A stretch of 64,000 nt of DNA from NCBI GenBank assembly GCA_964585425.1, contig CAZPDI010000001.1:4804-68803 (forward strand), in the 5' to 3' direction. Origin of the DNA: an uncultured Candidatus Saccharibacteria bacterium (GTDB lineage Bacteria; Patescibacteriota; Saccharimonadia; UBA4664; CAYXHD01). Positions 1-64,000 of this stretch are shown here, piece after piece. The number at the start of each line of letters is the position of its first letter. Within the stretch, counting starts at the first letter, position 1. The notes beneath the pieces are model-generated. The model was given only the letters and a program-made list of their open reading frames with translations. It was not told the DNA's origin and did no database searches. Both the position numbers and the translations under genes were made by a program.

Positions 1-200
1 AGTGGAGCTCCAACATTAGGGGTATGATCACCTTTGCCGACAGTAGTGAAGTTGAGTCTAAGCTACCGGCGGTTAAGCAAATTATTACACAATGGCTTAG
101 TATACCTGCATGATAAACTTGTAATAGATAACATAAGGAGGGTGCGTATGGCTAAATACGTAGATGGATTTGTGCTCGTAGTACCCAAGGGCAAACGAGC

Positions 201-647
201 ATGAGTGATGCAGATATGCGCAAAGACATGACGGTAGAACAATACCTCCAATCGCTTGAGGACGAGTCGCTTCAGGCTGATACCAAGCAGCTCATGGGGA
301 TCATGCAGAAAATCAGTGGCGAACAGCCAATATTTTACGGCTACGGTACTATTGGTTATGGCATATACAAATACGAGTATACTAGCGGCCGTAGGGGCGA
401 AGCTCATACTCTGGCCTTCTATCCGCGCAAGGGCAAGATAACCATTTACCTTATGGACGGCACTAAACGCTACTCAGAGCTACTAGCAAAACTAGGCACA
501 CACACTACCACTGGTTACTGCATTTATCTTAAGCGATTAAGCGATATTGACTTAGAGGTTTTAGAAAAAATTCTGCAGGAATCATACAACCATATACGCG
601 AGTTATCGGCGGCCGGGCCCATAGATCACATCTTGTGGCAAAAATAA
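201..647 (+). CDS. DUF1801 (YdhG-like) domain protein
   Basis: 148-aa ORF; the pattern PIFYGYG..GYG..LAFYPRKGKITIYL resembles the DUF1801 family. Weak AAGGG RBS. Confidence 0.45.
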   Translation: MSDADMRKDMTVEQYLQSLEDESLQADTKQLMGIMQKISGEQPIFYGYGTIGYGIYKYEYTSGRRGEAHTLAFYPRKGKITIYLMDGTKRYSELLAKLGTHTTTGYCIYLKRLSDIDLEVLEKILQESYNHIRELSAAGPIDHILWQK

Positions 648-709
648 GAATCTACATCTTGCACAACAATAGTACTTATGGTAATCTCAAGCTATCAGAC
701 AGGTAAAAA

Positions 710-1390
710 ATGCCATCAAAAAAGAAAAAGACTCAATTTAAGAACATCAAAAAGGGCTGGCTCCCCAGTAGCCGTAAGGCCAGATTTACACTTATCGGCT
801 TATTCGCCTTAATAATTGCCGCTGTCGGTTACGTCGCTATTCGACAAAGTTTTGCCTACTCTGGCTATTTTGTGTACTACAACCAAAAAGACTACCGCTG
901 GGCCAATAAGCCTTACCCTTATATTCCTGGCACTCGAGATCAATCGGACATTGCTATGTCACGCAGCGGCTGTGGGCCAACGGCCATGGCCATGGTAGCC
1001 AGTAGCCTTAGCCGGAGCGCTTCACCGCCCGACGTAGCCCTGTGGTATGGTAAGCGGTTTCACACCAGCGATGGAACCTTGACTAGCGTATATCCAACGT
1101 TCGCTCGAGACTATGGCCTAAAGCAGGCGTATCTGGGTAACTTTGCTAATGGGCAGGGTCGTCAAGCCGTTCAAAATAGACTCAAGATAAGCCGCTCACT
1201 AGTAATCGTTCATGCTGGTCCGGGCCTCTTTACCAGGGGCGGACACATCATCGTGCTGCGCGACTACAACCCCAGGACAAAGCAATACTTAATAGCTGAC
1301 CCTAATAACTCCAACAATAATCGCTGGTTTAGTGATCTTGATCTTATTCGTAACGGAAATCTGAACTACGCCTACGGATTTACCCGCTAA
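710..1390 (+). CDS. Membrane-anchored papain-like cysteine peptidase (Peptidase_C39-like)
   Basis: N-terminal basic stretch plus a TM helix. SGCGPTAMAMV (catalytic Cys) and GGHIIVL (His) resemble the C39_2 family. Confidence 0.45.
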   Translation: MPSKKKKTQFKNIKKGWLPSSRKARFTLIGLFALIIAAVGYVAIRQSFAYSGYFVYYNQKDYRWANKPYPYIPGTRDQSDIAMSRSGCGPTAMAMVASSLSRSASPPDVALWYGKRFHTSDGTLTSVYPTFARDYGLKQAYLGNFANGQGRQAVQNRLKISRSLVIVHAGPGLFTRGGHIIVLRDYNPRTKQYLIADPNNSNNNRWFSDLDLIRNGNLNYAYGFTR

Positions 1391-1402
1391 CAAGTCGAGC
1401 TG

Positions 1403-3034
1403 CTAATTATGCGGCATGTGGTCGTAGAGATGCTCCATGCCGTAAGAATGGCGCAGTAGCTTCTTGGTCTGATCGGTGGTGACGCCAATCTTTTTACCGG
1501 GATTCATGATGTTGTGCGGATCAAAGAGCTTTTTAACTTCTACGAATACCTTATACACATCCTGTCCATACAGGTCTTTAAGATAGGGCGCGCGACTCAA
1601 GCCGTCGTTATGTTCACCGCAGGTACTACCGCCAAGACTGATGACCATTTTGTAATACTCATCAGCTAGCTTAAGAACCTTGGTGCGATCTGTGGCTTTA
1701 CTAACATCCATAAAGGGCTGTAAGTGCAGATTAGCGTCGCCGGCATGCCCCCAAACCGCAATATCCAACTTATACTTTTTAAGAAGTTTGTAGGTCCCCT
1801 CTAGGAGCTTCTTAATATTATGGAGCGGCACCACGCCGTCTTCAATGATTGGTAAGGCTTTTTGTTTGCCTTTGTTCATCCAGATTACGGCAGCAGCCGA
1901 GTGACGTATGCGCCAGAGTTGCTGTTGCTCATCTTTTTTAACCGACATGCGGTGACTACGTGCATAGTTTTCGAGTATCCTAATAGCCCGATGAGCTTTG
2001 GTTTGACGCACAACGCTCGAATGATTATCGAACTCACACAACAAGACAATCTTGGGTGTTGGCGAAGGAACTAAACCACGGATCATACTGGGATGGTTCT
2101 TTTGTAAGAACTCCAACAGATTCTTATCGACAAACTCTAGAGCACTAGGCTCGAGCTTAATGAGTTTACGGCACGCCGCGGCCATATGGTCAAGATCATC
2201 AAAAAAGCCAACGAGCAGCGTAGTGTGCGGGTTATAGATAGGCACACTTAATTGAGCCTCGGTAACGATACCAAGCGTACCTTGCGAACCAACGATCATC
2301 GGCGTCAGGTCAAAACTACCGTACTTACCGCGAACGCCCCATAGGTTGTAACCGGCAGCATTTTTGCTGGTATGAGGACGAGCTTTATTAAGTAATGATT
2401 GGTTCTTGGCAATGAGCTCATCGAGCTCTCGGTAGATTTTACCCTCAAGGTTCTGTTGCTGCTTTTTACGAGCCAGTCCAAGCGGTGTAAGGCGTTTCGT
2501 AGTAATGATTTCGCCATTACTGAGCACCACCTGTAGGCTGCGTACATACTCGCGGGTTGATCCGTACTTAATCGTTTTTTCGCCACAAGCATTATTGCCA
2601 ATGGCCCCGCCAATACTACTAAAGTTAATGCTCGATGGATATGGAGGCATAAAGCGATGATGGCTATGAAGCACCCGCTGCAATGATGCATAGTGGACGC
2701 CCGGCTGAACAATCACCAGGTTCTTATCGATTTCTTTAATATGATGCATGTGGGCCGGGAACACCAGGCTCACCCCTTCGCCCAGAGCACCACCAGATTG
2801 ATCGGTGCCGCGGCCACGAGCTGTAATGCCAATGGTTTTGCGCTTACTGCGGGCTTCTTCGTCTAAAATCTTGACCACTTCGCTCACATCCTTGGTACTT
2901 GTAGGGTATACTACCGCCTGAGGTGTTTGGGTAAAAATACTACCATCAACGGCAAAGTAATCACGAATGTTTTGATCGGTAAAAATATCGGCCTTGGTGG
3001 CTTTTTCGATTTTAGTAATAAGTTCTTTGCGCAT
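1403..3034 (-). CDS. FAD-linked oxidase (GlcD / D-lactate dehydrogenase family)
   Basis: 543 aa with an N-terminal FAD-binding PCMH-type region and a C-terminal FAD-oxidase domain. Overall architecture matches GlcD/Dld. Confidence 0.7.
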   Translation of the reverse strand: MRKELITKIEKATKADIFTDQNIRDYFAVDGSIFTQTPQAVVYPTSTKDVSEVVKILDEEARSKRKTIGITARGRGTDQSGGALGEGVSLVFPAHMHHIKEIDKNLVIVQPGVHYASLQRVLHSHHRFMPPYPSSINFSSIGGAIGNNACGEKTIKYGSTREYVRSLQVVLSNGEIITTKRLTPLGLARKKQQQNLEGKIYRELDELIAKNQSLLNKARPHTSKNAAGYNLWGVRGKYGSFDLTPMIVGSQGTLGIVTEAQLSVPIYNPHTTLLVGFFDDLDHMAAACRKLIKLEPSALEFVDKNLLEFLQKNHPSMIRGLVPSPTPKIVLLCEFDNHSSVVRQTKAHRAIRILENYARSHRMSVKKDEQQQLWRIRHSAAAVIWMNKGKQKALPIIEDGVVPLHNIKKLLEGTYKLLKKYKLDIAVWGHAGDANLHLQPFMDVSKATDRTKVLKLADEYYKMVISLGGSTCGEHNDGLSRAPYLKDLYGQDVYKVFVEVKKLFDPHNIMNPGKKIGVTTDQTKKLLRHSYGMEHLYDHMPHN

Positions 3035-3136
3035 ATGCTTATTGTAGCAATTTGGCGACTGTTATGCGACAGTTCAGGGGAACATTTATACGAAAAATCC
3101 TTTGGGATGATCCTTGTTCAAAAAAACACTTTTTTG

Positions 3137-3191
3137 CTTATTGCAACTTTGTGGCATTAAGGGGGTCTTATCGCAACTAATTCGCAATAAG
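3137..3191. promoter_or_regulatory. Pair of 25-bp palindromic operator-like boxes (Fur/Zur-family-like)
   Basis: CTTATTGCAACTTTGTGGCATTAAG followed by CTTATCGCAACTAATTCGCAATAAG. Near-identical boxes occur at 60255-60308 next to the Fur-family gene. Confidence 0.5.
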
Positions 3192-3279
3192 CAAACAAGC
3201 CGTTTTTTAGATAGAACCCCGCCCCAGCCCCTGGCTTAAAGGCAAAAGATATGCTAGAATCTGCTAGTTACCCAACCAC

Positions 3280-3365
3280 GCGCGAGTGGTGGAATGGTAG
3301 ACACGCTGGCTTCAGGTGCCAGTGGGGGCAACCCCGTGGAGGTTCAAGTCCTCTCTCGCGCACCA
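3280..3365 (+). tRNA. tRNA-Leu (anticodon CAG)
   Basis: 7-bp acceptor stem GCGCGAG/CUCGCGC. Anticodon stem-loop CUGGC-UUCAGGU-GCCAG. Long variable arm UGGGGGCAACCCCGUG, T-arm GGUUCAAGUCC, and an encoded CCA end. Confidence 0.8.
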
Positions 3366-3380
3366 TTTATGAATATTTAG

Positions 3381-5117
3381 TTACATACGCGGGACTAATG
3401 TACTGCGGACCGTCCAGTTTTGAACATTATAAAATCGATCGGCGGCAGTTATGATCTCGCCATCACTAATGCCCTGCACCGTTTCCTCGGTTACATACAG
3501 GTAGTTTGGCGTATAGAGCATAACTGCCGGATCATCGGCACTCCACGTGTCTAGGAAGCTTTTAAGGCGTACTTTGCGTACATTTGGGTCAGTGGTGGCG
3601 CGCGCCGAAACCAGGGCTTTATCGGCCACCGGGCTACTGTATTGTGCAACGTTTAAACCAGGAGCCTTAGCCTGCGAGGAATGCCAGTAGGGATACGGAT
3701 CTAAATCGGCACCGGCATTGAGCCCATACAACAACATGTCGTAATTACGGGGCGTAATATAACTACGCTGCAAGCTGGCGACGTCCAGAACCTCAACATC
3801 CAAAGCAATACCAACAGCAGACAACTGCTTAGTAAGACGCTCGGCGACTGCTTGATAATCATCATTCTGGGCAGTCACCATACTCAAGGTGAGCTGCTTT
3901 CCGTCCTTAGTTCGCACCGAATCGCCACTTTGTGTCCAGCCAGCCGAATCCAACAACTTTTTGGCTTCCTGGATATTCTGTTTAGGTATTTTGTAATCAC
4001 CGGCAGCTGGCAGCTGACTCGTCAAAGCTGGCACAACCAGCGGCTTAGCCTGATCCTGCAAAATAGATGAAATAATTTCTTGACGATCAACGGCCGCAGC
4101 GATGGCTGATCGAACGTTAACGTCGCTCAAAATTGGACTCTGATTCCTCAAGAATAAGGCGACTTCCTCGGGGATCGAAAGGGCATGTAACGTGGTGCCG
4201 CGACCATAGCTGGACCCCGAAGTATTTGCCGAGCGCGCCATACCCATAACTTGATGCTTGCGGAAAGCCGATTGCAGCTCCGCCTGGGTGGCATAGACGC
4301 GCAATACGATACTGTCCAACTTGGGCTTACCACGGAAGTAGTTAGCATTGGCCTGCAAGGTAACTGAGCCGTTTTCGGTATCAAAGTTAGTCACCGCAAA
4401 GGGCCCGCTCCCCACCGGTACCTGGTTAAAGTCGGAGACCCGCAAATCAGCGGCGGCCGTAGTCTTGAGTATGTGTTCCGGCAAAATGCCCACGGTGGTT
4501 GAGTTTAAAAACGCGTCGTAACGTACCGGCAGCGTAACTACCACGGTTGTCGCATTAGGCGTAGCAACCTCAACGCCCTTCCAGGCCGAGGCCATTGGCG
4601 ATCGCGTATCCGGATTTTGAATACGATTAATGGTAAACGCCACGTCGGCCGACGTGACCGGCTGATCATCCTGCCACTTAGCATTGGGCTGGAGCACAAA
4701 CGTATAGGTTCGCCCATCAGGACTTACCGTCCAGGATTTAGCTAGGTCACCCTCAATTTCGGCCTTATGGTTATAGCGAGTCAGGCCAGAGAACACTAGT
4801 CGCGCAGCATCGGCATTGGCGCCGCTATCTGCCAGAATTGGGTTGATGGTAGTAATGCTACCGGTTATACCCTCGGTATAGGTGCCGCCCGGCTGGCCAG
4901 CTAAACGTAAATAAAAACTGCGTAGGGACCTGAGCTGCAAAAAGCTCACGATGCTAATAAGGGCCACGACGCTCAGCCACAACACCGTCACGCGGCGCAC
5001 CGGCTTATTGTTCTTCCAAGGCGTTACGCCCTCATGTTGAACCCGCTCCCAAAAATGTCGAATAGTAAGCGACAAGCGCTCTCTGGTTCTATGTAGGGAT
5101 CGTGGCGTTAGCCCCAT
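3381..5117 (-). CDS. ABC transporter substrate-binding protein, family 5 (peptide/nickel type)
   Basis: 578 aa with an N-terminal TM anchor and SBP_bac_5-like length and motifs. Confidence 0.65.
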   Translation of the reverse strand: MGLTPRSLHRTRERLSLTIRHFWERVQHEGVTPWKNNKPVRRVTVLWLSVVALISIVSFLQLRSLRSFYLRLAGQPGGTYTEGITGSITTINPILADSGANADAARLVFSGLTRYNHKAEIEGDLAKSWTVSPDGRTYTFVLQPNAKWQDDQPVTSADVAFTINRIQNPDTRSPMASAWKGVEVATPNATTVVVTLPVRYDAFLNSTTVGILPEHILKTTAAADLRVSDFNQVPVGSGPFAVTNFDTENGSVTLQANANYFRGKPKLDSIVLRVYATQAELQSAFRKHQVMGMARSANTSGSSYGRGTTLHALSIPEEVALFLRNQSPILSDVNVRSAIAAAVDRQEIISSILQDQAKPLVVPALTSQLPAAGDYKIPKQNIQEAKKLLDSAGWTQSGDSVRTKDGKQLTLSMVTAQNDDYQAVAERLTKQLSAVGIALDVEVLDVASLQRSYITPRNYDMLLYGLNAGADLDPYPYWHSSQAKAPGLNVAQYSSPVADKALVSARATTDPNVRKVRLKSFLDTWSADDPAVMLYTPNYLYVTEETVQGISDGEIITAADRFYNVQNWTVRSTLVPRM

Positions 5118-5136
5118 AACATATCCTATCCGTTAC

Positions 5137-5358
5137 TTACTTCTTAGCCAGTAGACCGAGAATCAGCGACAGCACAAACACGACACCGCTAATGATAGTG
5201 AGGTTAAATACTACCTTTTCGGCTCCTCGTTTGTTTCTAAAATTTCCTGAGCTGCCACCAAAGGCATCACCCAAGCCGCTGCTTTGTTGCTGGAGTAAAA
5301 TCATAATCGTCATGATTATGGCCGATATTACGGTAATAGTGTAAAAGAATGTTTTCAT
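5137..5358 (-). CDS. secG: Preprotein translocase subunit SecG
   Basis: 73 aa, two TM helices, LLQQQSSGLGDAFGG motif. Confidence 0.6.
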   Translation of the reverse strand: MKTFFYTITVISAIIMTIMILLQQQSSGLGDAFGGSSGNFRNKRGAEKVVFNLTIISGVVFVLSLILGLLAKK

Positions 5359-5720
5359 GCTGTTGCCTTCTCCGATCTGTCATCTAATAAATAATTGACG
5401 CCCCAAATAATAATAACTGCCATTATGGCTGAGCGTACCGAGGTAATGGTGAACTTGGGATATAAAAAGGTTACCAGGTAGAGCATCAAGGCGTTAATCA
5501 CCAGCATAAACAGGCCGAGCGTCACGGCGATGAGCGGCAAGGTAAGCACGACGATCAAGGGGCGCAACAAGGCATTCACGATACTGAAGATGAGTGCCGC
5601 CCAGATGAGCACGCGTAATCGACCAGTATAATCAATACCGCTTAGCAGTGTAGCAGCAGCCCACAACCCTAAAAAGTTGACGATCCAGCGGAGTATAAAG
5701 CTTTTTGCGATGTAACTCAT
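5355..5720 (-). CDS. DUF360 / phage-holin-family-4-like membrane protein
   Basis: 121 aa with four hydrophobic segments. ATGA overlap with secG. Confidence 0.45.
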   Translation of the reverse strand: MSYIAKSFILRWIVNFLGLWAAATLLSGIDYTGRLRVLIWAALIFSIVNALLRPLIVVLTLPLIAVTLGLFMLVINALMLYLVTFLYPKFTITSVRSAIMAVIIIWGVNYLLDDRSEKATA

Positions 5721-5728
5721 TTTGCATT

Positions 5729-7228
5729 CTATTTTAGCATATTGGCGTCTAAATAGCCACGGAGAGCCTTGGCTTTGGCGGGGCCAATAACCTCTGCCAA
5801 TTGCTCACGAGTGGCCTCTTGAACACCTCGACCAGACCCAAAAGCCTTGACCAATTTTTTGCGCGTGGCCGGCCCAATGCCCGGCGCATCATCAAGAATT
5901 GATTTGGTCGCCCGCTTGCCACGCAACAGACTATGATACGTCACCGCAAAACGATGAGCTTCATCGCGTACGCGCTGTAGTAATTGTAAAACGTGCGAGC
6001 TTTCGGGTAGCAAAATGACTTCGAAATCAACATTAGCGTACACCCAGGCCTCATCTTCGTAATGTCCACGCCTATCAATAGCTACATCAGCTGTTCGGCG
6101 ACGAATAATTTCTTCTTCACGCTTAGCCAATCCAATGGCCGGGATGGTGATGCCGAGCTCGTCGAGTACGCCCAAGGCGGCACCAAGTTGCCCCTTACCG
6201 CCATCGATAAGTAGTAAATCGGGCTTCGGCCACGCAGTCAGGTTCTTGGCGCTAAAGCGTCGTCGCATAACTTCGCGCATGTGCCCAAAATCATCATTAC
6301 CCTTAAGTTGCATTTTAAAGCGCCGATACTCATCTTTATGCGGCACGCCATCGGTAAACACCACCATACTAGCAACATTGTCGCTACCCTGCATATGCGA
6401 GATATCATAGGCCTCGATACGCCGCGGTGCGCCCTTGAGTTGCAACCTGTCGGCTAACCCCACGAGAGCTTGATCGTTACGCAGATCAAACGCTTCATTT
6501 TCGCCAAAGATCATCTGCTTTTTAAAGCTCAGGAGCAACTGGAGCTTGTCGCGCAGCTGACCGGCCGCTTCGAACTCCTTCTTTTTTGCGGCTCGATCCA
6601 TATCCTTTTTTACCTGATCAATCAGCTTGGTGTGTTCGCCACGAAGATATAACTTGAGCTGACGGACCGTGCGCGCATATTCCGCTGGTGTAATGGCGTT
6701 TTCTTCGGGCCCCGGGCATAAGCCAAGGTGGAACTGCAAACAACCGCGAGCCGGCATGGTGCTATGAGTAACATACGGAAAGGCTTTACGTAGTATTTTA
6801 AGTGCTTGCCGTACACTGTAGCCATCACTAAACGGTCCATAATAGCTAGCACCGTCATCCAGCGGACGACGAACGTAGCTCAATACTGGATATACATCCT
6901 TACTAAGCCGCACATATTGCCAATGTTTGTCATCGCGCAAATCGATATTAAACTTCGGCATGTAGCGTTTTATAAACTCACTCTCTAAAAAGAGTGCTTC
7001 GACTTCACTATCAACCGTTATCCAGTCTGTCATCGCAATGTTCTGCAGCAGAACCAACGTCTTAGGATCACGATCTTTGCGAGTCTGGAAGTATGAGCTG
7101 ACACGGTTCTTAAGATTGGCGGCCTTACCAATATAAATAATCTTGCCCTTGGCGTCTTTGTGGAAGTAGACACCTGGTTGTTGCGGCAAGGTTTTAAGCT
7201 TATCTTTAAGTTTTTGACTAATTTCCAT
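5729..7228 (-). CDS. uvrC: Excinuclease ABC subunit C
   Basis: GIY-YIG N-terminus (GVYFHKDAKGKIIYIGKA..NLKNRVSSYF), UvrC homology region and a C-terminal HhH. Confidence 0.9.
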   Translation of the reverse strand: MEISQKLKDKLKTLPQQPGVYFHKDAKGKIIYIGKAANLKNRVSSYFQTRKDRDPKTLVLLQNIAMTDWITVDSEVEALFLESEFIKRYMPKFNIDLRDDKHWQYVRLSKDVYPVLSYVRRPLDDGASYYGPFSDGYSVRQALKILRKAFPYVTHSTMPARGCLQFHLGLCPGPEENAITPAEYARTVRQLKLYLRGEHTKLIDQVKKDMDRAAKKKEFEAAGQLRDKLQLLLSFKKQMIFGENEAFDLRNDQALVGLADRLQLKGAPRRIEAYDISHMQGSDNVASMVVFTDGVPHKDEYRRFKMQLKGNDDFGHMREVMRRRFSAKNLTAWPKPDLLLIDGGKGQLGAALGVLDELGITIPAIGLAKREEEIIRRRTADVAIDRRGHYEDEAWVYANVDFEVILLPESSHVLQLLQRVRDEAHRFAVTYHSLLRGKRATKSILDDAPGIGPATRKKLVKAFGSGRGVQEATREQLAEVIGPAKAKALRGYLDANMLK

Positions 7229-7260
7229 ATTGCCTATTATAGCTCATTATGATGTAATCT

Positions 7261-7596
7261 ATGCATCCGTCGAAACAGGGTGCGACGCGAAGCACTTTCT
7301 TACATAATCATCCAGGGGGAATGATGAGTATCTCTACGAGTCGAGAAAACGTCATTCGCAGCGTGGCGCAACATTCGGCCGCCGAGCTCGAGCTCAAGGT
7401 ACTCGATGGCGGCGTAGATCAGTCGGGTGTCACCACATATGTACTGAAAAAAGTCACACTCGTCACGCCAAGTCTAGAAGAAGAGGAGCTTCTACTGCTG
7501 CTTATTAATCAGCAGCTTCGATGCGGTCTGTTCGTTACTGAACTCAGAATCTGTTACCCCATGACCTCGATGGTCAAGTTCATCAGCCTCAACTAG
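7261..7596 (+). CDS. Small hypothetical protein, paralog 1 (likely start at ATGATG 7321)
   Basis: GGGGGA RBS before ATGATG. Homologous to the next ORF, with conserved ..AAELE.. and a C-terminal L.NQQL.CGLF.T...YP...V.FI..N. Confidence 0.4.
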   Translation: MHPSKQGATRSTFLHNHPGGMMSISTSRENVIRSVAQHSAAELELKVLDGGVDQSGVTTYVLKKVTLVTPSLEEEELLLLLINQQLRCGLFVTELRICYPMTSMVKFISLN

Positions 7597-7615
7597 TATC
7601 CAGGAGGTATGACAT

Positions 7616-7885
7616 ATGCCCGTTCCTGAAAAACGCGAAAACCTGATCCATACAATGGCTATGAATCTGGCTGCCGAGCTAGAGGAGGCTGCCGAAAGCA
7701 AGGCGGACCGATCAGGCCTAACCAGGCACTTGCTTAAAGGTCCAATGCATCAACCGGCCAATAATGATGAACTCGTGCTATTGAGAGATTCACTCAATCG
7801 ACAACTCCAATATGGTCTTTACATCACCTGTATGTACACCCTCTATCCAAATGGCTACATGGTAGATGTGATTTGCGTAAATTAA
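7616..7885 (+). CDS. Small hypothetical protein, paralog 2
   Basis: AGGAGG RBS 7 nt upstream. 89 aa, clearly alignable to the preceding ORF. Followed by a hairpin and a T6 run. Confidence 0.45.
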   Translation: MPVPEKRENLIHTMAMNLAAELEEAAESKADRSGLTRHLLKGPMHQPANNDELVLLRDSLNRQLQYGLYITCMYTLYPNGYMVDVICVN

Positions 7886-8003
7886 CGCCCTACTGCGCGA
7901 GCCTCCGCCGCCTGGTGGGGCGCTCGTCTTTTTTACAACAGATTATTGGATTTCGTGCGTAGGATTTAAGATAATTTTAAGATTTATTCCTTATTCTTGA
8001 TAT

Positions 8004-8204
8004 GTGAATACACAATTACTAGACGCAATGAGAATCATTATCAGAGAAGAGCTTAAACCGTTTTACTTGAGACTGGATGAACACGACTACAAACTCGATG
8101 CCATACTTGAGGCTTGGCAAATTCAAAAACGACACCAAAGCAAACTCGAAGATCATGAACATCGTATACGGCATATTGAGCATCGACTACCCGCTATCAG
8201 GTAA
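8004..8204 (+). CDS. Small His-rich hypothetical protein
   Basis: 66-aa ORF only. Confidence 0.2.
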   Translation: MNTQLLDAMRIIIREELKPFYLRLDEHDYKLDAILEAWQIQKRHQSKLEDHEHRIRHIEHRLPAIR

Positions 8205-8222
8205 TCTGCTAAACTAATAGAT

Positions 8223-8693
8223 GTGAAACGCATCGGACTACTCTTTGGCTCGTTTAACCCATTGCATAATGGACATCTATTATTATCTGACTCTGCGCAA
8301 AAAAGTACCGAGCTCGATGAGGTCTGGTTTATAGTACAGCCTCAGAACAGCTACAAGCCCATTACGGAGTTATTAGATTATGACACACGTAAAAATCTGA
8401 TTATTACATCCGGTTTATATCTTTTTGAGCCCAAGACGAAAAATTATGCTCATTATATTCTTGAGACACTTAAAGAGATTAAAGGCGCTGACCTGACGCT
8501 CATTCTTGGCGAAGACCTATCGGCAAGCTTCCCCTATTGGGAGGATTACCACGAGATCAAAGAGTTGGCACAAGTGTATGAATCACCGCGCCTGGACGAT
8601 ATCTCATCCGGACTGGTTCGTGATCGCTTACAGGCCGGCCAGCCTATTGACCATCTGGTTCCACGCTCAGTAGCCGATTACCTTCGGCCGTAA
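8223..8693 (+). CDS. nadD: Nicotinate-nucleotide adenylyltransferase
   Basis: GTG start. [10 protein letters not shown] (T/HxGH nucleotidyltransferase motif). C-terminal [22 protein letters not shown] matches the NadD signature. Confidence 0.6.
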
Positions 8694-9879
8694 TGAGCAC
8701 GTCGTCTTCGATGCGGACACCTATCCCCTCTTCGGCGATATAAATACCCGGCTCACATGTCAGCACCATACCGGCTTCGAAGACTGCTTCACGACTGCCC
8801 ACGTCATGAGCGTCAAGACCTAAAAAGTGTTAGGTAATATGTTTAAAATAACGACGATAAGCTGGCCAACCTAGCTCACCTTCTAACTCATCGGCCTTTT
8901 CTAAAGTTTCAAATAATCCAATCTCAACCAACGTATTAGCCATGATCTGAGCCGCTTGGCGTTCAAATTCGTTGAATTTGACTCCTGGTTTCATCAAAGC
9001 TAATGCCTCTTGCTGGACCAATCGGACTGTATCTATAATCTGCTGTTGGCGTTCACTCAACTCATCAATCGAAAACGTTCGCGAGATATCCGCCGCATAA
9101 CCTTCGACTTCGACGCCGACATCAAACAAGACCAGATCACCCTTATTCATTTTAGTCGCATCTGGCTGATGATGAATAATACAGGTATTTTTGCCAAATG
9201 AGATAATAGGCGGGAAGGCTTGCTCATAGCCTCGCGCGCTACAAAATTTAATAAATTCGGCAGCTATTTCTCGCTCAGTAACCCCCACTTTCAACAATGA
9301 TTTGGCGTGAGCTATGGCTAGATGCGTCTCAGATATAGCCTGGGATATCACATCAACTTCTTCATCAGATTTAATCACGCGCAAATTTTCTATTTCGGGA
9401 TTGATCGCCGCCAACTCTACATCTGGATGAGATTCTTTGATCAGGTTCCATAACTGCCAAGCTGCTATCTGACTCACTGCAGTATCTGGCATGTCTATAT
9501 ACACAATTTGTGGCGAATCCTTCAGGAGCTTTGCTATCAGCTCATCTCGCTCTTTATACTCCTGGATCGAATCTATACCGCTCTGAGTCCTCAGTTCAGC
9601 AATCTGATTGCTACGCCCCTCCCAGACTGCCATAAAGGGATGGAGCTGTGTAATGTACAGCTCTTCAATAATACGCTCATCCTGGGTCTTTTTAAGCACC
9701 AAAATCGCATCTGGCTGACTGATACCGGTCAGATACAAAAAATTATTACTCTGCCGGAACGGATAGGTGGCGTCGGCAGTACGCTCAATCTCTGAATTAC
9801 CCGCCAGTATAAGCATACTATCTGGAGCCATAGTGGCCGCTATCTGTTGACGCCGATGTAGATAAGTCGCGCTATTCAT
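8643..9879 (-). pseudogene. Xaa-Pro aminopeptidase (M24B) interrupted by an in-frame TAA
   Basis: Creatinase/M24 N-terminal and catalytic domains. An in-frame TAA at 8830-8832 falls inside the conserved H..GH.LGLD.HD motif ([16 protein letters not shown]). The same frame continues through [25 protein letters not shown] to a stop near 8643 and overlaps the nadD 3' end. Confidence 0.55.
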
Positions 9880-9906
9880 ACCTCTATACTACCATGTCAA
9901 AACCTA

Positions 9907-9935
9907 TTGACATTACTATCACTTGGGAAGATAAT
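9907..9935 (+). promoter_or_regulatory. Predicted sigma70 promoter for cassette 1
   Basis: TTGACA, 17-nt spacer, GATAAT. Confidence 0.45.
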
Positions 9936-9977
9936 ATCACACATGTTTGAGCGTCTCTGACGCTCAGATAGAAACCC

Positions 9978-10011
9978 GACAAAGCCAACCTACTACCCCG
10001 AAAGAGGTCCC
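9978..10011. repeat. 5' box of cassette 1 (GACAAAGCCAAC..CCGAAAGAGGTCCCG)
   Basis: Repeated at 10404-10437 before cassette 2. Its reverse complement is found after each stop codon. Confidence 0.6.
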
Positions 10012-10269
10012 GTGACCAAAATCACGAACCGCAGCATCGCTCCTGCTGGCAGCATCTCCCAGATCGCTCAGCTCCACCAGGACGGAGAGATCGACCGCGA
10101 CCAGACCACTCAGGTGATCGAAGTGGTTGCGGAACATGCCGCAGAGGCGCCAAACACCTGTCCGCGCTGTCAGCGCGCCAACTGCCCAGTGACGAGGGGC
10201 GGCAACTGCCAGTTGCCAGACATGAAGGTGGTGGATCACCTGGTTCGTCAGCTGCAGACCTCCAACTGA
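10012..10269 (+). CDS. High-GC small zinc-ribbon-like protein
   Basis: GTG start 3 nt after AAAGAGG. CPRC-x4-C-x7-C cysteine arrangement. GC3 nearly 100%. Confidence 0.5.
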   Translation: MTKITNRSIAPAGSISQIAQLHQDGEIDRDQTTQVIEVVAEHAAEAPNTCPRCQRANCPVTRGGNCQLPDMKVVDHLVRQLQTSN

Positions 10270-10270
10270 T

Positions 10271-10320
10271 CTCGAGTCGGTCCTATGGGATCGAGGGGCG
10301 ACGAGGCTTGGCTTTGTCAC
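10271..10320. repeat. 3' box of cassette 1 (hairpin GGTCCtatGGGATC plus GGCTTGGCTTTGTCAC)
   Basis: The 11-bp core TTGGCTTTGTC is the reverse complement of GACAAAGCCAA in the 5' box. The extended region is an imperfect inverse of the 5' box. Confidence 0.55.
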
Positions 10321-10335
10321 CCCCTTATAAAATAG

Positions 10336-10364
10336 TTGACTTTACATGATTATTAAAGTATAGT
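10336..10364 (+). promoter_or_regulatory. Predicted sigma70 promoter for cassette 2
   Basis: TTGACT, 17-nt spacer, TATAGT, in an AT-rich spacer. Confidence 0.5.
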
Positions 10365-10403
10365 TATTGTCATGCTTGCATACGAAGTATGCGCGCACCT
10401 TAC

Positions 10404-10437
10404 GACAAAGCCAACAACTACACCGAAAGGGGTCCCG
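10404..10437. repeat. 5' box of cassette 2 (GACAAAGCCAAC..CCGAAAGGGGTCCCG)
   Basis: Copy of the 9978-10011 box, immediately before the ATG. Confidence 0.6.
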
Positions 10438-11169
10438 ATGGGATCTTCTGGAATTCTGGGGTTTCCCAAGGCTGCACACCGCGCCCCCACCATCAGCGAG
10501 GGGTACCAGGAGTACGTCGAGGAGATGACCGGCCTGGCCGTGTGCATGATCTGCGATAGCGGAACATGCCCCGGCGCCAGTGGACGCGCTTGCCCCTATG
10601 AACTCGACGTCTGCACCGTCTGCTGGCAGCTCGACTGCATTAGCGTCTTCGGTCACGACTGCCCTTCGGAGGAACGCTGCAACAACTGCGGTCACCTCCG
10701 GAACGAATTCGGCCATTACAGCAACTGCTCAATGCCCACAATGAAGCTGTGCGACGAGTGCGGGAGCGCAACCTGTCGCGTCAACCCGCCAAAGGAAATG
10801 CGAGAGGAGTACCCGTCGGACTACAATCCGTACTGGGATGACCACCACAGCATCTTCGATACGCTGGGCTGCCTCTTGGGTAGCCCGATCAGCGAGGAAG
10901 AACGGATCGCGGAAGAGATCGCATCGTGTTGGGCTCCGCGCACCGACCAGATGTCCCGAGATCGAGTACGGCAACAGATGCTGAGAACATGGATTGATCG
11001 TGATCTGGACAAAGCAGCTGAGGAAGCTCAGCAGCGCGCCGACCAGATGTCCCAGTCCATGCATCAGCTCACCGAGCTTGCGGACGACTACGACGACGGA
11101 CTGATCTCCGAGAACGTGGTTCTGATGCTCCTCCGGGCTGATCATCGCGGTGTACGGCTCTCCGGGTGA
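10438..11169 (+). CDS. High-GC cysteine-rich (multi-CxxC) protein with an acidic helical C-terminal half
   Basis: Start chosen at ATG 10438 right after the conserved 5' box. The longer 10372 start lies inside the AT-rich promoter. About 18 Cys in the first ~110 aa, in CxxC pairs. GC3 very high. Confidence 0.5.
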   Translation: MGSSGILGFPKAAHRAPTISEGYQEYVEEMTGLAVCMICDSGTCPGASGRACPYELDVCTVCWQLDCISVFGHDCPSEERCNNCGHLRNEFGHYSNCSMPTMKLCDECGSATCRVNPPKEMREEYPSDYNPYWDDHHSIFDTLGCLLGSPISEEERIAEEIASCWAPRTDQMSRDRVRQQMLRTWIDRDLDKAAEEAQQRADQMSQSMHQLTELADDYDDGLISENVVLMLLRADHRGVRLSG

Positions 11170-11209
11170 CCTTTGAGGGTCGGTGAGCGTCAAGGCTTGG
11201 CTTTGTCAC
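11168..11209. repeat. 3' box of cassette 2 (hairpin GACCtttgagGGTC plus GGCTTGGCTTTGTCAC)
   Basis: Same 16-nt core as 10305-10320, inverse of the 5' box. Confidence 0.55.
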
Positions 11210-11275
11210 TCACCTAAGTGTATATACACGATAAATACATTTAGGTGAGTATTATTAAGATAAACACAACTTCTA

Positions 11276-11304
11276 TTGACAAATAGGGTTTAGTTTGCTA
11301 TACT
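11276..11304 (+). promoter_or_regulatory. Predicted sigma70 promoter for cassette 3
   Basis: TTGACA, 17-nt spacer, TATACT. Confidence 0.5.
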
Positions 11305-11365
11305 TATGCGCAATCTGGTGGAACACCCATCCGATAGAACACAGACCACAACCCAAGGAAAGCCC

Positions 11366-12103
11366 ATGTCTCAGCTCGTCATCGTCCAGGGCCCCAAGCC
11401 CCGCACGTCCGCGGTGTCCGACAAGGATGCCCACAACCTCCGCCTCCAGGCGGACAAGGTGCTGGCCAGGCACCGCGGTGATCTCCCCCAGGAGATCGTC
11501 ACGCAGCTGACCAGCCCGATGCCCGGCATCGTGGGCATGGGACTGCACGACGCGGCCTCCTGGATCAAGCAGCGCACCGCCAACCTCAAGCTGCAGTACG
11601 TGCAGCAGCACCCCGACTGCGAGGCGGCCATGGCCCTCAAGACCCGAGTCGACAACGTCCTCAACGGCGAGTTCGGCGACAAGGTCAAAAAGAGCCTCGA
11701 CATGCGTGGTCAGCGCATCCTCGAGCTGGACCTGTACCAGATCTTGAGCACCGACCAGCTGAAGAGCTTCGCCCACTTCGTCAAGAAGGCCGAGGCAGTC
11801 GAGGGTCGCTTGCAGACCGAGAAGGCACGCAAGGCGGTGCCGGCCCAATCGCTCCAGATGCTGTTCCCGTCCAAGGAGAAGCGCGAGCGCAAGCCGAAGA
11901 AGGTCAAGCCGGCCTACGCCGGTCTCCCCGCACCGTCCACCGGGATCGTCACCGACTGGAAGAGCGACGTCGGCAGCGTCGGTGCCCCGAACCCCCAGGG
12001 TCCGGCGCCGGCACGCGGCGTCACCCTCCGCAAGTCCGACAAGGCTCGCGCCAAGGGAGTGAAGGGTGGTGGCGTCAAGACCCGTCCGGGGCGACGCAAC
12101 TGA
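11366..12103 (+). CDS. High-GC hypothetical protein with a lysine/arginine-rich C-terminal tail
   Basis: AAGGAAAG RBS. GC3 about 95% in this frame. The antisense ORF 11273..12130 is rejected as a GC artefact. C-terminal tail reads KEKRERKPKKVK...KARAKGVKGGGVKTRPGRRN. Confidence 0.5.
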   Translation: MSQLVIVQGPKPRTSAVSDKDAHNLRLQADKVLARHRGDLPQEIVTQLTSPMPGIVGMGLHDAASWIKQRTANLKLQYVQQHPDCEAAMALKTRVDNVLNGEFGDKVKKSLDMRGQRILELDLYQILSTDQLKSFAHFVKKAEAVEGRLQTEKARKAVPAQSLQMLFPSKEKRERKPKKVKPAYAGLPAPSTGIVTDWKSDVGSVGAPNPQGPAPARGVTLRKSDKARAKGVKGGGVKTRPGRRN

Positions 12104-12119
12104 CCAGTTGATCTGCGTT

Positions 12120-12154
12120 CCCCGAGTCATGACATCGTCGTCATGGCTCGGGGG
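12120..12154. terminator. Hairpin between convergent cassette 3 and uvrA
   Basis: CCCCGAGTCATGA ... TCATGGCTCGGGG inverted repeat. Confidence 0.35.
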
Positions 12155-12163
12155 ATCAACACT

Positions 12164-15016
12164 TTATGACTTATTAGAAAATATACGATTCAAGTAAATA
12201 CCGGTATGGCTGCCTTTTACTTTGGCGACTTTTTCGGGGGTACCTTCGGCTATAACGGTACCGCCACCAGCACCACCTTCGGGGCCCATGTCGACGAGCC
12301 AGTCGCTGGATTTGATGATGTCCAGATTATGTTCGATAATCAGCACTGAGTTACCAGTATCGACGAGACGGTTGAGAACCTGCAGGAGACGTCGGACGTC
12401 TTCGAAGTGCAGACCGGTAGTCGGTTCGTCGAGGATGTAGAGAGTTTTACCGGTGCTACGGCGGCTTAGCTCGGAGGCGAGTTTAATACGCTGAGCTTCG
12501 CCACCACTAAAGGTTGTGGCTGATTGACCGAGGTGAATATAGCCCAGGCCGACATCATTAAGGGTTTCGAACTTGCGGCGAATGGCTGGAATGTTTTCGA
12601 AGAACGCCACCGCTTCTTCGACAGTCATGTCCAAGACTTCGCTAATGTTTTTACCTTTATAACGAATTTCTAAGGCTTCACGGTTATAACGTTTGCCCTT
12701 ACATTCGTCGCAGGTTACATAAACGTCTGGCAAGAAGTGCATTTCGATCTTGATAATACCGTCACCACGGCAGACTTCGCAGCGCCCACCCTTGACGTTA
12801 AAACTAAAGCGCCCGGCTTTATACCCACGAATCTTGGCTTCGGGCGTGGATGCAAATAATTCACGAATGTTGCTAAAGACGCCAGTGTAGGTAGCCGGAT
12901 TAGATCGCGGTGTGCGACCGATTGGCGATTGATCAATACTGATGACTTTGTCCAGATTCTTGAGGCCTTCAATGTCATCGTGTTTGCCAGGAACATCGCC
13001 GGCTCGATGATATACTTGCGCGAGTTTCTTGGAAAGAATGTCGTTAATCAGGCTTGACTTACCAGAGCCCGACACACCGGTAACCGTCGTCATCATGCCC
13101 AGAGGCAATGATACATCGATGCCTTTAAGATTATGCTCGCGGGCATTTTTAATAACTAAGTGCTTGCCATTGCCTGGTCGGCGCTTTTTAGGTATCTCAA
13201 TTTTACGAGCACCACTAATGTACTGGCCGGTTAAACTTTCTTTAACTTTGGCAACTTCGTCTGGCGTACCGGCAGCCACCACGTTACCGCCGTGTTTACC
13301 AGCAGCTGGGCCGATATCGATCACGTAATCGGCCGTGCGGATAGTGTCTTCGTCGTGTTCGACGATAATGACGGTATTACCAAGATTGCGTAGACGCTCC
13401 ATGGTGACGATCAACCGATCATTGTCGCGTTGGTGCAGACCAATGCTTGGTTCGTCCAGGATGTAGAGTACGCCCATCAGACTGGAGCCAATTTGCGTAG
13501 CCAAACGAATACGCTGAGCCTCGCCACCAGCTAGGGTGTTAGCACTGCGATCAAGCGTAAGGTATTGCAGGCCAACATCCTGCAAAAAGCTCAGACGCGC
13601 GCAAATCTCTTTCATGATTTGTTTGGCAATCACTTGATCTTTTTCGCTAAGTTCCAAGCCATCGAAGAACTCTACAGCGTCGCCAATACTATAGGTTGTC
13701 ACATCCGCGATGTTTTTACCGTTGACGGTAACGGCCAACACTTCGGGCTTGAGGCGCTTGCCTTCACACACCGGACAAGGACGTTCGGCCATGTACTTTT
13801 CGATTTCCTTGCGCACAAAGTCACTATCGGTGTCATGATATCGTCGCTCCATATTGGGAATGACGCCCTCAAATGTTGACTGATAGGTACGGCCGCCTGG
13901 ACCGCGTACTGGAATCTTCTCGTCCCCTGTTCCGTACAAAATCGTCTTGAGGTCGTTGGGTTTCATGGCGTTTACGGGCGTATCAATACTAAATCTAAAC
14001 TTATTAGCCACACCATTGAGTAGTTTGGTATACCACGTCATCCGACTCGTAGTACGACTCCATGGGCGAATAGCTCCTTCGTTAATGCTGAGGCGACGAT
14101 TTGGGATGACAAGCTCAGGGTCAACTTCTAAGCGTATACCAAGTCCCGTACAGTGCGGGCAGGCACCATGCGGTGAGTTAAAACTAAAGTTACGGGGAGC
14201 AATTTCTGGAAAACTGATCTCGCGGTGCACCGGACAGGCAAAGTGCTCGCTAAAGTCTTTTTCTTCATCAGTATCCACAAAGTGAACCTTAACGATGCCG
14301 TCACCCAGGCCCAACGCTTGTTCCACCGATTCGCTCAATCGCTTAACGACATCTTCGGCAATAACCAATCGATCGACGATGGCCTCTACGGTGTGCTTTT
14401 TTTGTTTATCGAGATCCGGGAATTCATCAATATCATATAGAGTGCCGTTAACCCGCAAGCGCGAATACCCAGCTTTTTTAAGTTCTTGCACGACACCGCG
14501 ATGCTCGCCCTTTTTGTCGCTAACTACTGGCGCAATAATCATGATTTTAGAATCTTGCGGGGATTTCATGATTTGGCTCACAATTTGATCGGCCGATTGT
14601 TTGGTGACTTCGCGACCGCAGACGGGACAATGTGGCACGCCAACGCGCGCGTACAAAAGACGCAAATAATCATAAATTTCCGTAACGGTACCAACCGTAC
14701 TGCGCGGATTACGGCTCGACGATTTTTGATCAATAGAAATCGCTGGGCTCAGACCGTCAATTTGATCGACGTCTGGTTTTTCCATAAGACCCAAAAACTG
14801 CCGGGCGTAGGCACTTAGGCTCTCGACGTAACGGCGCTGACCTTCGGCATAAATGGTATCGAATGCCAAGCTAGACTTGCCTGATCCAGAAAGGCCAGTA
14901 ATAACGACCAGCTTATCGCGTGGAATCTCCACGTTAATATTTTTGAGATTATGCTCCCGGGCACCACGAACTACGATTTTGTCATGCATAACAGACGGTT
15001 CTCCACGGTGACTCAC
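12164..15016 (-). CDS. uvrA: Excinuclease ABC subunit A
   Basis: 950 aa. Two ABC ATPase modules with a Walker A (GLSGSGKSS and GVSGSGKSS) and zinc-finger CxxC pairs. Confidence 0.95.
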
Positions 15017-15131
15017 ATGTCACGTTAGGCTCAAATTATACACAGTTTAGACGAACTTTACAAGTCTCTACAAGCGCTTTCAACAGATATAACTATGTCA
15101 AAAGTGTTCATTATGAATGACAATTTAGTTA

Positions 15132-15938
15132 TTACTTATTTGTAGCAAACTTTTCGTTATAGATGGCGCTGGCTCTATTCCCCATACGGTCTTGGATAGT
15201 TCGTAATTCTGTCCGAACGTCATCATTAACCTGTCGAATTTGTCGACGCACACCCTCGACCACATTCTGTCGTAGGTCCTGAGCAGATATGTCAAAACTG
15301 CTCCTATTACCAGCGTCAGTAATATCCAATGACCCCTGTTGAATTGCGGACAGTTGACTTGCGATAGCATCAATATCTTGTTCATACGAGTCAGCCGCAG
15401 AAGAAACTACAAATCGTAAATTATCTAATGCGCCGAACAATTGCGAATCATTATTACGATACGCTTGAGTATCGGTAGCTCGCAATAACGTGTCTGCACT
15501 GTCGCTGCCAAGTGTTTCGGTGACAAACAATTGTTTACGGACTTCTACGCTACCTGCCCTGGTATCCTTTGAAGGCTGATCTTTGTCAGGCTCCTCCATG
15601 TCTTTGACGGCGGTCTGAATTCGAGTAATTAAGCCTTTAATACTCGTTTCCAGTGAGGTACCATCTGCTAATTCTTGTAGTCGTGGCAATTCTTCGGCAG
15701 CTAACTTATGCAATGTGACGGCTTGCGCGGCGATCACCTCAGTAAACTGATTTACGTCATCTATTACTTGATTAAAATCATTTTGATACTCTCTGAGTAA
15801 GTCTTGGATCTTTTCTTCACTAAACTGGGTTACTTCTTCTGGGGCGGATTCAACAATAAGTTCGCTAGCGTCTACCGCTGGCGTTATTGCTTCGGAATGA
15901 TCTTCGTTTTCTGGTCCATTTGCTCCTTGTTCTGGCAT
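15132..15938 (-). CDS. Acidic coiled-coil hypothetical protein, translationally coupled to uvrB
   Basis: 268 aa, D/E/Q-rich. Start lies 4 nt after the uvrB stop, with an AAGGAG RBS inside the uvrB 3' end. Confidence 0.45.
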   Translation of the reverse strand: MPEQGANGPENEDHSEAITPAVDASELIVESAPEEVTQFSEEKIQDLLREYQNDFNQVIDDVNQFTEVIAAQAVTLHKLAAEELPRLQELADGTSLETSIKGLITRIQTAVKDMEEPDKDQPSKDTRAGSVEVRKQLFVTETLGSDSADTLLRATDTQAYRNNDSQLFGALDNLRFVVSSAADSYEQDIDAIASQLSAIQQGSLDITDAGNRSSFDISAQDLRQNVVEGVRRQIRQVNDDVRTELRTIQDRMGNRASAIYNEKFATNK

Positions 15939-15941
15939 CTT

Positions 15942-17921
15942 CTATCTCCTTTTGGCTTTCTTTAATTCTTTTAAATCGGCAATTTGATCGCGCAACGCAG
16001 CAGCTTTTTCGAACTGTAAATTTTCTGCCGCAAGATCCATTTGAGCGGTCAGTTCTTTAATAAGGCGACCACGCTCTTCCTGAGGTATTTCTTTAGTGTT
16101 GAGCTTTTGAATATCTTCGACCTCAGCTTCTTTTTCGGCCTGCATACGTTCGGCCAATGCCTTCTTGATTCCAGCTGGCGTGATGCCATGCTCTTTATTA
16201 TAAGCCTCTTGTCGCTCACGACGTTCACGAGTAGTGGTGATGGCTCGGTCCATAGATCCGGTAATGTTATCGGCATACATAATTACGCGACCTTCGACGT
16301 GACGTGCCGCACGCCCCATGGTCTGGATCAAGGCTGATTCACTACGCAGGAAACCTTCTTTATCGGCATCCATAATAGCGACGAGTGACACTTCGGGCAG
16401 ATCAAGCCCTTCTCGGAGAAGGTTAATACCGACTAGGACGTCGTATACGCCTAGTCGCAGATCATGAAGAATATCAGTTCGATCCAAGGTATGTACTTCG
16501 CTGTGGAGGTACTGAACTTTAATACCTGCTTCTTTGAGGTACTCGGTTAAATCCTCGGCCATGCGCTTAGTAAGGGTAGTCACTAATACGCGCTCGTGTT
16601 TGGCGATTGTGTCGCGGATCTCGCCCATAAGGTCATCAATCTGGCCTTTGATTGGGCGGACATCGATTATCGGATCAAGAAGGCCGGTGGGGCGAATTTC
16701 TTGCTTGGCGATTTGTTTACTGACGCTCAGTTCGTAATCACTAGGCGTGGCCGATACATAGATAGCCTTGTTGATATGACGATCGAATTCGGCAAAGTTC
16801 AGTGGGCGGTTATCCAGGGCACTGGGCAGGCGGAAGCCATAATCAACCAAGGTAGTTTTACGAGCCCGATCACCATTAAACATACCGCGGACCTGCGGAA
16901 TCGTGATGTGACTTTCATCCACAAACATTAAAAAGTCGTCCGGGAAATAATCGAGCAAAGTTGCTGGCTGCTCACCGGCTTCGCGATCGCTTAAGTAACG
17001 CGAGTAGTTTTCGATACCACTCACAAAGCCAGTTTGCTCCAGCATCTCCACATCAAAATTAGTGCGCTGTTCAATGCGCTGGGCTTCGATCAGTTTACCT
17101 TCTTGTTTGAACTTAGCAACTTGAATCTCGAGATCAGCCTTAATATTGGTAATGGCATTACGCAGCTTTTCCTGGGGCGTTACAAAGTGTTTACCCGGAA
17201 AGACCTTGAGGTTATCGAGCTTCTTAACTACTTCGCCGGTGAGGGGGTCAACTTGTTTGATGTCGTCAACTTCATCGCCGAAGAACTCGACGCGATAAGC
17301 TGTTTCCTCGCCAATCGGAAAAATGTCGACATTGTCGCCACGTACGCGGAAGGTACCACGATGAAAGTCGGTATCGTTGCGCGTATATTGAATATCCGTC
17401 AGTTGGCGGAGCATTTTGTCACGCTTACGGGCAGTCCCTTTTTGGATATCCATGGTTAGAGCGGTATAGTCGGCTACATTTCCTAGACCATAAATACAAC
17501 TCACACTGGCGATAATAATGACATCCTTACGAGTCAACAAGCTCATGGTTGCGGCGTGACGCAGTCGATCAATTTCTTCGTTAATCGACGAATCTTTTTC
17601 GATAAAGGTATCACTACGAGCAATGTACGCTTCCGGCTGGTAGTAATCGTAGTAGCTCACAAAGTACTGTACAGCGTTATCTGGGAAGAATTGCTTAAAT
17701 TCGCTATACAGTTGGGCTGCCAATGTTTTATTGTGACACAGGACCAACGTGGGCTTTTGTTGATCTTGAATAATATTAGCCATCGTAAACGTCTTACCCG
17801 AGCCAGTTACACCGAGTAAGGTTTGGTCGCGATAATTCTTTTGCAAACCATCTACCAGCTCGCCGATCGCTCGGGGCTGATCACCAGTCGGTTTGTAATC
17901 ACTTTTAAGGGTAAACTTCAT
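15942..17921 (-). CDS. uvrB: Excinuclease ABC subunit B
   Basis: 659 aa. Helicase motifs (GVTGSGKT), a beta-hairpin region and a C-terminal UVR domain. Confidence 0.95.
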
Positions 17922-17944
17922 ACCCTAAGTATAGCACTGTCCAG

Positions 17945-19036
17945 TTAGTCTTTACCTATACCCTTGAGCACTACAGCGGTTTTGATTCCATCCGGTAATG
18001 GTTCTCCCTCGTGTCCCATTTCTGCCCAACGCAGTTGCATTCTTTCCTCAATATGACTAAGTCTTTCAGTTTTATCTTGATATATATTTCTAAACGATTC
18101 AGGGTCAGGATCCATTTTTGAACGCAAAAAAGGTGATACCACCTCTACTGCCAGCACGACTTTTATATAGGATTTTTCAGTAACGAGCTGTAATAGCTTC
18201 TTTAAGTAAACAGTTTCAGTTGCATCGACGCGCAATGTATATGTTAAATCAGGATATTGAAGATGAAGCTGATCAATTTGCTGCAAAGTTTCGTCATAGG
18301 TTAAAGAGTTAACGTCATCATAAACAATCGTCTCTGCATCGCGTAGCCCGACCTCGTCTAGTATTAAAGCCTCAGCATAACCTCGGTAACTGTCGTTTTC
18401 ACCGGTTTGTCTACGTTGACTCTGTAATTCCCTGCTGCGTAAGGCACTCATCATGTCAACCGGAGGTTCGCCAGTTTGCAAGCTATCCCCAGTAGTATAA
18501 ACTGATCTGTTACTCACATCTTCTTTAAAAACAATTTCAACTGGCCCATAACTTTGTGCCAGATCCTGCTCCCCCAGTAGATCTACATCTTCTAAAAAAC
18601 CATGGATGATTTCTGATCCGTCCTCCTGTCGTAATCCATATTTTTCCTCATAATCTCGACGAACTTTTTGATATGAGTCCATATTGGTACGCGCTCCGCC
18701 CTGGGTTATACCGGTATCGAAGAAAGATTTGAGATCACCACCTGAGTCAATTAATTTGTTAAAATTTTCTCTCGAGATACGGTGTGCCACACGCACAAAC
18801 GGCTCACGCTCTTGAGCTCTTTCGATGATCGTTTTAGCTACTTCAGAATCTTTTATTCCCCACTGTCGAGAAAACCCTGCAACATCATCAGGATATGGCC
18901 GTTGGATTTCTTGAGCCCGCTTTTCGGCACGCTCATGTCGGCCAACAATGAGCATGCCGTGTAGCTCTTGATTAAAATCCGGATTAGCAGAATCTTGATC
19001 ACCAAGCAGATTGTTATCTTGAAGTGTCTCAACCAT
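17945..19036 (-). CDS. Hypothetical protein
   Basis: 363-aa ORF in the uvrB operon context. No family recognised. Confidence 0.45.
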   Translation of the reverse strand: MVETLQDNNLLGDQDSANPDFNQELHGMLIVGRHERAEKRAQEIQRPYPDDVAGFSRQWGIKDSEVAKTIIERAQEREPFVRVAHRISRENFNKLIDSGGDLKSFFDTGITQGGARTNMDSYQKVRRDYEEKYGLRQEDGSEIIHGFLEDVDLLGEQDLAQSYGPVEIVFKEDVSNRSVYTTGDSLQTGEPPVDMMSALRSRELQSQRRQTGENDSYRGYAEALILDEVGLRDAETIVYDDVNSLTYDETLQQIDQLHLQYPDLTYTLRVDATETVYLKKLLQLVTEKSYIKVVLAVEVVSPFLRSKMDPDPESFRNIYQDKTERLSHIEERMQLRWAEMGHEGEPLPDGIKTAVVLKGIGKD

Positions 19037-19048
19037 ACGTCAAGTATA

Positions 19049-19615
19049 TCACTTCAGTTTTCGGTAGCGGTGATCGACCATTTGTGTGAGGCGGGAAACG
19101 AGGGTAGCCGGGTCATCGTCAAAGATGATTCCGGAGCGATTCCGTTTAGCTGCCTTGAGTACGGTTTCGACGGCGTCAGTCATGCCGCCAGACCCGACAA
19201 GCACACCCACTGGTGTTTTTTCTTCCAACGCGATCATGAGTTCGTTGAGGGTTCCAAGCCGTCCGCCGACCATTATTAAGGCGTCGCTAGATCGGACCAG
19301 CAATACATCGCGCCCCATGTAGCCAAAGCCCGTGTAAATGATGCTGCCATAAGCATCGGTTGGTAACTTATATTTATTGCGATGATCAATGCGGCTGGTA
19401 GCCGGCGAAAAGCCCAGACTGGTGACATAGTTGCTATCCTGATCATGGGCGGCTTTGGCGGCATAGTACGGTAAGCCGGTGGTAGCACCAGTTACAACTA
19501 CATGGCCCTGCTGAACAATTTGTACGCCCACAGCCTTGGCCAAGCCTTTGGCCAAATTAACACCATCACCCTTGGCTGCGCCTGACACGCAAATATTGTA
19601 TTTAAGTTTGGCCAT
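19049..19615 (-). CDS. TIGR00725 / LOG-like Rossmann-fold protein
   Basis: GAAKGDG..VVTGATTG..GGRLGTLNE pattern typical of the LOG/DprA-like SLOG fold. Confidence 0.55.
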   Translation of the reverse strand: MAKLKYNICVSGAAKGDGVNLAKGLAKAVGVQIVQQGHVVVTGATTGLPYYAAKAAHDQDSNYVTSLGFSPATSRIDHRNKYKLPTDAYGSIIYTGFGYMGRDVLLVRSSDALIMVGGRLGTLNELMIALEEKTPVGVLVGSGGMTDAVETVLKAAKRNRSGIIFDDDPATLVSRLTQMVDHRYRKLK

Positions 19616-20841
19616 TATAGTTCCTCCGGTTTAATAATTTCGTTATCTAGGCGCTCCAGAATCTGTTGCCGTAATACATCTGAGCCCATGTAGCGCGCAA
19701 AGACCTCGTTCCACAGACTTTCGCGAAAATGATAGCTATAGCGATCCTCAAAACTAACGCCGTTAGAGTAACCAAAGGCATTGTCTATAAGGTTAAAGCT
19801 AATGATACCGCCCTCCAGCTGCGTACCAATAAAATCCAGTCCTTGCCAAAATTTGAGCTGTGGATCGATATCAAACAATGCCTCATCTGCGGCCCGCCAA
19901 TGTAAGTCCTCGGGCTGAACATGCGGTTCAAAAATCTCGGGGTGCTGTTCGTCGCCGAGCTTGGCGAAGTAGCGCTGGATTACGCGCCAATGGACATGAT
20001 GATTGGCATGGATGGAGACCTTTGGCGTACCAGCGATCAAGGTCTTACTGAGTACCTCGCCAAAATTTTTCTTAGCCGAAATGAGCTTAAAGTAGGCGCT
20101 ATAGAGGCGAATCTCGTTATGATAATGCAGCAACATCGACAGTATCTTGAGTGGTGCGCCGGGCATGCGCTCCACCGTCATTGGCACCACACCAACTACC
20201 CCCATTTCTTTACTATGCGTTAAGTTATGAAGTTTTTTAGTTACAAAATGCTCGGCGACATCACCCCACTTGTGCGGATCAAAGACAATTACCTTAATCT
20301 GGCGCTCTTCAAAGTCGTCCGGCGTCATATGGTTATATATTTCGTTAAATTTATTAAGCCAGTCGGGAGTTTCGGCAAAGCGTAAGGCTACGAACAGCTC
20401 GGCAACATCCTCGTGTCGCAACAGGGTCTCGATGGAGTCGTACCCGAGTCGTCGCATGATTGTTGTGGGCGTAAACTCCGTAAGCAGCGTTTGAGCCACA
20501 GACTCCTTAAGCGCAAAACAAGTCCGCTCAATATTAGCCTGTTGCACCGTCTCGATGAGCTTTGGAATTAAGGTGGCCAACGTCTCGTCGTCTGGAGCCC
20601 CAACCACCTGCGCCAGTCGACGGTTATCATCTTTGGACCGCTGCATTAACGCCGCAAAGGCTTCTTGTGCAGTCGCTTGGGTAGTAAGGCCAAGTTCGGT
20701 CAAAACAGCGGCCGAGCGCGTGGCCAACTCCGCCAACAATTGTACGTCGGCACCAATGTGACCGCTGCGCTGCTCAAGCTCTTTGATGCTTTCGGTAAAT
20801 AACGGTTCTTTAGCTAGTAATAAATCTGCAAGCTTACTCAA
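19615..20841 (-). CDS. Hypothetical protein
   Basis: 408-aa ORF. No family recognised. Confidence 0.45.
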   Translation of the reverse strand: MSKLADLLLAKEPLFTESIKELEQRSGHIGADVQLLAELATRSAAVLTELGLTTQATAQEAFAALMQRSKDDNRRLAQVVGAPDDETLATLIPKLIETVQQANIERTCFALKESVAQTLLTEFTPTTIMRRLGYDSIETLLRHEDVAELFVALRFAETPDWLNKFNEIYNHMTPDDFEERQIKVIVFDPHKWGDVAEHFVTKKLHNLTHSKEMGVVGVVPMTVERMPGAPLKILSMLLHYHNEIRLYSAYFKLISAKKNFGEVLSKTLIAGTPKVSIHANHHVHWRVIQRYFAKLGDEQHPEIFEPHVQPEDLHWRAADEALFDIDPQLKFWQGLDFIGTQLEGGIISFNLIDNAFGYSNGVSFEDRYSYHFRESLWNEVFARYMGSDVLRQQILERLDNEIIKPEEL

Positions 20842-20848
20842 CGCAACC

Positions 20849-21817
20849 TCACAAACGAATGGTAGTTAGCTCAATGGGCTTGAGTTTTTGGGGCTTTAAA
20901 ATTCCCGCCTTAGCGCCATAGTGCTGCACCACCGACGTGGCGTTGGCGCTTGCAAAGGTTACCGCCTCGGCCAGACTACCGCCAGCTGCCAGAACCGCAA
21001 CGAATCCAGACCCAAAGGCATCGCCGGCGCCGGTTCTATCAATAACGTTAACTTTTTTATAGGCGCCAGCCTTATAAATTTTGTCGCTGTCGCTTACGTA
21101 CACGCCGCGAGGACCATCGGTAACCACTACGTAATGACAGGCGCCTATAGTGTTCAGCATCAATTCTTTCGTATCACGTATACCAAACAGTTCCTGTATC
21201 TCTTGGGCGTTACCAAGCAATACATCAATATCTGGCAATACGGCCCTAAGCTTTTTGGGCTTAGCTAGCTCCGCGCTACCCGGCGCCAAGGCAATCTTGA
21301 TGCTGCGGGTTTTGGCTTGCTTAATAAGTTGCTTTAGTACATCAAAGTTTCCGGCCAAGGAGGTGATGTACACCCAATCACCCTTAAAGCGATCCCATTT
21401 TATTTCTTTAGCCGACAGGTTGTGCGACGCCCCGCGGTAATTTAACACAACTCGTTCGCCGCTAGGAGCCACCAGTATTGTGGAGTACGACGTACCGTAC
21501 TTTTGATCCTGCATAGCCAGATCAACATTCACCCCTTCGCGCCGCAATACACGCACTATCTCGGCTCCAGCCGCATCGCTACCAATCTTGCCTAAAAAAC
21601 TCACATTAAATCCCTGGCGAGCAAAGGTTACCGCGGCATTGGTAGCACCACCCCCGGTGCTATGATACACATTATCAACCTCGACCTTAGCGCCTAGAGG
21701 GAACTGCTCAACCGTGGCTTTAGTGCGAACATCGCGCTTGGCGGTCAAAGACTTACCCGTTAAATAAACGTCCTGAACCGCCGCACCAACACAAATAATT
21801 TTAGATGCTGGCTTCAT
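20849..21817 (-). CDS. PfkB-family carbohydrate/nucleoside kinase
   Basis: GGGATN..GAGDAFGSGF ribokinase-family motifs. Confidence 0.7.
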   Translation of the reverse strand: MKPASKIICVGAAVQDVYLTGKSLTAKRDVRTKATVEQFPLGAKVEVDNVYHSTGGGATNAAVTFARQGFNVSFLGKIGSDAAGAEIVRVLRREGVNVDLAMQDQKYGTSYSTILVAPSGERVVLNYRGASHNLSAKEIKWDRFKGDWVYITSLAGNFDVLKQLIKQAKTRSIKIALAPGSAELAKPKKLRAVLPDIDVLLGNAQEIQELFGIRDTKELMLNTIGACHYVVVTDGPRGVYVSDSDKIYKAGAYKKVNVIDRTGAGDAFGSGFVAVLAAGGSLAEAVTFASANATSVVQHYGAKAGILKPQKLKPIELTTIRL

Positions 21818-22833
21818 GAGCTGCTCTTTTCGGTATTAATTAACCACCGCCCCGATGATGATACATACACCACGGTATAGGTAAAGCTGGTGGTGTACTG
21901 ATCGGTGGTATTGGTTTCGCTGTTTTTATACTTATTAAGTACATTGACCTGCACCACGTATCCGGCATCACCAGACTTAGTGTTACTTACTACGCGATAA
22001 CTGGCTGGATAGGTATATTTTCGGCTATCGGCACTGATCTGGGAAAAGTTGTACTCACTGGCAAAGGCCGGCGTCATATAACGCTTCATTTTCGTTGCAT
22101 CACCCGAGATATAGCCGTCCATAAAGCCAGTGATACTTGACTCAACAAGCTGCTTGTCTAAAACGTCTTGTTCGGCCTGCTGCTTCTTAGTCTTTATTTC
22201 GGCAGCCGCTTTAGCCTTGGCTTCATCACTTAGTTTCTTAAGTGATTCCAAATACTCATCAACGTTAAACAGTGCCTGATTTACATCTTCGGTAAGGTAG
22301 GTTAAGTCTTTTTTAGTCTTGGCGGTTTGATCAGCAGCTTCATTCGATAACTTCTGGGCCTTTGCCAGATCATCTTCGGTAATAGCGGTGATGTCATCGC
22401 TCATACCAGCTATTTGTGAGGAATATGAACCCATTTTAGTAACGAAGGCGCCGTAGGAGTCGATGGCTCGTTTATCGTTAAGGAGTAATGGGATGAGGGA
22501 CAAACTAATTTTCTGATCCTTCATCGTGCTATCGAGTTTTCGCAGACTTGTGGCCAATACGCTAGTTTTTTCGAGGCTAGCATCGCCCTTAGTTATGCCG
22601 GCAATTTCATCAGATTGCACGGTTACGTCGTGCCAACCCTCGATAGTAAATTGCTTAGTGTAGCTCATGCGACGATTACGCCAGAATAAAAGACCCCCGA
22701 TGATAAGCAGTAAAATCAATCCGCCAGCAATCCAGGCATTGCGTTTATTAATATGCCGTTTAAGACCCGGCTTGGACGCTTGAGGCTCGACGGTACTTTC
22801 GACTTCTACCGCAGGATTTTCAGATTGTTCCAT
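21814..22833 (-). CDS. Membrane-anchored hypothetical protein
   Basis: One N-terminal TM helix, then a Lys/Ser/Thr-rich extracellular domain. Confidence 0.4.
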   Translation of the reverse strand: MEQSENPAVEVESTVEPQASKPGLKRHINKRNAWIAGGLILLLIIGGLLFWRNRRMSYTKQFTIEGWHDVTVQSDEIAGITKGDASLEKTSVLATSLRKLDSTMKDQKISLSLIPLLLNDKRAIDSYGAFVTKMGSYSSQIAGMSDDITAITEDDLAKAQKLSNEAADQTAKTKKDLTYLTEDVNQALFNVDEYLESLKKLSDEAKAKAAAEIKTKKQQAEQDVLDKQLVESSITGFMDGYISGDATKMKRYMTPAFASEYNFSQISADSRKYTYPASYRVVSNTKSGDAGYVVQVNVLNKYKNSETNTTDQYTTSFTYTVVYVSSSGRWLINTEKSSS

Positions 22834-22857
22834 GGTGTTCCTTATTTGTTATGCTTA

Positions 22858-23745
22858 TCATACCTTAGCTTGGCCAGTACTGCCAAATACGTCCATATGG
22901 GACTCTACGATATGCTGTATCGAGTCCTCAACGGGACCCATGAGCTTCATAACAGCGTACTCGTCGGGATTGGCCTTTAGCTGCTCTTCCAGTGTCGCCC
23001 GGAAGGCTCGACGCATCTCGGAGTTTATATTTATTTTGGTGACACCGATCTTGGCCGCATCCCGGAAGAAATGCGGTGGCGTGCCAGAACCACCGTGCAG
23101 TGAAATGTAGCAATCAATGCTATCGCGAATGGCTTGAAGCAATTGCAAATCAAGCTTTTTTGGCACGGGGTACAGGCCATGGAGATTACCAATACTGGCT
23201 GCTAACGTATCAATACCTGTAGCACGAACAAAAGCGGCTGCCTCCTCTGGTTTTGTAAATGTCTGCTTGACCTCATCATAGTTAATGGCTTCGGTGTGCA
23301 CATTAGAGCTGCCAGCAAAATAATGCATCTCGCTCTCCACCAGCGCACCAGTCTTGGTGGCATAATTAACGACTTGTTTTGTTTCTTTAACAATCTCATC
23401 ATACGTCGCATTGTGTCGCTCTTGAGAAATATCAATATGAATAAATTCAAAGCCGGCATCCACCGCCGCCATGGACGCTTCGACACTGGGCGAATGGTCC
23501 AAGTTAAGATACATTTCTATCTTGTATTCCTGCTTGTAGTTATCGACCATGTCACAAATATTTTGCAAGCCTATGGCCTGTACTTCGCCATGACTGACCT
23601 CAACTAAACAAGGAGCATTTTTGGCTTTGGCAGCTCGAGCAATCGCGACCAAAGTTTCTTGATTATCAATGTTAAACGCACCAAGAGCGTAATGATTAGC
23701 GCGTGCCCGTTTAAATGCCGCTCGAGCCTTATGTTGATTGGTCAT
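22858..23745 (-). CDS. Class II fructose/tagatose-bisphosphate aldolase
   Basis: AFNIDN..LVEVSHGE, a Zn-dependent class II aldolase family signature. Confidence 0.8.
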   Translation of the reverse strand: MTNQHKARAAFKRARANHYALGAFNIDNQETLVAIARAAKAKNAPCLVEVSHGEVQAIGLQNICDMVDNYKQEYKIEMYLNLDHSPSVEASMAAVDAGFEFIHIDISQERHNATYDEIVKETKQVVNYATKTGALVESEMHYFAGSSNVHTEAINYDEVKQTFTKPEEAAAFVRATGIDTLAASIGNLHGLYPVPKKLDLQLLQAIRDSIDCYISLHGGSGTPPHFFRDAAKIGVTKININSEMRRAFRATLEEQLKANPDEYAVMKLMGPVEDSIQHIVESHMDVFGSTGQAKV

Positions 23746-24725
23746 GAATTCTTCCTCTTGATTACTTCTTTGGCTGCCTGGGCAATATCAGCACTAGTTA
23801 ACTTATAATGTTTAAGGAGTTCTGTCGGTGCACCCGATTGTCCGAATTCGTCCTGCACACCAATACGGGTCAGTGGTGTTGGACGCTGCTCACCTAACAC
23901 CTCGGCCACGGCCCCGCCCAAACCCCCAGTTATCTGCGCTTCTTCGGCCGTAACCACCGCACCTGTTTTTCGAGCACTAGCAATAACCGTATGGCCATCT
24001 AACGGTTTGATGACGGCTGCATTTATTACCTCGGCTTCAATACCATCTTTGCTTAACTTGTCTGCTGCAACTAGTGCCTGATACACCATGGTTCCAGTAG
24101 CCACGATGGTCACATCTGTTCCTTGGCGATATACTTCGGCCTTACCAAACGTAAAAGGCGTGTCGGCAGTAGTTACGATAGGTGTAGCTTCGCGTGCCAA
24201 GCGGAGATAGGCCGGCTTAGCTGATTTGGCCAGTAGTTCTGTAGCCTTTTGAGCCTGAACCGAATCACAAGGAATAATCACCTGCATATTTGGTAAGGAT
24301 CGCATCAGCGCGATATCCTCGAGCATTTGATGCGTAGCGCCATCCGGACCAACACTAACACCAGCGTGAGAACCGACGATCTTAACGTTTACGTCATTCA
24401 ATGCAACGGTGGTACGAATCTGCTCCCAATTACGCCCCGGGCTAAAAGCAGCATAACTTGAAGTAAAGGGAATTTTACCCATAGCTGCCATACCGGCCGC
24501 CACGGTGACTAAGTTCTGCTCGGCAACTCCGACCTCAATAAAACGCTCAGGAAATTCTTTCGCGAAAGCATCCATTTTGGTACTTTCCGTTAAGTCTGCG
24601 CATAAGGCTACAACCTGCTTATTGTGCCTGGCGGCTTCGACTAAACCACGACCGAAACCCGCACGAATCGGTTCATACTTGAGTTCTGGCTGGAACAATT
24701 GAGGATTGAGATACATAGTACTCAT
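23742..24725 (-). CDS. Transketolase, C-terminal (pyrimidine-binding) subunit
   Basis: Split transketolase. Pyr-binding and C-terminal domains. ATGA overlap with the N-terminal subunit. Confidence 0.85.
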   Translation of the reverse strand: MSTMYLNPQLFQPELKYEPIRAGFGRGLVEAARHNKQVVALCADLTESTKMDAFAKEFPERFIEVGVAEQNLVTVAAGMAAMGKIPFTSSYAAFSPGRNWEQIRTTVALNDVNVKIVGSHAGVSVGPDGATHQMLEDIALMRSLPNMQVIIPCDSVQAQKATELLAKSAKPAYLRLAREATPIVTTADTPFTFGKAEVYRQGTDVTIVATGTMVYQALVAADKLSKDGIEAEVINAAVIKPLDGHTVIASARKTGAVVTAEEAQITGGLGGAVAEVLGEQRPTPLTRIGVQDEFGQSGAPTELLKHYKLTSADIAQAAKEVIKRKNS

Positions 24726-25567
24726 TACTGGTGCTCCGATCTGATTTTACCGCCCAGGGTGCGCAGTTCATGAAGGGCTTTTTTGGCTTCATCAGCTACT
24801 GGCGGCTTACCATGCCAATGGAAATCATTTTCCATAAAGTCCACGCCTTTGCCCGGTACGGTATGTGCGATGATGACAGTCGGTCGAAGCGAGATACGCG
24901 CTGCAGTACAAGCATCGATGACAGATTGAACGTCATTGCCATCAATCTCTTGCACCGCCCAACCATTGGCCTTCCATTTATCAGCTAAGTTTTCGAGTGG
25001 CATGACTTGCTCGGTCGGGCCATCAATTTGGATATTATTACGATCGATTATGACCGTTACATTTTTAAGCTGGTATTTGCCGACGAACATAGCGGCTTCC
25101 CATACGTTGCCTTCGTCAAGCTCACCGTCGCCCATAATACAAAATACATGCCGCTTCGTGTTACAGTCGATGCGCAAGGCGGTTGCCATGCCGGCCGCCT
25201 GACTGAGGCCAGAACCCAGCGGGCCGCTGGTCGTCTCCAGGCCTGGCAGCTTCGTACGTTCCGGATGACCTTGCAAGCGACTGCCAAATTTACGCAATGT
25301 TTTTAACTCTTTTCGATCAAAATAGCCCGCTCGAGCCATAGCCGCATAACGCACTGGAGCCGTATGGCCATTACTTGTAATCAATAAATCGCGCTCTTCC
25401 CAGTCTGGCTTTTTTGGGTCATGATGGAGTACCTTAAAGTACAATGCAGCATAGATATCGGCCAATCCCAATGGTCCAGCGGAGTGGCCACTGCCAGCCT
25501 CGAGCAGCATAGTAATAATATCTTCCCGGATCCCATTGGCAGCTAGTTCGAGTTCCTGAATGCTCAT
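24725..25567 (-). CDS. Transketolase, N-terminal (TPP-binding) subunit
   Basis: GHSAGPLG..GDGELDEGNVWEA TPP-binding motifs. Confidence 0.85.
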   Translation of the reverse strand: MSIQELELAANGIREDIITMLLEAGSGHSAGPLGLADIYAALYFKVLHHDPKKPDWEERDLLITSNGHTAPVRYAAMARAGYFDRKELKTLRKFGSRLQGHPERTKLPGLETTSGPLGSGLSQAAGMATALRIDCNTKRHVFCIMGDGELDEGNVWEAAMFVGKYQLKNVTVIIDRNNIQIDGPTEQVMPLENLADKWKANGWAVQEIDGNDVQSVIDACTAARISLRPTVIIAHTVPGKGVDFMENDFHWHGKPPVADEAKKALHELRTLGGKIRSEHQ

Positions 25568-26139
25568 TCGCCCACCATCGATAAATACGCCGATCCAACG
25601 TACAGGACATCGGCATTCAACTCACCGACATTTTCGGGTGCTACGCCGCCATCGATCGAAACTTCGAGATCCGGATTAATAGCCCGAGCAGCCTCAATCT
25701 TAGGTAACTGAGCTTTATCCATCACCCCGCCGTAATGACCGAGTTTGCCAGTAAAGATCAGGGCGTGATCAGCTTGCTGTAATAAATTATCAGGCTGGCT
25801 TTCGGGCAAATAGGCCACGCCGGCATCAACGCCAAAAGACTGAATTTCCTCAATACATTTTGCGTGATCACCATCGGCTTCGGCATGAACAATCACGAGA
25901 TTAGGTTTTAAAGCTAATGCAGATTCGAGATGACTCAAAGGATCTTTAACCATTAAATGAAGATCTAACGCTACATCCTCGGGGACGTAGACTTGTGCAA
26001 GATTGATAGTTTTGGTCGGCGCAAAAACTCCATCACAGATGTCAACATGAATGCGTTTTGTATGAGGGATGAGCTTTTCCAGCCGATCATGGTACTCGCC
26101 CGGAGTCGTAGCCAGAATAGTTGGTACGATCTCAGCCAT
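25564..26139 (-). CDS. Ribulose-phosphate 3-epimerase-like protein
   Basis: PTILA..HVDICDG resembles Rpe PSILSADF..HxDVMDG. Shorter than canonical Rpe. Confidence 0.5.
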   Translation of the reverse strand: MAEIVPTILATTPGEYHDRLEKLIPHTKRIHVDICDGVFAPTKTINLAQVYVPEDVALDLHLMVKDPLSHLESALALKPNLVIVHAEADGDHAKCIEEIQSFGVDAGVAYLPESQPDNLLQQADHALIFTGKLGHYGGVMDKAQLPKIEAARAINPDLEVSIDGGVAPENVGELNADVLYVGSAYLSMVGE

Positions 26140-26626
26140 ATATGTCCTCGATCTCCTTGAGTCGTCGTTCGTATTTTGGATTGGTGCTGAATTCTTCTTC
26201 TAGCCACGCTTCGGCCACATCAAAGGCTTCTTGCCGCGTTAAAAAACGGGCCGGGATACACAGCACATTGCTATTGTTGTCCTGGCGAGTCTCGCGAGCT
26301 ACGGCAACATTCCAACATACTGCGGCGCGAATACCACGAACCCGATTTGCAGCTATGGCCATACCCTCGCCTGATCCACAGAGCAAGATGGCCCGTGCAT
26401 CATCGTCATCGCCAATTACTTGAGTAGCTGCGGCAAAAGCATATTGGGGGTAATCGTCTTGATCATCAAAGGTATCGGCGCCCAAATCTTTTACCTGGTA
26501 TCCGTTATGATGCAGGTGTTCGAGCAAAGCGTTCTTGTACTCAAAACCACCGTGATCGGCTGCTAAATAAATTGTTGATACTCCCATATACCCCCTACGA
26601 TTTAAGACTTTGACCAGCCAGCGCAA
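26132..26626 (-). CDS. rpiB: Ribose-5-phosphate isomerase B
   Basis: LAADHGGF..LCGSGEGMAIAANRV RpiB/LacAB signature. Confidence 0.85.
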   Translation of the reverse strand: MRWLVKVLNRRGYMGVSTIYLAADHGGFEYKNALLEHLHHNGYQVKDLGADTFDDQDDYPQYAFAAATQVIGDDDDARAILLCGSGEGMAIAANRVRGIRAAVCWNVAVARETRQDNNSNVLCIPARFLTRQEAFDVAEAWLEEEFSTNPKYERRLKEIEDIYG

Positions 26627-27611
26627 CCATCTCGACTAAGCGGTTAGAATATCCCCATTCATTGTCGTACCAAGCCACAACCTTTACGAGATTTCCACCG
26701 ACCACTTTGGTAAGTCCAAGGTCGACAATCGAAGAATGACTGTCACCAATAAGATCACTGGAGACCAATGGCTCGTTAGTCACGGCCAGGATGCCTTTAT
26801 AGCGATGTTCTTTGCTGGCAGCAATCAAGATTTCATTAACTTGCTCAACAGTAGTGTTCTTTTTTGACACCAAAGTAATGTCGCTCAAGCTCACTACTGG
26901 GGTTGGCACGCGAATACTTAACCCGTCAAATAAATCTTGGAGCTCGGGCACGGTCAGCGCGGCAGCCTTAGCGGCACCCGTAGTGGTTGGTACGATGTTT
27001 TCGGCAGCATTGCGACCCTCGCGCAGATCTTTGCTTGGACCGTCCTGCAGCGACTGGCTGGCAGTATAACTATGTACGGTGGTCATCATGGATTTTTCAA
27101 TACCGAGTTTCTCGCTTAATACCGCCATAACTGGCGCGATACAGTTAGTGGTACACGAGGCATTCGAAATGATTGCCTGATCATGACCAAGCTTGTCTTC
27201 GTTGGCGCCAAACACGAAGGTATCGTGGCTATGCTCGGTCTTTTCGGGCGCGCTCAATACCACCTTTTTAGCACCAGCATCAAGATGTAACTGCAAGTCC
27301 TCAGGCGTAGTAAAGCGACCGGAGCTCTCGATGACGACATCGATGCCAAGATCGGCCCACGGTAACTTGTTCGGCTCCTTCTCAGCTAAGACCTTAACGG
27401 GATGCTTATCGACGATCAGATGATCCTCGTCAAAGCTGACGTCATGACCATACGTTCCATAGTTTGAATCGTGCTTAAGTAGGTAAGCAAGAGTTTTAGT
27501 TTCACCTAAGTCGTTGATGGCAATAACTTGCATATCATCACGCGCGGCGGCGATTTTAAAGGCGTTGCGCCCAATGCGACCAAACCCATTTATAGCAATT
27601 TTTAGTTTCAT
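26595..27611 (-). CDS. gap: Glyceraldehyde-3-phosphate dehydrogenase
   Basis: INGFGRIGR N-terminus and SNASCTTNCIAP active-site motif. Confidence 0.9.
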   Translation of the reverse strand: MKLKIAINGFGRIGRNAFKIAAARDDMQVIAINDLGETKTLAYLLKHDSNYGTYGHDVSFDEDHLIVDKHPVKVLAEKEPNKLPWADLGIDVVIESSGRFTTPEDLQLHLDAGAKKVVLSAPEKTEHSHDTFVFGANEDKLGHDQAIISNASCTTNCIAPVMAVLSEKLGIEKSMMTTVHSYTASQSLQDGPSKDLREGRNAAENIVPTTTGAAKAAALTVPELQDLFDGLSIRVPTPVVSLSDITLVSKKNTTVEQVNEILIAASKEHRYKGILAVTNEPLVSSDLIGDSHSSIVDLGLTKVVGGNLVKVVAWYDNEWGYSNRLVEMVALAGQSLKS

Positions 27612-27704
27612 AGAAGCGTCTTTCTTATGCTTCTATTGTACCCCGCTTATGGTTATTTTCTCAAGAGATACCAAAGCATGTTATACGGATTCGAGATGCG
27701 GTAT

Positions 27705-28223
27705 TTATCTAAGATTATCTACTGATTGAGACTGAACCCATATCGGTCCACCAGGGTACTTGTTGAATATATTCCCGTACACTAAATAACTAGCCTTAGT
27801 TGCGGTGAATTCTGCACTGCAATGTAGCTCAGTAGAAGTTCCGTATGTTTTAGTCGAAACGGCCCTCTTGCCAACATACTTGTAATTTAAATCGTACATT
27901 CGCATACTCAATTCTACCGTGGCCCGTCTGCCGCCCGACGCATAAGCACGCACACAGTATCTATATGTGCCACCCTTAGCTATTTTGACAAGCTTTGGCT
28001 CAAAGTCACTACTCTGCACTTCCTTACCCTCTGATATAGACATTTGCCGCTGCGTGCGCCAAAGGGAAACCCATGAGCTAGCGCTACTAAAGCGCACCAC
28101 CAGGGCACCAATGATTGCGACAGCCGCAATGCCGCCAACAATAAGCCATTTATTAACTTTCTTTTTTTGACCGGCTTTAAGTTTTGACTTAGTTACTGGT
28201 TTCTTTGTTGCCTTCGCAGCCAT
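27705..28223 (-). CDS. Membrane-anchored hypothetical protein
   Basis: Lys-rich N-terminus, one TM helix, then an extracytoplasmic domain. Confidence 0.35.
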   Translation of the reverse strand: MAAKATKKPVTKSKLKAGQKKKVNKWLIVGGIAAVAIIGALVVRFSSASSWVSLWRTQRQMSISEGKEVQSSDFEPKLVKIAKGGTYRYCVRAYASGGRRATVELSMRMYDLNYKYVGKRAVSTKTYGTSTELHCSAEFTATKASYLVYGNIFNKYPGGPIWVQSQSVDNLR

Positions 28224-28315
28224 AAGTGTTCCTTTGTTTTTATTTGATAAACCTTATGGTTACTTTATAGCGCGTTAACAGCACAGCGTCAAGTTTTTTA
28301 TTATCATTACGAAAG

Positions 28316-28915
28316 CTATTTGCGGACTAAATACTCAGGAATAACATCGGCTGCAAACTCTGGCAGTAAGTTTTTTCCGTAAAATAATCGACTAAAAGCT
28401 TCGGCCTCCCACTTGGCGCCGGTCAGAGCGTTGTGTGGATCAACTTCGTTGGGCAAACCTACATATTGGCAAATATAATGAGAATTAACCGCGCTCATAT
28501 TATTGTTTACCGGAATTCCTATGCCGCGTGCCATCATGTGTGCATAGACCACGCTATGCAGATCCAAGATGCGGTGACCAAGGTCCCAATCGATCTGGTT
28601 GCGACTAAAGGCGGCGTTAAGCATGGCCCAGTCGTTCCAAACGTTCTGACCAGCTAGCGTACGATCTTTGGCTTGATTGGCCCATTCTATAAATTGTTTA
28701 GCAAGCTCACCGAGTGTCGGTTTATTGGAATCTTTGATTTCTTCTTGGCTGAAGCCGTTGATCTGCATCGCGATCGGATCGGTGGTGGCCCAATCGGGCA
28801 ACTGACATTCACCATAAAACTCACGACTCGGATCATTCATATCTATTGCACCCAAGCTCAAAATGGCGTGCTTATTTGGATCTAAACCGCTAAATTCTCC
28901 ATCAACAACTATCAT
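28316..28915 (-). CDS. DEDD-family 3'-5' exonuclease (DnaQ/RNase T-like)
   Basis: VVDGEFSGLDP (Exo I) and later H/D motifs. Confidence 0.5.
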   Translation of the reverse strand: MIVVDGEFSGLDPNKHAILSLGAIDMNDPSREFYGECQLPDWATTDPIAMQINGFSQEEIKDSNKPTLGELAKQFIEWANQAKDRTLAGQNVWNDWAMLNAAFSRNQIDWDLGHRILDLHSVVYAHMMARGIGIPVNNNMSAVNSHYICQYVGLPNEVDPHNALTGAKWEAEAFSRLFYGKNLLPEFAADVIPEYLVRK

Positions 28916-29496
28916 ACTTCTAGTTCCTTTCCTCTGAACTCGGGCAGCTGCATAAGTTCTTCGATCGAGTTTGCATTTTTAAATATGTCTGAATAATAAC
29001 GTAAACGCTGCTTAGCTCCAAGTGATTTGAACTCATCAAGGGTCATATATTCTACAACTATCTTCTCACCATTATCCATATTTTGATCAATTTGCTCATC
29101 AAAATCAGTTGCGACAAACGTATATACAAGCCAATCCACCTTATGAACCGGCGCCGATACGGTAACAAGTTTCCAGCTCTTAAATCGTAAGCCAGTCTCT
29201 TCGGCGAGCTCACGTTGCGCGGCCTGAAGTTCAGTTTCGGCCTCAACGTCGTGACGACCCGCCGGAATATCATAGAACTCTTTTGTGCCGGGCTGCTGCT
29301 CATGCACTACTACCAACTTATCGTCCTTAATAGCTATTACTTCAACGGTGTCAGGGCGCTTAAGCATCTCAAAGGTTTCGACGCTGCCATCAAACATGGT
29401 TTGTTGCCAGTGATATACATCAAAAATAACTCCATCAAAAACTTTCTGCGCCTTGTCCGGCAGGAGCTGTGCGTTCTCAGGAACAACCGTTCGCAT
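28912..29496 (-). CDS. NUDIX hydrolase
   Basis: Nudix box GRHDVEAETELQAAQRELAEETGL. Confidence 0.7.
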   Translation of the reverse strand: MRTVVPENAQLLPDKAQKVFDGVIFDVYHWQQTMFDGSVETFEMLKRPDTVEVIAIKDDKLVVVHEQQPGTKEFYDIPAGRHDVEAETELQAAQRELAEETGLRFKSWKLVTVSAPVHKVDWLVYTFVATDFDEQIDQNMDNGEKIVVEYMTLDEFKSLGAKQRLRYYSDIFKNANSIEELMQLPEFRGKELEV

Positions 29497-29500
29497 AGGT

Positions 29501-30028
29501 CTACTGTGCGGCTTCGATTGATTTCTTAATTACTTCGCGAGCTTCGGCGGCGTTGCCCCAGCCGTTAAAGCTAACTGGCGTACCTGCCCAATCCTTCTTC
29601 CAATCCTTGTAGTGAGTATAGAAATGCTCCACAACTTTTTTAAATTCTGGGCCAAGATCTTCTACTTCTTGTATGTGGCTCTTGCTAACATCATCTGCGG
29701 CTACACAAATGAGTTTTTCGTCACCTTCGCCATCATCAATCATATTAAGCACGCCAATGGCGCGAGCCGGAACAACGATACCGGCTGGAACAGATTCGTC
29801 AATTATCACTAAGGCGTCGAGTGGATCGCCGTCATCACAAAGCGTTTCTGGCACATACCCATAATCGGCCGGATAGCCAAGAACTGTTCCGTTTACACGA
29901 TCAAGCGTGATCATGCCCGTTTCTTTATCCATTTCGTATTTGTTGCGACTACCTTTTTGAATTTCGATAATAACGTTGATTTCGTCTGGGGCGTTTTTGC
30001 CCGGACCAATGTGGGTGTGATGACTCAT
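29501..30028 (-). CDS. ppa: Inorganic pyrophosphatase
   Basis: Family I PPase motifs (DGDPLDALV, EIQKGSRNKYE). Confidence 0.9.
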   Translation of the reverse strand: MSHHTHIGPGKNAPDEINVIIEIQKGSRNKYEMDKETGMITLDRVNGTVLGYPADYGYVPETLCDDGDPLDALVIIDESVPAGIVVPARAIGVLNMIDDGEGDEKLICVAADDVSKSHIQEVEDLGPEFKKVVEHFYTHYKDWKKDWAGTPVSFNGWGNAAEAREVIKKSIEAAQ

Positions 30029-30088
30029 ATAAGCTTCCTTTTATCTGGTTAGATTATAGCAAAGCCGGCACATTTGCACCACAATTAC

Positions 30089-30117
30089 TTGATTAAATAT
30101 TACTTTTATAGTAGAGT
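30089..30117 (+). promoter_or_regulatory. Predicted sigma70 promoter for the 30.2-kb cassette
   Basis: TTGATT, 17-nt spacer, TAGAGT. Confidence 0.4.
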
Positions 30118-30135
30118 TTGCTTATTCTTTTACAA

Positions 30136-30150
30136 TCTAGCTAATCAGCC
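30136..30150. repeat. Left inverted repeat TCTAGCTAATCAGCC
   Basis: 14 of 15 positions match the reverse complement of 30607-30621. Confidence 0.55.
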
Positions 30151-30181
30151 CACCACAACCAAACAAACAAAGGAGCGAGCG

Positions 30182-30556
30182 ATGATCACATGTGAAGTGC
30201 AGGACCAGGCTGGCGGGAAGTCCACGAGCGTCATCACCCTCGGTGATGCCCTGGCTGCCGTTGCCTACCTGATCGGCATCAGCGGGAACTCCCAGCTTGA
30301 GTACCACGAGCTGATCGAGGGCCAGTCGTTGACCATCATCTCGGAAGGACATGCCCTCGTTGGGCAGATCGAGATGCCGGACTTCGAGGAGGAGGAGCCC
30401 TACTTCGGCCTGATGTACACCTTCTCCAGCAACGGCGATCGCGACTTCGAGCTGTTCAGCCTGCTGGTTCTGCCGGCAATGTTGCTGAACCTGCAGCAAT
30501 GCGAACCGCAGGTGATCATCGAGCTCGAGCGGATGCGCCAACCGGTGACCGCCTGA
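30182..30556 (+). CDS. High-GC hypothetical acidic protein (124 aa)
   Basis: AAGGAG RBS 7 nt upstream. GC3 high. No family recognised. Confidence 0.5.
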   Translation: MITCEVQDQAGGKSTSVITLGDALAAVAYLIGISGNSQLEYHELIEGQSLTIISEGHALVGQIEMPDFEEEEPYFGLMYTFSSNGDRDFELFSLLVLPAMLLNLQQCEPQVIIELERMRQPVTA

Positions 30557-30575
30557 GGTTGCGGTGAGTAGGCCA

Positions 30576-30593
30576 GGTTCCCTCCGGGGAATC
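30576..30593 (+). terminator. Hairpin GGTTCCC-TCCG-GGGAATC
   Basis: Same hairpin type as the GGTCCC..GGGATC family. No immediate T-run. Confidence 0.35.
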
Positions 30594-30606
30594 TGTGCCG
30601 ACCACC

Positions 30607-30621
30607 GGCTGATTGGCTAGA
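30607..30621. repeat. Right inverted repeat GGCTGATTGGCTAGA
   Basis: Reverse complement of the left repeat at 30136-30150. Confidence 0.55.
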
Positions 30622-30630
30622 TAAAAAGAT

Positions 30631-31191
30631 TTATGATAAAAGTTTTTGAACTTGCGAGATCGAGGTATACAGCTCGGCTTGTAAGCCGGCTCGCAGGGCG
30701 CCGTCGACGTTGGCTTGGCGATCATCAAAGAATATAACATCTTGAGCCTCAAAACCTAATTGCTGTACAGCATACTGGTAAATACGAGCATCGGGCTTCA
30801 TCATATTTAATTCACCCGAAATAAAGATTTGATCAAAATGCCGAGTAATACCATGACCTTCCATATACGGCCGTAAGCTTGAGCCATCATTAGAAAGCAC
30901 GGCGGTTTTTATTCCCTTTTGTCGCAACTGATCAATGACTGCCAGCAAGGGGTGGTTGATAGCTACTTCGTTTTTAAGCTCCTGCTTAACAACCGAAACG
31001 GGACGTCCCACCCCGGCGGCTAATGCTTCGAAATACTGGTCTAGGCTAATCTCGTCCAGATCAATTTTGCGAGATGCCTCTTTTACCACATCATGGATGT
31101 CAGGATGTTGCGCTACTTGGTTTTCGGCCCAAATAATAACTTCGTCCGTTTGGATAACGCCATAAAAATCAAAGATGGCCGCTTTAATCAT
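30631..31191 (-). CDS. HAD-superfamily hydrolase
   Basis: N-terminal FDFYGVI (DxD-type motif I). Confidence 0.65.
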   Translation of the reverse strand: MIKAAIFDFYGVIQTDEVIIWAENQVAQHPDIHDVVKEASRKIDLDEISLDQYFEALAAGVGRPVSVVKQELKNEVAINHPLLAVIDQLRQKGIKTAVLSNDGSSLRPYMEGHGITRHFDQIFISGELNMMKPDARIYQYAVQQLGFEAQDVIFFDDRQANVDGALRAGLQAELYTSISQVQKLLS

Positions 31192-32144
31192 GAGATATGA
31201 TGCGAGGCCAACCAGCGCTCGGCGTCAATGGCCGCCATGCAACCCGAACCGGCCGAAGTAACTGCCTGACGATATTCGTGGTCTTGCACGTCGCCAGCAG
31301 CAAATACACCCTCGACGTTCGTCATGGTGCCGTGATGCGTTTTGATATAGCCATTTTCCAGCAGATGAATCTGATCGGCAAAGAGCTCGGTATTTGGTCG
31401 ATGGCCAATAGAATAAAAGAGTCCTTGGAGCGGCATCTCCGTGTATTCATTGGTGTGATTATTGTGGAGCTTGGCCGCGGTGAGCTCAGGCTTACCAATA
31501 AGTTCTTTGACTTCGGTATTCCAATGGAATTCTATCTTTTCATTGGCTTTGGCGCGATCCTGCATAATCTGGCTGGCGCGCAAGTGGTTGCCGCGCACGA
31601 AAACATTTACCTTAGTGGCAAATTTGGTAAGGAATACTGCCTCCTCCATGGCGGCGTCACCACCACCAACAATACCAACTTCTTTACCAGTAAAGAAGAA
31701 CCCGTCGCAGGTGGCACAAGTACTCAAGCCGTGACCAATCATCTCGTCTTCGCGGTCCAGACCAAGCATAATAGACTTGGCACCAGTCGAGATGATAATA
31801 GCTTCGGATTGAAACTCTTTATCGCCCACCCATACCCTAAACGGACGCTTGCTAAAGTCGACCTTGGTAACATCTTCGGTTAAGAAGTCGACATCAAAGC
31901 GTTGAGCTTGCTTACGCATAGTACTCATAAGCTCGGGGCCAAGAATACCATTTTCGAAACCCGGATAATTTTCTACTTCCGTCGTCCACATTAACTGACC
32001 GCCCGGCAAATTGCCTTGTGGGCCAGCGCCACCACCCTCGATAACCAAGGGCTTGAGCGCTGCTCGACCGGTATAAATGGCAGCTGTCAGACCGGCAGGG
32101 CCGGAACCTATGATTATTACTTTGCGGGTGGTGTTGCCTGTCAC
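31188..32144 (-). CDS. trxB: Thioredoxin-disulfide reductase
   Basis: GSGPAG FAD site, CATCDG redox-active motif, GGGDAAMEEA NADPH site. Confidence 0.9.
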   Translation of the reverse strand: MTGNTTRKVIIIGSGPAGLTAAIYTGRAALKPLVIEGGGAGPQGNLPGGQLMWTTEVENYPGFENGILGPELMSTMRKQAQRFDVDFLTEDVTKVDFSKRPFRVWVGDKEFQSEAIIISTGAKSIMLGLDREDEMIGHGLSTCATCDGFFFTGKEVGIVGGGDAAMEEAVFLTKFATKVNVFVRGNHLRASQIMQDRAKANEKIEFHWNTEVKELIGKPELTAAKLHNNHTNEYTEMPLQGLFYSIGHRPNTELFADQIHLLENGYIKTHHGTMTNVEGVFAAGDVQDHEYRQAVTSAGSGCMAAIDAERWLASHHIS

Positions 32145-32401
32145 TACGCCAGACCTAGTGCTGCATCAATTTTAGGCTTATCGAAGCCAAGGATGTGAAC
32201 ATCGTCTTTACCATCCTGGGCAATAACAGTAAAGGGTACACCCATTTGGCCACTGAGTTCAATCATCTCTTTGGCTTTGTCCTGATCAAGGTCGACCATG
32301 ACGTCCTCAAAAGCAATGCCCTTCTCGGCCAAATACTCTTTTTCCTTCTTGCAGAAACCGCACCAAGTTGTGCTGTAAATTGTGATTTTTGGCTTACTCA
32401 T
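32144..32401 (-). CDS. Glutaredoxin-like protein (NrdH/YruB-like)
   Basis: 85 aa with a WCGFC active site. Confidence 0.7.
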   Translation of the reverse strand: MSKPKITIYSTTWCGFCKKEKEYLAEKGIAFEDVMVDLDQDKAKEMIELSGQMGVPFTVIAQDGKDDVHILGFDKPKIDAALGLA

Positions 32402-32638
32402 AATTGTTTTCCTCCTATTCCCATTGTAGCAAACATGTCAAATAATGTAAGTGGCTAACATATTGCTTTGTGGTTATTTTGAGCGGCGAACAACCAGCCA
32501 TGTATGACTACCTACCCCCGCGGGTAACCATCTACGGCTGGCAGCTCGCACCTCAAACACTCACCTGTTTCTAGAATAACAAATTTAGTGACGCGGGGCT
32601 AGGAGTGGTATACAATACATGCATAACGAGGATGGAAG

Positions 32639-33031
32639 ATGCTCAAAGATTTTAAAAAGTTTTTACTCCGTGGCAATGTAGTTGATCTAGCTGTTGGTAT
32701 TGTCGTTGGTGCCGCCTTTACGGCCGTAGTTAACAGTTTTGTAACCGCCTTTATTAACCCACTGCTTGGTATATTCTTGGGTAAAACTGATTTCTCTAAG
32801 GTCGTGTTTACCCTTGGGAAAACCACCTTCCCCATCGGCGTGTTTATTAGTTCGCTGATTTCGTTTGTAATTATCGCCAGCGTCATCTTCTTCTTTGTCA
32901 TTACCCCAATTAATAAACTGATGATGGCAGCGCAGCGCAAAGAAGACAAAAAAGAAGCCGAGGAAATCAAGACTGATGCCGCAATACTAGAAGAGTTAAA
33001 ACAGATCAACAAAACGCTAGCTAAAAAGTAG
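32639..33031 (+). CDS. mscL: Large-conductance mechanosensitive channel
   Basis: FKKFLLRGNVVDLAVGIVVGAAF N-terminus. Confidence 0.85.
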   Translation: MLKDFKKFLLRGNVVDLAVGIVVGAAFTAVVNSFVTAFINPLLGIFLGKTDFSKVVFTLGKTTFPIGVFISSLISFVIIASVIFFFVITPINKLMMAAQRKEDKKEAEEIKTDAAILEELKQINKTLAKK

Positions 33032-33034
33032 CTG

Positions 33035-34966
33035 TTATTTAATTAGATTCAGCGCGTCGCCGCGAACAACCAGATCAGAGACCTTGGCCAAGGCTGATTG
33101 CTCATCATACACAATCTTGCAGGCCGATAGCGCAGTTACCCTGTGGTCATCTGCCTTATAGCAGGTGCCGCTTTCGAACTTACCGTCGCCAGGGTTAGTA
33201 TAGAGTACATCGTTAGTCTCGATTATTTCTATAGACCCAGCGGTATTGCGTCGTATTGCTACTGGCTTACGTGGACTTAAGAGGTCCTGACCAAGCATGG
33301 TCCGTGGCGTTTTGATGCCTAATAACCCCAGGATTGTTGGGGCGTAATCCAAATGACTGGCCGGTGCATCATCCTGAACAATAATGCTACTACCTGGAAC
33401 ATGCACGATCAGCGGAACATTTTCGCCATTGGTAAAGAACGTTTTTTGATCAAAGGCGTCGAGACCGCGGAACTTAGCAAAACCCTTGTCGTTTTCGCTA
33501 CTCATAAAAGCACGGTGATCGCCGTAGAGTGCAAAGATGCTGCTGTCGTACAGGCCGTTGGCTTTGAGTTTATCGATCAACAGACCCACCTGCTTATCGA
33601 CGTAGGCCAGACTTTGAATGTAGTTGATCTGGAACTGACTTAAACCTTCGGTACCCTTAATGCCGAGCACTTGCTCATCTTTAGGTATATCAAACGGCGT
33701 ATGCGAGGTAAGCATGGTTAGCTGGGCGTAGAATGGCTGCGGTAACTTGGTAAGGTACGGCACGCTCTGTTCCACGAACTCTTTGTCGCTCAAGCCCCAA
33801 CCAATAGGCTTGGTGACTTTATAAGAATTTATATCGTAATACTTTTGCCATCCAAGATAAGGATAGGCTACATTGCGATTCCAAAACGTAGCAGCGTCGC
33901 CATGGAAGACATTCGTGCTATAACCGGCATCACGCAGGAGCTCAGGCAAGCCAGCATAATCGTGCGTAGGATACTCAAAGAAGGCGACTCGATCCATGGT
34001 AGGTAAGAGTGAGTTCTGCGTCTCAAACTCACCATCAGCGGTGCGGCCGGTGCTCACTTGATCATGATATTTAGAATAATAGGCACTTTCTTTAACCAGC
34101 TTATTGAGGTTTGGCGTGATCTCTTGACCCTGGATGCTTCGACCAATCGCAAAGGCCTCGTATGATTCGAGCTGGACGGCGATCACGTTTTTACCCTTGG
34201 CGATACCAAAATTTGGACCAGGCTGCTGCTCGGGCGATCGACCCTTAGCCCACTGGGTAATATAGGTTTTATCGGCCTCGCTAATGCCGCGGGAGCTGGT
34301 GAAGTAGCGATAGGTATCGAGCACCGAGTACATATGCACGCCGACTTTAGCTACCATAGTACTGTTGTCGTATGGCACCTCCAGCAACTCGCGCAAACCG
34401 CCGTGCTTGCGCCGCTCTAGGCTCAGCATGCCGCCAAAGGCTATTACAAAAACAAGACCCACGCCCACCAAGGCGATGAGTCGGGTGCGCAAACGATAGC
34501 GCGGCTGTGGCTTTTTGCGATCAATGAACCAATACCACAGCGCAATTATTGGAAGCATGGCCACAAACACTAGTAGAATGGGTGATATTTTTACCTTAAT
34601 CGAATCGCCAACCGAACCAACATACATTACGTACCGGAGTGCCGAACCACGAATAAAGGTGTTAAACGAAAGGAAGTAAATAAATTGGGCAACAAATAAT
34701 AACTCAGCCAGAAATGCGGCAACACTCAGCCAAACATAGCGCCCGCGTCGATACAAGACGACGGCCGGACCAAATAAAAAGATACCAATGGCCAAGGCAG
34801 CAATAGTTCGTTGCCGCGATACCAAACCAGATATGTCCAGCCAACTATTAAATAAATGAGTCTGAACCACAAACACAAATATAAGAATAACCGGCAGCGA
34901 CCATTGCTGACGGGCAGCCCAAACTTTAATGGCGAGCCTTTTTGCCCCCCGAACGATATTTGTCAT
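33035..34966 (-). CDS. LTA-synthase-family sulfatase (phosphoglycerol transferase-like)
   Basis: Multi-TM N-terminal region plus an extracellular sulfatase/alkaline-phosphatase-type domain. Confidence 0.7.
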   Translation of the reverse strand: MTNIVRGAKRLAIKVWAARQQWSLPVILIFVFVVQTHLFNSWLDISGLVSRQRTIAALAIGIFLFGPAVVLYRRGRYVWLSVAAFLAELLFVAQFIYFLSFNTFIRGSALRYVMYVGSVGDSIKVKISPILLVFVAMLPIIALWYWFIDRKKPQPRYRLRTRLIALVGVGLVFVIAFGGMLSLERRKHGGLRELLEVPYDNSTMVAKVGVHMYSVLDTYRYFTSSRGISEADKTYITQWAKGRSPEQQPGPNFGIAKGKNVIAVQLESYEAFAIGRSIQGQEITPNLNKLVKESAYYSKYHDQVSTGRTADGEFETQNSLLPTMDRVAFFEYPTHDYAGLPELLRDAGYSTNVFHGDAATFWNRNVAYPYLGWQKYYDINSYKVTKPIGWGLSDKEFVEQSVPYLTKLPQPFYAQLTMLTSHTPFDIPKDEQVLGIKGTEGLSQFQINYIQSLAYVDKQVGLLIDKLKANGLYDSSIFALYGDHRAFMSSENDKGFAKFRGLDAFDQKTFFTNGENVPLIVHVPGSSIIVQDDAPASHLDYAPTILGLLGIKTPRTMLGQDLLSPRKPVAIRRNTAGSIEIIETNDVLYTNPGDGKFESGTCYKADDHRVTALSACKIVYDEQSALAKVSDLVVRGDALNLIK

Positions 34967-34968
34967 GC

Positions 34969-36009
34969 TTATAGCTTATCCTGTTCGGGTGGGTTAGTAA
35001 ATATTGTGGCAGCCTGCTCTTGTATCGCTCGGTAGCTACGACCCACTGGCACGAGGTTACCGTTGGCGCCGCTGGTAAGCAATCCACCGGGTGCCGTGGA
35101 TAATACCCATCGTATAGGTTCGCCAGTTTTTTGCGACCACATCCAGGCCAAACGCACCATATTAGGGCCGCTAATATCAGTATCCATGCCAGTGCGCAGA
35201 GCATTGCTGACGGCCGCCGCACTTACCGGATTGAGCCAAACACGCGGCTGAACGAGCTTGGCCATTAATAAGGAAATCACTTCTTGCTGACGCGCCGCTC
35301 GACCAAAATCATTACCACACGTCCCCTTACGGCAGCGGGTGTACTCCAGGGCGCGGGCGCCATCCATGTGTTGCAAACCGGGCTGAATATTTATGCCGCA
35401 CGAACGATATTCATTATCGGCACACGGATATTCGTTATCGATCAAGGCCTCTTTAACATCGACGTCTATGCCACCGACAGCATCAACCAGTTTACTCAAT
35501 CCACTAAAGTTAGTTACTACCGTGTAATCAATCGGTAGATCTAAAAATTCACTAACGGTTTGTGTTGCCAACTTACTCCCGCCCAGCGCGTTAGCATTGT
35601 TAATCTTACGATAACCATAACCCGGGATATTCGCCTCGGTGTCGCGTGGGATACTAATAGTCGCCACTTGTTTAGTAGCCTTATTAAAACTCACAACCAT
35701 AATGCTGTCGCTTAATTCTTGGCCGGCATGGCCAGGATCACCTTTACCGAGAATAAGTACATTAGTGCGTCCGTTGTTATCGGCTGATAATCCGGCCGGA
35801 TCAAACGGCTTACTACTGACGCCCCGCAGAGTATGGATACCAAACCAACCCAGGGCAACGGCCGAAAGTATAATAATAGCCAAGAGCGCCAGGAAAAATC
35901 GTTTTACCCAGCGCCACGGCGAACTGCCTGCCGACTGCAATTTGCGTCGGTTTTCCTCTTCTTCTATCTGTCGTAAGTAATCATCGGGGCTCTGCATATG
36001 TGCTGCCAT
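34969..36009 (-). CDS. LytR-CpsA-Psr (LCP) family protein
   Basis: N-terminal TM helix. LCP core with ILGKGD..GHAGQELSDSIMVVS. Confidence 0.75.
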   Translation of the reverse strand: MAAHMQSPDDYLRQIEEEENRRKLQSAGSSPWRWVKRFFLALLAIIILSAVALGWFGIHTLRGVSSKPFDPAGLSADNNGRTNVLILGKGDPGHAGQELSDSIMVVSFNKATKQVATISIPRDTEANIPGYGYRKINNANALGGSKLATQTVSEFLDLPIDYTVVTNFSGLSKLVDAVGGIDVDVKEALIDNEYPCADNEYRSCGINIQPGLQHMDGARALEYTRCRKGTCGNDFGRAARQQEVISLLMAKLVQPRVWLNPVSAAAVSNALRTGMDTDISGPNMVRLAWMWSQKTGEPIRWVLSTAPGGLLTSGANGNLVPVGRSYRAIQEQAATIFTNPPEQDKL

Positions 36010-36034
36010 ACCCCCATTATACTCCTATTAACGG

Positions 36035-36457
36035 TTATTTGTGGCTATGCTTCTCCCAGCGCTGCTCACGGCGATCTTGGAACTTATCGAGCTTAGCGAG
36101 TCGAGCGGCGATCTCTTTTTCGCCAACACCATCGGCCTTCCAGGTGGCAATTAATTCATCTTTAACCTTCTGGCTAAACTGAATGGGCGTTAAACCGGCA
36201 TCTTTGACCAGCTGATCAAGCTTCTTGGTACCACGCGCCTCTTTAAACTGCTCGATGGTCATCCCCAGAGCCTTAGCCTCGGCAGCTTTAAGCCCCACTC
36301 GCCAGGCCGGAGCCTTACGTTGGATGCTGGCATGACGATGCGTGGGCGCGCCATCAGCCGCACTGGCCATAGCTGGCGTCATTACCATACCTACGGCGAC
36401 AGCCGAGGTAACGATTCCGGTGGCTATTCGTTTGTAACGCTTGCGTTGTTTCTTCAT
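36035..36457 (-). CDS. Secreted hypothetical protein
   Basis: Signal-peptide-like N-terminus ending AMASA. Confidence 0.4.
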   Translation of the reverse strand: MKKQRKRYKRIATGIVTSAVAVGMVMTPAMASAADGAPTHRHASIQRKAPAWRVGLKAAEAKALGMTIEQFKEARGTKKLDQLVKDAGLTPIQFSQKVKDELIATWKADGVGEKEIAARLAKLDKFQDRREQRWEKHSHK

Positions 36458-36483
36458 TGGGCAACCTCCTTGTTACCTCTGTA

Positions 36484-36996
36484 CTACAACGCTGGCGGTA
36501 AGTTTCTTTCGTTTTGAATCGACCTTGGTATAGGTTGCTCGTAAAAAGGACGGAACGGTCCTTGGCGCTGCAAATCGCGATTAATTGAGCTACGCGACAG
36601 ACCGGATCCTAGGCAAATCACAAAGACGATTACCCCTAAGACAATGCTCCACTCTGGCAAATTTCTGGCATAATGCGAGCGATGGCGGAGCAGGTAAATC
36701 ACCCCGGCGATAGATAAAGCAGCGATAAGCAAGAAGCCCAGCGGCAAATGATGCACATCAAAATAATAGCGGCCAAGCAGCCACGGCTTAAGTCCGCTGC
36801 GCGCAATCTCAAAACGTAGTACAGCCAAGTTAACTGCATAAATGCCAACTACCAGCGTAAAGGCTAATGCCGCCGCAAAGCCGGTACTAAGCAAGGCAAA
36901 ATACCAGTCGGCATGCATGCGCACCTGTCCGTCCTTGATCTGGTCGAGAACCTGATTGCTAATGGTTGGTTGTTTACTTGTTCTTTTATTACTCAT
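36484..36996 (-). CDS. Membrane protein downstream of an ECF sigma gene (possible anti-sigma factor)
   Basis: Four hydrophobic segments. Overlaps the sigma-gene stop. Function inferred from position only. Confidence 0.3.
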   Translation of the reverse strand: MSNKRTSKQPTISNQVLDQIKDGQVRMHADWYFALLSTGFAAALAFTLVVGIYAVNLAVLRFEIARSGLKPWLLGRYYFDVHHLPLGFLLIAALSIAGVIYLLRHRSHYARNLPEWSIVLGVIVFVICLGSGLSRSSINRDLQRQGPFRPFYEQPIPRSIQNERNLPPAL

Positions 36997-37580
36997 GGCG
37001 ACACTCCCTGCGATGACAATAATGTTCTCATCTGCTCCTTAGCTCGACGGATGCGAGTAGCAACGGTATTGATTGGTAATTCTAGAATATCAGCAATTTC
37101 TTGGTAGCCATAGCCTTCTACCAGATTCAATAATAATGGCTCACGATACTTCGGCTGCAGTTCTTTAAACGATAATCGCAAGTTTTCGCCGAGTAGCTTC
37201 TGATCAGCCTCATCGGCCAGCGTATCGGGTACCGAAAACTCTGGCAGCGAATCAATCACCTGATCATCGGGTATGGCCACATAGCGCTTATTCTTTTTGG
37301 CGACGTTAATGGCCGTGTTATGAGCAATACGGTATATCCAGGCACTAAAGCTGTACTTGGGTTTATAGCTACGCAAGTTGGTGTAGGCCTTAATAAACGT
37401 CTCTTGTACCACGTCGGCACTGGCGTAATCCCCGCCCAATACGTAGGTCACATAGCGCAATAACTTGGCCTCATAGCGCTGCATAAGCTCTCCGTACACC
37501 TCAAGATCCCCGGCGATAACCTGGGCTACAAGATCGGCATCGCTGGCGGTCTGATGTTTGCTCATACGCCTATTATACAA
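36993..37580 (-). CDS. ECF-type RNA polymerase sigma-70 factor
   Basis: Sigma-70 regions 2 and 4 (ETFIKAY; GYGYQEIADILELPINTVATRIRRA). Confidence 0.8.
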   Translation of the reverse strand: MYNRRMSKHQTASDADLVAQVIAGDLEVYGELMQRYEAKLLRYVTYVLGGDYASADVVQETFIKAYTNLRSYKPKYSFSAWIYRIAHNTAINVAKKNKRYVAIPDDQVIDSLPEFSVPDTLADEADQKLLGENLRLSFKELQPKYREPLLLNLVEGYGYQEIADILELPINTVATRIRRAKEQMRTLLSSQGVSP

Positions 37581-37606
37581 CCGTGGACGACAAAAACTTT
37601 CAGAAA

Positions 37607-38416
37607 TTAGGCGCTGGCAATATTGCGGCGAGCAAAGACTATGCCACCAATAATGAGCAGAACAATTGATGCAGCCACCATTATTGCGACGTGACTGTAA
37701 TTTAACCCTTTGATCAGTACGTTCTCGGAACCATAGTAATAATAGACCGAAAGTTTATCATACGGTTTGAGGGCTTCGACGCCAGCGGCCATAGCGTTTA
37801 AGAAATATCCGGAAACCGCCAATATGCTGCTGACGGCAATGGCGATGCTACGCTTACCGAATATCGCGGCCACGGCATAGGTTAAGGAGAGGAAGAAGAC
37901 GAGGAAGAGCCAGACGTTAGCGGTGGCGGCAATAACCTTAAATACATCGAGGCTTAGGCCTTGTTGCCAGAGGCTGATACCTAAACCAATACACAAGCCC
38001 ACCATCAGTAAGGCAAAGATAATAACGGGGGCGATCCACTTACTAAGATACACTCGGGTGCGACTAACTGGTGCAGCCAGGAGGGTTTGCAGGGTGCCAT
38101 CTTCTTCTTCGGTAGCCAAACCAATACCCAGCATAATGCCCAGCACGGCGGCAATCATTGGCATGGTTTTACCAAAGATTTGTGAGCCAAAATACCCGGG
38201 CACGGTATTAAAGTCGCCACTCAAGCCGGCAATACTCTTGAGTGCCGGTGGCAGCGTCTGGAACTGCTGGTTGATAACGTCGCTACTGCCAAAGGTGCTG
38301 TAAAACACGCCGACAAACCAGGCGAGGAAGGCGAAGCCCAGGAACCAGCCGAGCAAGAACCAGCGTCGATCATATAGGGTTTTAGTAATTACACCGTGTG
38401 GCTTATACTTACTCAT
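37607..38416 (-). CDS. ABC-2 type transporter permease
   Basis: Six TM segments. Co-directional with the ATPase, with a 4-nt overlap. Confidence 0.6.
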   Translation of the reverse strand: MSKYKPHGVITKTLYDRRWFLLGWFLGFAFLAWFVGVFYSTFGSSDVINQQFQTLPPALKSIAGLSGDFNTVPGYFGSQIFGKTMPMIAAVLGIMLGIGLATEEEDGTLQTLLAAPVSRTRVYLSKWIAPVIIFALLMVGLCIGLGISLWQQGLSLDVFKVIAATANVWLFLVFFLSLTYAVAAIFGKRSIAIAVSSILAVSGYFLNAMAAGVEALKPYDKLSVYYYYGSENVLIKGLNYSHVAIMVAASIVLLIIGGIVFARRNIASA

Positions 38417-39303
38417 TTGATTTCTCCGTACAGCTTCATAAATACTTCTTCGAGCTCCAGCTCACGGTTGGATATGCTAACAACTTCATACTTACTGAGT
38501 GCTTTTAAGAATTCGCTAACATTGCCAGTAACGGTGCACGTCATGACATTGTCTTCAAAATGTATATCCTTCATACTCTTAAACGATTTAAAGGCGTCAT
38601 GGGCTGGCTCTTTGGCAAAACGCACTTCGAATTCCTGTAATGAAGATTGGCGAAGCTTATTAACGGTGCTGACTTCGGCCAATTCGCCGCCCCGGATAAA
38701 GCCGACGCGATCACAAACCTTTTGGACCTCACTTAAGTTATGACTACTCATAAAGGTGGTGCCGCCATTAGCTTGATGATCGGCCAGTAACTCATAAAAT
38801 GCCTCTTGCATCAATGGGTCTAGCCCAGTAGTTGGCTCATCCATAATAAGCAGCTGCGGTTTGTGCATCATGGCAGCAATCAAACCAATCTTTTGTTTGT
38901 TGCCGCGCGAGAGGTGCTTGATGCGCGGTCGCAAATCGGCCTGTAGCTTACTGGCCAAGATGGCAATCTGACCACTCTCCACATCGCCATGGAGGTTTGC
39001 CATGTAGCCGATGTATTGCTCAGCCCGCAAATTATCGTACATACTCATATCCCCGGCCAAGTAGCCGATGTGCTTGTGGAGCTCTTTATAATCTTGTACC
39101 GAATCATATCCCAAGATTTTAATCGAGCCGGAAGTAGGATGTATCAAATTCAACATGGCGCGTATAGCAGTAGTTTTACCAGCACCGTTTGGCCCTAAAA
39201 ACCCGAAAATCTCTTTTTCTTTAAAGGTCAGGTTTATGTCTTTAAGCGCAGTCAGGTTACCGAATTGCTTGCATAAATCCTTAATTTCTACCGCATACTT
39301 CAT
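38413..39303 (-). CDS. ABC transporter ATP-binding protein
   Basis: Walker A GPNGAGKTT, signature LSRGNKQKIG, Walker B LLIMDEPT. Confidence 0.85.
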   Translation of the reverse strand: MKYAVEIKDLCKQFGNLTALKDINLTFKEKEIFGFLGPNGAGKTTAIRAMLNLIHPTSGSIKILGYDSVQDYKELHKHIGYLAGDMSMYDNLRAEQYIGYMANLHGDVESGQIAILASKLQADLRPRIKHLSRGNKQKIGLIAAMMHKPQLLIMDEPTTGLDPLMQEAFYELLADHQANGGTTFMSSHNLSEVQKVCDRVGFIRGGELAEVSTVNKLRQSSLQEFEVRFAKEPAHDAFKSFKSMKDIHFEDNVMTCTVTGNVSEFLKALSKYEVVSISNRELELEEVFMKLYGEIK

Positions 39304-39315
39304 ATGCTTATTGTA

Positions 39316-39942
39316 CTACCAGTCGAAGTATTTCTCAATTTCGGCATGCAGTACGGCTAACGGATCTTGATCATCCGTATGCTTAGCATCTTCCGGGGCA
39401 GCAGCATCGGCTTTATTCTTTGGCTTAGCCTTGGGTCGCTTCTTTTTATAGGCCAAGGTGCTTTTGAGGTTGTTCATAAAATGGAGGTAAGGCTCAAACA
39501 TTTCTTCTTTATACAGGGCCGAGTATTTATTTCGATTCGGTATGATGAGCGTTTCAAGCTTGTCTTGTTCTATAAAGTACTTCACCAAGCACTGGAAGTC
39601 GCCGTCACCGCTTATCACAATTGCTTTATCGTATTTGTCATAATCTATCATGGCCTGCAGCACCAGCTCGGCGTCACAGTTACCCTTGGTGGTGCCGTCT
39701 TTATGCTCGATAGTCGGTTTATAAATACATACAAAACCGGCCGCCTCCAAGGTGTTATAGAGGTCTTCGTGCCCCTCAATAAAACCCACAAAAATATAGG
39801 CCTTCACCACGTTGTAATTTTCGGCTAGATAGGCTCGGAAACGCTTATGATCAAGCGGCCAGCCCATTTCGCGAATGGAGAGGTTGAGGTTTTGACTATC
39901 GATAAATGCATAATTGCCGAGCTGGTCGGTCTTGGGTTCCAT
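39316..39942 (-). CDS. NYN-domain (LabA-like PIN-fold) protein
   Basis: FIDSQN...GNCDAEL...SGDGDF motifs of the NYN/LabA nuclease fold. Confidence 0.65.
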   Translation of the reverse strand: MEPKTDQLGNYAFIDSQNLNLSIREMGWPLDHKRFRAYLAENYNVVKAYIFVGFIEGHEDLYNTLEAAGFVCIYKPTIEHKDGTTKGNCDAELVLQAMIDYDKYDKAIVISGDGDFQCLVKYFIEQDKLETLIIPNRNKYSALYKEEMFEPYLHFMNNLKSTLAYKKKRPKAKPKNKADAAAPEDAKHTDDQDPLAVLHAEIEKYFDW

Positions 39943-39977
39943 GCAAAGATTGTATCACATACAGCCCCTCATTGCTA

Positions 39978-40006
39978 TTGCATTATGTCGCAAAATATGA
40001 TTAAAT
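39978..40006 (+). promoter_or_regulatory. Predicted promoter of module 1
   Basis: TTGCAT, 17-nt spacer, TTAAAT. The TGATTAAAT block recurs in the 40688 promoter. Confidence 0.35.
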
Positions 40007-40040
40007 AGTATGGTTCTGCTACCTATCCCTAAGGATTCCA

Positions 40041-40415
40041 ATGAATGCACCTGCCCGTCCCATGCCCGACATCACCGATGTGGAGCTGACCAAGAAGATC
40101 ATCGATGAACGTGTGAAGCACCACAACCTGCGCCATGAAGATGGTGAAGCGATCTGGATGGTAGTCACGGCCATCGGTCATGCCATCAAGATCGGTGATC
40201 CTCAGTACAGCCCGATGATCGACCGCAACGTCACGGGGCTGCGCAACGAGGCGAGGCCAGGCGAAGTTCCGGTCATCTTGCTGTCCGACCTGAACCGCAT
40301 CTTCTGTGACGACACGTTGATACGCGAGCTGCAGCGGGTGTTCCCGAGCATCGTCAATGATGCGGCGCGCGTTGCCTGCTGGAAGTTCCGCAACTGCATG
40401 TACGGATGCGACTGA
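40041..40415 (+). CDS. High-GC hypothetical protein (124 aa), module 1 gene A
   Basis: TAAGGAT RBS. GC3 high. No family recognised. Confidence 0.45.
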   Translation: MNAPARPMPDITDVELTKKIIDERVKHHNLRHEDGEAIWMVVTAIGHAIKIGDPQYSPMIDRNVTGLRNEARPGEVPVILLSDLNRIFCDDTLIRELQRVFPSIVNDAARVACWKFRNCMYGCD

Positions 40416-40417
40416 TC

Positions 40418-40627
40418 ATGCGCCTTCGGATCCCCTGGCGCAAGCAAACCGTGCCGCCGCCACCCGCGACTGTCGCGATGAAGGCTGCGCCCCTGGTGCC
40501 GCCACCTCATCGCCGGATGACGGCCGAAGAACGCGCTGCGTGCTGCCAAGATCAGAGGAAGATCAAGCTGCGTGCTGCCAAGCGTTGTCGGCGCAAGGCC
40601 CGAAAGCGCCGACTGCGCAACAAGTAA
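40418..40627 (+). CDS. Pro-rich/basic small protein, paralog 1 (alternative start 40406)
   Basis: GACTGATCATG junction with the upstream gene is conserved in paralog 42234..42467. Differences between the paralogs are often synonymous in this frame. Confidence 0.5.
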   Translation: MRLRIPWRKQTVPPPPATVAMKAAPLVPPPHRRMTAEERAACCQDQRKIKLRAAKRCRRKARKRRLRNK

Positions 40628-40645
40628 CCCCCGTGAGGCGGATCG

Positions 40646-40680
40646 CCGAAAGGTCCCTCTTGCGGGGGATCTTTCGTTAT
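40646..40680 (+). terminator. Family hairpin GAAAGGTCCC-tcttgcg-GGGGATCTTTC plus GTTAT
   Basis: 9-bp stem including G-U pairs, with a U-rich tail. Confidence 0.5.
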
Positions 40681-40687
40681 GGTGATA

Positions 40688-40716
40688 TTGATTTATACCT
40701 GTAAATGTGATTAAAT
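40688..40716 (+). promoter_or_regulatory. Predicted promoter of unit 2
   Basis: TTGATT, 17-nt spacer, TTAAAT. AAAGGAGAG RBS follows. Confidence 0.35.
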
Positions 40717-40750
40717 TTCCCTATTCCGTTTCGAGTCCAAAGGAGAGACC

Positions 40751-40984
40751 ATGACGGACGCACATGCCACGGCCGTCTCCACGGTCTATTTTTGGCTCGA
40801 GTACGAGTTGGGTATCGATAATCCTGATCACGTTGAACTGACCATGATTATCGAGAATGGCTGGCTGCGCTATCGGTGCCCGGCCCACGACATCACCCCG
40901 CTTGAAATCGCCCGCCTCGAAGCTGCCTGCCGGCACCACGCCCATTCTCTTGAAGTGCACCTGAACCTGGAGGTTCAATCATGA
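40751..40984 (+). CDS. High-GC small hypothetical protein (77 aa)
   Basis: AAGGAGAG RBS. ATGA overlap with the next gene. Confidence 0.4.
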   Translation: MTDAHATAVSTVYFWLEYELGIDNPDHVELTMIIENGWLRYRCPAHDITPLEIARLEAACRHHAHSLEVHLNLEVQS

Positions 40985-41733
40985 TTGTCCACAAGCACGA
41001 CATCGATACCGCAGCTCGTCTGGCCGCCAAAGAGCGGTTCATGAACGAGTCATGGCTGGATGATCGCAAGGTGCGATCATGGTTCGCTTGGCTCGGTATC
41101 CGTCCTGACGGTCATCAAGCATTGCGCATCTTGCGCGCTGTGCATGCCACGGCTGCCACCGTGCGTGAGTACAAGATCCACCATCGCCACACGCGCTTCG
41201 GTCGAACGATGCGCCTGCAGCGCCGGCTCCCACCGTGGCCCGCCAAGTACGCGGATACCCCGGTCATCAATGCCGCGCAGATGCTGCTGGTGACTCAGCG
41301 CACGGACTACATCCACCTCACGGAGCTGACGCGACCAATTACGGGTACCAGTTATCGGCACGGCGACAATCGACGCGTCGATATGGAAACGTGCAAGATG
41401 TTCCTGGAGAACGTGCAGAGCAAGTTCATGCGCGAAGCCGTTTGGTCAGATGAGTTGGTATGTATCGAGAGCTTTGCGCGGCTCGGCCTGACGCCCGATG
41501 AGCTGCTGGTGGCCGAGATGGCTCTGATCCGTCTGATGAGTAGGTATCGGCACGAAAAGGGGCTTACCTGGTATCTGATGCCGACCTATGGCAGCCGGAG
41601 CCGCCGCTTGCACACCCTCACCATGGGTGATTTCTTGAACATCACCCGATTTCTCCAACCCAACTATGGCGACACCGACATGGAGTTTCTCATGACGCTG
41701 GCCGATCGTCTGCGTTCGCGACTTGCGACCTGA
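40981..41733 (+). CDS. High-GC hypothetical protein (250 aa)
   Basis: GC3 high. Translationally coupled to the preceding ORF. No family recognised. Confidence 0.45.
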   Translation: MIVHKHDIDTAARLAAKERFMNESWLDDRKVRSWFAWLGIRPDGHQALRILRAVHATAATVREYKIHHRHTRFGRTMRLQRRLPPWPAKYADTPVINAAQMLLVTQRTDYIHLTELTRPITGTSYRHGDNRRVDMETCKMFLENVQSKFMREAVWSDELVCIESFARLGLTPDELLVAEMALIRLMSRYRHEKGLTWYLMPTYGSRSRRLHTLTMGDFLNITRFLQPNYGDTDMEFLMTLADRLRSRLAT

Positions 41734-41764
41734 TCTCGACACATACCCTCGCGGGGGCTTTTCT

Positions 41765-41798
41765 ACGGAAAGGTCCCTGCGGGGGATCTTTCGTTTAT
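41765..41798 (+). terminator. Family hairpin ACGGAAAGGTCCC-TGCGG-GGGATCTTTCG plus TTTAT
   Basis: Near-identical copy at 42492-42525. Confidence 0.55.
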
Positions 41799-41801
41799 AG
41801 C

Positions 41802-41830
41802 TTGCAATATCAATACTTTAAATGTATAAT
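41802..41830 (+). promoter_or_regulatory. Predicted sigma70 promoter of module 2
   Basis: TTGCAA, 17-nt spacer, TATAAT. AAGGAG RBS at 41849. Confidence 0.5.
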
Positions 41831-41859
41831 TTGTAAATCCGTACGACCAAGGAGTACCC

Positions 41860-42231
41860 TTGACCGAAGCCAATACCCTACCCAAGGCCGATGCCAGCGT
41901 CAAGCTGTCCGACGACATCATCGCAAGCTGCTACGAGGGCTGCGATCCCCGTGAGTCCGATCGAGCTCGCGGCTGCATCGCCGCCCTCAAGGACCTGCTA
42001 CGGCTCGCCGAGAAGACGCCGAACGACGCGCGCTACCAGGAGATCCGGGAGTTCGACGCCGACACCCTGACCGTTGGCCAGTTCATCACCCTGATGTACC
42101 TGCCGGCGATGTCGCCGAATCAGCCCCGCCAGCTGATGCGCAACGTGCGTAGCAACTGGGGGCGACTCAACCAGCGAGTTCTCATCGAGCTGCGAGACAA
42201 GCTGGATGAGCGCTACGAGCCCCAGGACTGA
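41860..42231 (+). CDS. High-GC hypothetical protein (123 aa), module 2 gene A
   Basis: TTG start 6 nt after AAGGAG. GC3 high. Not similar to 40041..40415. Confidence 0.45.
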   Translation: MTEANTLPKADASVKLSDDIIASCYEGCDPRESDRARGCIAALKDLLRLAEKTPNDARYQEIREFDADTLTVGQFITLMYLPAMSPNQPRQLMRNVRSNWGRLNQRVLIELRDKLDERYEPQD

Positions 42232-42233
42232 TC

Positions 42234-42467
42234 ATGGGCATCTGGAACTCTCGGCGCAAGAAGACGACACCACCGCCACCTCCTCCTGCACCTCCTCCGC
42301 CGCCCGCGGCTGTCGCGATGAAGACTGCACCACTGGCGCCGCCACCGCGTCGCCGAATGACGGCCGAAGAACGCGCCGCTCTCAAGCTGCCCAAAGTGAA
42401 GGCCCGGCAGCGCCTGGCCAAGAACCGACGCGCCAAGGTCAGGAAGCGCAAGCACAAGAAGTCCTGA
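42234..42467 (+). CDS. Pro-rich/basic small protein, paralog 2
   Basis: PPPPPPAPPPPPAAVAMKTAPLAPPPRRRMTAEERAA plus a K/R-rich tail. About 85% nucleotide identity to the 40418 paralog in the central part. Confidence 0.5.
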   Translation: MGIWNSRRKKTTPPPPPPAPPPPPAAVAMKTAPLAPPPRRRMTAEERAALKLPKVKARQRLAKNRRAKVRKRKHKKS

Positions 42468-42491
42468 TCGCGCCCCTGTGGGGACTTTTCT

Positions 42492-42525
42492 ACGGAAAGG
42501 TCCCTGCGGGGGATCTTTCGTTTTT
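42492..42525 (+). terminator. Family hairpin plus T5
   Basis: ACGGAAAGGTCCCTGCGGGGGATCTTTCGTTTTT. Confidence 0.55.
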
Positions 42526-42603
42526 AAATGAGAAAGACCCAGGATTTCTCCTAGGTCTAGGGGCCAGGGATTCGACTACCCTGCACCCCCATCCACAACC
42601 TGT

Positions 42604-43035
42604 TCACGCCTGCATATCAGGCGGCAAGGTGAAGGCGTCAGGGTACGAGATGACCAGATCATTATCGTTCAACGGATAGATCGCGCCCCAGTCCGTAAGC
42701 ACGAACCGTTCGCAGAACGTCTGATCCACAGCACGAGCATACGCTGGTATATCACGCAGATCGTCTTTCGTCAGCTCTTGCCCCCAGTAAAAGGTCCCTT
42801 TGTCATGAGAGTTGTGAGTAACGACCTTGTCATCAGGACATATGAATGTGTAGATCTCTGTGAAATCAAAGCCGATAGCCCCTTGCTGGTGCTTAACCCC
42901 GAGAGGGTCACGGCCTGCCGTGACGATGGCATCAACTCGAGACAACACGCCAGTCGGGTATATGTAGCGAGCCACCAACAACTTGGTGGCGACCACGTCG
43001 ATGTGCTTGGTCTGGCTTTCACCCTCGGTATCCAT
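42604..43035 (-). CDS. Hypothetical protein
   Basis: 143-aa ORF. No family recognised. Confidence 0.3.
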   Translation of the reverse strand: MDTEGESQTKHIDVVATKLLVARYIYPTGVLSRVDAIVTAGRDPLGVKHQQGAIGFDFTEIYTFICPDDKVVTHNSHDKGTFYWGQELTKDDLRDIPAYARAVDQTFCERFVLTDWGAIYPLNDNDLVISYPDAFTLPPDMQA

Positions 43036-43119
43036 GATGCGCCCCTTCGTTGGTTGGACTTGAAAAGGATAGTTGCATAATACTCCCGGCAGTTCACTGC
43101 CGCAAGAGTAAGCGGTTTA

Positions 43120-43545
43120 CTAGAGCCCCTCTATAAATGTCTCGATAAAGCTATTCAGCTTGCTGCCAACTCGAGTAATGATCGAGTCTCGCTCCAAAAT
43201 CTTGGGCTTAGCTATTAATGTAGCGGCAATCTCATTGCGGCGTGGCTTGCGGCCAGTGAATAAGTAATCGTTAATCAGTTTTTGCAATTCATCGGTCATT
43301 AGACCTTCTTCAACACACATGGCCTCAAAAGCTTTAGCGCGCTCGACATTCCAGAACGAATCAAACTCACCAGCTACATCTTCAGGATTCTCGATCTTGG
43401 GTAGCGATCGGGCAATAAATTTCTCAATCAGCTCGCGCTTGCTACGCAGCACGGCATTGCCCATAAGCGTGTTATTAAGATTATCGATTATCTGAGCTTT
43501 TTTTGATCTTCCGACATAACCCCTCGCTTTGTGTCTATTGTACAC
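43120..43545 (-). CDS. Stand-alone fragment resembling the C-terminal helical domain of a type I restriction enzyme R subunit (possible remnant)
   Basis: 141 aa. The ..FW..E.AKAFE..C.EE.L....L.K.I..YLFT.RKP.R.EI...L..KPK.LER..I..R.. pattern is recalled from HsdR C-termini. No helicase or nuclease part and no hsdM/hsdS nearby. Confidence 0.3.
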   Translation of the reverse strand: MYNRHKARGYVGRSKKAQIIDNLNNTLMGNAVLRSKRELIEKFIARSLPKIENPEDVAGEFDSFWNVERAKAFEAMCVEEGLMTDELQKLINDYLFTGRKPRRNEIAATLIAKPKILERDSIITRVGSKLNSFIETFIEGL

Positions 43546-43680
43546 GTTTTCTTCTAATGTTTATATCTGTCGCCATCTTGACATATCGCTTGTGCTAGCA
43601 TATTATACGTATATCCAATGGTTGTACCATTCAACTGTCGGGGAATTACATCCGAGAGCGACCTTCTTTAAAGAGGGTCG

Positions 43681-44283
43681 TTATTTTTTTGCGCGGTACA
43701 CCAGCGGCTTGCCCCAAATATCCTCACTTATTCTCAAAATATCAATGTAGCCATCGCCCCCTGTAAGAAGTTCACTAGATACATTATTTTTAGATGATAC
43801 AATATATACTTTTTTATCACGATTGCGGATAAAACTCACAAGTTCGAGGAAGTCTGAGTCGCCACTAAACAGGACGGCCACATCGTACGAATTGACTAGG
43901 GCTACAGCATCAATGGTAAGCTCAACATCCATATTACCCTTTTCAATAATTAATCCACTACCAGTTTTTATCTGCTTGAGTGGTTTTTTGCGGACTATAT
44001 ATCCCATTCTTTTTTGCAGTGCAGTGTAGAAAGAATGCTTATTCGAAACACTATACTCTCGAGTACCAACCTCGGGATAGGCATCATAATAGTAAATCTC
44101 TAATACACTTGCATGGTATTTTACTTTCAGATAGTTTTTGAGTTTTTTCATATCTAAAAGAACCCCTTTGGTCTTTTGGGCCTGCCAGAGATTAGAGGCA
44201 TCAATAAAAACGTGAACTCTTTTATTCATATCATTAATTATACGGTATTTGTTCGGTATTAGTCGAGGCCGTAATGTCCCCAC
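43681..44283 (-). CDS. NYN-domain (LabA-like) protein
   Basis: VFIDASN...GNMDVEL...SGDSDF motifs. Paralogous in fold to 39316..39942. Confidence 0.65.
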   Translation of the reverse strand: MGTLRPRLIPNKYRIINDMNKRVHVFIDASNLWQAQKTKGVLLDMKKLKNYLKVKYHASVLEIYYYDAYPEVGTREYSVSNKHSFYTALQKRMGYIVRKKPLKQIKTGSGLIIEKGNMDVELTIDAVALVNSYDVAVLFSGDSDFLELVSFIRNRDKKVYIVSSKNNVSSELLTGGDGYIDILRISEDIWGKPLVYRAKK

Positions 44284-44393
44284 CGTGTCCGTTCTTCAAA
44301 GTGGGGTTTTTGAGCTCGAGAAAGTCGATGATGGGTTGGATACCTACCTTGGCCGAAGTAGTAACTTCTAGGCCTTTATCATTTATGTAGTGC

Positions 44394-44422
44394 TTGCTTT
44401 TTTATAAGTTTTATGCTAGTAT
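44394..44422 (+). promoter_or_regulatory. Predicted sigma70 promoter
   Basis: TTGCTT, 17-nt spacer, TAGTAT. AAAGGAAA RBS before ATG 44458. Confidence 0.4.
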
Positions 44423-44457
44423 ATACGCATCTTGGCCGTCTAGCAAAAGGAAACATC

Positions 44458-44868
44458 ATGCCAAGCGCACAGACCATCCTCCCTCTGACCGCCGAACAGG
44501 TGGCCATGCCCGTGACCGCTGCCATCCTCACCACGGAGGACATCATCGGCGACCACGGGAGGTACCCGAAGGACATCGCTCACAGCTTGTCCACCATCTG
44601 CGAGTTCCTGCAGGAGGTCAAGCGGGAGGTCAAGCAGAGTCCAAGGGCCTACCTCGGCTGGTTGGAGTTGGCGGATGAGAACGGGGTGCGCTTCAGCGAG
44701 CGCGATTACCCCAGCATCACCGCAGGGTTCCTCCTGGCCGTGATGGAATCCAGCGCCGCCTGGGGCACCGTGATGAAGCACGGTCCGGAGGACTACTGCT
44801 TCGAGCAGCTGAACATGCTGAGGACGGCGGTCTACGCCCTCCTCTTCAAGCGGTCGCTGGCTGGCTGA
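44458..44868 (+). CDS. High-GC hypothetical protein (136 aa)
   Basis: Start at the first ATG after the RBS. GC3 high. Confidence 0.5.
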   Translation: MPSAQTILPLTAEQVAMPVTAAILTTEDIIGDHGRYPKDIAHSLSTICEFLQEVKREVKQSPRAYLGWLELADENGVRFSERDYPSITAGFLLAVMESSAAWGTVMKHGPEDYCFEQLNMLRTAVYALLFKRSLAG

Positions 44869-44894
44869 GGTTCTTCCTCCGCCAGCACCACGCC

Positions 44895-44934
44895 CCACTC
44901 GGGGTCTTCTACGGAAGACTCCGAGTGGGTTTTT
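44895..44934 (+). terminator. Hairpin CCACTCGGGGTCTTC-TACG-GAAGACTCCGAGTGG plus T5 and CGTTTAT
   Basis: 15-bp near-perfect stem. The CTACGGAAG and TTTCGTTTAT tail is shared with the hairpin family. Confidence 0.55.
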
Positions 44935-44944
44935 CGTTTATGCC

Positions 44945-46777
44945 TTACTTTTTGTTATTAGCGGCGCGCTTGCGCATGGAGGGGTTGAGTTCGCGTTTGC
45001 GGAGGCGGAGACTCTTGGGTGTGACTTCCAATAGCTCGTCGTTTTCCAGGAAGTCGATGCATTGTTCGAGGCTAAAAATAGTGTGTGGCGTGAGGCGGAC
45101 AGTGCCGTCACTGGATGAGCTACGCATGTTAGTGAGGTGTTTTTCTTTACAGACATTCATTTCCATATCGTCACCGCGGCTGTTGAGACCGACGATCTGA
45201 CCAGCGTAGACTTTGACGCCAGGACCAACGTACATGGTGCCGCGTTCTTCGGCCATTTGCAGGGCGTACGGCGTGGTCGTGCCAGTTTCGAAGGCAATCA
45301 GGGCACCGTTACGAAGTTGCTGCAGGGCGGGACCTTGCGGTTCGTAACCAACCATCAAGCTGTTCATGATAATTGTGCCCTTAGTGGCAGTTACTAAGAC
45401 GTTTCGAAGACCAAGTAAGGCTCGGGTTGGGAGTTCGTACACCAGTTTAGTGACGCCAGCGGCGTTGGCGAACTGCTCTTTAACGGTGGCGCGGCGTTGG
45501 CCAAGCTCCATTTGGACGGCACCGACGTATTCGGCCGGAACTTCGATGATGAGCTCTTCGATTGGCTCCATGGTCTTGCCGTTTTCTTGCTTGGTAACAA
45601 CTTGCGGGCGGCCAACTTCTAGCTCGTATCCTTCGCGGCGCATAGTTTCGATGAGCACCGACAGGTGTAGTTCGCCACGACCACTAACTAAATTGCCAAT
45701 TCCGCTGGGCTCGACACGCAGGCCAATATTGGTCTCCAGTTCTTTTTCGAGCCGTTCACCGATTTGACGGCTGGTAGTAAACTCACCTTCTAGACCCTTG
45801 AATGGACTAGTGTTTGGTCCTAGGTAAATCTGCAATGTTGGAGCTTCGATTTCCAGCACTGGTAGAGCTTCGGGCTGTTCGGCATCAGCAATGGTTTCAC
45901 CAATCTTGGCGTTAGCAATACCAGTAAGCTGGATAATCTCACCAGCAATGGCGCTGTCCACCGGATACTTGCTCACGCCTTGGCTGGCAAACACGCCATC
46001 AACTTTGGCTTTAGATTGCTTACCGTCTTTATCGATAAGGGTAACAGCATCACCAGTTTTAACACTACCGCGGGTAATGCGACCAACAGCGTATTTACCC
46101 TTAAATGAATCATACGAGAGAGCAGTGACAAGCATCTGGAAAGGCTTATCGAGCTCTACGTCTGGCGCAGGAATATCGTTCTTAATGGCAGTAAAGATTA
46201 CCTCCAGGTTAGCATCTTCTTCGGGATTAGCTGGCACCCCGGCCCAAGCTTTACCGGCGCGACCAATGGCGTAATAAATTGGGTAAAAGAGTTGATCTTC
46301 GTGCACGGCCAGCTCGAGGAAGAGGTCAGCTAATTCTTCTTCGACTTCGGCAATACGACTACCTGGCTTATCAATTTTGTTAATAACAACGATAGGCTTG
46401 AGACCCATGGCAAGTGCCTTAGAAAGCACAAACTTAGTTTGTGGCATCGGACCTTCTTGGGCGTCGACTATCAGTAAACAGCCGTCTGCCATATTAAGGG
46501 TTCGCTCTACCTCACCACCAAAGTCGGCGTGTCCAGGCGTATCGATAATATTAATGCGGATATCATCGTGCTGCACGGCCGTAACTTTAGCGGTAATAGT
46601 AATACCGCGCTCGCGCTCTTGGTCGCCACTATCCATGATCAGTTCTTGACCCATCTCGGCCTGGTTATCACGAAAGATTTTTGACTGCTTTAACAGGCCA
46701 TCTACCAGGGTAGTTTTACCGTGATCGACGTGAGCAATAATAGCAATATTACGAATGTTTTTTGGATCTTGTTGCAT
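44945..46777 (-). CDS. typA: Translational GTPase TypA/BipA
   Basis: [23 protein letters not shown]-motifs. 610-aa BipA architecture. Confidence 0.95.
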
Positions 46778-46883
46778 TAAAAAACGCCTCCCCGGCGTGC
46801 TAGGTATTATTAGAGTAATTATAGCATAAATATCCTAAATATCATACAATTAGACAGTTCGCCCATCTACTAAAGGGGAAGTA

Positions 46884-47258
46884 GTGCACCTCACTAATCC
46901 AAGTCGCCGCCGAACTGATTCTGACGTGGTCATGCTGGTTCGTACGCCAGGTGGCCACCTGGCTGTGCTGGTCTTTACTGCTACAGCCCGTGGACAACGC
47001 CTTCGTCTGGATAGTCAAACATGGAATGGTGTGACGTTTGACGATATGGATGACGCCATCAAAGCGCTCCAGGAAACGGCCGACGCTCACTTGATTACCG
47101 AGAACAACCGTGTGACGGACACGTTGCTTCATGCCAATCCATTGGATTCGCACTTCTTCTTGATGGAGCCCTGGGATCACAAACGCTTCATCGAAGCGAT
47201 CAAACGGGATGGTCTGTTCGATTGTCAGCGTCCGGTGTTCACACCCGTCACCCGCTGA
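46884..47258 (+). CDS. Hypothetical protein (124 aa, moderately GC-elevated)
   Basis: GTG start after AAAGGGGA. Followed by a hairpin plus CGTCGTTTATAAGG, resembling the cassette terminator tail. Confidence 0.35.
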   Translation: MHLTNPSRRRTDSDVVMLVRTPGGHLAVLVFTATARGQRLRLDSQTWNGVTFDDMDDAIKALQETADAHLITENNRVTDTLLHANPLDSHFFLMEPWDHKRFIEAIKRDGLFDCQRPVFTPVTR

Positions 47259-47326
47259 TTTCAGTAGCACCCACCTACGACAAGCCCACCGCTGGTTGTA
47301 GGTGGGCTTCGTCGTTTATAAGGTTA

Positions 47327-48412
47327 TTAGATGTTGTAGACAGGTTTGCCGAGAGCACGACCAACGGCTTGCGTAAGAGCACCCATGCCCATAATGTACA
47401 CCGCCATACCGGCAAAGATATTTAGCACCGGTACGAGATAAACCAGCAAGACTACGAGTGAACCGACGGCCATGATTACTAGCGGCTGATGCGAGTCTTG
47501 CAGTAATTTTCGACCGACAACGTAGGCTACCACCGGCCCAGACAAAATGCCAGCTCCTGCCCATACTATTCCAAGCAACAGAGCTAATGGAATGCCGACT
47601 ATTGTTACCAGGAGCAAGACCAAGACAAAAGGAAGTAAAAAGGTGGTTATGAGGCCAATGGCCAAGGTTTTGCTAGGTTTGGTTAGCACCAACTCCGCTA
47701 ACCCATTAAAGCGACGAGGAGCTACTATCACCAGCAGCATAGCAGTAATGAACATCATTAAATTAATGAAGAACAAGAAGCCCAGCCCAGCTTTAGGCGC
47801 GCTCTCTTTTGCTGATTCCTTGGCTTTGTTGTCTGGCGATTTGACCTGATTTACGGTTCCGTCCACCGAACCGGCGGAGACTGTTAAGTCATCGGTGCGG
47901 GCATCGAAATTACGAGCAACGTTGCCGGTAACTGTAACGGTAGCCCCGGCAGCATAAGCATCACGCGCTAGATTACCGGCTACCAAAACACTGGATCCGG
48001 CCAGTGTGGCGTCACCGCCAATTTTGGCATCTGGTTCAACGCTAACACTCTGGCCGGCTAGACTAATGGCACGCTGCACAGTGCCCGCTATACTCACGCT
48101 TTGGCCCGCAGCTCTGACACTGCCGTTAACCGTACCGCCGATTCTCACCTCTTGACCGGCGCACATCACATCGCCGTTAACCGTGCCGGTAACAAATACC
48201 GTTTTACCTGCACAAAATACATCGCCGTTAACTGTGCCCGCAATAGTAACGGTACTACCGGTAACAAATAAACTATGATCCACCACTTCCGTCGGTGATA
48301 CGACTGTATTGGTTCCAGATCGATATGGTTGATTGGCTGCTACAGCTACGCCGCCAAAGACAAAAATAGCCAACACCGCTGTAAGTGTCGACGTGAATGC
48401 TAATCGCTTCAT
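47327..48412 (-). CDS. Secreted/membrane protein with bactofilin-like repeats and a C-terminal multi-TM domain
   Basis: Signal peptide. Repeated (V/I)xGTVNGDV / AGQSVSIAGTV units. About five C-terminal TM helices. Confidence 0.45.
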   Translation of the reverse strand: MKRLAFTSTLTAVLAIFVFGGVAVAANQPYRSGTNTVVSPTEVVDHSLFVTGSTVTIAGTVNGDVFCAGKTVFVTGTVNGDVMCAGQEVRIGGTVNGSVRAAGQSVSIAGTVQRAISLAGQSVSVEPDAKIGGDATLAGSSVLVAGNLARDAYAAGATVTVTGNVARNFDARTDDLTVSAGSVDGTVNQVKSPDNKAKESAKESAPKAGLGFLFFINLMMFITAMLLVIVAPRRFNGLAELVLTKPSKTLAIGLITTFLLPFVLVLLLVTIVGIPLALLLGIVWAGAGILSGPVVAYVVGRKLLQDSHQPLVIMAVGSLVVLLVYLVPVLNIFAGMAVYIMGMGALTQAVGRALGKPVYNI

Positions 48413-48436
48413 AATGCTCCTGCCCTTATAGTTGTA

Positions 48437-49159
48437 TCATACGCCCGCATTACGGCGCTTGGCAAGCCACATTTTTCGCTCTTGGGAGTTAAAATGTTCA
48501 ATGGCATAACGCAAGGTTGTTCGTGGCATAGTCGCAGCATGTTTTTGTAAAAAATCACGTAACAAATTGGGGTCGACTCGCTTACCCATTTCGCGTAACA
48601 TCCAACCGACGGCTTTATGCATTAAGTCTTGTTTATCATTGATGAGCAGTTCGGCAATTTCGAGGGTTGGACCAGGCTCACCCTTAGTGAGGTAATAATG
48701 GGTGGCGATCATGGCGATGCGCCGCTCCCACATATTTGAAGAGGCGGCGAGGTCCGGCAGTACTTTCGAGTTGGGATACGCAAAGAGATATCCCCCAACG
48801 ATTTGCCGGGCGCTACTATCGACGATATCCCAGTTATTTATATGCGCGGTATTTGCCAAATAGAAATCATATATAATTTTTTGTTGCTGGGTGGCGCCGC
48901 GTTCAAATTGCTTAACGAGTATGATGACGGCTAATAATCGATCTTCGTGCCAAGTACTTTGCAGCAATTTCTTTATCTCAGACAATGACAAATCTTTTCC
49001 AGTTTTGGCCACCTTACGAATATTCGGTACCGTCACGCCAATAAATTCATCGCCTTCGCCATACTCACCCGGTCCAGTCTTAAAAAAATGTGGAAAAAAG
49101 GCGGCCTTTTCTGGGTTAACATAGTCGAGCAATAATTGATGTAAAGACTCGGCGCTCAT
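48437..49159 (-). CDS. DNA alkylation repair protein (AlkD/AlkC-like HEAT-repeat glycosylase family)
   Basis: 240 aa. The AAFFPHFFKTGPGEYGEGDEFIGV N-terminus is typical of the family. Confidence 0.6.
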   Translation of the reverse strand: MSAESLHQLLLDYVNPEKAAFFPHFFKTGPGEYGEGDEFIGVTVPNIRKVAKTGKDLSLSEIKKLLQSTWHEDRLLAVIILVKQFERGATQQQKIIYDFYLANTAHINNWDIVDSSARQIVGGYLFAYPNSKVLPDLAASSNMWERRIAMIATHYYLTKGEPGPTLEIAELLINDKQDLMHKAVGWMLREMGKRVDPNLLRDFLQKHAATMPRTTLRYAIEHFNSQERKMWLAKRRNAGV

Positions 49160-49188
49160 ACTACACTCTTAATACGTTAAAAATCATT

Positions 49189-50709
49189 TTAGCTAAACAA
49201 ACTCGGTTGCGTGCCGGCAGTTCCCCTGGTTATTTCATCGAGCACTTCGTAAATGCGCACCATGGCCAAGGTATCGAGCGCACAATAGACCAGCAAATCA
49301 TCGAAAACCTTTTGCGCCTCATCGGCCGGCATGTCGCCAAACACCGCACGCATGTATGAACCTTGGGCATCACCACCATTTTGAATACCAAGTTCTTTAT
49401 AGCTTAAATCAGGTGCCAACACTGGTAGGACATTTTTAATACTGGCACTGCCCATAAAACGGGAGTCAACATAGAGCTGTTGCTGGAAGGGATCGATGAG
49501 ATCAACCACACGAGCATTTAGATCAAGCAAGAAGTCGGCGTGCTCCGGGAACATCTCGGCCATTTCGCTGTGGCGCCCGCATTCGAACGCTTTATACCAT
49601 ACGGCGATACTACCAGTAGGGCCAATATCGCGCTTGAGCTGCTCAATGAGTGGCGGCATGGGATTACTCTGCTCCGTCCATAAAAATTCGGTGTGACGCA
49701 ACTCTTGGCCCGGCGCATCAAGAATATGCAAACTGTACTGCATAGGAATTTGCTGATACGGCTTGGTGCCGTCGTATAGTGGCACCGCATCGGCCGCCGT
49801 TTCGTAATCTAAAAAGTAAATTGGGAATTGGATGGTTTGCATAAATTTAGCGATGGCTGGGGCGTCGATGCGCACCTCTCCACTCTTGGTGGTAGCGATT
49901 TGCATTTGCTGAGCCGGCGCCAGCGTACTAATAATCTCCGCGGGTACGTCTTGGATTTTAGTAACTCCGGCGGCCTCCAGCTGCTCAATAAGTTTTGGAT
50001 TCAACCGAGCGAGATTAAGGATGCTGTCAGTCGGCACTTCGCCTTTGAGTTTCTTGTAAATAGGCATCCAATCAAAATAGCCACCATAACTTGCCAGTCG
50101 CGGTGACAAGCTTGGACAATCCGGACTTAGAATCACGTCAAAGGCTTCTTGGACTTTAGCGTCCATGGCCAACATTGTATTATGTACGTCATCAGTCACA
50201 TCGGTGATGCTAGTGAGAGCCATAACATCGATATCACCATTCCGCACATACTGACCATTAACATGGACCACGGCAGTTTTGCGCACCCGATAGCCGCAAG
50301 CCTCTATGGTACGCTTTTGGAATGCCAGATCCCAGGTGTGATCCGGCTTGGCTTTGGTACTAACTTTAATTTCATAAATATCAAACTCATCACCGCCGAC
50401 GCGAACCATGACATCGGTTAAGCAAGCCGTGTTATCAGGCGCCGTGAATTTGGCCTGAAATAATGTTTGAGCGCCAGTCGCCAATAAACGCGCCGTGACT
50501 CGATCCTTTTCGAAGTAATCACCAGTGATGCGTTGACCATCACTAAACAGTTGCTCGGCAAGAGCTTCGAAGCGAAAGCCCATATCAAAAAGAGCTTGGG
50601 TATTAGCATCAATCGGCGGCAGCTTATTGGGCTCAAACTTTTTAAGCCACAACCAAGCCGGGTGTTTTAAAAATACCATAAAGTCAGATTTAGAAAGTTG
50701 ACGTGCCAT
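49189..50709 (-). CDS. DUF2779-like predicted nuclease (PD-(D/E)xK plus RNase-H-like exonuclease domains)
   Basis: DIYEIKVSTK (D..E.K motif). C-terminal FLDYETA...CALDTLAMVRIYEVL. Confidence 0.5.
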   Translation of the reverse strand: MARQLSKSDFMVFLKHPAWLWLKKFEPNKLPPIDANTQALFDMGFRFEALAEQLFSDGQRITGDYFEKDRVTARLLATGAQTLFQAKFTAPDNTACLTDVMVRVGGDEFDIYEIKVSTKAKPDHTWDLAFQKRTIEACGYRVRKTAVVHVNGQYVRNGDIDVMALTSITDVTDDVHNTMLAMDAKVQEAFDVILSPDCPSLSPRLASYGGYFDWMPIYKKLKGEVPTDSILNLARLNPKLIEQLEAAGVTKIQDVPAEIISTLAPAQQMQIATTKSGEVRIDAPAIAKFMQTIQFPIYFLDYETAADAVPLYDGTKPYQQIPMQYSLHILDAPGQELRHTEFLWTEQSNPMPPLIEQLKRDIGPTGSIAVWYKAFECGRHSEMAEMFPEHADFLLDLNARVVDLIDPFQQQLYVDSRFMGSASIKNVLPVLAPDLSYKELGIQNGGDAQGSYMRAVFGDMPADEAQKVFDDLLVYCALDTLAMVRIYEVLDEITRGTAGTQPSLFS

Positions 50710-50789
50710 GTTATTAGTATAGCAGTGGGAGCACCTAGGTTAAAAACAACTTTTCTGGTTATTGCGACTAATTCGCAGTAAGTAAAAAT

Positions 50790-51470
50790 CTACTTTTTTA
50801 GAGTCCTCTGGAACAAACGATGCCAGCGCCAAAACGCACCAATACCCTTAATGGTGGTAGCCGTATGATTACCAACATTGTAGCGATGCACCTTCATGCC
50901 AGGTAAAGCCGTAATAAGTAACTCGGTATTAGTAGGCGGAATAACAGTGTCTTTTTGTGAATAGATCAGATACACCGGACGCCCATCAAGCAACCCCATA
51001 TCTTTGAGCGGTTCGACCGGACTTAGCTCTTGTGAAAGCTGCGTGAAATCATAACCATTCTTTGTATATGCTGGTTTAAAAGATTTGCCGGCCGGGCTCT
51101 TCCAGATAAATCGCGCAATTGAACCACGAGCTGTCACTAAGGCGGCGGCTCGCAATTGTGGCGTATGCTTGAGCGCGTACAGTGCACTCTCGGAGCCTAA
51201 CGAGTTCCCCATCGTGTAGGACGGAATATCTTTTGGCAAGGTTGCAAGCGTAGCGGCGATATCGCGCTGAACAGCCTCAATCTGCCCAACGTAGGCCATA
51301 ATGTTAGAGGATACTACCGTTTGCGAATCCAGCACATAGGCATAGACTCGGTAGCCGAGCAGTCGCATCATCCAGTAGGCTGGCAGATAGGTGCCAATCC
51401 TCGTACGGTAGCCACCGATAAAAAAGATGACGCGACGCCTGGACAAACCAAACTGGCGCCGCTCAAACAT
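50790..51470 (-). CDS. Alpha/beta hydrolase
   Basis: GNSLG nucleophile elbow. Confidence 0.45.
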   Translation of the reverse strand: MFERRQFGLSRRRVIFFIGGYRTRIGTYLPAYWMMRLLGYRVYAYVLDSQTVVSSNIMAYVGQIEAVQRDIAATLATLPKDIPSYTMGNSLGSESALYALKHTPQLRAAALVTARGSIARFIWKSPAGKSFKPAYTKNGYDFTQLSQELSPVEPLKDMGLLDGRPVYLIYSQKDTVIPPTNTELLITALPGMKVHRYNVGNHTATTIKGIGAFWRWHRLFQRTLKK

Positions 51471-53113
51471 TAGTGACCGGCCATGGCTTTCTCATCTTTT
51501 TCGAGGTTCTGGACGTTGGGCAATTGTGTCGAGAGACCAAGGGCAATCAGCACAAATACCGACATCAAAGCAAGGGCCGTCTTGTTGGCATCAACAGTTG
51601 CCTGATGAGCAATAGTAACCATTTCTTTAGCAATTATCGGGTTGGTTTTACTGCTCTGCTTTTCGGTCCCAAACTGAATTTCGCCAGCATGACCAGCGAC
51701 AGCCTGAACTACAGCAGCTTTGGCTGGATCGGGAATGACCTTACTATCCTTAATACCGGTGGTGAGATTGGTAGCGATGCTGCTTAAAACTACAGCGCCA
51801 ATAATAGCCGAGCCCAGCGTTGAGCCGACATTACGCAGAGTATTATTAACACCCGAAGCTTCACCAGATTGCTGGACGCTCACGGCAGACAACGTGAGGT
51901 TAGAAATCATACCCATCACAAAGCCCATACCAATGCCATAGACGAAGAGCATGGGGGCCATGTCCATAACACCAACCGAAGGTGTCAAAGTAGCCCGCAA
52001 CCACAAGGTACTAGCGATACTAATCGCCAAACCAATCTGAATAATGCGCTTTGGCGTAAGTTTTTTACGTAATGCGATTGAACCAGGCGCGCCTAAGAAA
52101 ATACCCAGTGGTAAGGGCAAGAGAGCCAAGCCAGTATGGAAGGCATCCAAACCGAGAACACCCTGCAAGAAGACCGGCAGCGCAAAGAACAACCCGACTT
52201 GACCAAGCGAAAGTACCGAAACTACTACGCTACCACTCACAAACTGCTTGTTTTTAAACAAACTCATGCTCACTAACGGCGTCTTACCAATTTTTTCCTG
52301 ATGGAACTGCCAACGCACGAACAAGAACAGGACGAATAAACCAAAGGCAATAGCGAGCGGAACTGGCGATAATCCAAACGGTGTGGCGCTGTTACCAAAG
52401 ATCGCAAAGTTCTGCGTTGCCCTCCACCAGCCATAGGTACTGGTTTCGATAAAGCCATAGACCAACCAGAATAAACCGACGGCCGAAAGCAATACGCCAA
52501 GTATATCTAACTCGGCTTTTTCCTCGGTGTCGCGTGATTCTTTAACAAAGAGAACGGTACCCACAACTAATACGGCGGCGACAAAAATATTAATCAGGAA
52601 CGCCCAGCGCCAGGTGTAATTGGTGCCGAGCCAGCCCCCAAGGATTGGCCCAATGGCGGCACTGGCAGCAGCCATGCTCCCCCACACACCAAACGCAATG
52701 GCGCGATCTTTGCCTTTATAGGTAGCTACTAATAGCGAGGCGGTGGCTGGCATCATTAGGGCTGCACCAATACCCTCGATGATCGACTCGCCGGCTAGCA
52801 ACATCGGGAATCCATTGGCGGCTGCTGCCATGCCAGAACCAATGGCAAACAAAATTGCGCCCAGCATAAACATCTTTTTACGGCCGTAGAGATCGCCCAA
52901 ACGGCCACCAGTAATGGTAAAGGCTGCCAAGGTTAAAGAATATGCAGCGATTACCCACTGCAAGTTTTGAACCGTTGTATTAAGATCACTAATAATAGCC
53001 TTAATCGATACGTTCAAAATAGTGGTATCAATAATAATAATGGACAGCGCCAGCGCTAAGACGACAAGTGGTATCCACTTGCGCACGCCGGACATAATTC
53101 TACTTTTTGTCAT
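51470..53113 (-). CDS. MFS transporter, DHA2 (14-TM drug:H+ antiporter) family
   Basis: 547 aa, about 14 TM helices. GRLGDLYGRKKMF motif. Confidence 0.8.
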   Translation of the reverse strand: MTKSRIMSGVRKWIPLVVLALALSIIIIDTTILNVSIKAIISDLNTTVQNLQWVIAAYSLTLAAFTITGGRLGDLYGRKKMFMLGAILFAIGSGMAAAANGFPMLLAGESIIEGIGAALMMPATASLLVATYKGKDRAIAFGVWGSMAAASAAIGPILGGWLGTNYTWRWAFLINIFVAAVLVVGTVLFVKESRDTEEKAELDILGVLLSAVGLFWLVYGFIETSTYGWWRATQNFAIFGNSATPFGLSPVPLAIAFGLFVLFLFVRWQFHQEKIGKTPLVSMSLFKNKQFVSGSVVVSVLSLGQVGLFFALPVFLQGVLGLDAFHTGLALLPLPLGIFLGAPGSIALRKKLTPKRIIQIGLAISIASTLWLRATLTPSVGVMDMAPMLFVYGIGMGFVMGMISNLTLSAVSVQQSGEASGVNNTLRNVGSTLGSAIIGAVVLSSIATNLTTGIKDSKVIPDPAKAAVVQAVAGHAGEIQFGTEKQSSKTNPIIAKEMVTIAHQATVDANKTALALMSVFVLIALGLSTQLPNVQNLEKDEKAMAGH

Positions 53114-53136
53114 AAAACTACCTCGTTTTATTTACG

Positions 53137-53586
53137 TTATTTACAGTCTTTGTCGGCGCCACAACTGTGAGCCAACTTTTTGAGCAGCACCAAGAGCTCG
53201 GTAATGTCTTGGTCACTTAAACCGGCCAGTAACTCTACAATGTGACCGTGTGCAGCCAATCGCAAACCCTCGACCTTCTTTTTACCGGCTACCGTTAAAC
53301 GCACATCGACGACTCGACGGTCCTCGGTTGAAGCCTCACGACTCACAAGCTCCATTTGTACCAAACCTTCGGTTAGCTGGGTAGCGGCACTGCTGCTAAT
53401 ACCCAACAGCTCGGCCATCAGCTTAATGGTAGCTGACTCGCGGCAACTCAAAAGATGCAGGGCTTCGGCTTGAGGGCGGCTCAAGCCTTGCGACGCTGCC
53501 GAGCTAGCCTTAATCGGCAGCACCTGGCGTTGCACCATGGCCATGACTTGCATGTATTCTTTTACGAGTTCTTCGCGCTTGGTCAT
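53137..53586 (-). CDS. MarR-family transcriptional regulator
   Basis: Winged HTH. Directly upstream of the MFS pump. Confidence 0.75.
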   Translation of the reverse strand: MTKREELVKEYMQVMAMVQRQVLPIKASSAASQGLSRPQAEALHLLSCRESATIKLMAELLGISSSAATQLTEGLVQMELVSREASTEDRRVVDVRLTVAGKKKVEGLRLAAHGHIVELLAGLSDQDITELLVLLKKLAHSCGADKDCK

Positions 53587-53646
53587 GTAATTATGTTAGT
53601 TTCTTAATTAATTACTGTCAAGCGCATGAGGGTGCAAAACGCCCTA

Positions 53647-54582
53647 TTATTTAGTAAAGTAGGTGGTCTTTACCAGGGTATAGACTTTTGATCCCAGCGG
53701 GATAAGCAACAATACGATGCCGAGCCCAAGCAAGTAATAGGTTTGGCTGTTAAAGGTGGCAATGAAGGCGTTGTAGACATTTTCTACGACGATACGCAAG
53801 TTCTGCTGGTTGACCTGAGCCAATACTGGCGGCTTAAACAATGGACCGACCAAGAGTGCCAGCAAGCCTGCGGTTGAGACAGCGATACCCTGCCCGACCA
53901 GTAACTTGTTAGTTGGATAGCGTTTTTTCACATGTGGCCAGACCAGCAAGAAGAGCGCCAACAGGAAGGCTAATGGTGCTACAAAGGTCAGCACTACACC
54001 AGCCTGATAGAATGATGGGATCTTATCGATATTTTTAAAGATAGTAATAGTGTCAGGTACTTGATCAACCTTAACTACCGCTTCATCCTTATTAGCCAAG
54101 GTCAGCAACTTGGTAATGGTGGTTTTGATACCGCTTAGATCATAGGTGATTGGCTCTGGTCGCTTAGAGGTAAACAAGATCTGCACTTTACCCACTACGG
54201 CATTCAGAGCATTCTGCGCTTGCTGAGTATTAAGCAATCCAGCAATAAAGTTGGTGGCTGGCTCGGCCACTACGGCACGAGCGGCTGGCTGGCTTTGCAA
54301 AGCGGTATCGACAATTTCGCCAGCTAGCGCATTACGGCTGCTTTGCGAGAGTAGTGCTTGACTGGTTACCGTAGTAAACTCCTTGGTATCAAACATCGTA
54401 CGGTTCACCCAAATAGCTGAGTTCGCCACTACTAAAAGCAGCGCAGCCAAGATGGTACTTAGAATAAAATTACGCTTCTTATGTGATTTCTTAGTTGGCG
54501 CAGCAACCGTCTGGCTGGCAACGGACTGAGTTTTTTTCTTTACAGGTGTTTTTGTTGTCTTCTTAGGTGCGGTCCTTGCCAT
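53647..54582 (-). CDS. Membrane hypothetical protein
   Basis: N-terminal K/T-rich region, then two or three TM segments. Confidence 0.4.
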   Translation of the reverse strand: MARTAPKKTTKTPVKKKTQSVASQTVAAPTKKSHKKRNFILSTILAALLLVVANSAIWVNRTMFDTKEFTTVTSQALLSQSSRNALAGEIVDTALQSQPAARAVVAEPATNFIAGLLNTQQAQNALNAVVGKVQILFTSKRPEPITYDLSGIKTTITKLLTLANKDEAVVKVDQVPDTITIFKNIDKIPSFYQAGVVLTFVAPLAFLLALFLLVWPHVKKRYPTNKLLVGQGIAVSTAGLLALLVGPLFKPPVLAQVNQQNLRIVVENVYNAFIATFNSQTYYLLGLGIVLLLIPLGSKVYTLVKTTYFTK

Positions 54583-54641
54583 AACAAATCCTTTTCTTGC
54601 TTTATAGCGCTATTATACATCTATTTTCATAAATTGCGAGC

Positions 54642-54673
54642 TGGCGCCGAGCGAGTCTTCCCGCCCGGCGCCA
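54642..54673 (-). terminator. Hairpin downstream of pyrC, followed by GCTCGCAATTTATGAA
   Basis: TGGCGCCG ... CGGCGCCA inverted repeat. The TTCATAAATTGCGAGC motif recurs at 55855-55870. Confidence 0.45.
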
Positions 54674-54688
54674 ATCTCATGCTGCTGG

Positions 54689-55771
54689 CTACCCTGTCCA
54701 GCGCTGACGCTGCAGATCCTCTACCTGCCAACGCAACGTTTGTCCCGCCCGGAATGGCACCACCCCGCCGATCTCTTCAGGCACAGCCCAGGGGATCCTC
54801 GACAACAACACATAATTGTCGTCTTGTGGGGGCTCGACGCCGTAGAACTTGCAACCAGCAATGGAGACAAACTGCTCCAGCCTCTCCGGCCAGTCCTCCA
54901 GACCACTGTCCTCGAACAGTTCCGCCAGCACCGGCAGAGCAACTGGTCCGGAATACACGCCGTTGTTAGGCTTTGCCTTCAGCTTGTCCTCGATTCGATG
55001 AGGCGCCGAGTCGCTACCGAAGAAGATCTTGGGCGGATCACCCGGCTTGACACTGAGCATCGCAGCCAAGATGGCTTGACGATCTTCCTCGGTCTTGGCT
55101 CGCGGCAAACAGGCATGATGCGGCTGATCGATGACACCATCGTGCTCAACGTCATTAATGGTCAAGCATGGATGATGAGCCGTGATGGTGGCAGCGACGT
55201 TGGCCGGCAGCTCCATGATGAGGTTGATGGCATCGGCAGAAGAGACGTGCTCGAAGACGATTCGCAGACCCGGGAATGCCTCATGCACCTCCATGAACAG
55301 CTCGAGGAACATCTGCTCAGCATGAGCGAGATCGTCGGTTGAGACTTCGCCGTGCACGTTAAGCACGACATCAAGCTCCTGCATCACTTCAAATACTGGC
55401 CACCCGTCGTGGATATCCCGCAAACCAAAACCCGAATGAGTCGTGGTGTTGTACGGATAATACTTGACCGAACAGAATCCGTTGCGACGTTCGTACATCA
55501 GACGGATGATCGCTTCATCAGTGTCTGGCGTGAGGTACAAGGTCGGCCACAAGTTCACCATGTTCAGGCCTTTCAGCCCTGCCTGCACCTCTTGCAGATA
55601 GTGGAACGCATGCATAGCGTCACTTACTGGCACCGGGTTGAGGTTTGGCATGAGCAAGGCGTAATGGAGATGACCAATGCTGGGACGAACAACATCTTTC
55701 AGCAGACGTCCTTGACGAACATGAACGTGCCAATCGCTCGGACGACGCATCTTGAGTGCCAAGTAGGGCAT
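54689..55771 (-). CDS. pyrC: Dihydroorotase, type II (E. coli-like homodimeric form)
   Basis: LKMRRPSDWHVHVRQG, LMPNLNPVPV, KYYPYNTTTHSGFG, VHGEV, RIVFEHVSS, AATITAHH, FFGSDSAPH, VVPFRAGQTLRWQV all align with E. coli PyrC. High GC. Confidence 0.85.
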   Translation of the reverse strand: MPYLALKMRRPSDWHVHVRQGRLLKDVVRPSIGHLHYALLMPNLNPVPVSDAMHAFHYLQEVQAGLKGLNMVNLWPTLYLTPDTDEAIIRLMYERRNGFCSVKYYPYNTTTHSGFGLRDIHDGWPVFEVMQELDVVLNVHGEVSTDDLAHAEQMFLELFMEVHEAFPGLRIVFEHVSSADAINLIMELPANVAATITAHHPCLTINDVEHDGVIDQPHHACLPRAKTEEDRQAILAAMLSVKPGDPPKIFFGSDSAPHRIEDKLKAKPNNGVYSGPVALPVLAELFEDSGLEDWPERLEQFVSIAGCKFYGVEPPQDDNYVLLSRIPWAVPEEIGGVVPFRAGQTLRWQVEDLQRQRWTG

Positions 55772-55807
55772 GGTGAGTCCTTTCGGGACGTTGTGAGTGA
55801 ACGAACA

Positions 55808-55827
55808 AAGGTGTGCCTAAGCACACC
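55808..55827. promoter_or_regulatory. Perfect palindrome AGGTGTGC-CTAA-GCACACCT in the pyrC leader
   Basis: 8-bp arms. Lies between the pyrC start and the pyrE terminator. Confidence 0.3.
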
Positions 55828-55871
55828 TCCATAACCATTACTATACACTATTATTCATAAATTGCGAGCGT

Positions 55872-55901
55872 CTGGGCCAGGGGAACTCTCCCCCGGCCCA
55901 G
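55872..55901 (-). terminator. Hairpin downstream of pyrE, preceded on the plus strand by TTCATAAATTGCGAGC
   Basis: CTGGGCCAGGGG ... CCCCGGCCCAG inverted repeat. Confidence 0.45.
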
Positions 55902-55923
55902 CGCGAACCGTTGAATACGGGGC

Positions 55924-56583
55924 TCAGGCTGCGAGTAACTGGACCCAGCCACCCTCGTACTGCGGGTTGACCTCATCGCGGTAGTGGGCACCGTGACCCA
56001 GCGCACCATCGACAACAATGGGCTTGCCAGCTTCACAGAGCGGACAAGCTTCGGCGTCGTAGGACGCGAAGTCCACGTGCGTCAGCTGCTCCAACCGGGG
56101 AACTCCGATGGCGTCAGCCTCCACACCGCCTCGGTTGCAGACGGCACTGATGCCGATCACCTCACCACCACAGGCTTCGATGGCCGCGCAGGTGCCCTGA
56201 ACCGAACTGCCAGTGGTCAGCAGATCCTCGATCACGAGAACGCGTTTGTTCTGCAGGTGCTGCGGGAAGCTCAGGCGATCGACCACGAAGTTGTTGCCCT
56301 CCTTGTCGGCCCACAGGCCAGGCACACGAAGACCCTTCTTGTGCAGTAGCCAGTTCGAGGCAGTGCTGGTGAGCGCCACGCCACCGGTTGCCGGTGATGC
56401 GACAACATCGAAACCGCCGTCGAATGGTCTGAGGAGATCCGAGACGATCTGGCTGAGCATCACTGGATCAGCGAAGATCGGGTCCATGCAGATGTAGCCC
56501 TCACCGTGTCCACCCTTCTTGTACACGAAGTGGTTGTCGAGAAAGACGGCTCCGACCTTCTGGAGGTACTCGAGAATGTCCAT
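55924..56583 (-). CDS. pyrE: Orotate phosphoribosyltransferase
   Basis: Start taken at MDILEY (TAGGAACG RBS). PRPP-binding motif VLVIEDLLTTGSS. High GC. Confidence 0.7.
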   Translation of the reverse strand: MDILEYLQKVGAVFLDNHFVYKKGGHGEGYICMDPIFADPVMLSQIVSDLLRPFDGGFDVVASPATGGVALTSTASNWLLHKKGLRVPGLWADKEGNNFVVDRLSFPQHLQNKRVLVIEDLLTTGSSVQGTCAAIEACGGEVIGISAVCNRGGVEADAIGVPRLEQLTHVDFASYDAEACPLCEAGKPIVVDGALGHGAHYRDEVNPQYEGGWVQLLAA

Positions 56584-56666
56584 GTGCGTTCCTAACGTGA
56601 GACGAATGCGCCAACTGGTCACATCCGAATTATTATCCTATTCATAAAAGTTATTTACAAGCATAA

Positions 56667-56734
56667 GTGTGTCGCCGGACGGGTGGGCAAAAAGTTTACA
56701 GTCCGAAGACCTTCTTCCTCCTCGCCCACCCGTC
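56667..56734 (-). terminator. Long-loop hairpin downstream of pyrF
   Basis: GGACGGGTGGGC ... GCCCACCCGTCC 12-bp arms. Confidence 0.35.
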
Positions 56735-56742
56735 CGAGCATG

Positions 56743-57675
56743 TCAGGCCGCCAGGCGAACTCGCTCGATGGTCTCGTGCATGTTGGAGGCCTCAGCTTCC
56801 GACGCCTCAGCCGGAGCCAGACCCTCGTACTGCTGGTTGTCGTGAGCATGGGTGATGCCGCTCGAGGAGTTGATGGCGATGCCAGCCTGCTGGCTGTTGT
56901 GTCCGTTCTGGTAGGCGGCTGCAGCGTCACCGCCCTGCTTGTTTCCTACCCCAGGGATCAGGATCGGAACCTGCTCGCCAACACAACGACGAACGTTGGC
57001 AAGGTCGTCGATGGACTCGGGACTTGCGCCGGCCACCACACCGACGTTGCCTCGCTTGTTCCAGCCCTCCAGGCTGGCGACGTTCTGTGCGACTCGCTCG
57101 TACAGGAAGCCCTCCATAGTCACGCCCATGAGGGTTGACGAGCAGGTATCAAGCTTCTGGAACTCCTCGGCGCCAGGGTTGGATGTACGAGTCAGTACGA
57201 AGACCCCCTTGTCGCCACGGTCCAGCCACGGGGCCATGGCCTGTGCACCCATGTAGTTGTGGACGGTGACTGCATCAGCTCCGCAGACGTCGTAGGCGAA
57301 CGAGGCGTAGGTGTCATTGGTCGCTCCGATGTCGCCGGCCTTGAGGTCAAGGATCTTGACGACATCTGGCGCGTGGGTACGCATGTGCTTGAAGAGCAAC
57401 TCCAATGCCTGGATGCCTTCATGGCCATGCTTGAGGTAGAACCCCAAGTTGGGTTTCATCCAGCCGACTTTGCCGGCCAGGGCCTCGACGATCGGGAACA
57501 AGAAGGTGGTGAGCGTACCGCAGATGCTGGCCCGCTGGAAGCCCTCCGGGATGCGTGTGATCACCGGATCATCCTCGCGATAGGTGCTCTTGAGCGTTGG
57601 GTCGAGACCGGCGCAGACTGCACGGTGCTGCCCGGCGTTCAAGGCCACGAGCTCCGAAAAGCTGAGGTCGGACAT
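56743..57675 (-). CDS. pyrF: Orotidine-5'-phosphate decarboxylase, type 2 (long form)
   Basis: Start taken at MSDLSF after GGAGAGGAG. VCAGLDP and DLKAGDIGATN (type-2 D.K.GDIG.T motif). High GC. Confidence 0.7.
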   Translation of the reverse strand: MSDLSFSELVALNAGQHRAVCAGLDPTLKSTYREDDPVITRIPEGFQRASICGTLTTFLFPIVEALAGKVGWMKPNLGFYLKHGHEGIQALELLFKHMRTHAPDVVKILDLKAGDIGATNDTYASFAYDVCGADAVTVHNYMGAQAMAPWLDRGDKGVFVLTRTSNPGAEEFQKLDTCSSTLMGVTMEGFLYERVAQNVASLEGWNKRGNVGVVAGASPESIDDLANVRRCVGEQVPILIPGVGNKQGGDAAAAYQNGHNSQQAGIAINSSSGITHAHDNQQYEGLAPAEASEAEASNMHETIERVRLAA

Positions 57676-57778
57676 GTCAGACTCCTCTCCCATCTGACGA
57701 TGAGATAGATTCGTGCGACCGAATTAGCCACATCCATATTAGTATGGTTTCTGGGACGCTTAAGAGCAAGCGTAAGAG

Positions 57779-58597
57779 TTATTTACTGCGCAACCGTGCG
57801 ATGACAAAGCGAGCGAGGAAGTAAATGAGGAAGCTAAGGAATGTTACAAAAACACTTGGCTTAATAGTTCCGCTGGCTAAGCTCAGGAGTACACCCCCAG
57901 CTCCGGCAACGAAGGCAAAGCCAACGGAAAGACTAGCGACCATGGCGGGTCTGGCCGATAAACGCATAGCGGCAGCGGCTGGTGTAATGGCTAAACTTAA
58001 GACGAGTAGGGTGCCGACGATTTGGGCCGCGGCAGTTACGGTCAGCGCCAAGAGGATCAAGAACGCTATACCAAGCGCACGAACTGGCACGCCACGAGCA
58101 GCGGCGACCTGCGGGTCAATCGAAGCAAACTGTAATGGTCGATACATAATAATGAGGCCCACGATGACGAGCACACAAATTCCTATTAAGAATCCGAGTT
58201 GCGTGGCACTTACGCCATATACATTACCAAAGAGGATGTTGGTCGCCGCGGTGGCGAAGCCACGATAATAACTCAGGAACAACACGCCAAGCCCAAGCCC
58301 AAAGGCCAAGATGACGCCAATGGATGAATCACGTTCTTTTTCACGCACGCCAAGTAAACCGATTGATACGGCGACGATAAGTGCGCCAATAATTGAGCCA
58401 AGCGGCGCATTATTGAGGAACAATAGTCCGGCGGCCGCACCAGTAAAGGCCAGTTCGCTAATGCCATGCACCGCAAACGCCATGCTGCGACGAATCACAA
58501 AAGGGCCCACCAGACCACAAATCATGGCAATGATGGTTGCCGCCAATAAAGCGTGTTGCGCAAAGGGCTGACCTAAATAGAATAGGAAGTTATTCAT
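57779..58597 (-). CDS. Metal (Zn/Mn) ABC transporter permease (ABC-3 / ZnuB-TroCD family)
   Basis: Start taken at MNNFLF, which overlaps the ATPase stop. About 8 TM helices. Confidence 0.7.
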   Translation of the reverse strand: MNNFLFYLGQPFAQHALLAATIIAMICGLVGPFVIRRSMAFAVHGISELAFTGAAAGLLFLNNAPLGSIIGALIVAVSIGLLGVREKERDSSIGVILAFGLGLGVLFLSYYRGFATAATNILFGNVYGVSATQLGFLIGICVLVIVGLIIMYRPLQFASIDPQVAAARGVPVRALGIAFLILLALTVTAAAQIVGTLLVLSLAITPAAAAMRLSARPAMVASLSVGFAFVAGAGGVLLSLASGTIKPSVFVTFLSFLIYFLARFVIARLRSK

Positions 58598-59330
58598 GAT
58601 GCCCTCCCAGTGCCTCGGCGTGTAAACTATCTTCGGCGCCAAGCACCACCATGCGACCGTGGATATTGAGCACTTCGACGGGTGAGCCATACAGCTTACT
58701 CAGGGTCTTAGTTGTCAGGATTTCCTCAGGCGTGCCTAGCAACCACTTCTGCCCCACTAAATATAAAACCTTATCAACCATTGGCAGAATCGGATTAATG
58801 TCGTGCGTCACAAATACCACCGCCGTATTATGTTTGGTACGACGTTCATTAATGAGATTGCTGACGATTTGCTGTTGCGTTAAATCGAGCGAAAGCAGCG
58901 GCTCGTCACATAGCAAAATACTTGGATCTTCAACTAAGGCCTGGGCCACACGCAATCGCTGTTGCTGACCACCACTCAGGGTGCCGAGCGGTTTGTGCGC
59001 AAACTCTTCGGCACCGACGGCTTTAATTGCCTTATCGACGGCCGTCTTCTTGCCTAAGCCTACACCATACTTATGGCCATCTAAACCAAATCGCACTAAG
59101 TCGTAGCCGCGAATGGCGGTGTCATCATCAAAGCCACGGTGCTGCGGAATGTAGCCAATACACTGATCGGCGTGATTTTCTAACAGGCGTTTTAACAAGC
59201 TCGTCTTGCCCGACCCGTTTGGCCCCAGCACCACCAAAAACTCACCGGGCTCTATATTAAGATTAAGATTTTGCCAAAGCTTATGCTCGCCAAATTGCAA
59301 GCTAACGTTCTTTAAGGAAATGAGACTCAT
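58590..59330 (-). CDS. Metal ABC transporter ATP-binding protein
   Basis: Walker A GPNGSGKTS, signature LSGGQQQR, Walker B LLCDEP. Confidence 0.85.
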   Translation of the reverse strand: MSLISLKNVSLQFGEHKLWQNLNLNIEPGEFLVVLGPNGSGKTSLLKRLLENHADQCIGYIPQHRGFDDDTAIRGYDLVRFGLDGHKYGVGLGKKTAVDKAIKAVGAEEFAHKPLGTLSGGQQQRLRVAQALVEDPSILLCDEPLLSLDLTQQQIVSNLINERRTKHNTAVVFVTHDINPILPMVDKVLYLVGQKWLLGTPEEILTTKTLSKLYGSPVEVLNIHGRMVVLGAEDSLHAEALGGHHE

Positions 59331-60244
59331 AATGCCCCTAGTATGGCACTAAGTTGTTGCATTTGCCAGGTCTGAAAGTTCTTAACCTTGGGAATCGTTT
59401 CGCTGACCCCTACTACCGCTACGCCGGCTTGCTGGGCAGTCTTTTGCAACTGCTCCGTGACATCATTTACCGCCTGATTGTTATAGAGGAGTACTTTTAC
59501 CTGCCCCGACTTTAATACTGCTTCGAATGCTTGTATTTGCTGTGGGGTTGGCTCACTGCCGTTTTCGACCGATTGCGAAAAGCCAGTCGGAGTTTTGTCG
59601 GTCAAACCAAGATCCTCGATCAAATAGCCGGCCACTCGTTCGGTATAGGCCACGCCGCCATTCACCTGAGTAATTTTGCTGGTTAATTTTTGCATATCGG
59701 CAATAAAGTTTTGAGTGTTTGCCTTATAGCTGATCTCGTGCTCTGGGTCAATTGCAATCAGGTCATTCTGGATGGCTAAGGCCACCTCCTGGATGCGCGG
59801 CAGATCATACCAGAGATGCGGGTTATCATCCTGGTTGGATTTAAGAACTTCGCTGACATTGAGTATTGTTTTATCATTTTGTGGAGCCGCCTCTAAGAGC
59901 TTGTCCATAAACTCGTCGTAGCCCAGACCATTAACTATGATGAGCTGGGCAGATCCTAGCTGCGAGGCAGTTTTAGCGTCGGACTCAAATAAGTGCGGAT
60001 CAGCTTCGGGGTCGCTTAATATAGAAGTAACTTCGACATGCTCGCCACCTACCTGGGCCGCAATATCACCCCAAACGTTGGTGCTCGCAACGATTTGAAC
60101 TTTATTACTATCGTGCGCAACTTGATTCTTTGACTGCAAATATACCACCCCCCATATAAAGAATAGGGCCGATATAAGCATGGCGGCGCCGAGAGCAAAT
60201 GTTCGTTTTTTCGATATATGTGACATGTCTTTAAAATAAAACAC
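59327..60244 (-). CDS. Metal ABC transporter substrate-binding protein (TroA/ZnuA cluster-9 family)
   Basis: N-terminal TM/signal region. TroA-like fold length. ATGA overlap with the ATPase. Confidence 0.7.
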   Translation of the reverse strand: MFYFKDMSHISKKRTFALGAAMLISALFFIWGVVYLQSKNQVAHDSNKVQIVASTNVWGDIAAQVGGEHVEVTSILSDPEADPHLFESDAKTASQLGSAQLIIVNGLGYDEFMDKLLEAAPQNDKTILNVSEVLKSNQDDNPHLWYDLPRIQEVALAIQNDLIAIDPEHEISYKANTQNFIADMQKLTSKITQVNGGVAYTERVAGYLIEDLGLTDKTPTGFSQSVENGSEPTPQQIQAFEAVLKSGQVKVLLYNNQAVNDVTEQLQKTAQQAGVAVVGVSETIPKVKNFQTWQMQQLSAILGAL

Positions 60245-60254
60245 CTTTTTGCTT

Positions 60255-60308
60255 ATTGCAAATTTGTCGCATTAGTGATATCTTATTGCAACAAAGTCGC
60301 ATTAACGA
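60255..60308. promoter_or_regulatory. Pair of palindromic operator-like boxes in the divergent intergenic region
   Basis: CTTATTGCAAATTTGTCGCATTAG and CTTATTGCAACAAAGTCGCATTAA. Consensus CTTATTGCAAnnnnGTnGCATTA is shared with 3137-3191. Confidence 0.5.
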
Positions 60309-60321
60309 AAGATTAATAAAA

Positions 60322-60765
60322 ATGAAGTCGGACCTACACGTCTACCTCTTAAATCATAAAAAACGCTTAACTCCCTCTAAGGAGCTCGTTTTTGAGCTAC
60401 TCAATAATCACCAGGCAATTACAATCAATGAGCTCTATTCCAAAGTTTCGAAGCAGATGGACAGGGCGACCATGTACCGTATCCTGCAACAATTTTATGA
60501 GCTTAAAGTTATTAAGGACGTAGTTATAAATGGCGTACGCAAGATTGAGTTAGCCGACTACTTTAACAGCCATCACCATCATTTAATTTGCGGCAGATGT
60601 GGCAACGTAGTAAACATTAACGACATGAAACTTGAGCAATACCTTAAGCGGCTTGCTCTCGTTAATAAATTTGTGCATGTATCACATAGTTTTGAAATTG
60701 TCGGTCTATGCCCCACTTGCCGACCACAACCTACCGCTGACTTGCCTTGGGCGGGCGTAGAATAA
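60322..60765 (+). CDS. Fur-family metal-responsive regulator (likely Zur)
   Basis: Start taken at MKSDLH. HHHLICGRCG and CPTC metal-site motifs. Winged helix. Confidence 0.7.
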   Translation: MKSDLHVYLLNHKKRLTPSKELVFELLNNHQAITINELYSKVSKQMDRATMYRILQQFYELKVIKDVVINGVRKIELADYFNSHHHHLICGRCGNVVNINDMKLEQYLKRLALVNKFVHVSHSFEIVGLCPTCRPQPTADLPWAGVE

Positions 60766-61513
60766 GTATACTAGTACGCTTCTTGTATTCTTTATAAGCA
60801 GGGTTACTTCCCCACTTTTTATCGGCGGATTTCTCTAATATGGGTATCCCCGAAGCAAAGATAAGTGTGCCGGCAATGGCCAGGGGGCTGATTAAACCTA
60901 TGAGTCTTTCAAGATTTGTAAGCGATACGAAGAGCGTGATGTACATACCAACCCATACCGTGATTTCACCAAAATAGTTTGGATGACGTGACCAGCTCCA
61001 CAAGCCCTCTTGGATCCATTTGCCTTTATTCTTTGCGTTCTGGGTAAACCGAAACTTTTGTATGTCGGCTACCGCTTCTACAACAAAGCCAAAGGCCCAG
61101 ATTAAGAATCCGAGGACTGCCACGTAACCCAAGGTGACATTGGTTTTTTGGAGCGCAAACAATAATGGCAGCAAGACCACCCAGGCAACGATGGCCTGGA
61201 GCACCCAAAAGCGGCCGAGTAACCAAAAGCTATTGCGCCAGGCATCAAAGCGCTGATCACGGCCAGTTTTTTGGATGCGATACAGCAAGAAGCCACCCAG
61301 TCGGAATGCCCAAACAGCCACCATACCGGTCACCAATAAACGCTGCAAGGTTGCATCACCGCTCAAGTAACCAAACATAGCTAAGACAAAAAAGCTCAGA
61401 GCGTAAGCCGCGTCGGTCAATTTATCGGTCTTAAATGTATAGGCGATTAAAAATAAAACAATGTTGATTCCGAGCGAATAAAGCAGGGCATTGAGTAAAT
61501 AGTATGATGTCAT
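60731..61513 (-). CDS. DUF1295 membrane protein (steroid 5-alpha-reductase / ICMT-like)
   Basis: Multi-TM. WSWSRHPNYFGE motif. Confidence 0.6.
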   Translation of the reverse strand: MTSYYLLNALLYSLGINIVLFLIAYTFKTDKLTDAAYALSFFVLAMFGYLSGDATLQRLLVTGMVAVWAFRLGGFLLYRIQKTGRDQRFDAWRNSFWLLGRFWVLQAIVAWVVLLPLLFALQKTNVTLGYVAVLGFLIWAFGFVVEAVADIQKFRFTQNAKNKGKWIQEGLWSWSRHPNYFGEITVWVGMYITLFVSLTNLERLIGLISPLAIAGTLIFASGIPILEKSADKKWGSNPAYKEYKKRTSILILRPPKASQR

Positions 61514-61549
61514 AATTGCAGTTTACCATAAGTAGGTTACAATGAAGAT

Positions 61550-61948
61550 ATGGAATTTATAAAACTCTACGTACTAAGCTTTTTGTGCTTCTTGGGCCTC
61601 GACTCGTTATGGCTAACTAAGGTTTCGCCAAAACTCTATAAAGAACAAATTGGCCACCTGATGGCCGACAAGCCTAACCTAGGAGCGGCTGGACTTTTTT
61701 ATCTGATCTATATTACCGGGCTGGTTGTTTTTGTAGTGCAGCCAGCCGTACAAAAAGAATCAATTATGTATGCCGCCAGCCGCGGCGCATTGTTTGGGTT
61801 GGTCGCCTATGCCACCTTTGACCTTACAAGTTTAGCGGTTCTTAAAAACTGGCCGGTCAAGATAACGGTAATTGACCTCATTTGGGGATCGGTACTAACT
61901 GCCAGCGTCTGTGCCCTGGCCAGCTTCTTAGCCTTACGCGTTAAATAG
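61550..61948 (+). CDS. DUF2177-like small membrane protein
   Basis: Four TM helices. Weak family recollection. Confidence 0.35.
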   Translation: MEFIKLYVLSFLCFLGLDSLWLTKVSPKLYKEQIGHLMADKPNLGAAGLFYLIYITGLVVFVVQPAVQKESIMYAASRGALFGLVAYATFDLTSLAVLKNWPVKITVIDLIWGSVLTASVCALASFLALRVK

Positions 61949-61956
61949 GACCAACT

Positions 61957-62445
61957 ATGGAGATTGCCAAGAACCAATATATCCGCACCATCATCTTTGC
62001 GGTCGAAGACAGCTTGGTTTCGACCACCGGCCTGATTGCCGGTATTAGCGTCGGCGTCAACAACAAGGCCGTGGTCATCGTGAGCGGTATCGTGGCTATT
62101 GCCGTAGAGGCCATCAGTATGGGTGCCAGTCAGTATATTAGCGATGACGCCATCGAGCAAGCCATTAAAAAGCGTGGTGACAGCCAAGCGTTTAAGGATG
62201 GGCTTCTTATGCTGGCCTCGTACTTTGCAGCCGGCCTCATCCCGCTCCTGCCAGTGGTGTTCTTTACCTATCCAACATCCCTTTACTTTTCGGTGCTCTT
62301 CGCCCTGGTGGGCTTAATAATTCTGGGTTATGTAAAAAGCAGGGTGCTACGCACCAACCCCCTACGTGGTGCCGTAAAAGTCGTCGTAGTTGGTGGTTTA
62401 GCCACCATACTCGGCATCATCGTTGGGCTTATCTTTAAGATTTAA
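61957..62445 (+). CDS. VIT1/CCC1-family membrane protein
   Basis: FAVEDSLVSTTGLIAGIS N-terminus typical of short bacterial VIT proteins. Confidence 0.55.
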   Translation: MEIAKNQYIRTIIFAVEDSLVSTTGLIAGISVGVNNKAVVIVSGIVAIAVEAISMGASQYISDDAIEQAIKKRGDSQAFKDGLLMLASYFAAGLIPLLPVVFFTYPTSLYFSVLFALVGLIILGYVKSRVLRTNPLRGAVKVVVVGGLATILGIIVGLIFKI

Positions 62446-63458
62446 GCTTCTAGATTGCGGTGTTTAAGAAGAACATTAATGGTTTCTTTGCACGTGGCCG
62501 CCACCGGAATAGCCAGCAGCGTACCTAGCACACCAGCAATCGCCGCGCCAATTAAAACTGCAATTAGCACCGTTAGTGGCGAAATATCAACTTTTTTAGA
62601 GTAGACAAGTGGATTCAGTACGGCATTTTCGAGCTGGACGTAGACGATGGTGAAGGCCACAAAAATAGCAGCCACCCAGGCTTGCCCAGAAAGCAAGGCT
62701 ACGACGGCGATCAAGATGGCGGCCATAGTCGAGCCAACCAGCGGGATCAAATCCAGCAACGCAGCAATGAGGCCTAAAATCAAGAAATAAGGATTGCCCA
62801 ATATCCAGAGAAGCAAGCCACTAGCCACGCCGTACATCATGCTTAGTAAAAAGTTGCCGACGACATAGCCGTTAATAATGCCGTAGACTTTACTGCCAAG
62901 CTCACTCACATCCTTGCGCATAGCAAGGGGCGTCAGCCGAGCTACCGTTTGTTTGATGCTCTTGCCCTCAAGGGTCATAAAGAACATTAGGGCAATAATG
63001 GTCACAAAGGCTACCACAATTTGCACGGTGCTACTCACCAGCGAGACCACCACGCCGCTCAACTGACCAAAGGAGTTGGCAATTTGATTGGCATTAGTCT
63101 TAATGGTATCTGCCCACGGCAAACCAGCAATCACCTGCTCGGCTTTGGCGGTAAGCTCCGGAAGATTAGCGGCAAGATTAGCAGCCTGCTGCGCTACTGG
63201 CGTAAACAGCGCCCAAGCCAAAGCAAAACTAGCTCCACAAAAAACAACTAACAGTAAAAAGGTGGCCAGGCCAATACTCTTTTTGGGCATAAATCGCTGC
63301 AACCAATGAACAATTGGGTTAATGGCAACCGCTAAAAACGCCGCAATGCCAACCCATACCAGGGGCGTACGAGCCAGAAATGCTAAATACAATACGATGG
63401 CTAGCCCTAGCGTAACACCAACTTTTTTTACAAAGGGAGCAATTGATTGATCAGTCAT
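62442..63458 (-). CDS. AI-2E family transporter (PerM/TqsA-like)
   Basis: 338 aa, about 8 TM helices, with AI-2E family sequence features. Confidence 0.7.
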   Translation of the reverse strand: MTDQSIAPFVKKVGVTLGLAIVLYLAFLARTPLVWVGIAAFLAVAINPIVHWLQRFMPKKSIGLATFLLLVVFCGASFALAWALFTPVAQQAANLAANLPELTAKAEQVIAGLPWADTIKTNANQIANSFGQLSGVVVSLVSSTVQIVVAFVTIIALMFFMTLEGKSIKQTVARLTPLAMRKDVSELGSKVYGIINGYVVGNFLLSMMYGVASGLLLWILGNPYFLILGLIAALLDLIPLVGSTMAAILIAVVALLSGQAWVAAIFVAFTIVYVQLENAVLNPLVYSKKVDISPLTVLIAVLIGAAIAGVLGTLLAIPVAATCKETINVLLKHRNLEA

Positions 63459-63471
63459 GCCGAATCCTCAT

Positions 63472-63963
63472 TTAAAATAATATCTTAACTTTAGCATTTG
63501 CTACCAAAATACCAACCATAACGGCACTAAATCCGACCATAAAACTCAGGTTCGAGACCGCCAATTGCGCAAAGGCTACTGCCACGCTGGCCGCAAAGAC
63601 ACTCGGAAACACCAATCCACCACGATACCCAAGCGCCTTACTCCAGGCAATAGCTAAAATTTTGATGCCAAATATCCAGGCCAGACCAACATAGCCCAAT
63701 GATGCAGCTTGTTGAATCATGGGTGCTATGGCTTGATTTCCGGTAAACTGCACCAGCGGGCCGCCAAATAGGTAAAGTGCCGACAAACCAGTCCCAGCCA
63801 AAAGTGCCCTGCCCCACCAGGAGCCACTCGTCACAAACTCAAAGTCATTAACGAATACCCGATGAGCAATGGCTATAAGATGCGTTATCGCAAAACCTAC
63901 CGCCACCAACAAGACGCAAGCCAAGACAGCTGCCGAATCGGGACTTGCTACATGGCTGGGCAA
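63472..63963 (-). CDS. Membrane hypothetical protein (may extend beyond the window end)
   Basis: Hydrophobic 163-aa ORF. Confidence 0.3.
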   Translation of the reverse strand: MPSHVASPDSAAVLACVLLVAVGFAITHLIAIAHRVFVNDFEFVTSGSWWGRALLAGTGLSALYLFGGPLVQFTGNQAIAPMIQQAASLGYVGLAWIFGIKILAIAWSKALGYRGGLVFPSVFAASVAVAFAQLAVSNLSFMVGFSAVMVGILVANAKVKILF

Positions 63964-64000
63964 GCTTACGTAGGCTGATCCATCGATCAGCTGCAGCGTA

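What the first reader, a model, noticed from the sequence alone, without database searches (positions are those of the whole stretch)
54626..57760. Horizontally acquired, individually packaged pyrC-pyrE-pyrF genes of high GC
Three consecutive minus-strand genes encode dihydroorotase, OPRT and OMP decarboxylase. The dihydroorotase aligns motif-by-motif with E. coli type II PyrC, for example DWHVHVRQG, KYYP.NTTT, FEHVSS and VPFRAGQTLRW. The decarboxylase is the long type 2 form. Both are clearly GC-richer than the surrounding znu and MFS genes.

Each gene is monocistronic. An AT-rich leader precedes each, TTCATAAATTGCGAGC recurs at 54626 and 55855 and in diverged form at 56641, and each gene has its own hairpin downstream. 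No pyrB or pyrD lies between them. The type II PyrC points to a donor outside the usual Gram-positive type I lineage.

Assembling three same-pathway genes from separately wrapped units mirrors the cassette logic elsewhere in the window. It could give a reduced-genome organism the last steps of UMP synthesis from scavenged orotate or dihydroorotate.
Basis: partly seen in the sequence, partly recalled or inferred. Interest (0 to 1): 0.7.

Follow-up and report, generated by a model that had tools for sequence, protein, structure and literature searches.

The report
Modular, swap-prone GC-rich pyrimidine gene locus
Three GC-rich genes for the last steps of UMP synthesis sit as separate promoter-to-hairpin units at a site conserved in at least seven related uncultured genomes, where the coding parts have repeatedly been replaced by distant homologues or lost while the control sequences between them stayed.

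Summary
pyrF (56743-57675), pyrE (55924-56583) and pyrC (54689-55771) are intact minus-strand genes. Their GC3 is 0.78, 0.73 and 0.66, against 0.50 +/- 0.06 for 55 other window genes. Each is followed by a very stable hairpin, and an exact 16-mer flanks pyrC.

This is not a recent import into this genome. The same znuB-pyrF-pyrE-pyrC-membrane gene layout occurs in seven related metagenomic loci, and there too the pyr ORFs alone are GC-rich (GC3 0.69-0.89). The nearest named homologues are Patescibacteria, not an exotic donor.

The new result is that flanking proteins are 75-98% identical between these genomes, while PyrF, PyrE and PyrC are only 24-71% identical. They fall into reassorting allele classes. 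The pyrE slot even holds two different OPRT subfamilies. The intergenic promoter, leader and terminator sequences are kept. Five of eight loci have lost one gene. Three lack pyrC and carry a single hybrid copy of the 16-mer.

Best reading: gene-by-gene xenologous displacement and loss in situ. The exchange mechanism, the GC-rich source and the organism's name remain unresolved.

The parts
57779..58597 (-). znuB, the upstream backbone flank (ABC-3 permease)
   Evidence: Pfam ABC-3, 3.6e-43. It is 75-91% identical across the 8 syntenic loci, with GC3 0.52.
57676..57778 (-). znuB-to-pyrF linker: promoter-like TTGCTC-17-CATACT (TTGCAA-17-GATAAT in relatives) and a 5' leader with two hairpins, the second ending at the Shine-Dalgarno sequence
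   Evidence: Alignment of 8 loci and RNAalifold (A3). One pair shows CG to UA double changes in 3 sequences. Sequences. Promoter function is inferred.
56743..57675 (-). pyrF, type 2 OMP decarboxylase, allele class A
   Evidence: TIGR02127, 153 bits, above the cutoff. PDB type 2 OMPDC hits. GC3 0.78. It is 67-69% identical to L074 and L078 but 36-40% identical to L002, L086 and L084.
56676..56736 (-). pyrF downstream hairpin: 13-bp GC stem extended through a long inner stem-loop
   Evidence: Folds at -46.3 kcal/mol, z = -7.1. The GGGTGGGTGGGG...CCCCACCCACC stem is conserved after both PyrF classes.
56632..56660 (-). pyrE promoter TTGTAA-17-GATAAT, containing TTTATGAA (56641-56648)
   Evidence: Promoter scan hit, 9 of 12. 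The motif is conserved in 7 loci.
56584..56631 (-). pyrE 5' leader. The first hairpin is shared by both pyrE allele classes. The Shine-Dalgarno-proximal ~25 nt differ by class.
   Evidence: Sequence comparison. The fold is weak on energy alone (z = -1.1).
55924..56583 (-). pyrE, orotate phosphoribosyltransferase of the pyrE_Therm-like subfamily (class 1)
   Evidence: TIGR01367, 89 bits, below the cutoff. The PRPP-binding motif VLVIEDLLTTGSS is present in the translation. GC3 0.73. L074, L079, L084 and L086 carry a TIGR00336-type pyrE in this slot.
55868..55904 (-). pyrE downstream hairpin
   Evidence: Folds at -39.8 kcal/mol, z = -5.6. It is kept with GC to CG and GU changes in 6 loci (A2).
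55854..55869 (.). Core direct repeat, copy 1 (GCTCGCAATTTATGAA on the minus strand). It also covers the -35 region of the pyrC promoter.
   Evidence: Exact match. Two copies occur wherever pyrC is present and one where it is absent.
55772..55853 (-). pyrC promoter -10 (TGnTATAGT, 55840-55847) and leader with a terminator-like hairpin (55807-55830) followed by TTTGTTCGTT
   Evidence: A2 alignment and RNAalifold: 12 pairs, one compensatory GC to AU. Fold z = -2.5. No Rfam family matches. An attenuator role is inferred.
54689..55771 (-). pyrC, type II dihydroorotase
   Evidence: TIGR00856, 274 bits against a cutoff of 293. PDB matches. The HxH, Lys103, His140, His175, Asp254 and His258 positions are invariant in 8 alleles (A1). 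GC3 0.66.
54641..54674 (-). pyrC downstream hairpin
   Evidence: Folds at -29.7 kcal/mol, z = -3.8. It is conserved, with compensatory differences, in L002, L074 and L079.
54626..54641 (.). Core direct repeat, copy 2
54583..54625 (-). Promoter (-10 TATAAT, 54612-54617) and leader of the downstream membrane-protein gene
   Evidence: Conserved in 7 loci. In L078 and L086 it is joined directly to the pyrE hairpin through one core copy.
53647..54582 (-). Downstream flank: lineage-specific membrane protein with no Pfam or NCBIfam family
   Evidence: There are two allele classes (59-62% identity between them, 70-85% within), but GC3 is mostly backbone-like (0.42-0.52; 0.63 in L080).

Best explanation
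The region is a conserved, modular pyrF-pyrE-pyrC locus of a clade of uncultured bacteria.

Each gene appears to be its own transcription unit. A promoter of the type TTGCGA or TCGCAA, 16-17 nt, then GATAAT or TATAAT, carries a shared TTTATGAA element. A short structured 5' leader follows, then the Shine-Dalgarno sequence and the ORF, then a very stable GC-rich hairpin.

Over evolutionary time the Shine-Dalgarno-plus-ORF modules, but not the linkers, have been replaced one at a time by distant homologues. This is xenologous displacement in situ. The modules have also reassorted between lineages and have been eroded one at a time.

pyrC is a 1.2 kb module bracketed by a direct repeat. It has been lost in three relatives, which carry one hybrid repeat copy at the junction.

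All alleles carry the codon usage of a GC-rich genome, so they belong compositionally to the GC-rich accessory gene pool that also peppers the rest of these genomes.

Functionally, the intact set in this window should convert orotate to UMP through PyrE and PyrF. PyrC would interconvert carbamoyl-aspartate and dihydroorotate.

Shown here: gene identities, composition, synteny, allele classes, phylogenetic separation, linker conservation and the junction structure. Inferred: promoter and terminator function, homologous recombination in the linkers as the exchange mechanism, and the metabolic role.
For: **Synteny.** Seven further independent loci from different samples share the layout, plus duplicate contigs and one 2-kb fragment.

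**Composition.** The pyr ORFs have GC3 0.66-0.89 in all 8 loci. ZnuC, ZnuB, MarR, MFS and the other backbone flanks have 0.41-0.58, apart from the membrane gene of L080 at 0.63. At third positions C is 0.30-0.58 and A is 0.02-0.12, which is generic high-GC codon usage.

**Divergence.** ZnuB and ZnuC are 73-92% identical and BipA 90-98%. PyrF is 33-88%, PyrE 24-67% and PyrC 36-62%. Window versus L074 gives flank dN of 0.02-0.07, against 0.28 for PyrF, 0.85 for PyrE and 0.58 for PyrC.

**No intrinsic fast clock.** L002 and L086 share a PyrF class at 88% identity (dN 0.07), equal to their flanks at 85-90% (dN about 0.09-0.11).

**Reassortment.** All combinations of PyrF classes A and B with PyrE classes 1 and 2 occur. 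Pyr ORF distances are uncorrelated with backbone distance (r = 0.03, -0.05, 0.00). MarR and DUF2779 do correlate (r = 0.49 and 0.45, p = 0.02 and 0.01).

**Different origins.**
- PyrE class 1 scores best on TIGR01367 and class 2 on TIGR00336.
- PyrF classes A and B lie on opposite sides of a 236-sequence NJ tree.
- L002 PyrF is 58% identical to a 'Ca. Parcubacteria' PyrF but 38% identical to the window's.

**Function retained.** Catalytic residues are invariant in all 8 PyrC alleles.

**Linkers.** Terminator hairpins, promoters and leaders are recognisably conserved next to ORFs of different classes.

**Empty-site junction.** L078 and L086 read pyrE hairpin, one core copy, membrane-gene promoter. 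L084 reads pyrE hairpin, core copy, MarR promoter. The core motif count is 2 where pyrC is present and 1 where it is absent, and the motif occurs nowhere else in 92 loci.

**Erosion.** L002 has an internal pyrE deletion. L080 and L081 have a pyrF-pyrE junction deletion.
Against: - The donors are not identified. No database protein outside the syntenic loci exceeds 47% identity for the window's PyrC, PyrE or PyrF. 'Replacement from outside' therefore rests on tree topology and subfamily assignment, not on a found source.
- The six PyrC alleles in the NJ tree cluster together on long branches. That would also fit one old acquisition.
- Why every allele in every genome is still GC-rich is unexplained. 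Old alleles should have ameliorated.
- Homologous recombination in the linkers requires donors with the same linkers. The closest outside PyrF (L082) has unrelated flanks.
- The 100 nt upstream of pyrF do not track the backbone (r = 0.10).
- Trees are NJ on small samples.
- There are no transcript data.
Confidence: 0.6

Rival explanations
1. The three genes were recently and separately imported into this particular genome from a GC-rich donor outside its lineage. The 16-mer marks the packaging of imported cassettes.
For: The genes have strong GC3 outlier status. Other GC-rich orphan islets lie in the same window. A Logan contig ends at both edges of the island.
Against: The same locus, order and linkers occur in seven related genomes whose backbone is saturated at synonymous sites. 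Each protein's nearest relative is at that locus. The nearest named homologues are Patescibacteria. There are no actinobacterial, plasmid or phage matches.
Confidence: 0.07
2. One ancient acquisition into the clade's ancestor, followed by vertical descent. The pyr ORFs then evolved unusually fast under a local GC-biased process such as biased gene conversion, while the linkers were held by purifying selection. On this view no replacement occurred.
For: All alleles are GC-rich in all genomes. PyrC alleles form one long-branch cluster. The best database hits are the syntenic relatives. The linkers are shared by all.
Against: - The pyrE slot holds two OPRT subfamilies.
- PyrF classes are separated by over 200 outside sequences, and class B is closer to outsiders (58%) than to class A (38%).
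- ORF distances are uncorrelated with the backbone. The backbone-closest pair, the window and L074, has the most different PyrE and PyrC.
- L002 and L086 show PyrF evolving at the flank rate.
- The membrane gene also has divergent allele classes, with backbone-like GC3 (0.42-0.52) in six of seven loci. Allele turnover alone therefore does not raise GC.
Confidence: 0.15
3. A dedicated site-specific cassette system. The GCTCGCAATTTATGA core next to a hairpin would be a recombination site at which circular ORF modules are inserted and excised by an unlinked recombinase, in the manner of an integron.
For: The direct repeat flanks the pyrC module. The empty sites carry exactly one hybrid copy. A hairpin lies immediately 5' of the core. 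Modules are swapped ORF by ORF.
Against: - The Pfam-scanned window ORFs and the Pfam-annotated called genes of the fetched loci include no integrase or recombinase, and several ORFs have no family.
- The hairpins are perfect GC stems specific to their position, not to the ORF they follow.
- The core overlaps a promoter -35 and occurs only at two positions per locus.
- The pyrF and pyrE slots use a different linker type.
- One deletion event between short repeats explains the three empty sites.
Confidence: 0.08

Closest known systems
Xenologous (non-orthologous) gene displacement in situ in mosaic operons (Omelchenko et al. 2003, Genome Biology; cited from memory, not read here)
   Same: Gene order and neighbours are conserved, while individual genes have a different phylogenetic affinity from their neighbours. 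Here these are the PyrE subfamily switch and the PyrF classes.
   Different: Here it recurs many times within a narrow clade and affects all three adjacent genes independently. It leaves promoter, leader and terminator sequences in place. Every allele keeps a GC-rich composition foreign to the backbone.
Integron gene cassettes
   Same: Units are the size of one ORF, each followed by a hairpin-forming element. A short conserved core lies at the junctions. Presence or absence leaves a single hybrid site.
   Different: No integrase was seen. Each unit has its own promoter. The hairpins are perfect stems tied to the slot rather than to the ORF. There are only two core copies per locus. The array is three same-pathway genes in fixed order.
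Enterobacterial pyr gene organisation (E. coli pyrC, pyrD, pyrE and pyrF as separate units; pyrC controlled through a 5' hairpin; from textbook knowledge)
   Same: A type II PyrC. Separate transcription units with leader hairpins placed directly after the -10 element.
   Different: The genes are adjacent here. The pyrC leader hairpin looks like an intrinsic terminator rather than a hairpin masking the Shine-Dalgarno sequence. No Rfam pyr leader or PyrR site matches. Regulation is untested.
Hypervariable loci exchanged through conserved flanks, such as capsule or O-antigen loci (general knowledge)
   Same: Deeply divergent alleles at one chromosomal site, reassorted among related genomes whose flanks are conserved. 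Composition is atypical for the genome.
   Different: The cargo is housekeeping-type nucleotide biosynthesis enzymes, not surface structures. Exchange is per ORF with internal conserved linkers, not of the whole locus.

Membership tests
Type II (dimeric) dihydroorotase, TIGR00856 pyrC_dimer | Score at or above the curated equivalog cutoff (292.95 bits) | tested here: not met
   274.1 bits, full-length match 6-350 to 2-340 of 341. It falls just below the cutoff. The relatives' alleles score 189-243 bits.
Type II (dimeric) dihydroorotase, TIGR00856 pyrC_dimer | About 345 aa with the metal ligands HxH, carboxylated Lys, two His and Asp in DSAPH, and full-length similarity to solved type II enzymes | tested here: met
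   H15, H17, K103, H140, H175, D254 and H258 are invariant in 8 alleles. E. coli 1j79 matches at 8.6e-46 over residues 2-351.
OMP decarboxylase subfamily 2, TIGR02127 | Score above the curated cutoff (110.6 bits) | tested here: met
   152.8 bits. The best PDB matches are type 2 enzymes.
Orotate phosphoribosyltransferase, TIGR01367 pyrE_Therm | Score above the curated cutoff (150.25 bits) | tested here: not met
   89.2 bits, full-length match. It is the best family by far. The PRPP motif is present. The best PDB hits are OPRTs, at only 2e-11. The OPRT assignment is probable, not proven.
Integron cassette array | Adjacent intI integrase; promoterless cassettes; attC sites with R'', L'', L' and R' boxes and extrahelical bases | tested here: not met
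   The Pfam-scanned window ORFs and the Pfam-annotated called genes of the loci include no integrase. Each gene has a promoter-like element. The hairpins are perfect stems.
Classical genomic island (recent HGT) | Atypical composition | tested here: met
   GC3 z = 2.8 to 4.9.
Classical genomic island (recent HGT) | Absent from close relatives; tRNA or integrase at the border | tested here: not met
   The locus is present at the same site in all 7 related loci. No tRNA or integrase is adjacent.
In situ xenologous gene displacement | Conserved neighbourhood with a gene whose phylogenetic affinity or subfamily differs from that of the same slot in relatives | tested here: met
   PyrE is TIGR01367-type in some loci and TIGR00336-type in others. 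PyrF classes A and B are separated by the whole tree. Pyr distances are uncorrelated with the backbone.
PyrR or known pyr leader RNA elements (Rfam) | Covariance-model match in the leaders | tested here: not met
   There is no such hit at E-values up to 5, and none at the gathering score.

The most novel reading that the evidence does not exclude
These reduced genomes may keep a fixed scaffold of native promoter, leader and terminator linkers. This scaffold would work as docking sites into which single ORFs from a GC-rich, clade-wide accessory gene pool are swapped, lost and regained. Short cores such as GCTCGCAATTTATGA would serve as the actual recombination points. That would be a cassette-exchange mechanism distinct from integrons, and it would explain both the pyr locus and the many GC-rich orphan islets.
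Probability: 0.15. Interest if true: 0.85.

Novelty: new variant of a known kind. Interest (0 to 1): 0.6.

Why it matters
Organisms of this kind are thought to depend on partners for nucleotides. A pyrimidine end-pathway that is repeatedly lost, regained and replaced gene by gene shows which steps are under fluctuating selection. pyrE and pyrF are kept more often than pyrC.

The locus is also a clean natural example of ORF-precise displacement with native control sequences retained. The persistent GC-rich composition of every allele, shared with many orphan genes in the same genomes, points to an unidentified gene reservoir or a compositional process in these lineages. Population-resolved metagenomes could test this directly.

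Tried and rejected
**Hypotheses rejected**
- Pyrimidine-sparing mRNA composition: C is enriched at third positions and A is depleted as much as T.
- Actinobacterial host as donor of the pyr genes: the 120 listed hits for PyrC and for the window's PyrF are all at 45% identity or less outside the syntenic loci, and the named ones are mostly Patescibacteria. One actinobacterial name appears (Solirubrobacteraceae, 42%).
- Intrinsic fast clock: the L002-L086 pair argues against it.
- Mosaic ORFs with internal breakpoints: sliding-window identity is roughly uniform along each ORF.
- Phage or plasmid reservoir: no phage match for two GC-rich orphans, and plasmid PyrF hits are at 38% or less. One IMG/VR hit at 38% lies in a 68% GC contig and is irrelevant.

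**Searches that led nowhere**
- The genome-contig scan with ZnuB returned only Actinomycetota and did not name the organism.
- Three cluster look-ups gave no organism names.
- Literature searches found nothing on this locus or these samples.

**Comparison judged uninformative**
- Lower pS in pyr genes is probably a ceiling effect of biased codon usage, so it was not used.

Full report
**What is there**

The window carries three consecutive minus-strand genes.
- pyrF, 56743-57675. The start is taken from the Logan gene call and from the Shine-Dalgarno position.
- pyrE, 55924-56583.
- pyrC, 54689-55771.

NCBIfam gives the following.
- pyrF_sub2, 153 bits, above its cutoff.
- pyrC_dimer, 274 bits, just under the cutoff of 293.
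- pyrE_Therm, 89 bits, under the cutoff of 150.

PyrC aligns end to end with solved type II dihydroorotases, including the E. coli enzyme. PyrF aligns with type 2 decarboxylases. PyrE matches OPRTs only weakly.

GC3 is 0.78, 0.73 and 0.66. For 55 other window genes the mean is 0.499, the sd 0.057 and the maximum 0.62. That gives z = 4.9, 4.1 and 2.8.

The exact 16-mer lies at 54626 and 55854. A diverged TTTATGAA-containing relative lies at 56641.

The three downstream hairpins fold at -46, -40 and -30 kcal/mol, with z = -7.1, -5.6 and -3.8.

**The locus is not private to this genome**

Exact-protein look-ups of the nearest homologues returned seven further independent loci from different samples: L002, L074, L078, L079, L080, L084 and L086. 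They also returned duplicates and the 2-kb fragment L077.

All have the layout znuA-znuC-znuB, then pyrF, pyrE and (where present) pyrC, then the same lineage-specific membrane-protein gene, MarR, MFS, DUF2779 and BipA.

In every one the pyr ORFs have GC3 0.66-0.89. The backbone flanks have 0.41-0.58, apart from the membrane gene of L080 at 0.63. The third-position pattern is C 0.30-0.58, G about 0.3, A 0.02-0.12 and T 0.07-0.24. This is ordinary high-GC codon usage, not U-sparing.

**ORFs diverge out of all proportion to their flanks**

| Protein | Identity range across loci |
|---|---|
| ZnuB, ZnuC | 73-92% |
| MarR, MFS, DUF2779 | 72-92% |
| BipA | 90-98% |
| PyrF | 33-88% |
| PyrE | 24-67% |
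| PyrC | 36-62% |

The window and L074 are the closest pair by backbone (flank dN 0.02-0.07). They nevertheless differ by dN 0.28 in PyrF, 0.85 in PyrE and 0.58 in PyrC.

This is not a general fast clock. L002 and L086 share one PyrF class at 88% identity (dN 0.07), the same as their flanks.

The alleles fall into classes.
- PyrF class A: the window, L074 and L078, with L079 and L080 more distant.
- PyrF class B: L002 and L086, with L084 more distant.
- PyrE class 1: the window, L078 and L080.
- PyrE class 2: L074, L086, L084 and L079.

All combinations of these classes occur.

Pyr ORF distances have no correlation with ZnuC+ZnuB distance (r = 0.03, -0.05, 0.00). MarR and DUF2779 do correlate (r = 0.49 and 0.45). 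Identity is roughly even along each ORF, so whole ORFs differ.

**The classes have different origins**

- PyrE class 1 scores best on TIGR01367 and class 2 on TIGR00336. The same slot therefore holds two OPRT subfamilies.
- In a 236-sequence NJ tree, PyrF classes A and B lie on opposite sides of the tree.
- L002's PyrF is 58% identical to a PyrF labelled 'Ca. Parcubacteria', which sits in a 57% GC contig with unrelated flanks. It is only 38% identical to the window's PyrF.
- The six PyrC alleles included in the NJ tree of the 120 best hits cluster together on long branches. For PyrC a single origin is not excluded.
- All eight PyrC alleles keep the catalytic residues.
- The nearest named homologues of all these proteins are Patescibacteria at 45% identity or less to the window's proteins. 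The window's PyrE has nothing above 47% among 1.8 billion cluster representatives.
- No actinobacterial, plasmid or phage source was found.

**The linkers persist**

The same elements are recognisable in all loci, next to ORFs of different classes.
- The pyrF terminator stem GGGTGGGTGGGG...CCCCACCCACC.
- The pyrE terminator.
- The promoters.
- The first leader hairpins.
- The pyrC leader hairpin GGAGGTGTGC...GCACACCTTTGTTCGTT.

They show a few compensatory changes.

At nucleotide level the linkers are 43-82% identical. Backbone ORFs are 58-82% identical and swapped pyr ORFs 32-50%.

For pyrE the class-specific part begins about 25 nt upstream of the start codon, so it includes the Shine-Dalgarno sequence. 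It ends within about 20 nt of the stop codon.

Not every linker tracks the backbone. The 100 nt upstream of pyrF do not.

**The 16-mer marks a module boundary**

Where pyrC is present, GCTCGCAATTTATGA occurs twice and flanks it. Where pyrC is absent (L078, L086, L084/L085) it occurs once. It occurs nowhere else in the 92 fetched loci.

The single-copy junctions are hybrids.
- L078 and L086: pyrE terminator hairpin, one core copy, membrane-gene promoter.
- L084: pyrE terminator hairpin, core copy, MarR promoter.

L080, the backbone outgroup, has pyrC. The three pyrC-less loci group together by ZnuA. The economical reading is therefore one or a few deletions between the repeats. Insertion at a core site is not excluded.

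**The locus erodes**

- L002 has an internal pyrE deletion.
- L080 and L081 have a deletion that fuses the pyrF 3' end to a truncated pyrE.
- Three loci lack pyrC.
- Only the window, L074 and L079 keep all three genes intact.

**Interpretation**

The best-supported account is gene-by-gene xenologous displacement, reassortment and loss at a conserved modular locus. Native control sequences are retained, and recombination in the shared linkers is the likely route.

Three things are unresolved.
- The source of the GC-rich alleles.
- Why no allele has ameliorated.
- The organism's name.

On the organism, the ZnuB scan of species genomes returned only Actinomycetota at 63% identity or less. Three cluster look-ups gave no names.

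The window's backbone encodes UvrABC, glycolysis and pentose-phosphate enzymes including a split transketolase, a LytR-CpsA-Psr protein and many orphans. Relatives carry heliorhodopsin and sortase. This fits a Saccharimonadia-like Patescibacterium, but that assignment is an inference.

**Context**

The same genomes carry many other GC-rich orphan ORFs (GC3 0.69-0.91). These differ from genome to genome and match no Pfam or PHROG family. The pyr ORFs share that composition.

The membrane-protein gene also has two allele classes, yet its GC3 is backbone-like (0.42-0.52) in six of seven loci. Allele turnover alone therefore does not raise GC.

Noticed in passing
window 9964-12130, 40041-42679, 44413-44868: Other GC-rich islets (GC3 0.71-0.87, z = 3.7-6.6) encode plus-strand orphan ORFs inside a minus-strand backbone. 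None matches a Pfam, NCBIfam or PHROG family. Relatives carry different GC-rich orphans at comparable sites.
   Followed up: partly
window 40457-40536 vs 42297-42376; 41753-41796 vs 42480-42523: Direct repeats of 80 bp (89% identical) and 44 bp (98% identical) lie downstream of two GC-rich orphan ORFs. They may form a repeated 3' element of that islet.
   Followed up: no
window 3123-3159 vs 60238-60274: A 37-bp repeat (92% identical) lies upstream of the FAD-oxidase gene and in the znuA/Fur-family divergent region. It also matches L002 near its znuA. It may be a Zur or Fur operator.
   Followed up: no
L001 = window 54612-58004: A Logan assembly contig (SRR13208893, 3,393 bp) matches the window exactly. 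It ends 14 nt beyond the downstream core repeat and inside znuB. This could reflect strain-level variation at the module edges in that sample.
   Followed up: no
window 55807-55830 (pyrC leader): A conserved 8-12 bp hairpin followed by TTTGTTCGTT begins a few bases after the predicted transcription start, which reads ATGGAGG. It looks like an intrinsic terminator or attenuator. No Rfam family matches.
   Followed up: partly
window 57779-58597 (znuB); L004: The closest ZnuB homologues among GTDB species genomes are all Actinomycetota, the best being a 68% GC Frankiales MAG contig at 63%. This suggests an old actinobacterial origin of the znu genes, which now have backbone GC.
   Followed up: partly
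window 53647-54582 and relatives: The lineage-specific membrane protein downstream of pyrC has two allele classes (59-62% identity between them, 70-85% within). The classes do not follow the backbone, and GC3 is backbone-like in six of seven loci.
   Followed up: partly
L080 5991-10000; L074 5932-6462; L078 12819-13316: Relatives carry extra insertions at the locus edges. L080 has a 4 kb block (sortase, GT2, polysaccharide deacetylase) between znuB and pyrF. L074 and L078 each have a GC-rich minus-strand orphan between the membrane gene and marR.
   Followed up: no
window 43120-43545: A 141-aa ORF matches only the C-terminal domain of a type I restriction R subunit (EcoR124_C, 2e-18). It lies between two NYN-domain genes and next to the 40-42.7 kb GC-rich islet, and is probably a gene remnant.
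   Followed up: no

Follow-up and report, generated by a model that had tools for sequence, protein, structure and literature searches.

The window, by which we mean the whole stretch of 64,000 nt of Candidatus Saccharibacteria DNA that was analysed, carries a metal-importer operon and, divergently oriented from it, a gene for a Fur-family regulator (fur in the following). The features of this locus are listed below.

57779-58597, minus strand: ABC-3 family permease of the importer (profile match).
58590-59330, minus strand: ABC transporter ATPase of the importer (profile match).
59327-60226, minus strand: ZnuA/TroA-family (cluster A-I) metal-binding protein (E = 5.6e-52), first gene of the importer operon.
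60253-60275, no strand: Box 1, TTATTGCAAATTTGTCGCATTAG, an imperfect palindrome of 23 bp (6 of 11 pairs complementary), with TTGCAA within its left half.
60283-60305, no strand: Box 2, TTATTGCAACAAAGTCGCATTAA, an imperfect palindrome of 23 bp (8 of 11 pairs complementary), placed exactly 30 bp downstream of the first box.
60322-60765, plus strand: Fur-family regulator of 147 aa (Pfam FUR, E = 4.7e-18).

The gap between the start of the binding-protein gene (60226, minus strand) and the start of fur (60322, plus strand) is 95 bp long and contains two copies of a direct repeat (60252-60281 and 60282-60311) whose starts are 30 bp apart. Paired 24-mers of the two copies are identical at 19 of 24 positions and differ in all four central bases, as expected for a spacer separating two half-sites. 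The original prediction had placed two boxes between a metal-binding protein gene and a Fur-family gene. Both sequences it quoted were found and both flanking genes were confirmed; the interval it gave, 60255-60308, lies 3 nt too far to the right. The dyad symmetry it described is real though imperfect. Precisely, at least 8 of 11 complementary pairs, as in Box 2, are reached by 0.17% of all the 23-mers in the 64 kb, and at least 6, as in Box 1, by about 4%. Box 1 is hence a weak palindrome, and the constraint on its left half may come from a function as -35 element, considered below, rather than from the regulator.

As regards the regulator, its invariant residues include two CxxC motifs, an HHHH run (84-87), E105 and H122. 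Only 13 relatives of it, at 56-70% identity, were detectable in a large protein collection, and the genomes in which a scan located relatives are metagenome-assembled ones of Candidatus Saccharibacteria and Patescibacteria. The 64-kb window contains no second Fur paralogue.

Some further observations concern the neighbourhood. Downstream of fur (60731-62445) there are genes for a DUF1295 protein, a DUF2177 protein and a member of the VIT1 family (a Fe/Mn transporter family), in an order kept in the related loci L001, L002 and L009; in L008 the DUF1295 gene is beside fur, the DUF2177 gene is elsewhere and the VIT1 gene is absent from the locus. No boxes were found before these three genes. Heliorhodopsin and short-chain dehydrogenase genes lie directly downstream of fur in L002 (10418-11975), L051 (305-1831) and L052 (998-2553), and this insert is absent from the window. 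The window also has three GC-rich islands (0.55-0.60, versus a background of about 0.47) at 10001-12000, 40001-43000 and 55001-58000, which could reflect gene-specific composition or horizontal transfer. The last one spans the genes for OMP decarboxylase and a phosphoribosyltransferase-domain protein, probably pyrF and pyrE, and adjoins the importer operon, which is lower in GC.

Box sites in the window and in related genomes

We searched the window with the pattern CTTATTGCAANNNNGTCGCATTA, allowing at most 3 mismatches, and obtained five matches, versus 0.02 expected from shuffled sequences. When these five sites were made into a position weight matrix, a scan of the 64 kb at a score of at least 8 bits returned the same five only; this indicates the lack of further sites and is no independent test of the five, from which the matrix itself had been built. 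When the spacer was varied between 8 and 14 nt, an excess was present at 11 nt only (7 matches versus 2.1 expected), all the other spacers giving chance values; the 7 matches are the five boxes, one overlap artefact and one unrelated match. The five boxes are AT-rich dyads with from 6 to 9 of 11 complementary pairs each, and TG (positions 5-6) and CA (positions 18-19) are present in 5/5 sites; the two boxes of the fur/importer gap have the layout AATG/ATTG-N11-CATT. The window has many other promoters, and the full 23-bp motif is absent from them.

The original prediction had named two outcomes that would speak against it, namely a motif occurring at dozens of sites unrelated to metal genes and boxes belonging to a repeat element. 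We found five sites at three loci in the 64-kb window, and the positions of these three loci are conserved in relatives. The sites outside the fur/importer gap, with their flanking genes, are the following.

1403-3034, minus strand: FAD-linked oxidase gene.
3138-3160 and 3168-3190, no strand: second tandem pair, 30 bp apart, between the oxidase gene and tRNA-Leu(CAG).
3280-3365, plus strand: tRNA-Leu(CAG).
49189-50709, minus strand: DUF2779 gene, with candidate leaderless promoter TGCTATACT-N6-ATG.
50759-50781, no strand: single box, the best palindrome that the window contains, with 9 of 11 pairs; its centre lies about 61 bp before the DUF2779 start codon.

Neither the DUF2779 locus nor the FAD-oxidase/tRNA-Leu locus has an obvious link with metals. 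At the same place upstream of the DUF2779 gene there are two boxes in L002 and at least one in L008, and the pair at 3138-3190, kept in L054 and L056, is lacking in L055.

For the fur/importer locus itself, we compared eight close orthologous loci (the window, L001, L002, L008, L009, L010, L052 and L053). The divergent arrangement of importer and fur, together with two boxes 30 bp apart, was present in all eight loci with a readable intergenic region, and the core comprising promoters and boxes could be aligned across them with no gap. The columns that do not vary are TTGCAA, within the left half of Box 1, the TG and the CA in each of the two boxes, and the TA in two hexamers resembling a -10 element.

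As more distant relatives we considered 16 genomes of Saccharibacteria/Patescibacteria with Fur homologues 24-39% identical and with readable sequence upstream of the gene; L013, in which only 5 nt of upstream sequence are available, stands outside this count. The pattern TTGCAA-N5-TTGCAA (at most 1 mismatch) was found in 15 of the 16, at most about 100 bp before fur, L035 being the genome with no such box upstream of fur, whereas about 0.9 matches would be expected by chance over all the 398 kb scanned. Usually there is one box, lying over the -35 element and the spacer of a promoter whose -10 resembles TATAAT and whose ATG is leaderless. The genes around it vary. The divergent neighbour of fur is a ZnuABC-type operon in L012 and a His-rich membrane transporter in L014, L018, L019, L024 and L025, whose motifs, HHHHEH and HEIPxE among them, suggest to us a ZIP-like protein; in L050 fur is followed, on its own strand, by ZnuABC-type genes. 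Whatever the neighbours, the fur homologue is the only gene that always accompanies the box, and such a constant partner is the usual signature of an autoregulated factor acting on its own site.

Other matches to the same pattern, at L024 8943, L019 9080 and L024 10337, lie within coding sequence and were set aside as probably due to chance or codon-driven. The last of them (L024 10337-10353) is a perfect TTGCAA-N5-TTGCAA within fur, made of the codons of the conserved ELQGIC, and probably coincidental. In L018, just downstream of fur, a second good box (CTTACTGCAACAAAATTGCAATAA, 2932-2948) is followed by a TATACT -10 and precedes an ORF of 116 aa (3061-3411), a possible extra member of the regulon.

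Concerted change, promoter model and competing readings

The boxes of the close relatives are not identical in sequence, and the way in which they differ bears on what recognises them. Box 1 has TTATTGCAA as its left half throughout, and the remaining three half-sites vary from genome to genome, with four types seen (TGCGA, TGCCA, TGACA and TGAGA). The following half-sites were read in individual loci.

TAATGCGA: the window and L053.
TAATGCCA: L001 and L009.
TAATGACA: L002.
TAATGAGA: L052.

Positions 7-8 of the half-sites are identical within a genome in 56% of the pairs, versus 18% in shuffled data, and none of 5000 shuffles reached the observed value. In the genome to which both L002 and L054 belong (the two loci come from a single 130-kb contig) the TGACA type is present at three unlinked loci, that is, at fur, at the DUF2779 gene and at the FAD-oxidase gene. 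A change shared in this way by the boxes, including those at three unlinked loci, points to one trans-acting factor: neither a promoter element nor an RNA stem needs such a concert, whereas a single DNA-binding protein with drifting specificity would.

The regulator has itself diverged quickly: genomes that share 82-92% identity in the FAD oxidase share only 56-70% in the regulator, and when the window is compared with the genome of L002, the values are 89% for the oxidase and 59% for the regulator. Its residue 49 (Ala or Thr) tracks the half-site type, with Thr accompanying the TGCCA-containing boxes in L001, L009 and L010. This residue immediately precedes an invariant T50-x-Y52-R53 stretch, which is presumably the recognition helix.

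The two boxes of the gap overlap the elements from which we infer the following promoter positions.

60233-60238, minus strand: candidate -10 of the importer (TATTTT), separated by 17 bp from TTGCAA and by 6 nt from the ATG of the binding protein.
60256-60261, no strand: TTGCAA, candidate -35 for both divergent promoters, self-complementary and invariant in 8/8 orthologues.
60276-60284, plus strand: candidate extended -10 of fur (TGA TATCTT), 17 bp after TTGCAA.

Being self-complementary, TTGCAA can serve both strands, and it is unchanged in all the eight orthologues even where the remaining half-sites differ. The importer -10 column reads TATTTT, TATTGT or TATCGT in 8/8 orthologues; the fur -10 column reads TAnnnT in 8/8, with the TGn extension in 7/8; both -35/-10 spacings hold in 8/8. 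The predicted start of fur transcription falls near 60291, within Box 2, and a weak ribosome-binding site lies before the fur ATG. On the importer side, the placement of the -10 only 6 nt before the ATG implies, if the assignment is right, a leaderless mRNA, with a predicted start at 60226 (minus strand), the A of that ATG. A generic promoter/terminator scan returned no promoter here, the candidate hexamers scoring 8/12 versus a threshold of 9, and hence the promoter model rests on conservation instead. The elements are also of a kind that recurs in these genomes. At many genes, namely 75 long ORFs in the window plus 8 loci, a TAnnnT hexamer is located 5-8 nt before the ATG (for example at 61535-61549 and 3035-3047 in the window, and also in the loci L001-L056), so that leaderless mRNAs seem to be common in this Saccharibacteria clade. 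A G two bases before the hexamer, which gives a TGn-extended -10, is present in 41 of the 75, and the clade -35 consensus is TTG(A/C)(C/A)A, which TTGCAA fits.

We propose that the metal-loaded regulator binds, as a dimer, to each 23-bp dyad, described as TTAWTGC-N9-GCAWTAA. Box 1 would overlap the palindromic TTGCAA acting as -35 common to two back-to-back promoters, the importer promoter being composed of -35, 17 bp, TATTTT, 6 nt and ATG, and the fur promoter of -35, 17 bp and TGnTATCTT, while Box 2 would sit over the -10/+1 region of fur. Occupancy of the boxes would block RNA polymerase at both promoters, and the outcome would be a metal-dependent repression of uptake together with negative autoregulation. 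The strict spacing of 30 bp would put two dimers on nearly the same face of DNA, and their binding may be cooperative. Such a placement of the boxes would correspond to the classic geometry of repression by occlusion and of negative autoregulation. We consider it likely that the boxes are the operator through which the adjacent Fur-family metal-sensing repressor controls its own gene and the importer, as the original prediction had suggested; in favour of this are the fur-linked boxes in relatives and the overlap with the predicted promoters of both genes.

The boxes could instead be bound by another transcription factor, encoded elsewhere and having fur and the importer among its targets. Such a factor would account for the motif being found also at the DUF2779 gene and in the FAD-oxidase/tRNA-Leu gap, where no metal function is evident, and for the window boxes having only 10-11 of 18 positions in common with the classical Fur consensus. 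We judge it improbable, since the fur homologue is the constant companion of the box, in all eight of the close relatives and in 15 of 16 distant genomes, no other regulator gene is consistently adjacent, and the L002-type box agrees with the Fur consensus at 16 of 18 positions.

According to a second alternative, the repeats would be core promoter elements only, i.e. -35-like TTGCAA/TCGCAT sequences with A/T-rich flanks, and no dedicated repressor would be involved. The fit of TTGCAA to the clade -35 consensus and the invariance of the left half of Box 1 across genomes are in line with it. So is the promoter of the FAD oxidase (3035-3075, minus strand), strongly conserved as GTCGCATAA-N-TACAAT-AAGCAT-ATG and found in L054, L055 and L056 around 9960-10000, whose -35 resembles a half-site. 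This -35 stays the same in the L054 genome, with no change to TGACA, and hence it is probably a sigma-factor element and not a site for the regulator. Promoter function would not explain why the three half-sites other than the -35 change together in each genome with their dyad symmetry preserved, why full boxes exist at 3138-3190, where no promoter is recognisable, or why many other promoters of the window do without the 23-bp motif. We regard this second alternative as quite improbable.

It is very improbable that the boxes belong to a small repeat scattered over the genome or to a mobile element, or that they encode a hairpin in the leader RNA of fur: the segment 3117-3191 is indeed about 80% identical to the control region 60231-60306 over about 75 bp, and symmetry is kept through changes on both arms as in an RNA stem, but there are only three loci in 64 kb, at the same positions in relatives, the similarity stops just outside the boxes (about 20 nt), an Rfam search of 59900-60700 matched no family, Box 1 would be untranscribed under either inferred promoter, and the inferred fur start would cut the left arm of Box 2, which in the window makes a poor hairpin.

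Coming back to the operator reading, in the copied segment 3117-3191 the boxes are kept and both -10 elements have decayed. The pair at 3138-3190 lies about 115 and 145 bp from the leaderless promoter of the oxidase and about 90 and 120 bp from the tRNA promoter. With boxes about 90-145 bp from the nearest predicted starts, or near -61 as at the DUF2779 gene, simple occlusion does not fit these sites. Activation, an architectural role or titration are possible for the pair at 3138-3190 and for the site at 50759; activation by Zur has been described at zitB (PMC6103462).

Known Fur-family operators, the metal and the meaning of the locus

Operators of the Fur family are AT-rich dyads of 15-23 bp, in a 7-1-7 or TG-N11-CA layout, and the classical Fur box is described in 7-1-7 and 19-bp forms. 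Its consensus, AATGATAATnATTATCATT, and TG-N11-CA as a shared feature are given in PMC1698941. The boxes resemble it in being AT-rich dyads with TG-N11-CA, in adjoining a gene of the cognate family and in lying over predicted core promoter elements. They differ from it in the half-site core, which in the window is TGC(G/A)A and not TGATAA, and in the conserved flanks, with which the site reaches 23 bp. In the window boxes only 10-11 of 18 positions agree with the consensus, while in the orthologous L002 box, TTAATGACAATAATTGTCATTAA, the 19-bp core matches it at 16 of 18. The Fur/Zur-box-like form claimed for the boxes was thus borne out by the TG-N11-CA layout and by this orthologous box.

Paired Zur boxes over the -35 and the -10 are known from znuA of S. 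coelicolor and yciC of B. subtilis, and 23-bp palindromic Zur boxes are documented (PMC6103462). The present locus is similar in having two boxes per promoter over -35 and -10/+1 (here as predicted), a ZnuABC-type target and a divergent or adjacent regulator gene. It is unlike these systems in that the third ligand of the binding protein is Glu and not His, the spacing of 30 bp is strictly fixed and one palindromic -35 appears to be common to both promoters; moreover, the regulator of the window has Asp79 where the Zur of S. coelicolor has Cys79.

Mur is a Mn-responsive Fur homologue of alpha-proteobacteria, with MRS sites upstream of sitABCD and mntH, and mur and sit are often adjacent (PMC1698941). 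As in the Mur system, a Fur homologue is linked here to an ABC importer whose binding protein is of the same family, the sites include a 19-bp palindrome related to the Fur box, and the carboxylate and His sensing residues of the regulator, together with the Glu-type binding protein, would fit a Mn/Fe sensor. Unlike Mur, the regulator belongs to another phylum and in sequence is no closer to Mur than to Fur, Zur or PerR; against the Mur of R. leguminosarum (5fd5) the E value was 6e-5, versus 1.5e-11 against the Zur of M. tuberculosis.

Sequence comparison leaves the subfamily of the regulator similarly balanced, the NCBIfam equivalogs being far below their cut-offs and the matches to solved Fur, PerR and Zur structures nearly tied. 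In the gap-free alignment to the Zur of S. coelicolor (3mwm), C90, C93, C130, C133, H84-H87, E105 and H122 are kept in the regulator, and D79 stands opposite C79, with D or E at this position in 13/13 homologues. We take the sensing site of that Zur to be D65, C79, H85 and H87, with Cys79 as the sensing Cys; a Cys ligand of this type is lacking in our regulator, which has D79 in its place. Of the Fur/Zur-family assignment made in the original prediction, the Fur-family part stands (Pfam FUR). PerR, whose five-ligand site consists of H37, D85, H91, H93 and D104, is unlikely: in the alignment to 2fe3 there is N98 at the D104 position, and the targets found are metal importers, with no catalase or peroxidase genes.

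As to the metal, in our judgement, which is not a calculation, the choice is roughly even between Zn and Mn/Fe. Zn is pointed to by the best NCBIfam matches of all three importer parts, which are AztABC or ZnuABC, all below the curated cut-offs, and by the neighbours of fur in relatives that appear ZIP-like from sequence motifs. Mn/Fe is pointed to by the D79 of the regulator, opposite the sensing Cys of Zur, by the Glu of the binding protein (in YTERVAGY), which aligns to the Mn-ligand Glu of S. aureus MntC and replaces the His carried by Zn-specific proteins, and by the VIT1-family gene just downstream of fur in conserved synteny. The targets of Zur are zinc importers (ZnuABC with a three-His binding protein, or ZIP/ZupT), zinc-free ribosomal protein paralogues and COG0523 proteins; of the last two kinds the 64-kb window showed none.

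Taken at this level, the locus is very probably a conventional Fur-family control circuit in a little-studied lineage, the Saccharibacteria; full-text searches of the literature returned no paper on Fur, Zur, promoter structure or leaderless promoters in this group. Judging from the sequences compared, added interest may come from the two boxes in strict phase, the palindromic -35 that both promoters appear to use, the putative leaderless importer mRNA and the fast concerted drift of operator and regulator. A more ambitious reading, which we hold only tentatively and think rather doubtful, is that within one clade regulator and operators co-evolve at an unusually high speed and that the distal sites serve activation or DNA architecture and not occlusion. 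If this were true, the protein would have, within a reduced genome, the role of a small global regulator.

Gene regulation in Saccharibacteria and in the other candidate-phyla-radiation bacteria is almost uncharted, and the locus supplies a testable regulator-operator pair, with a defined 23-bp motif and a promoter model. The likely minimal regulon consists of the importer, the regulator itself, the DUF2779 gene and the FAD-oxidase region. The locus could anchor both the reconstruction of the regulon and work on the metal physiology of these epibionts, and the related loci offer a compact natural series for studying the drift of the Fur-family recognition code.
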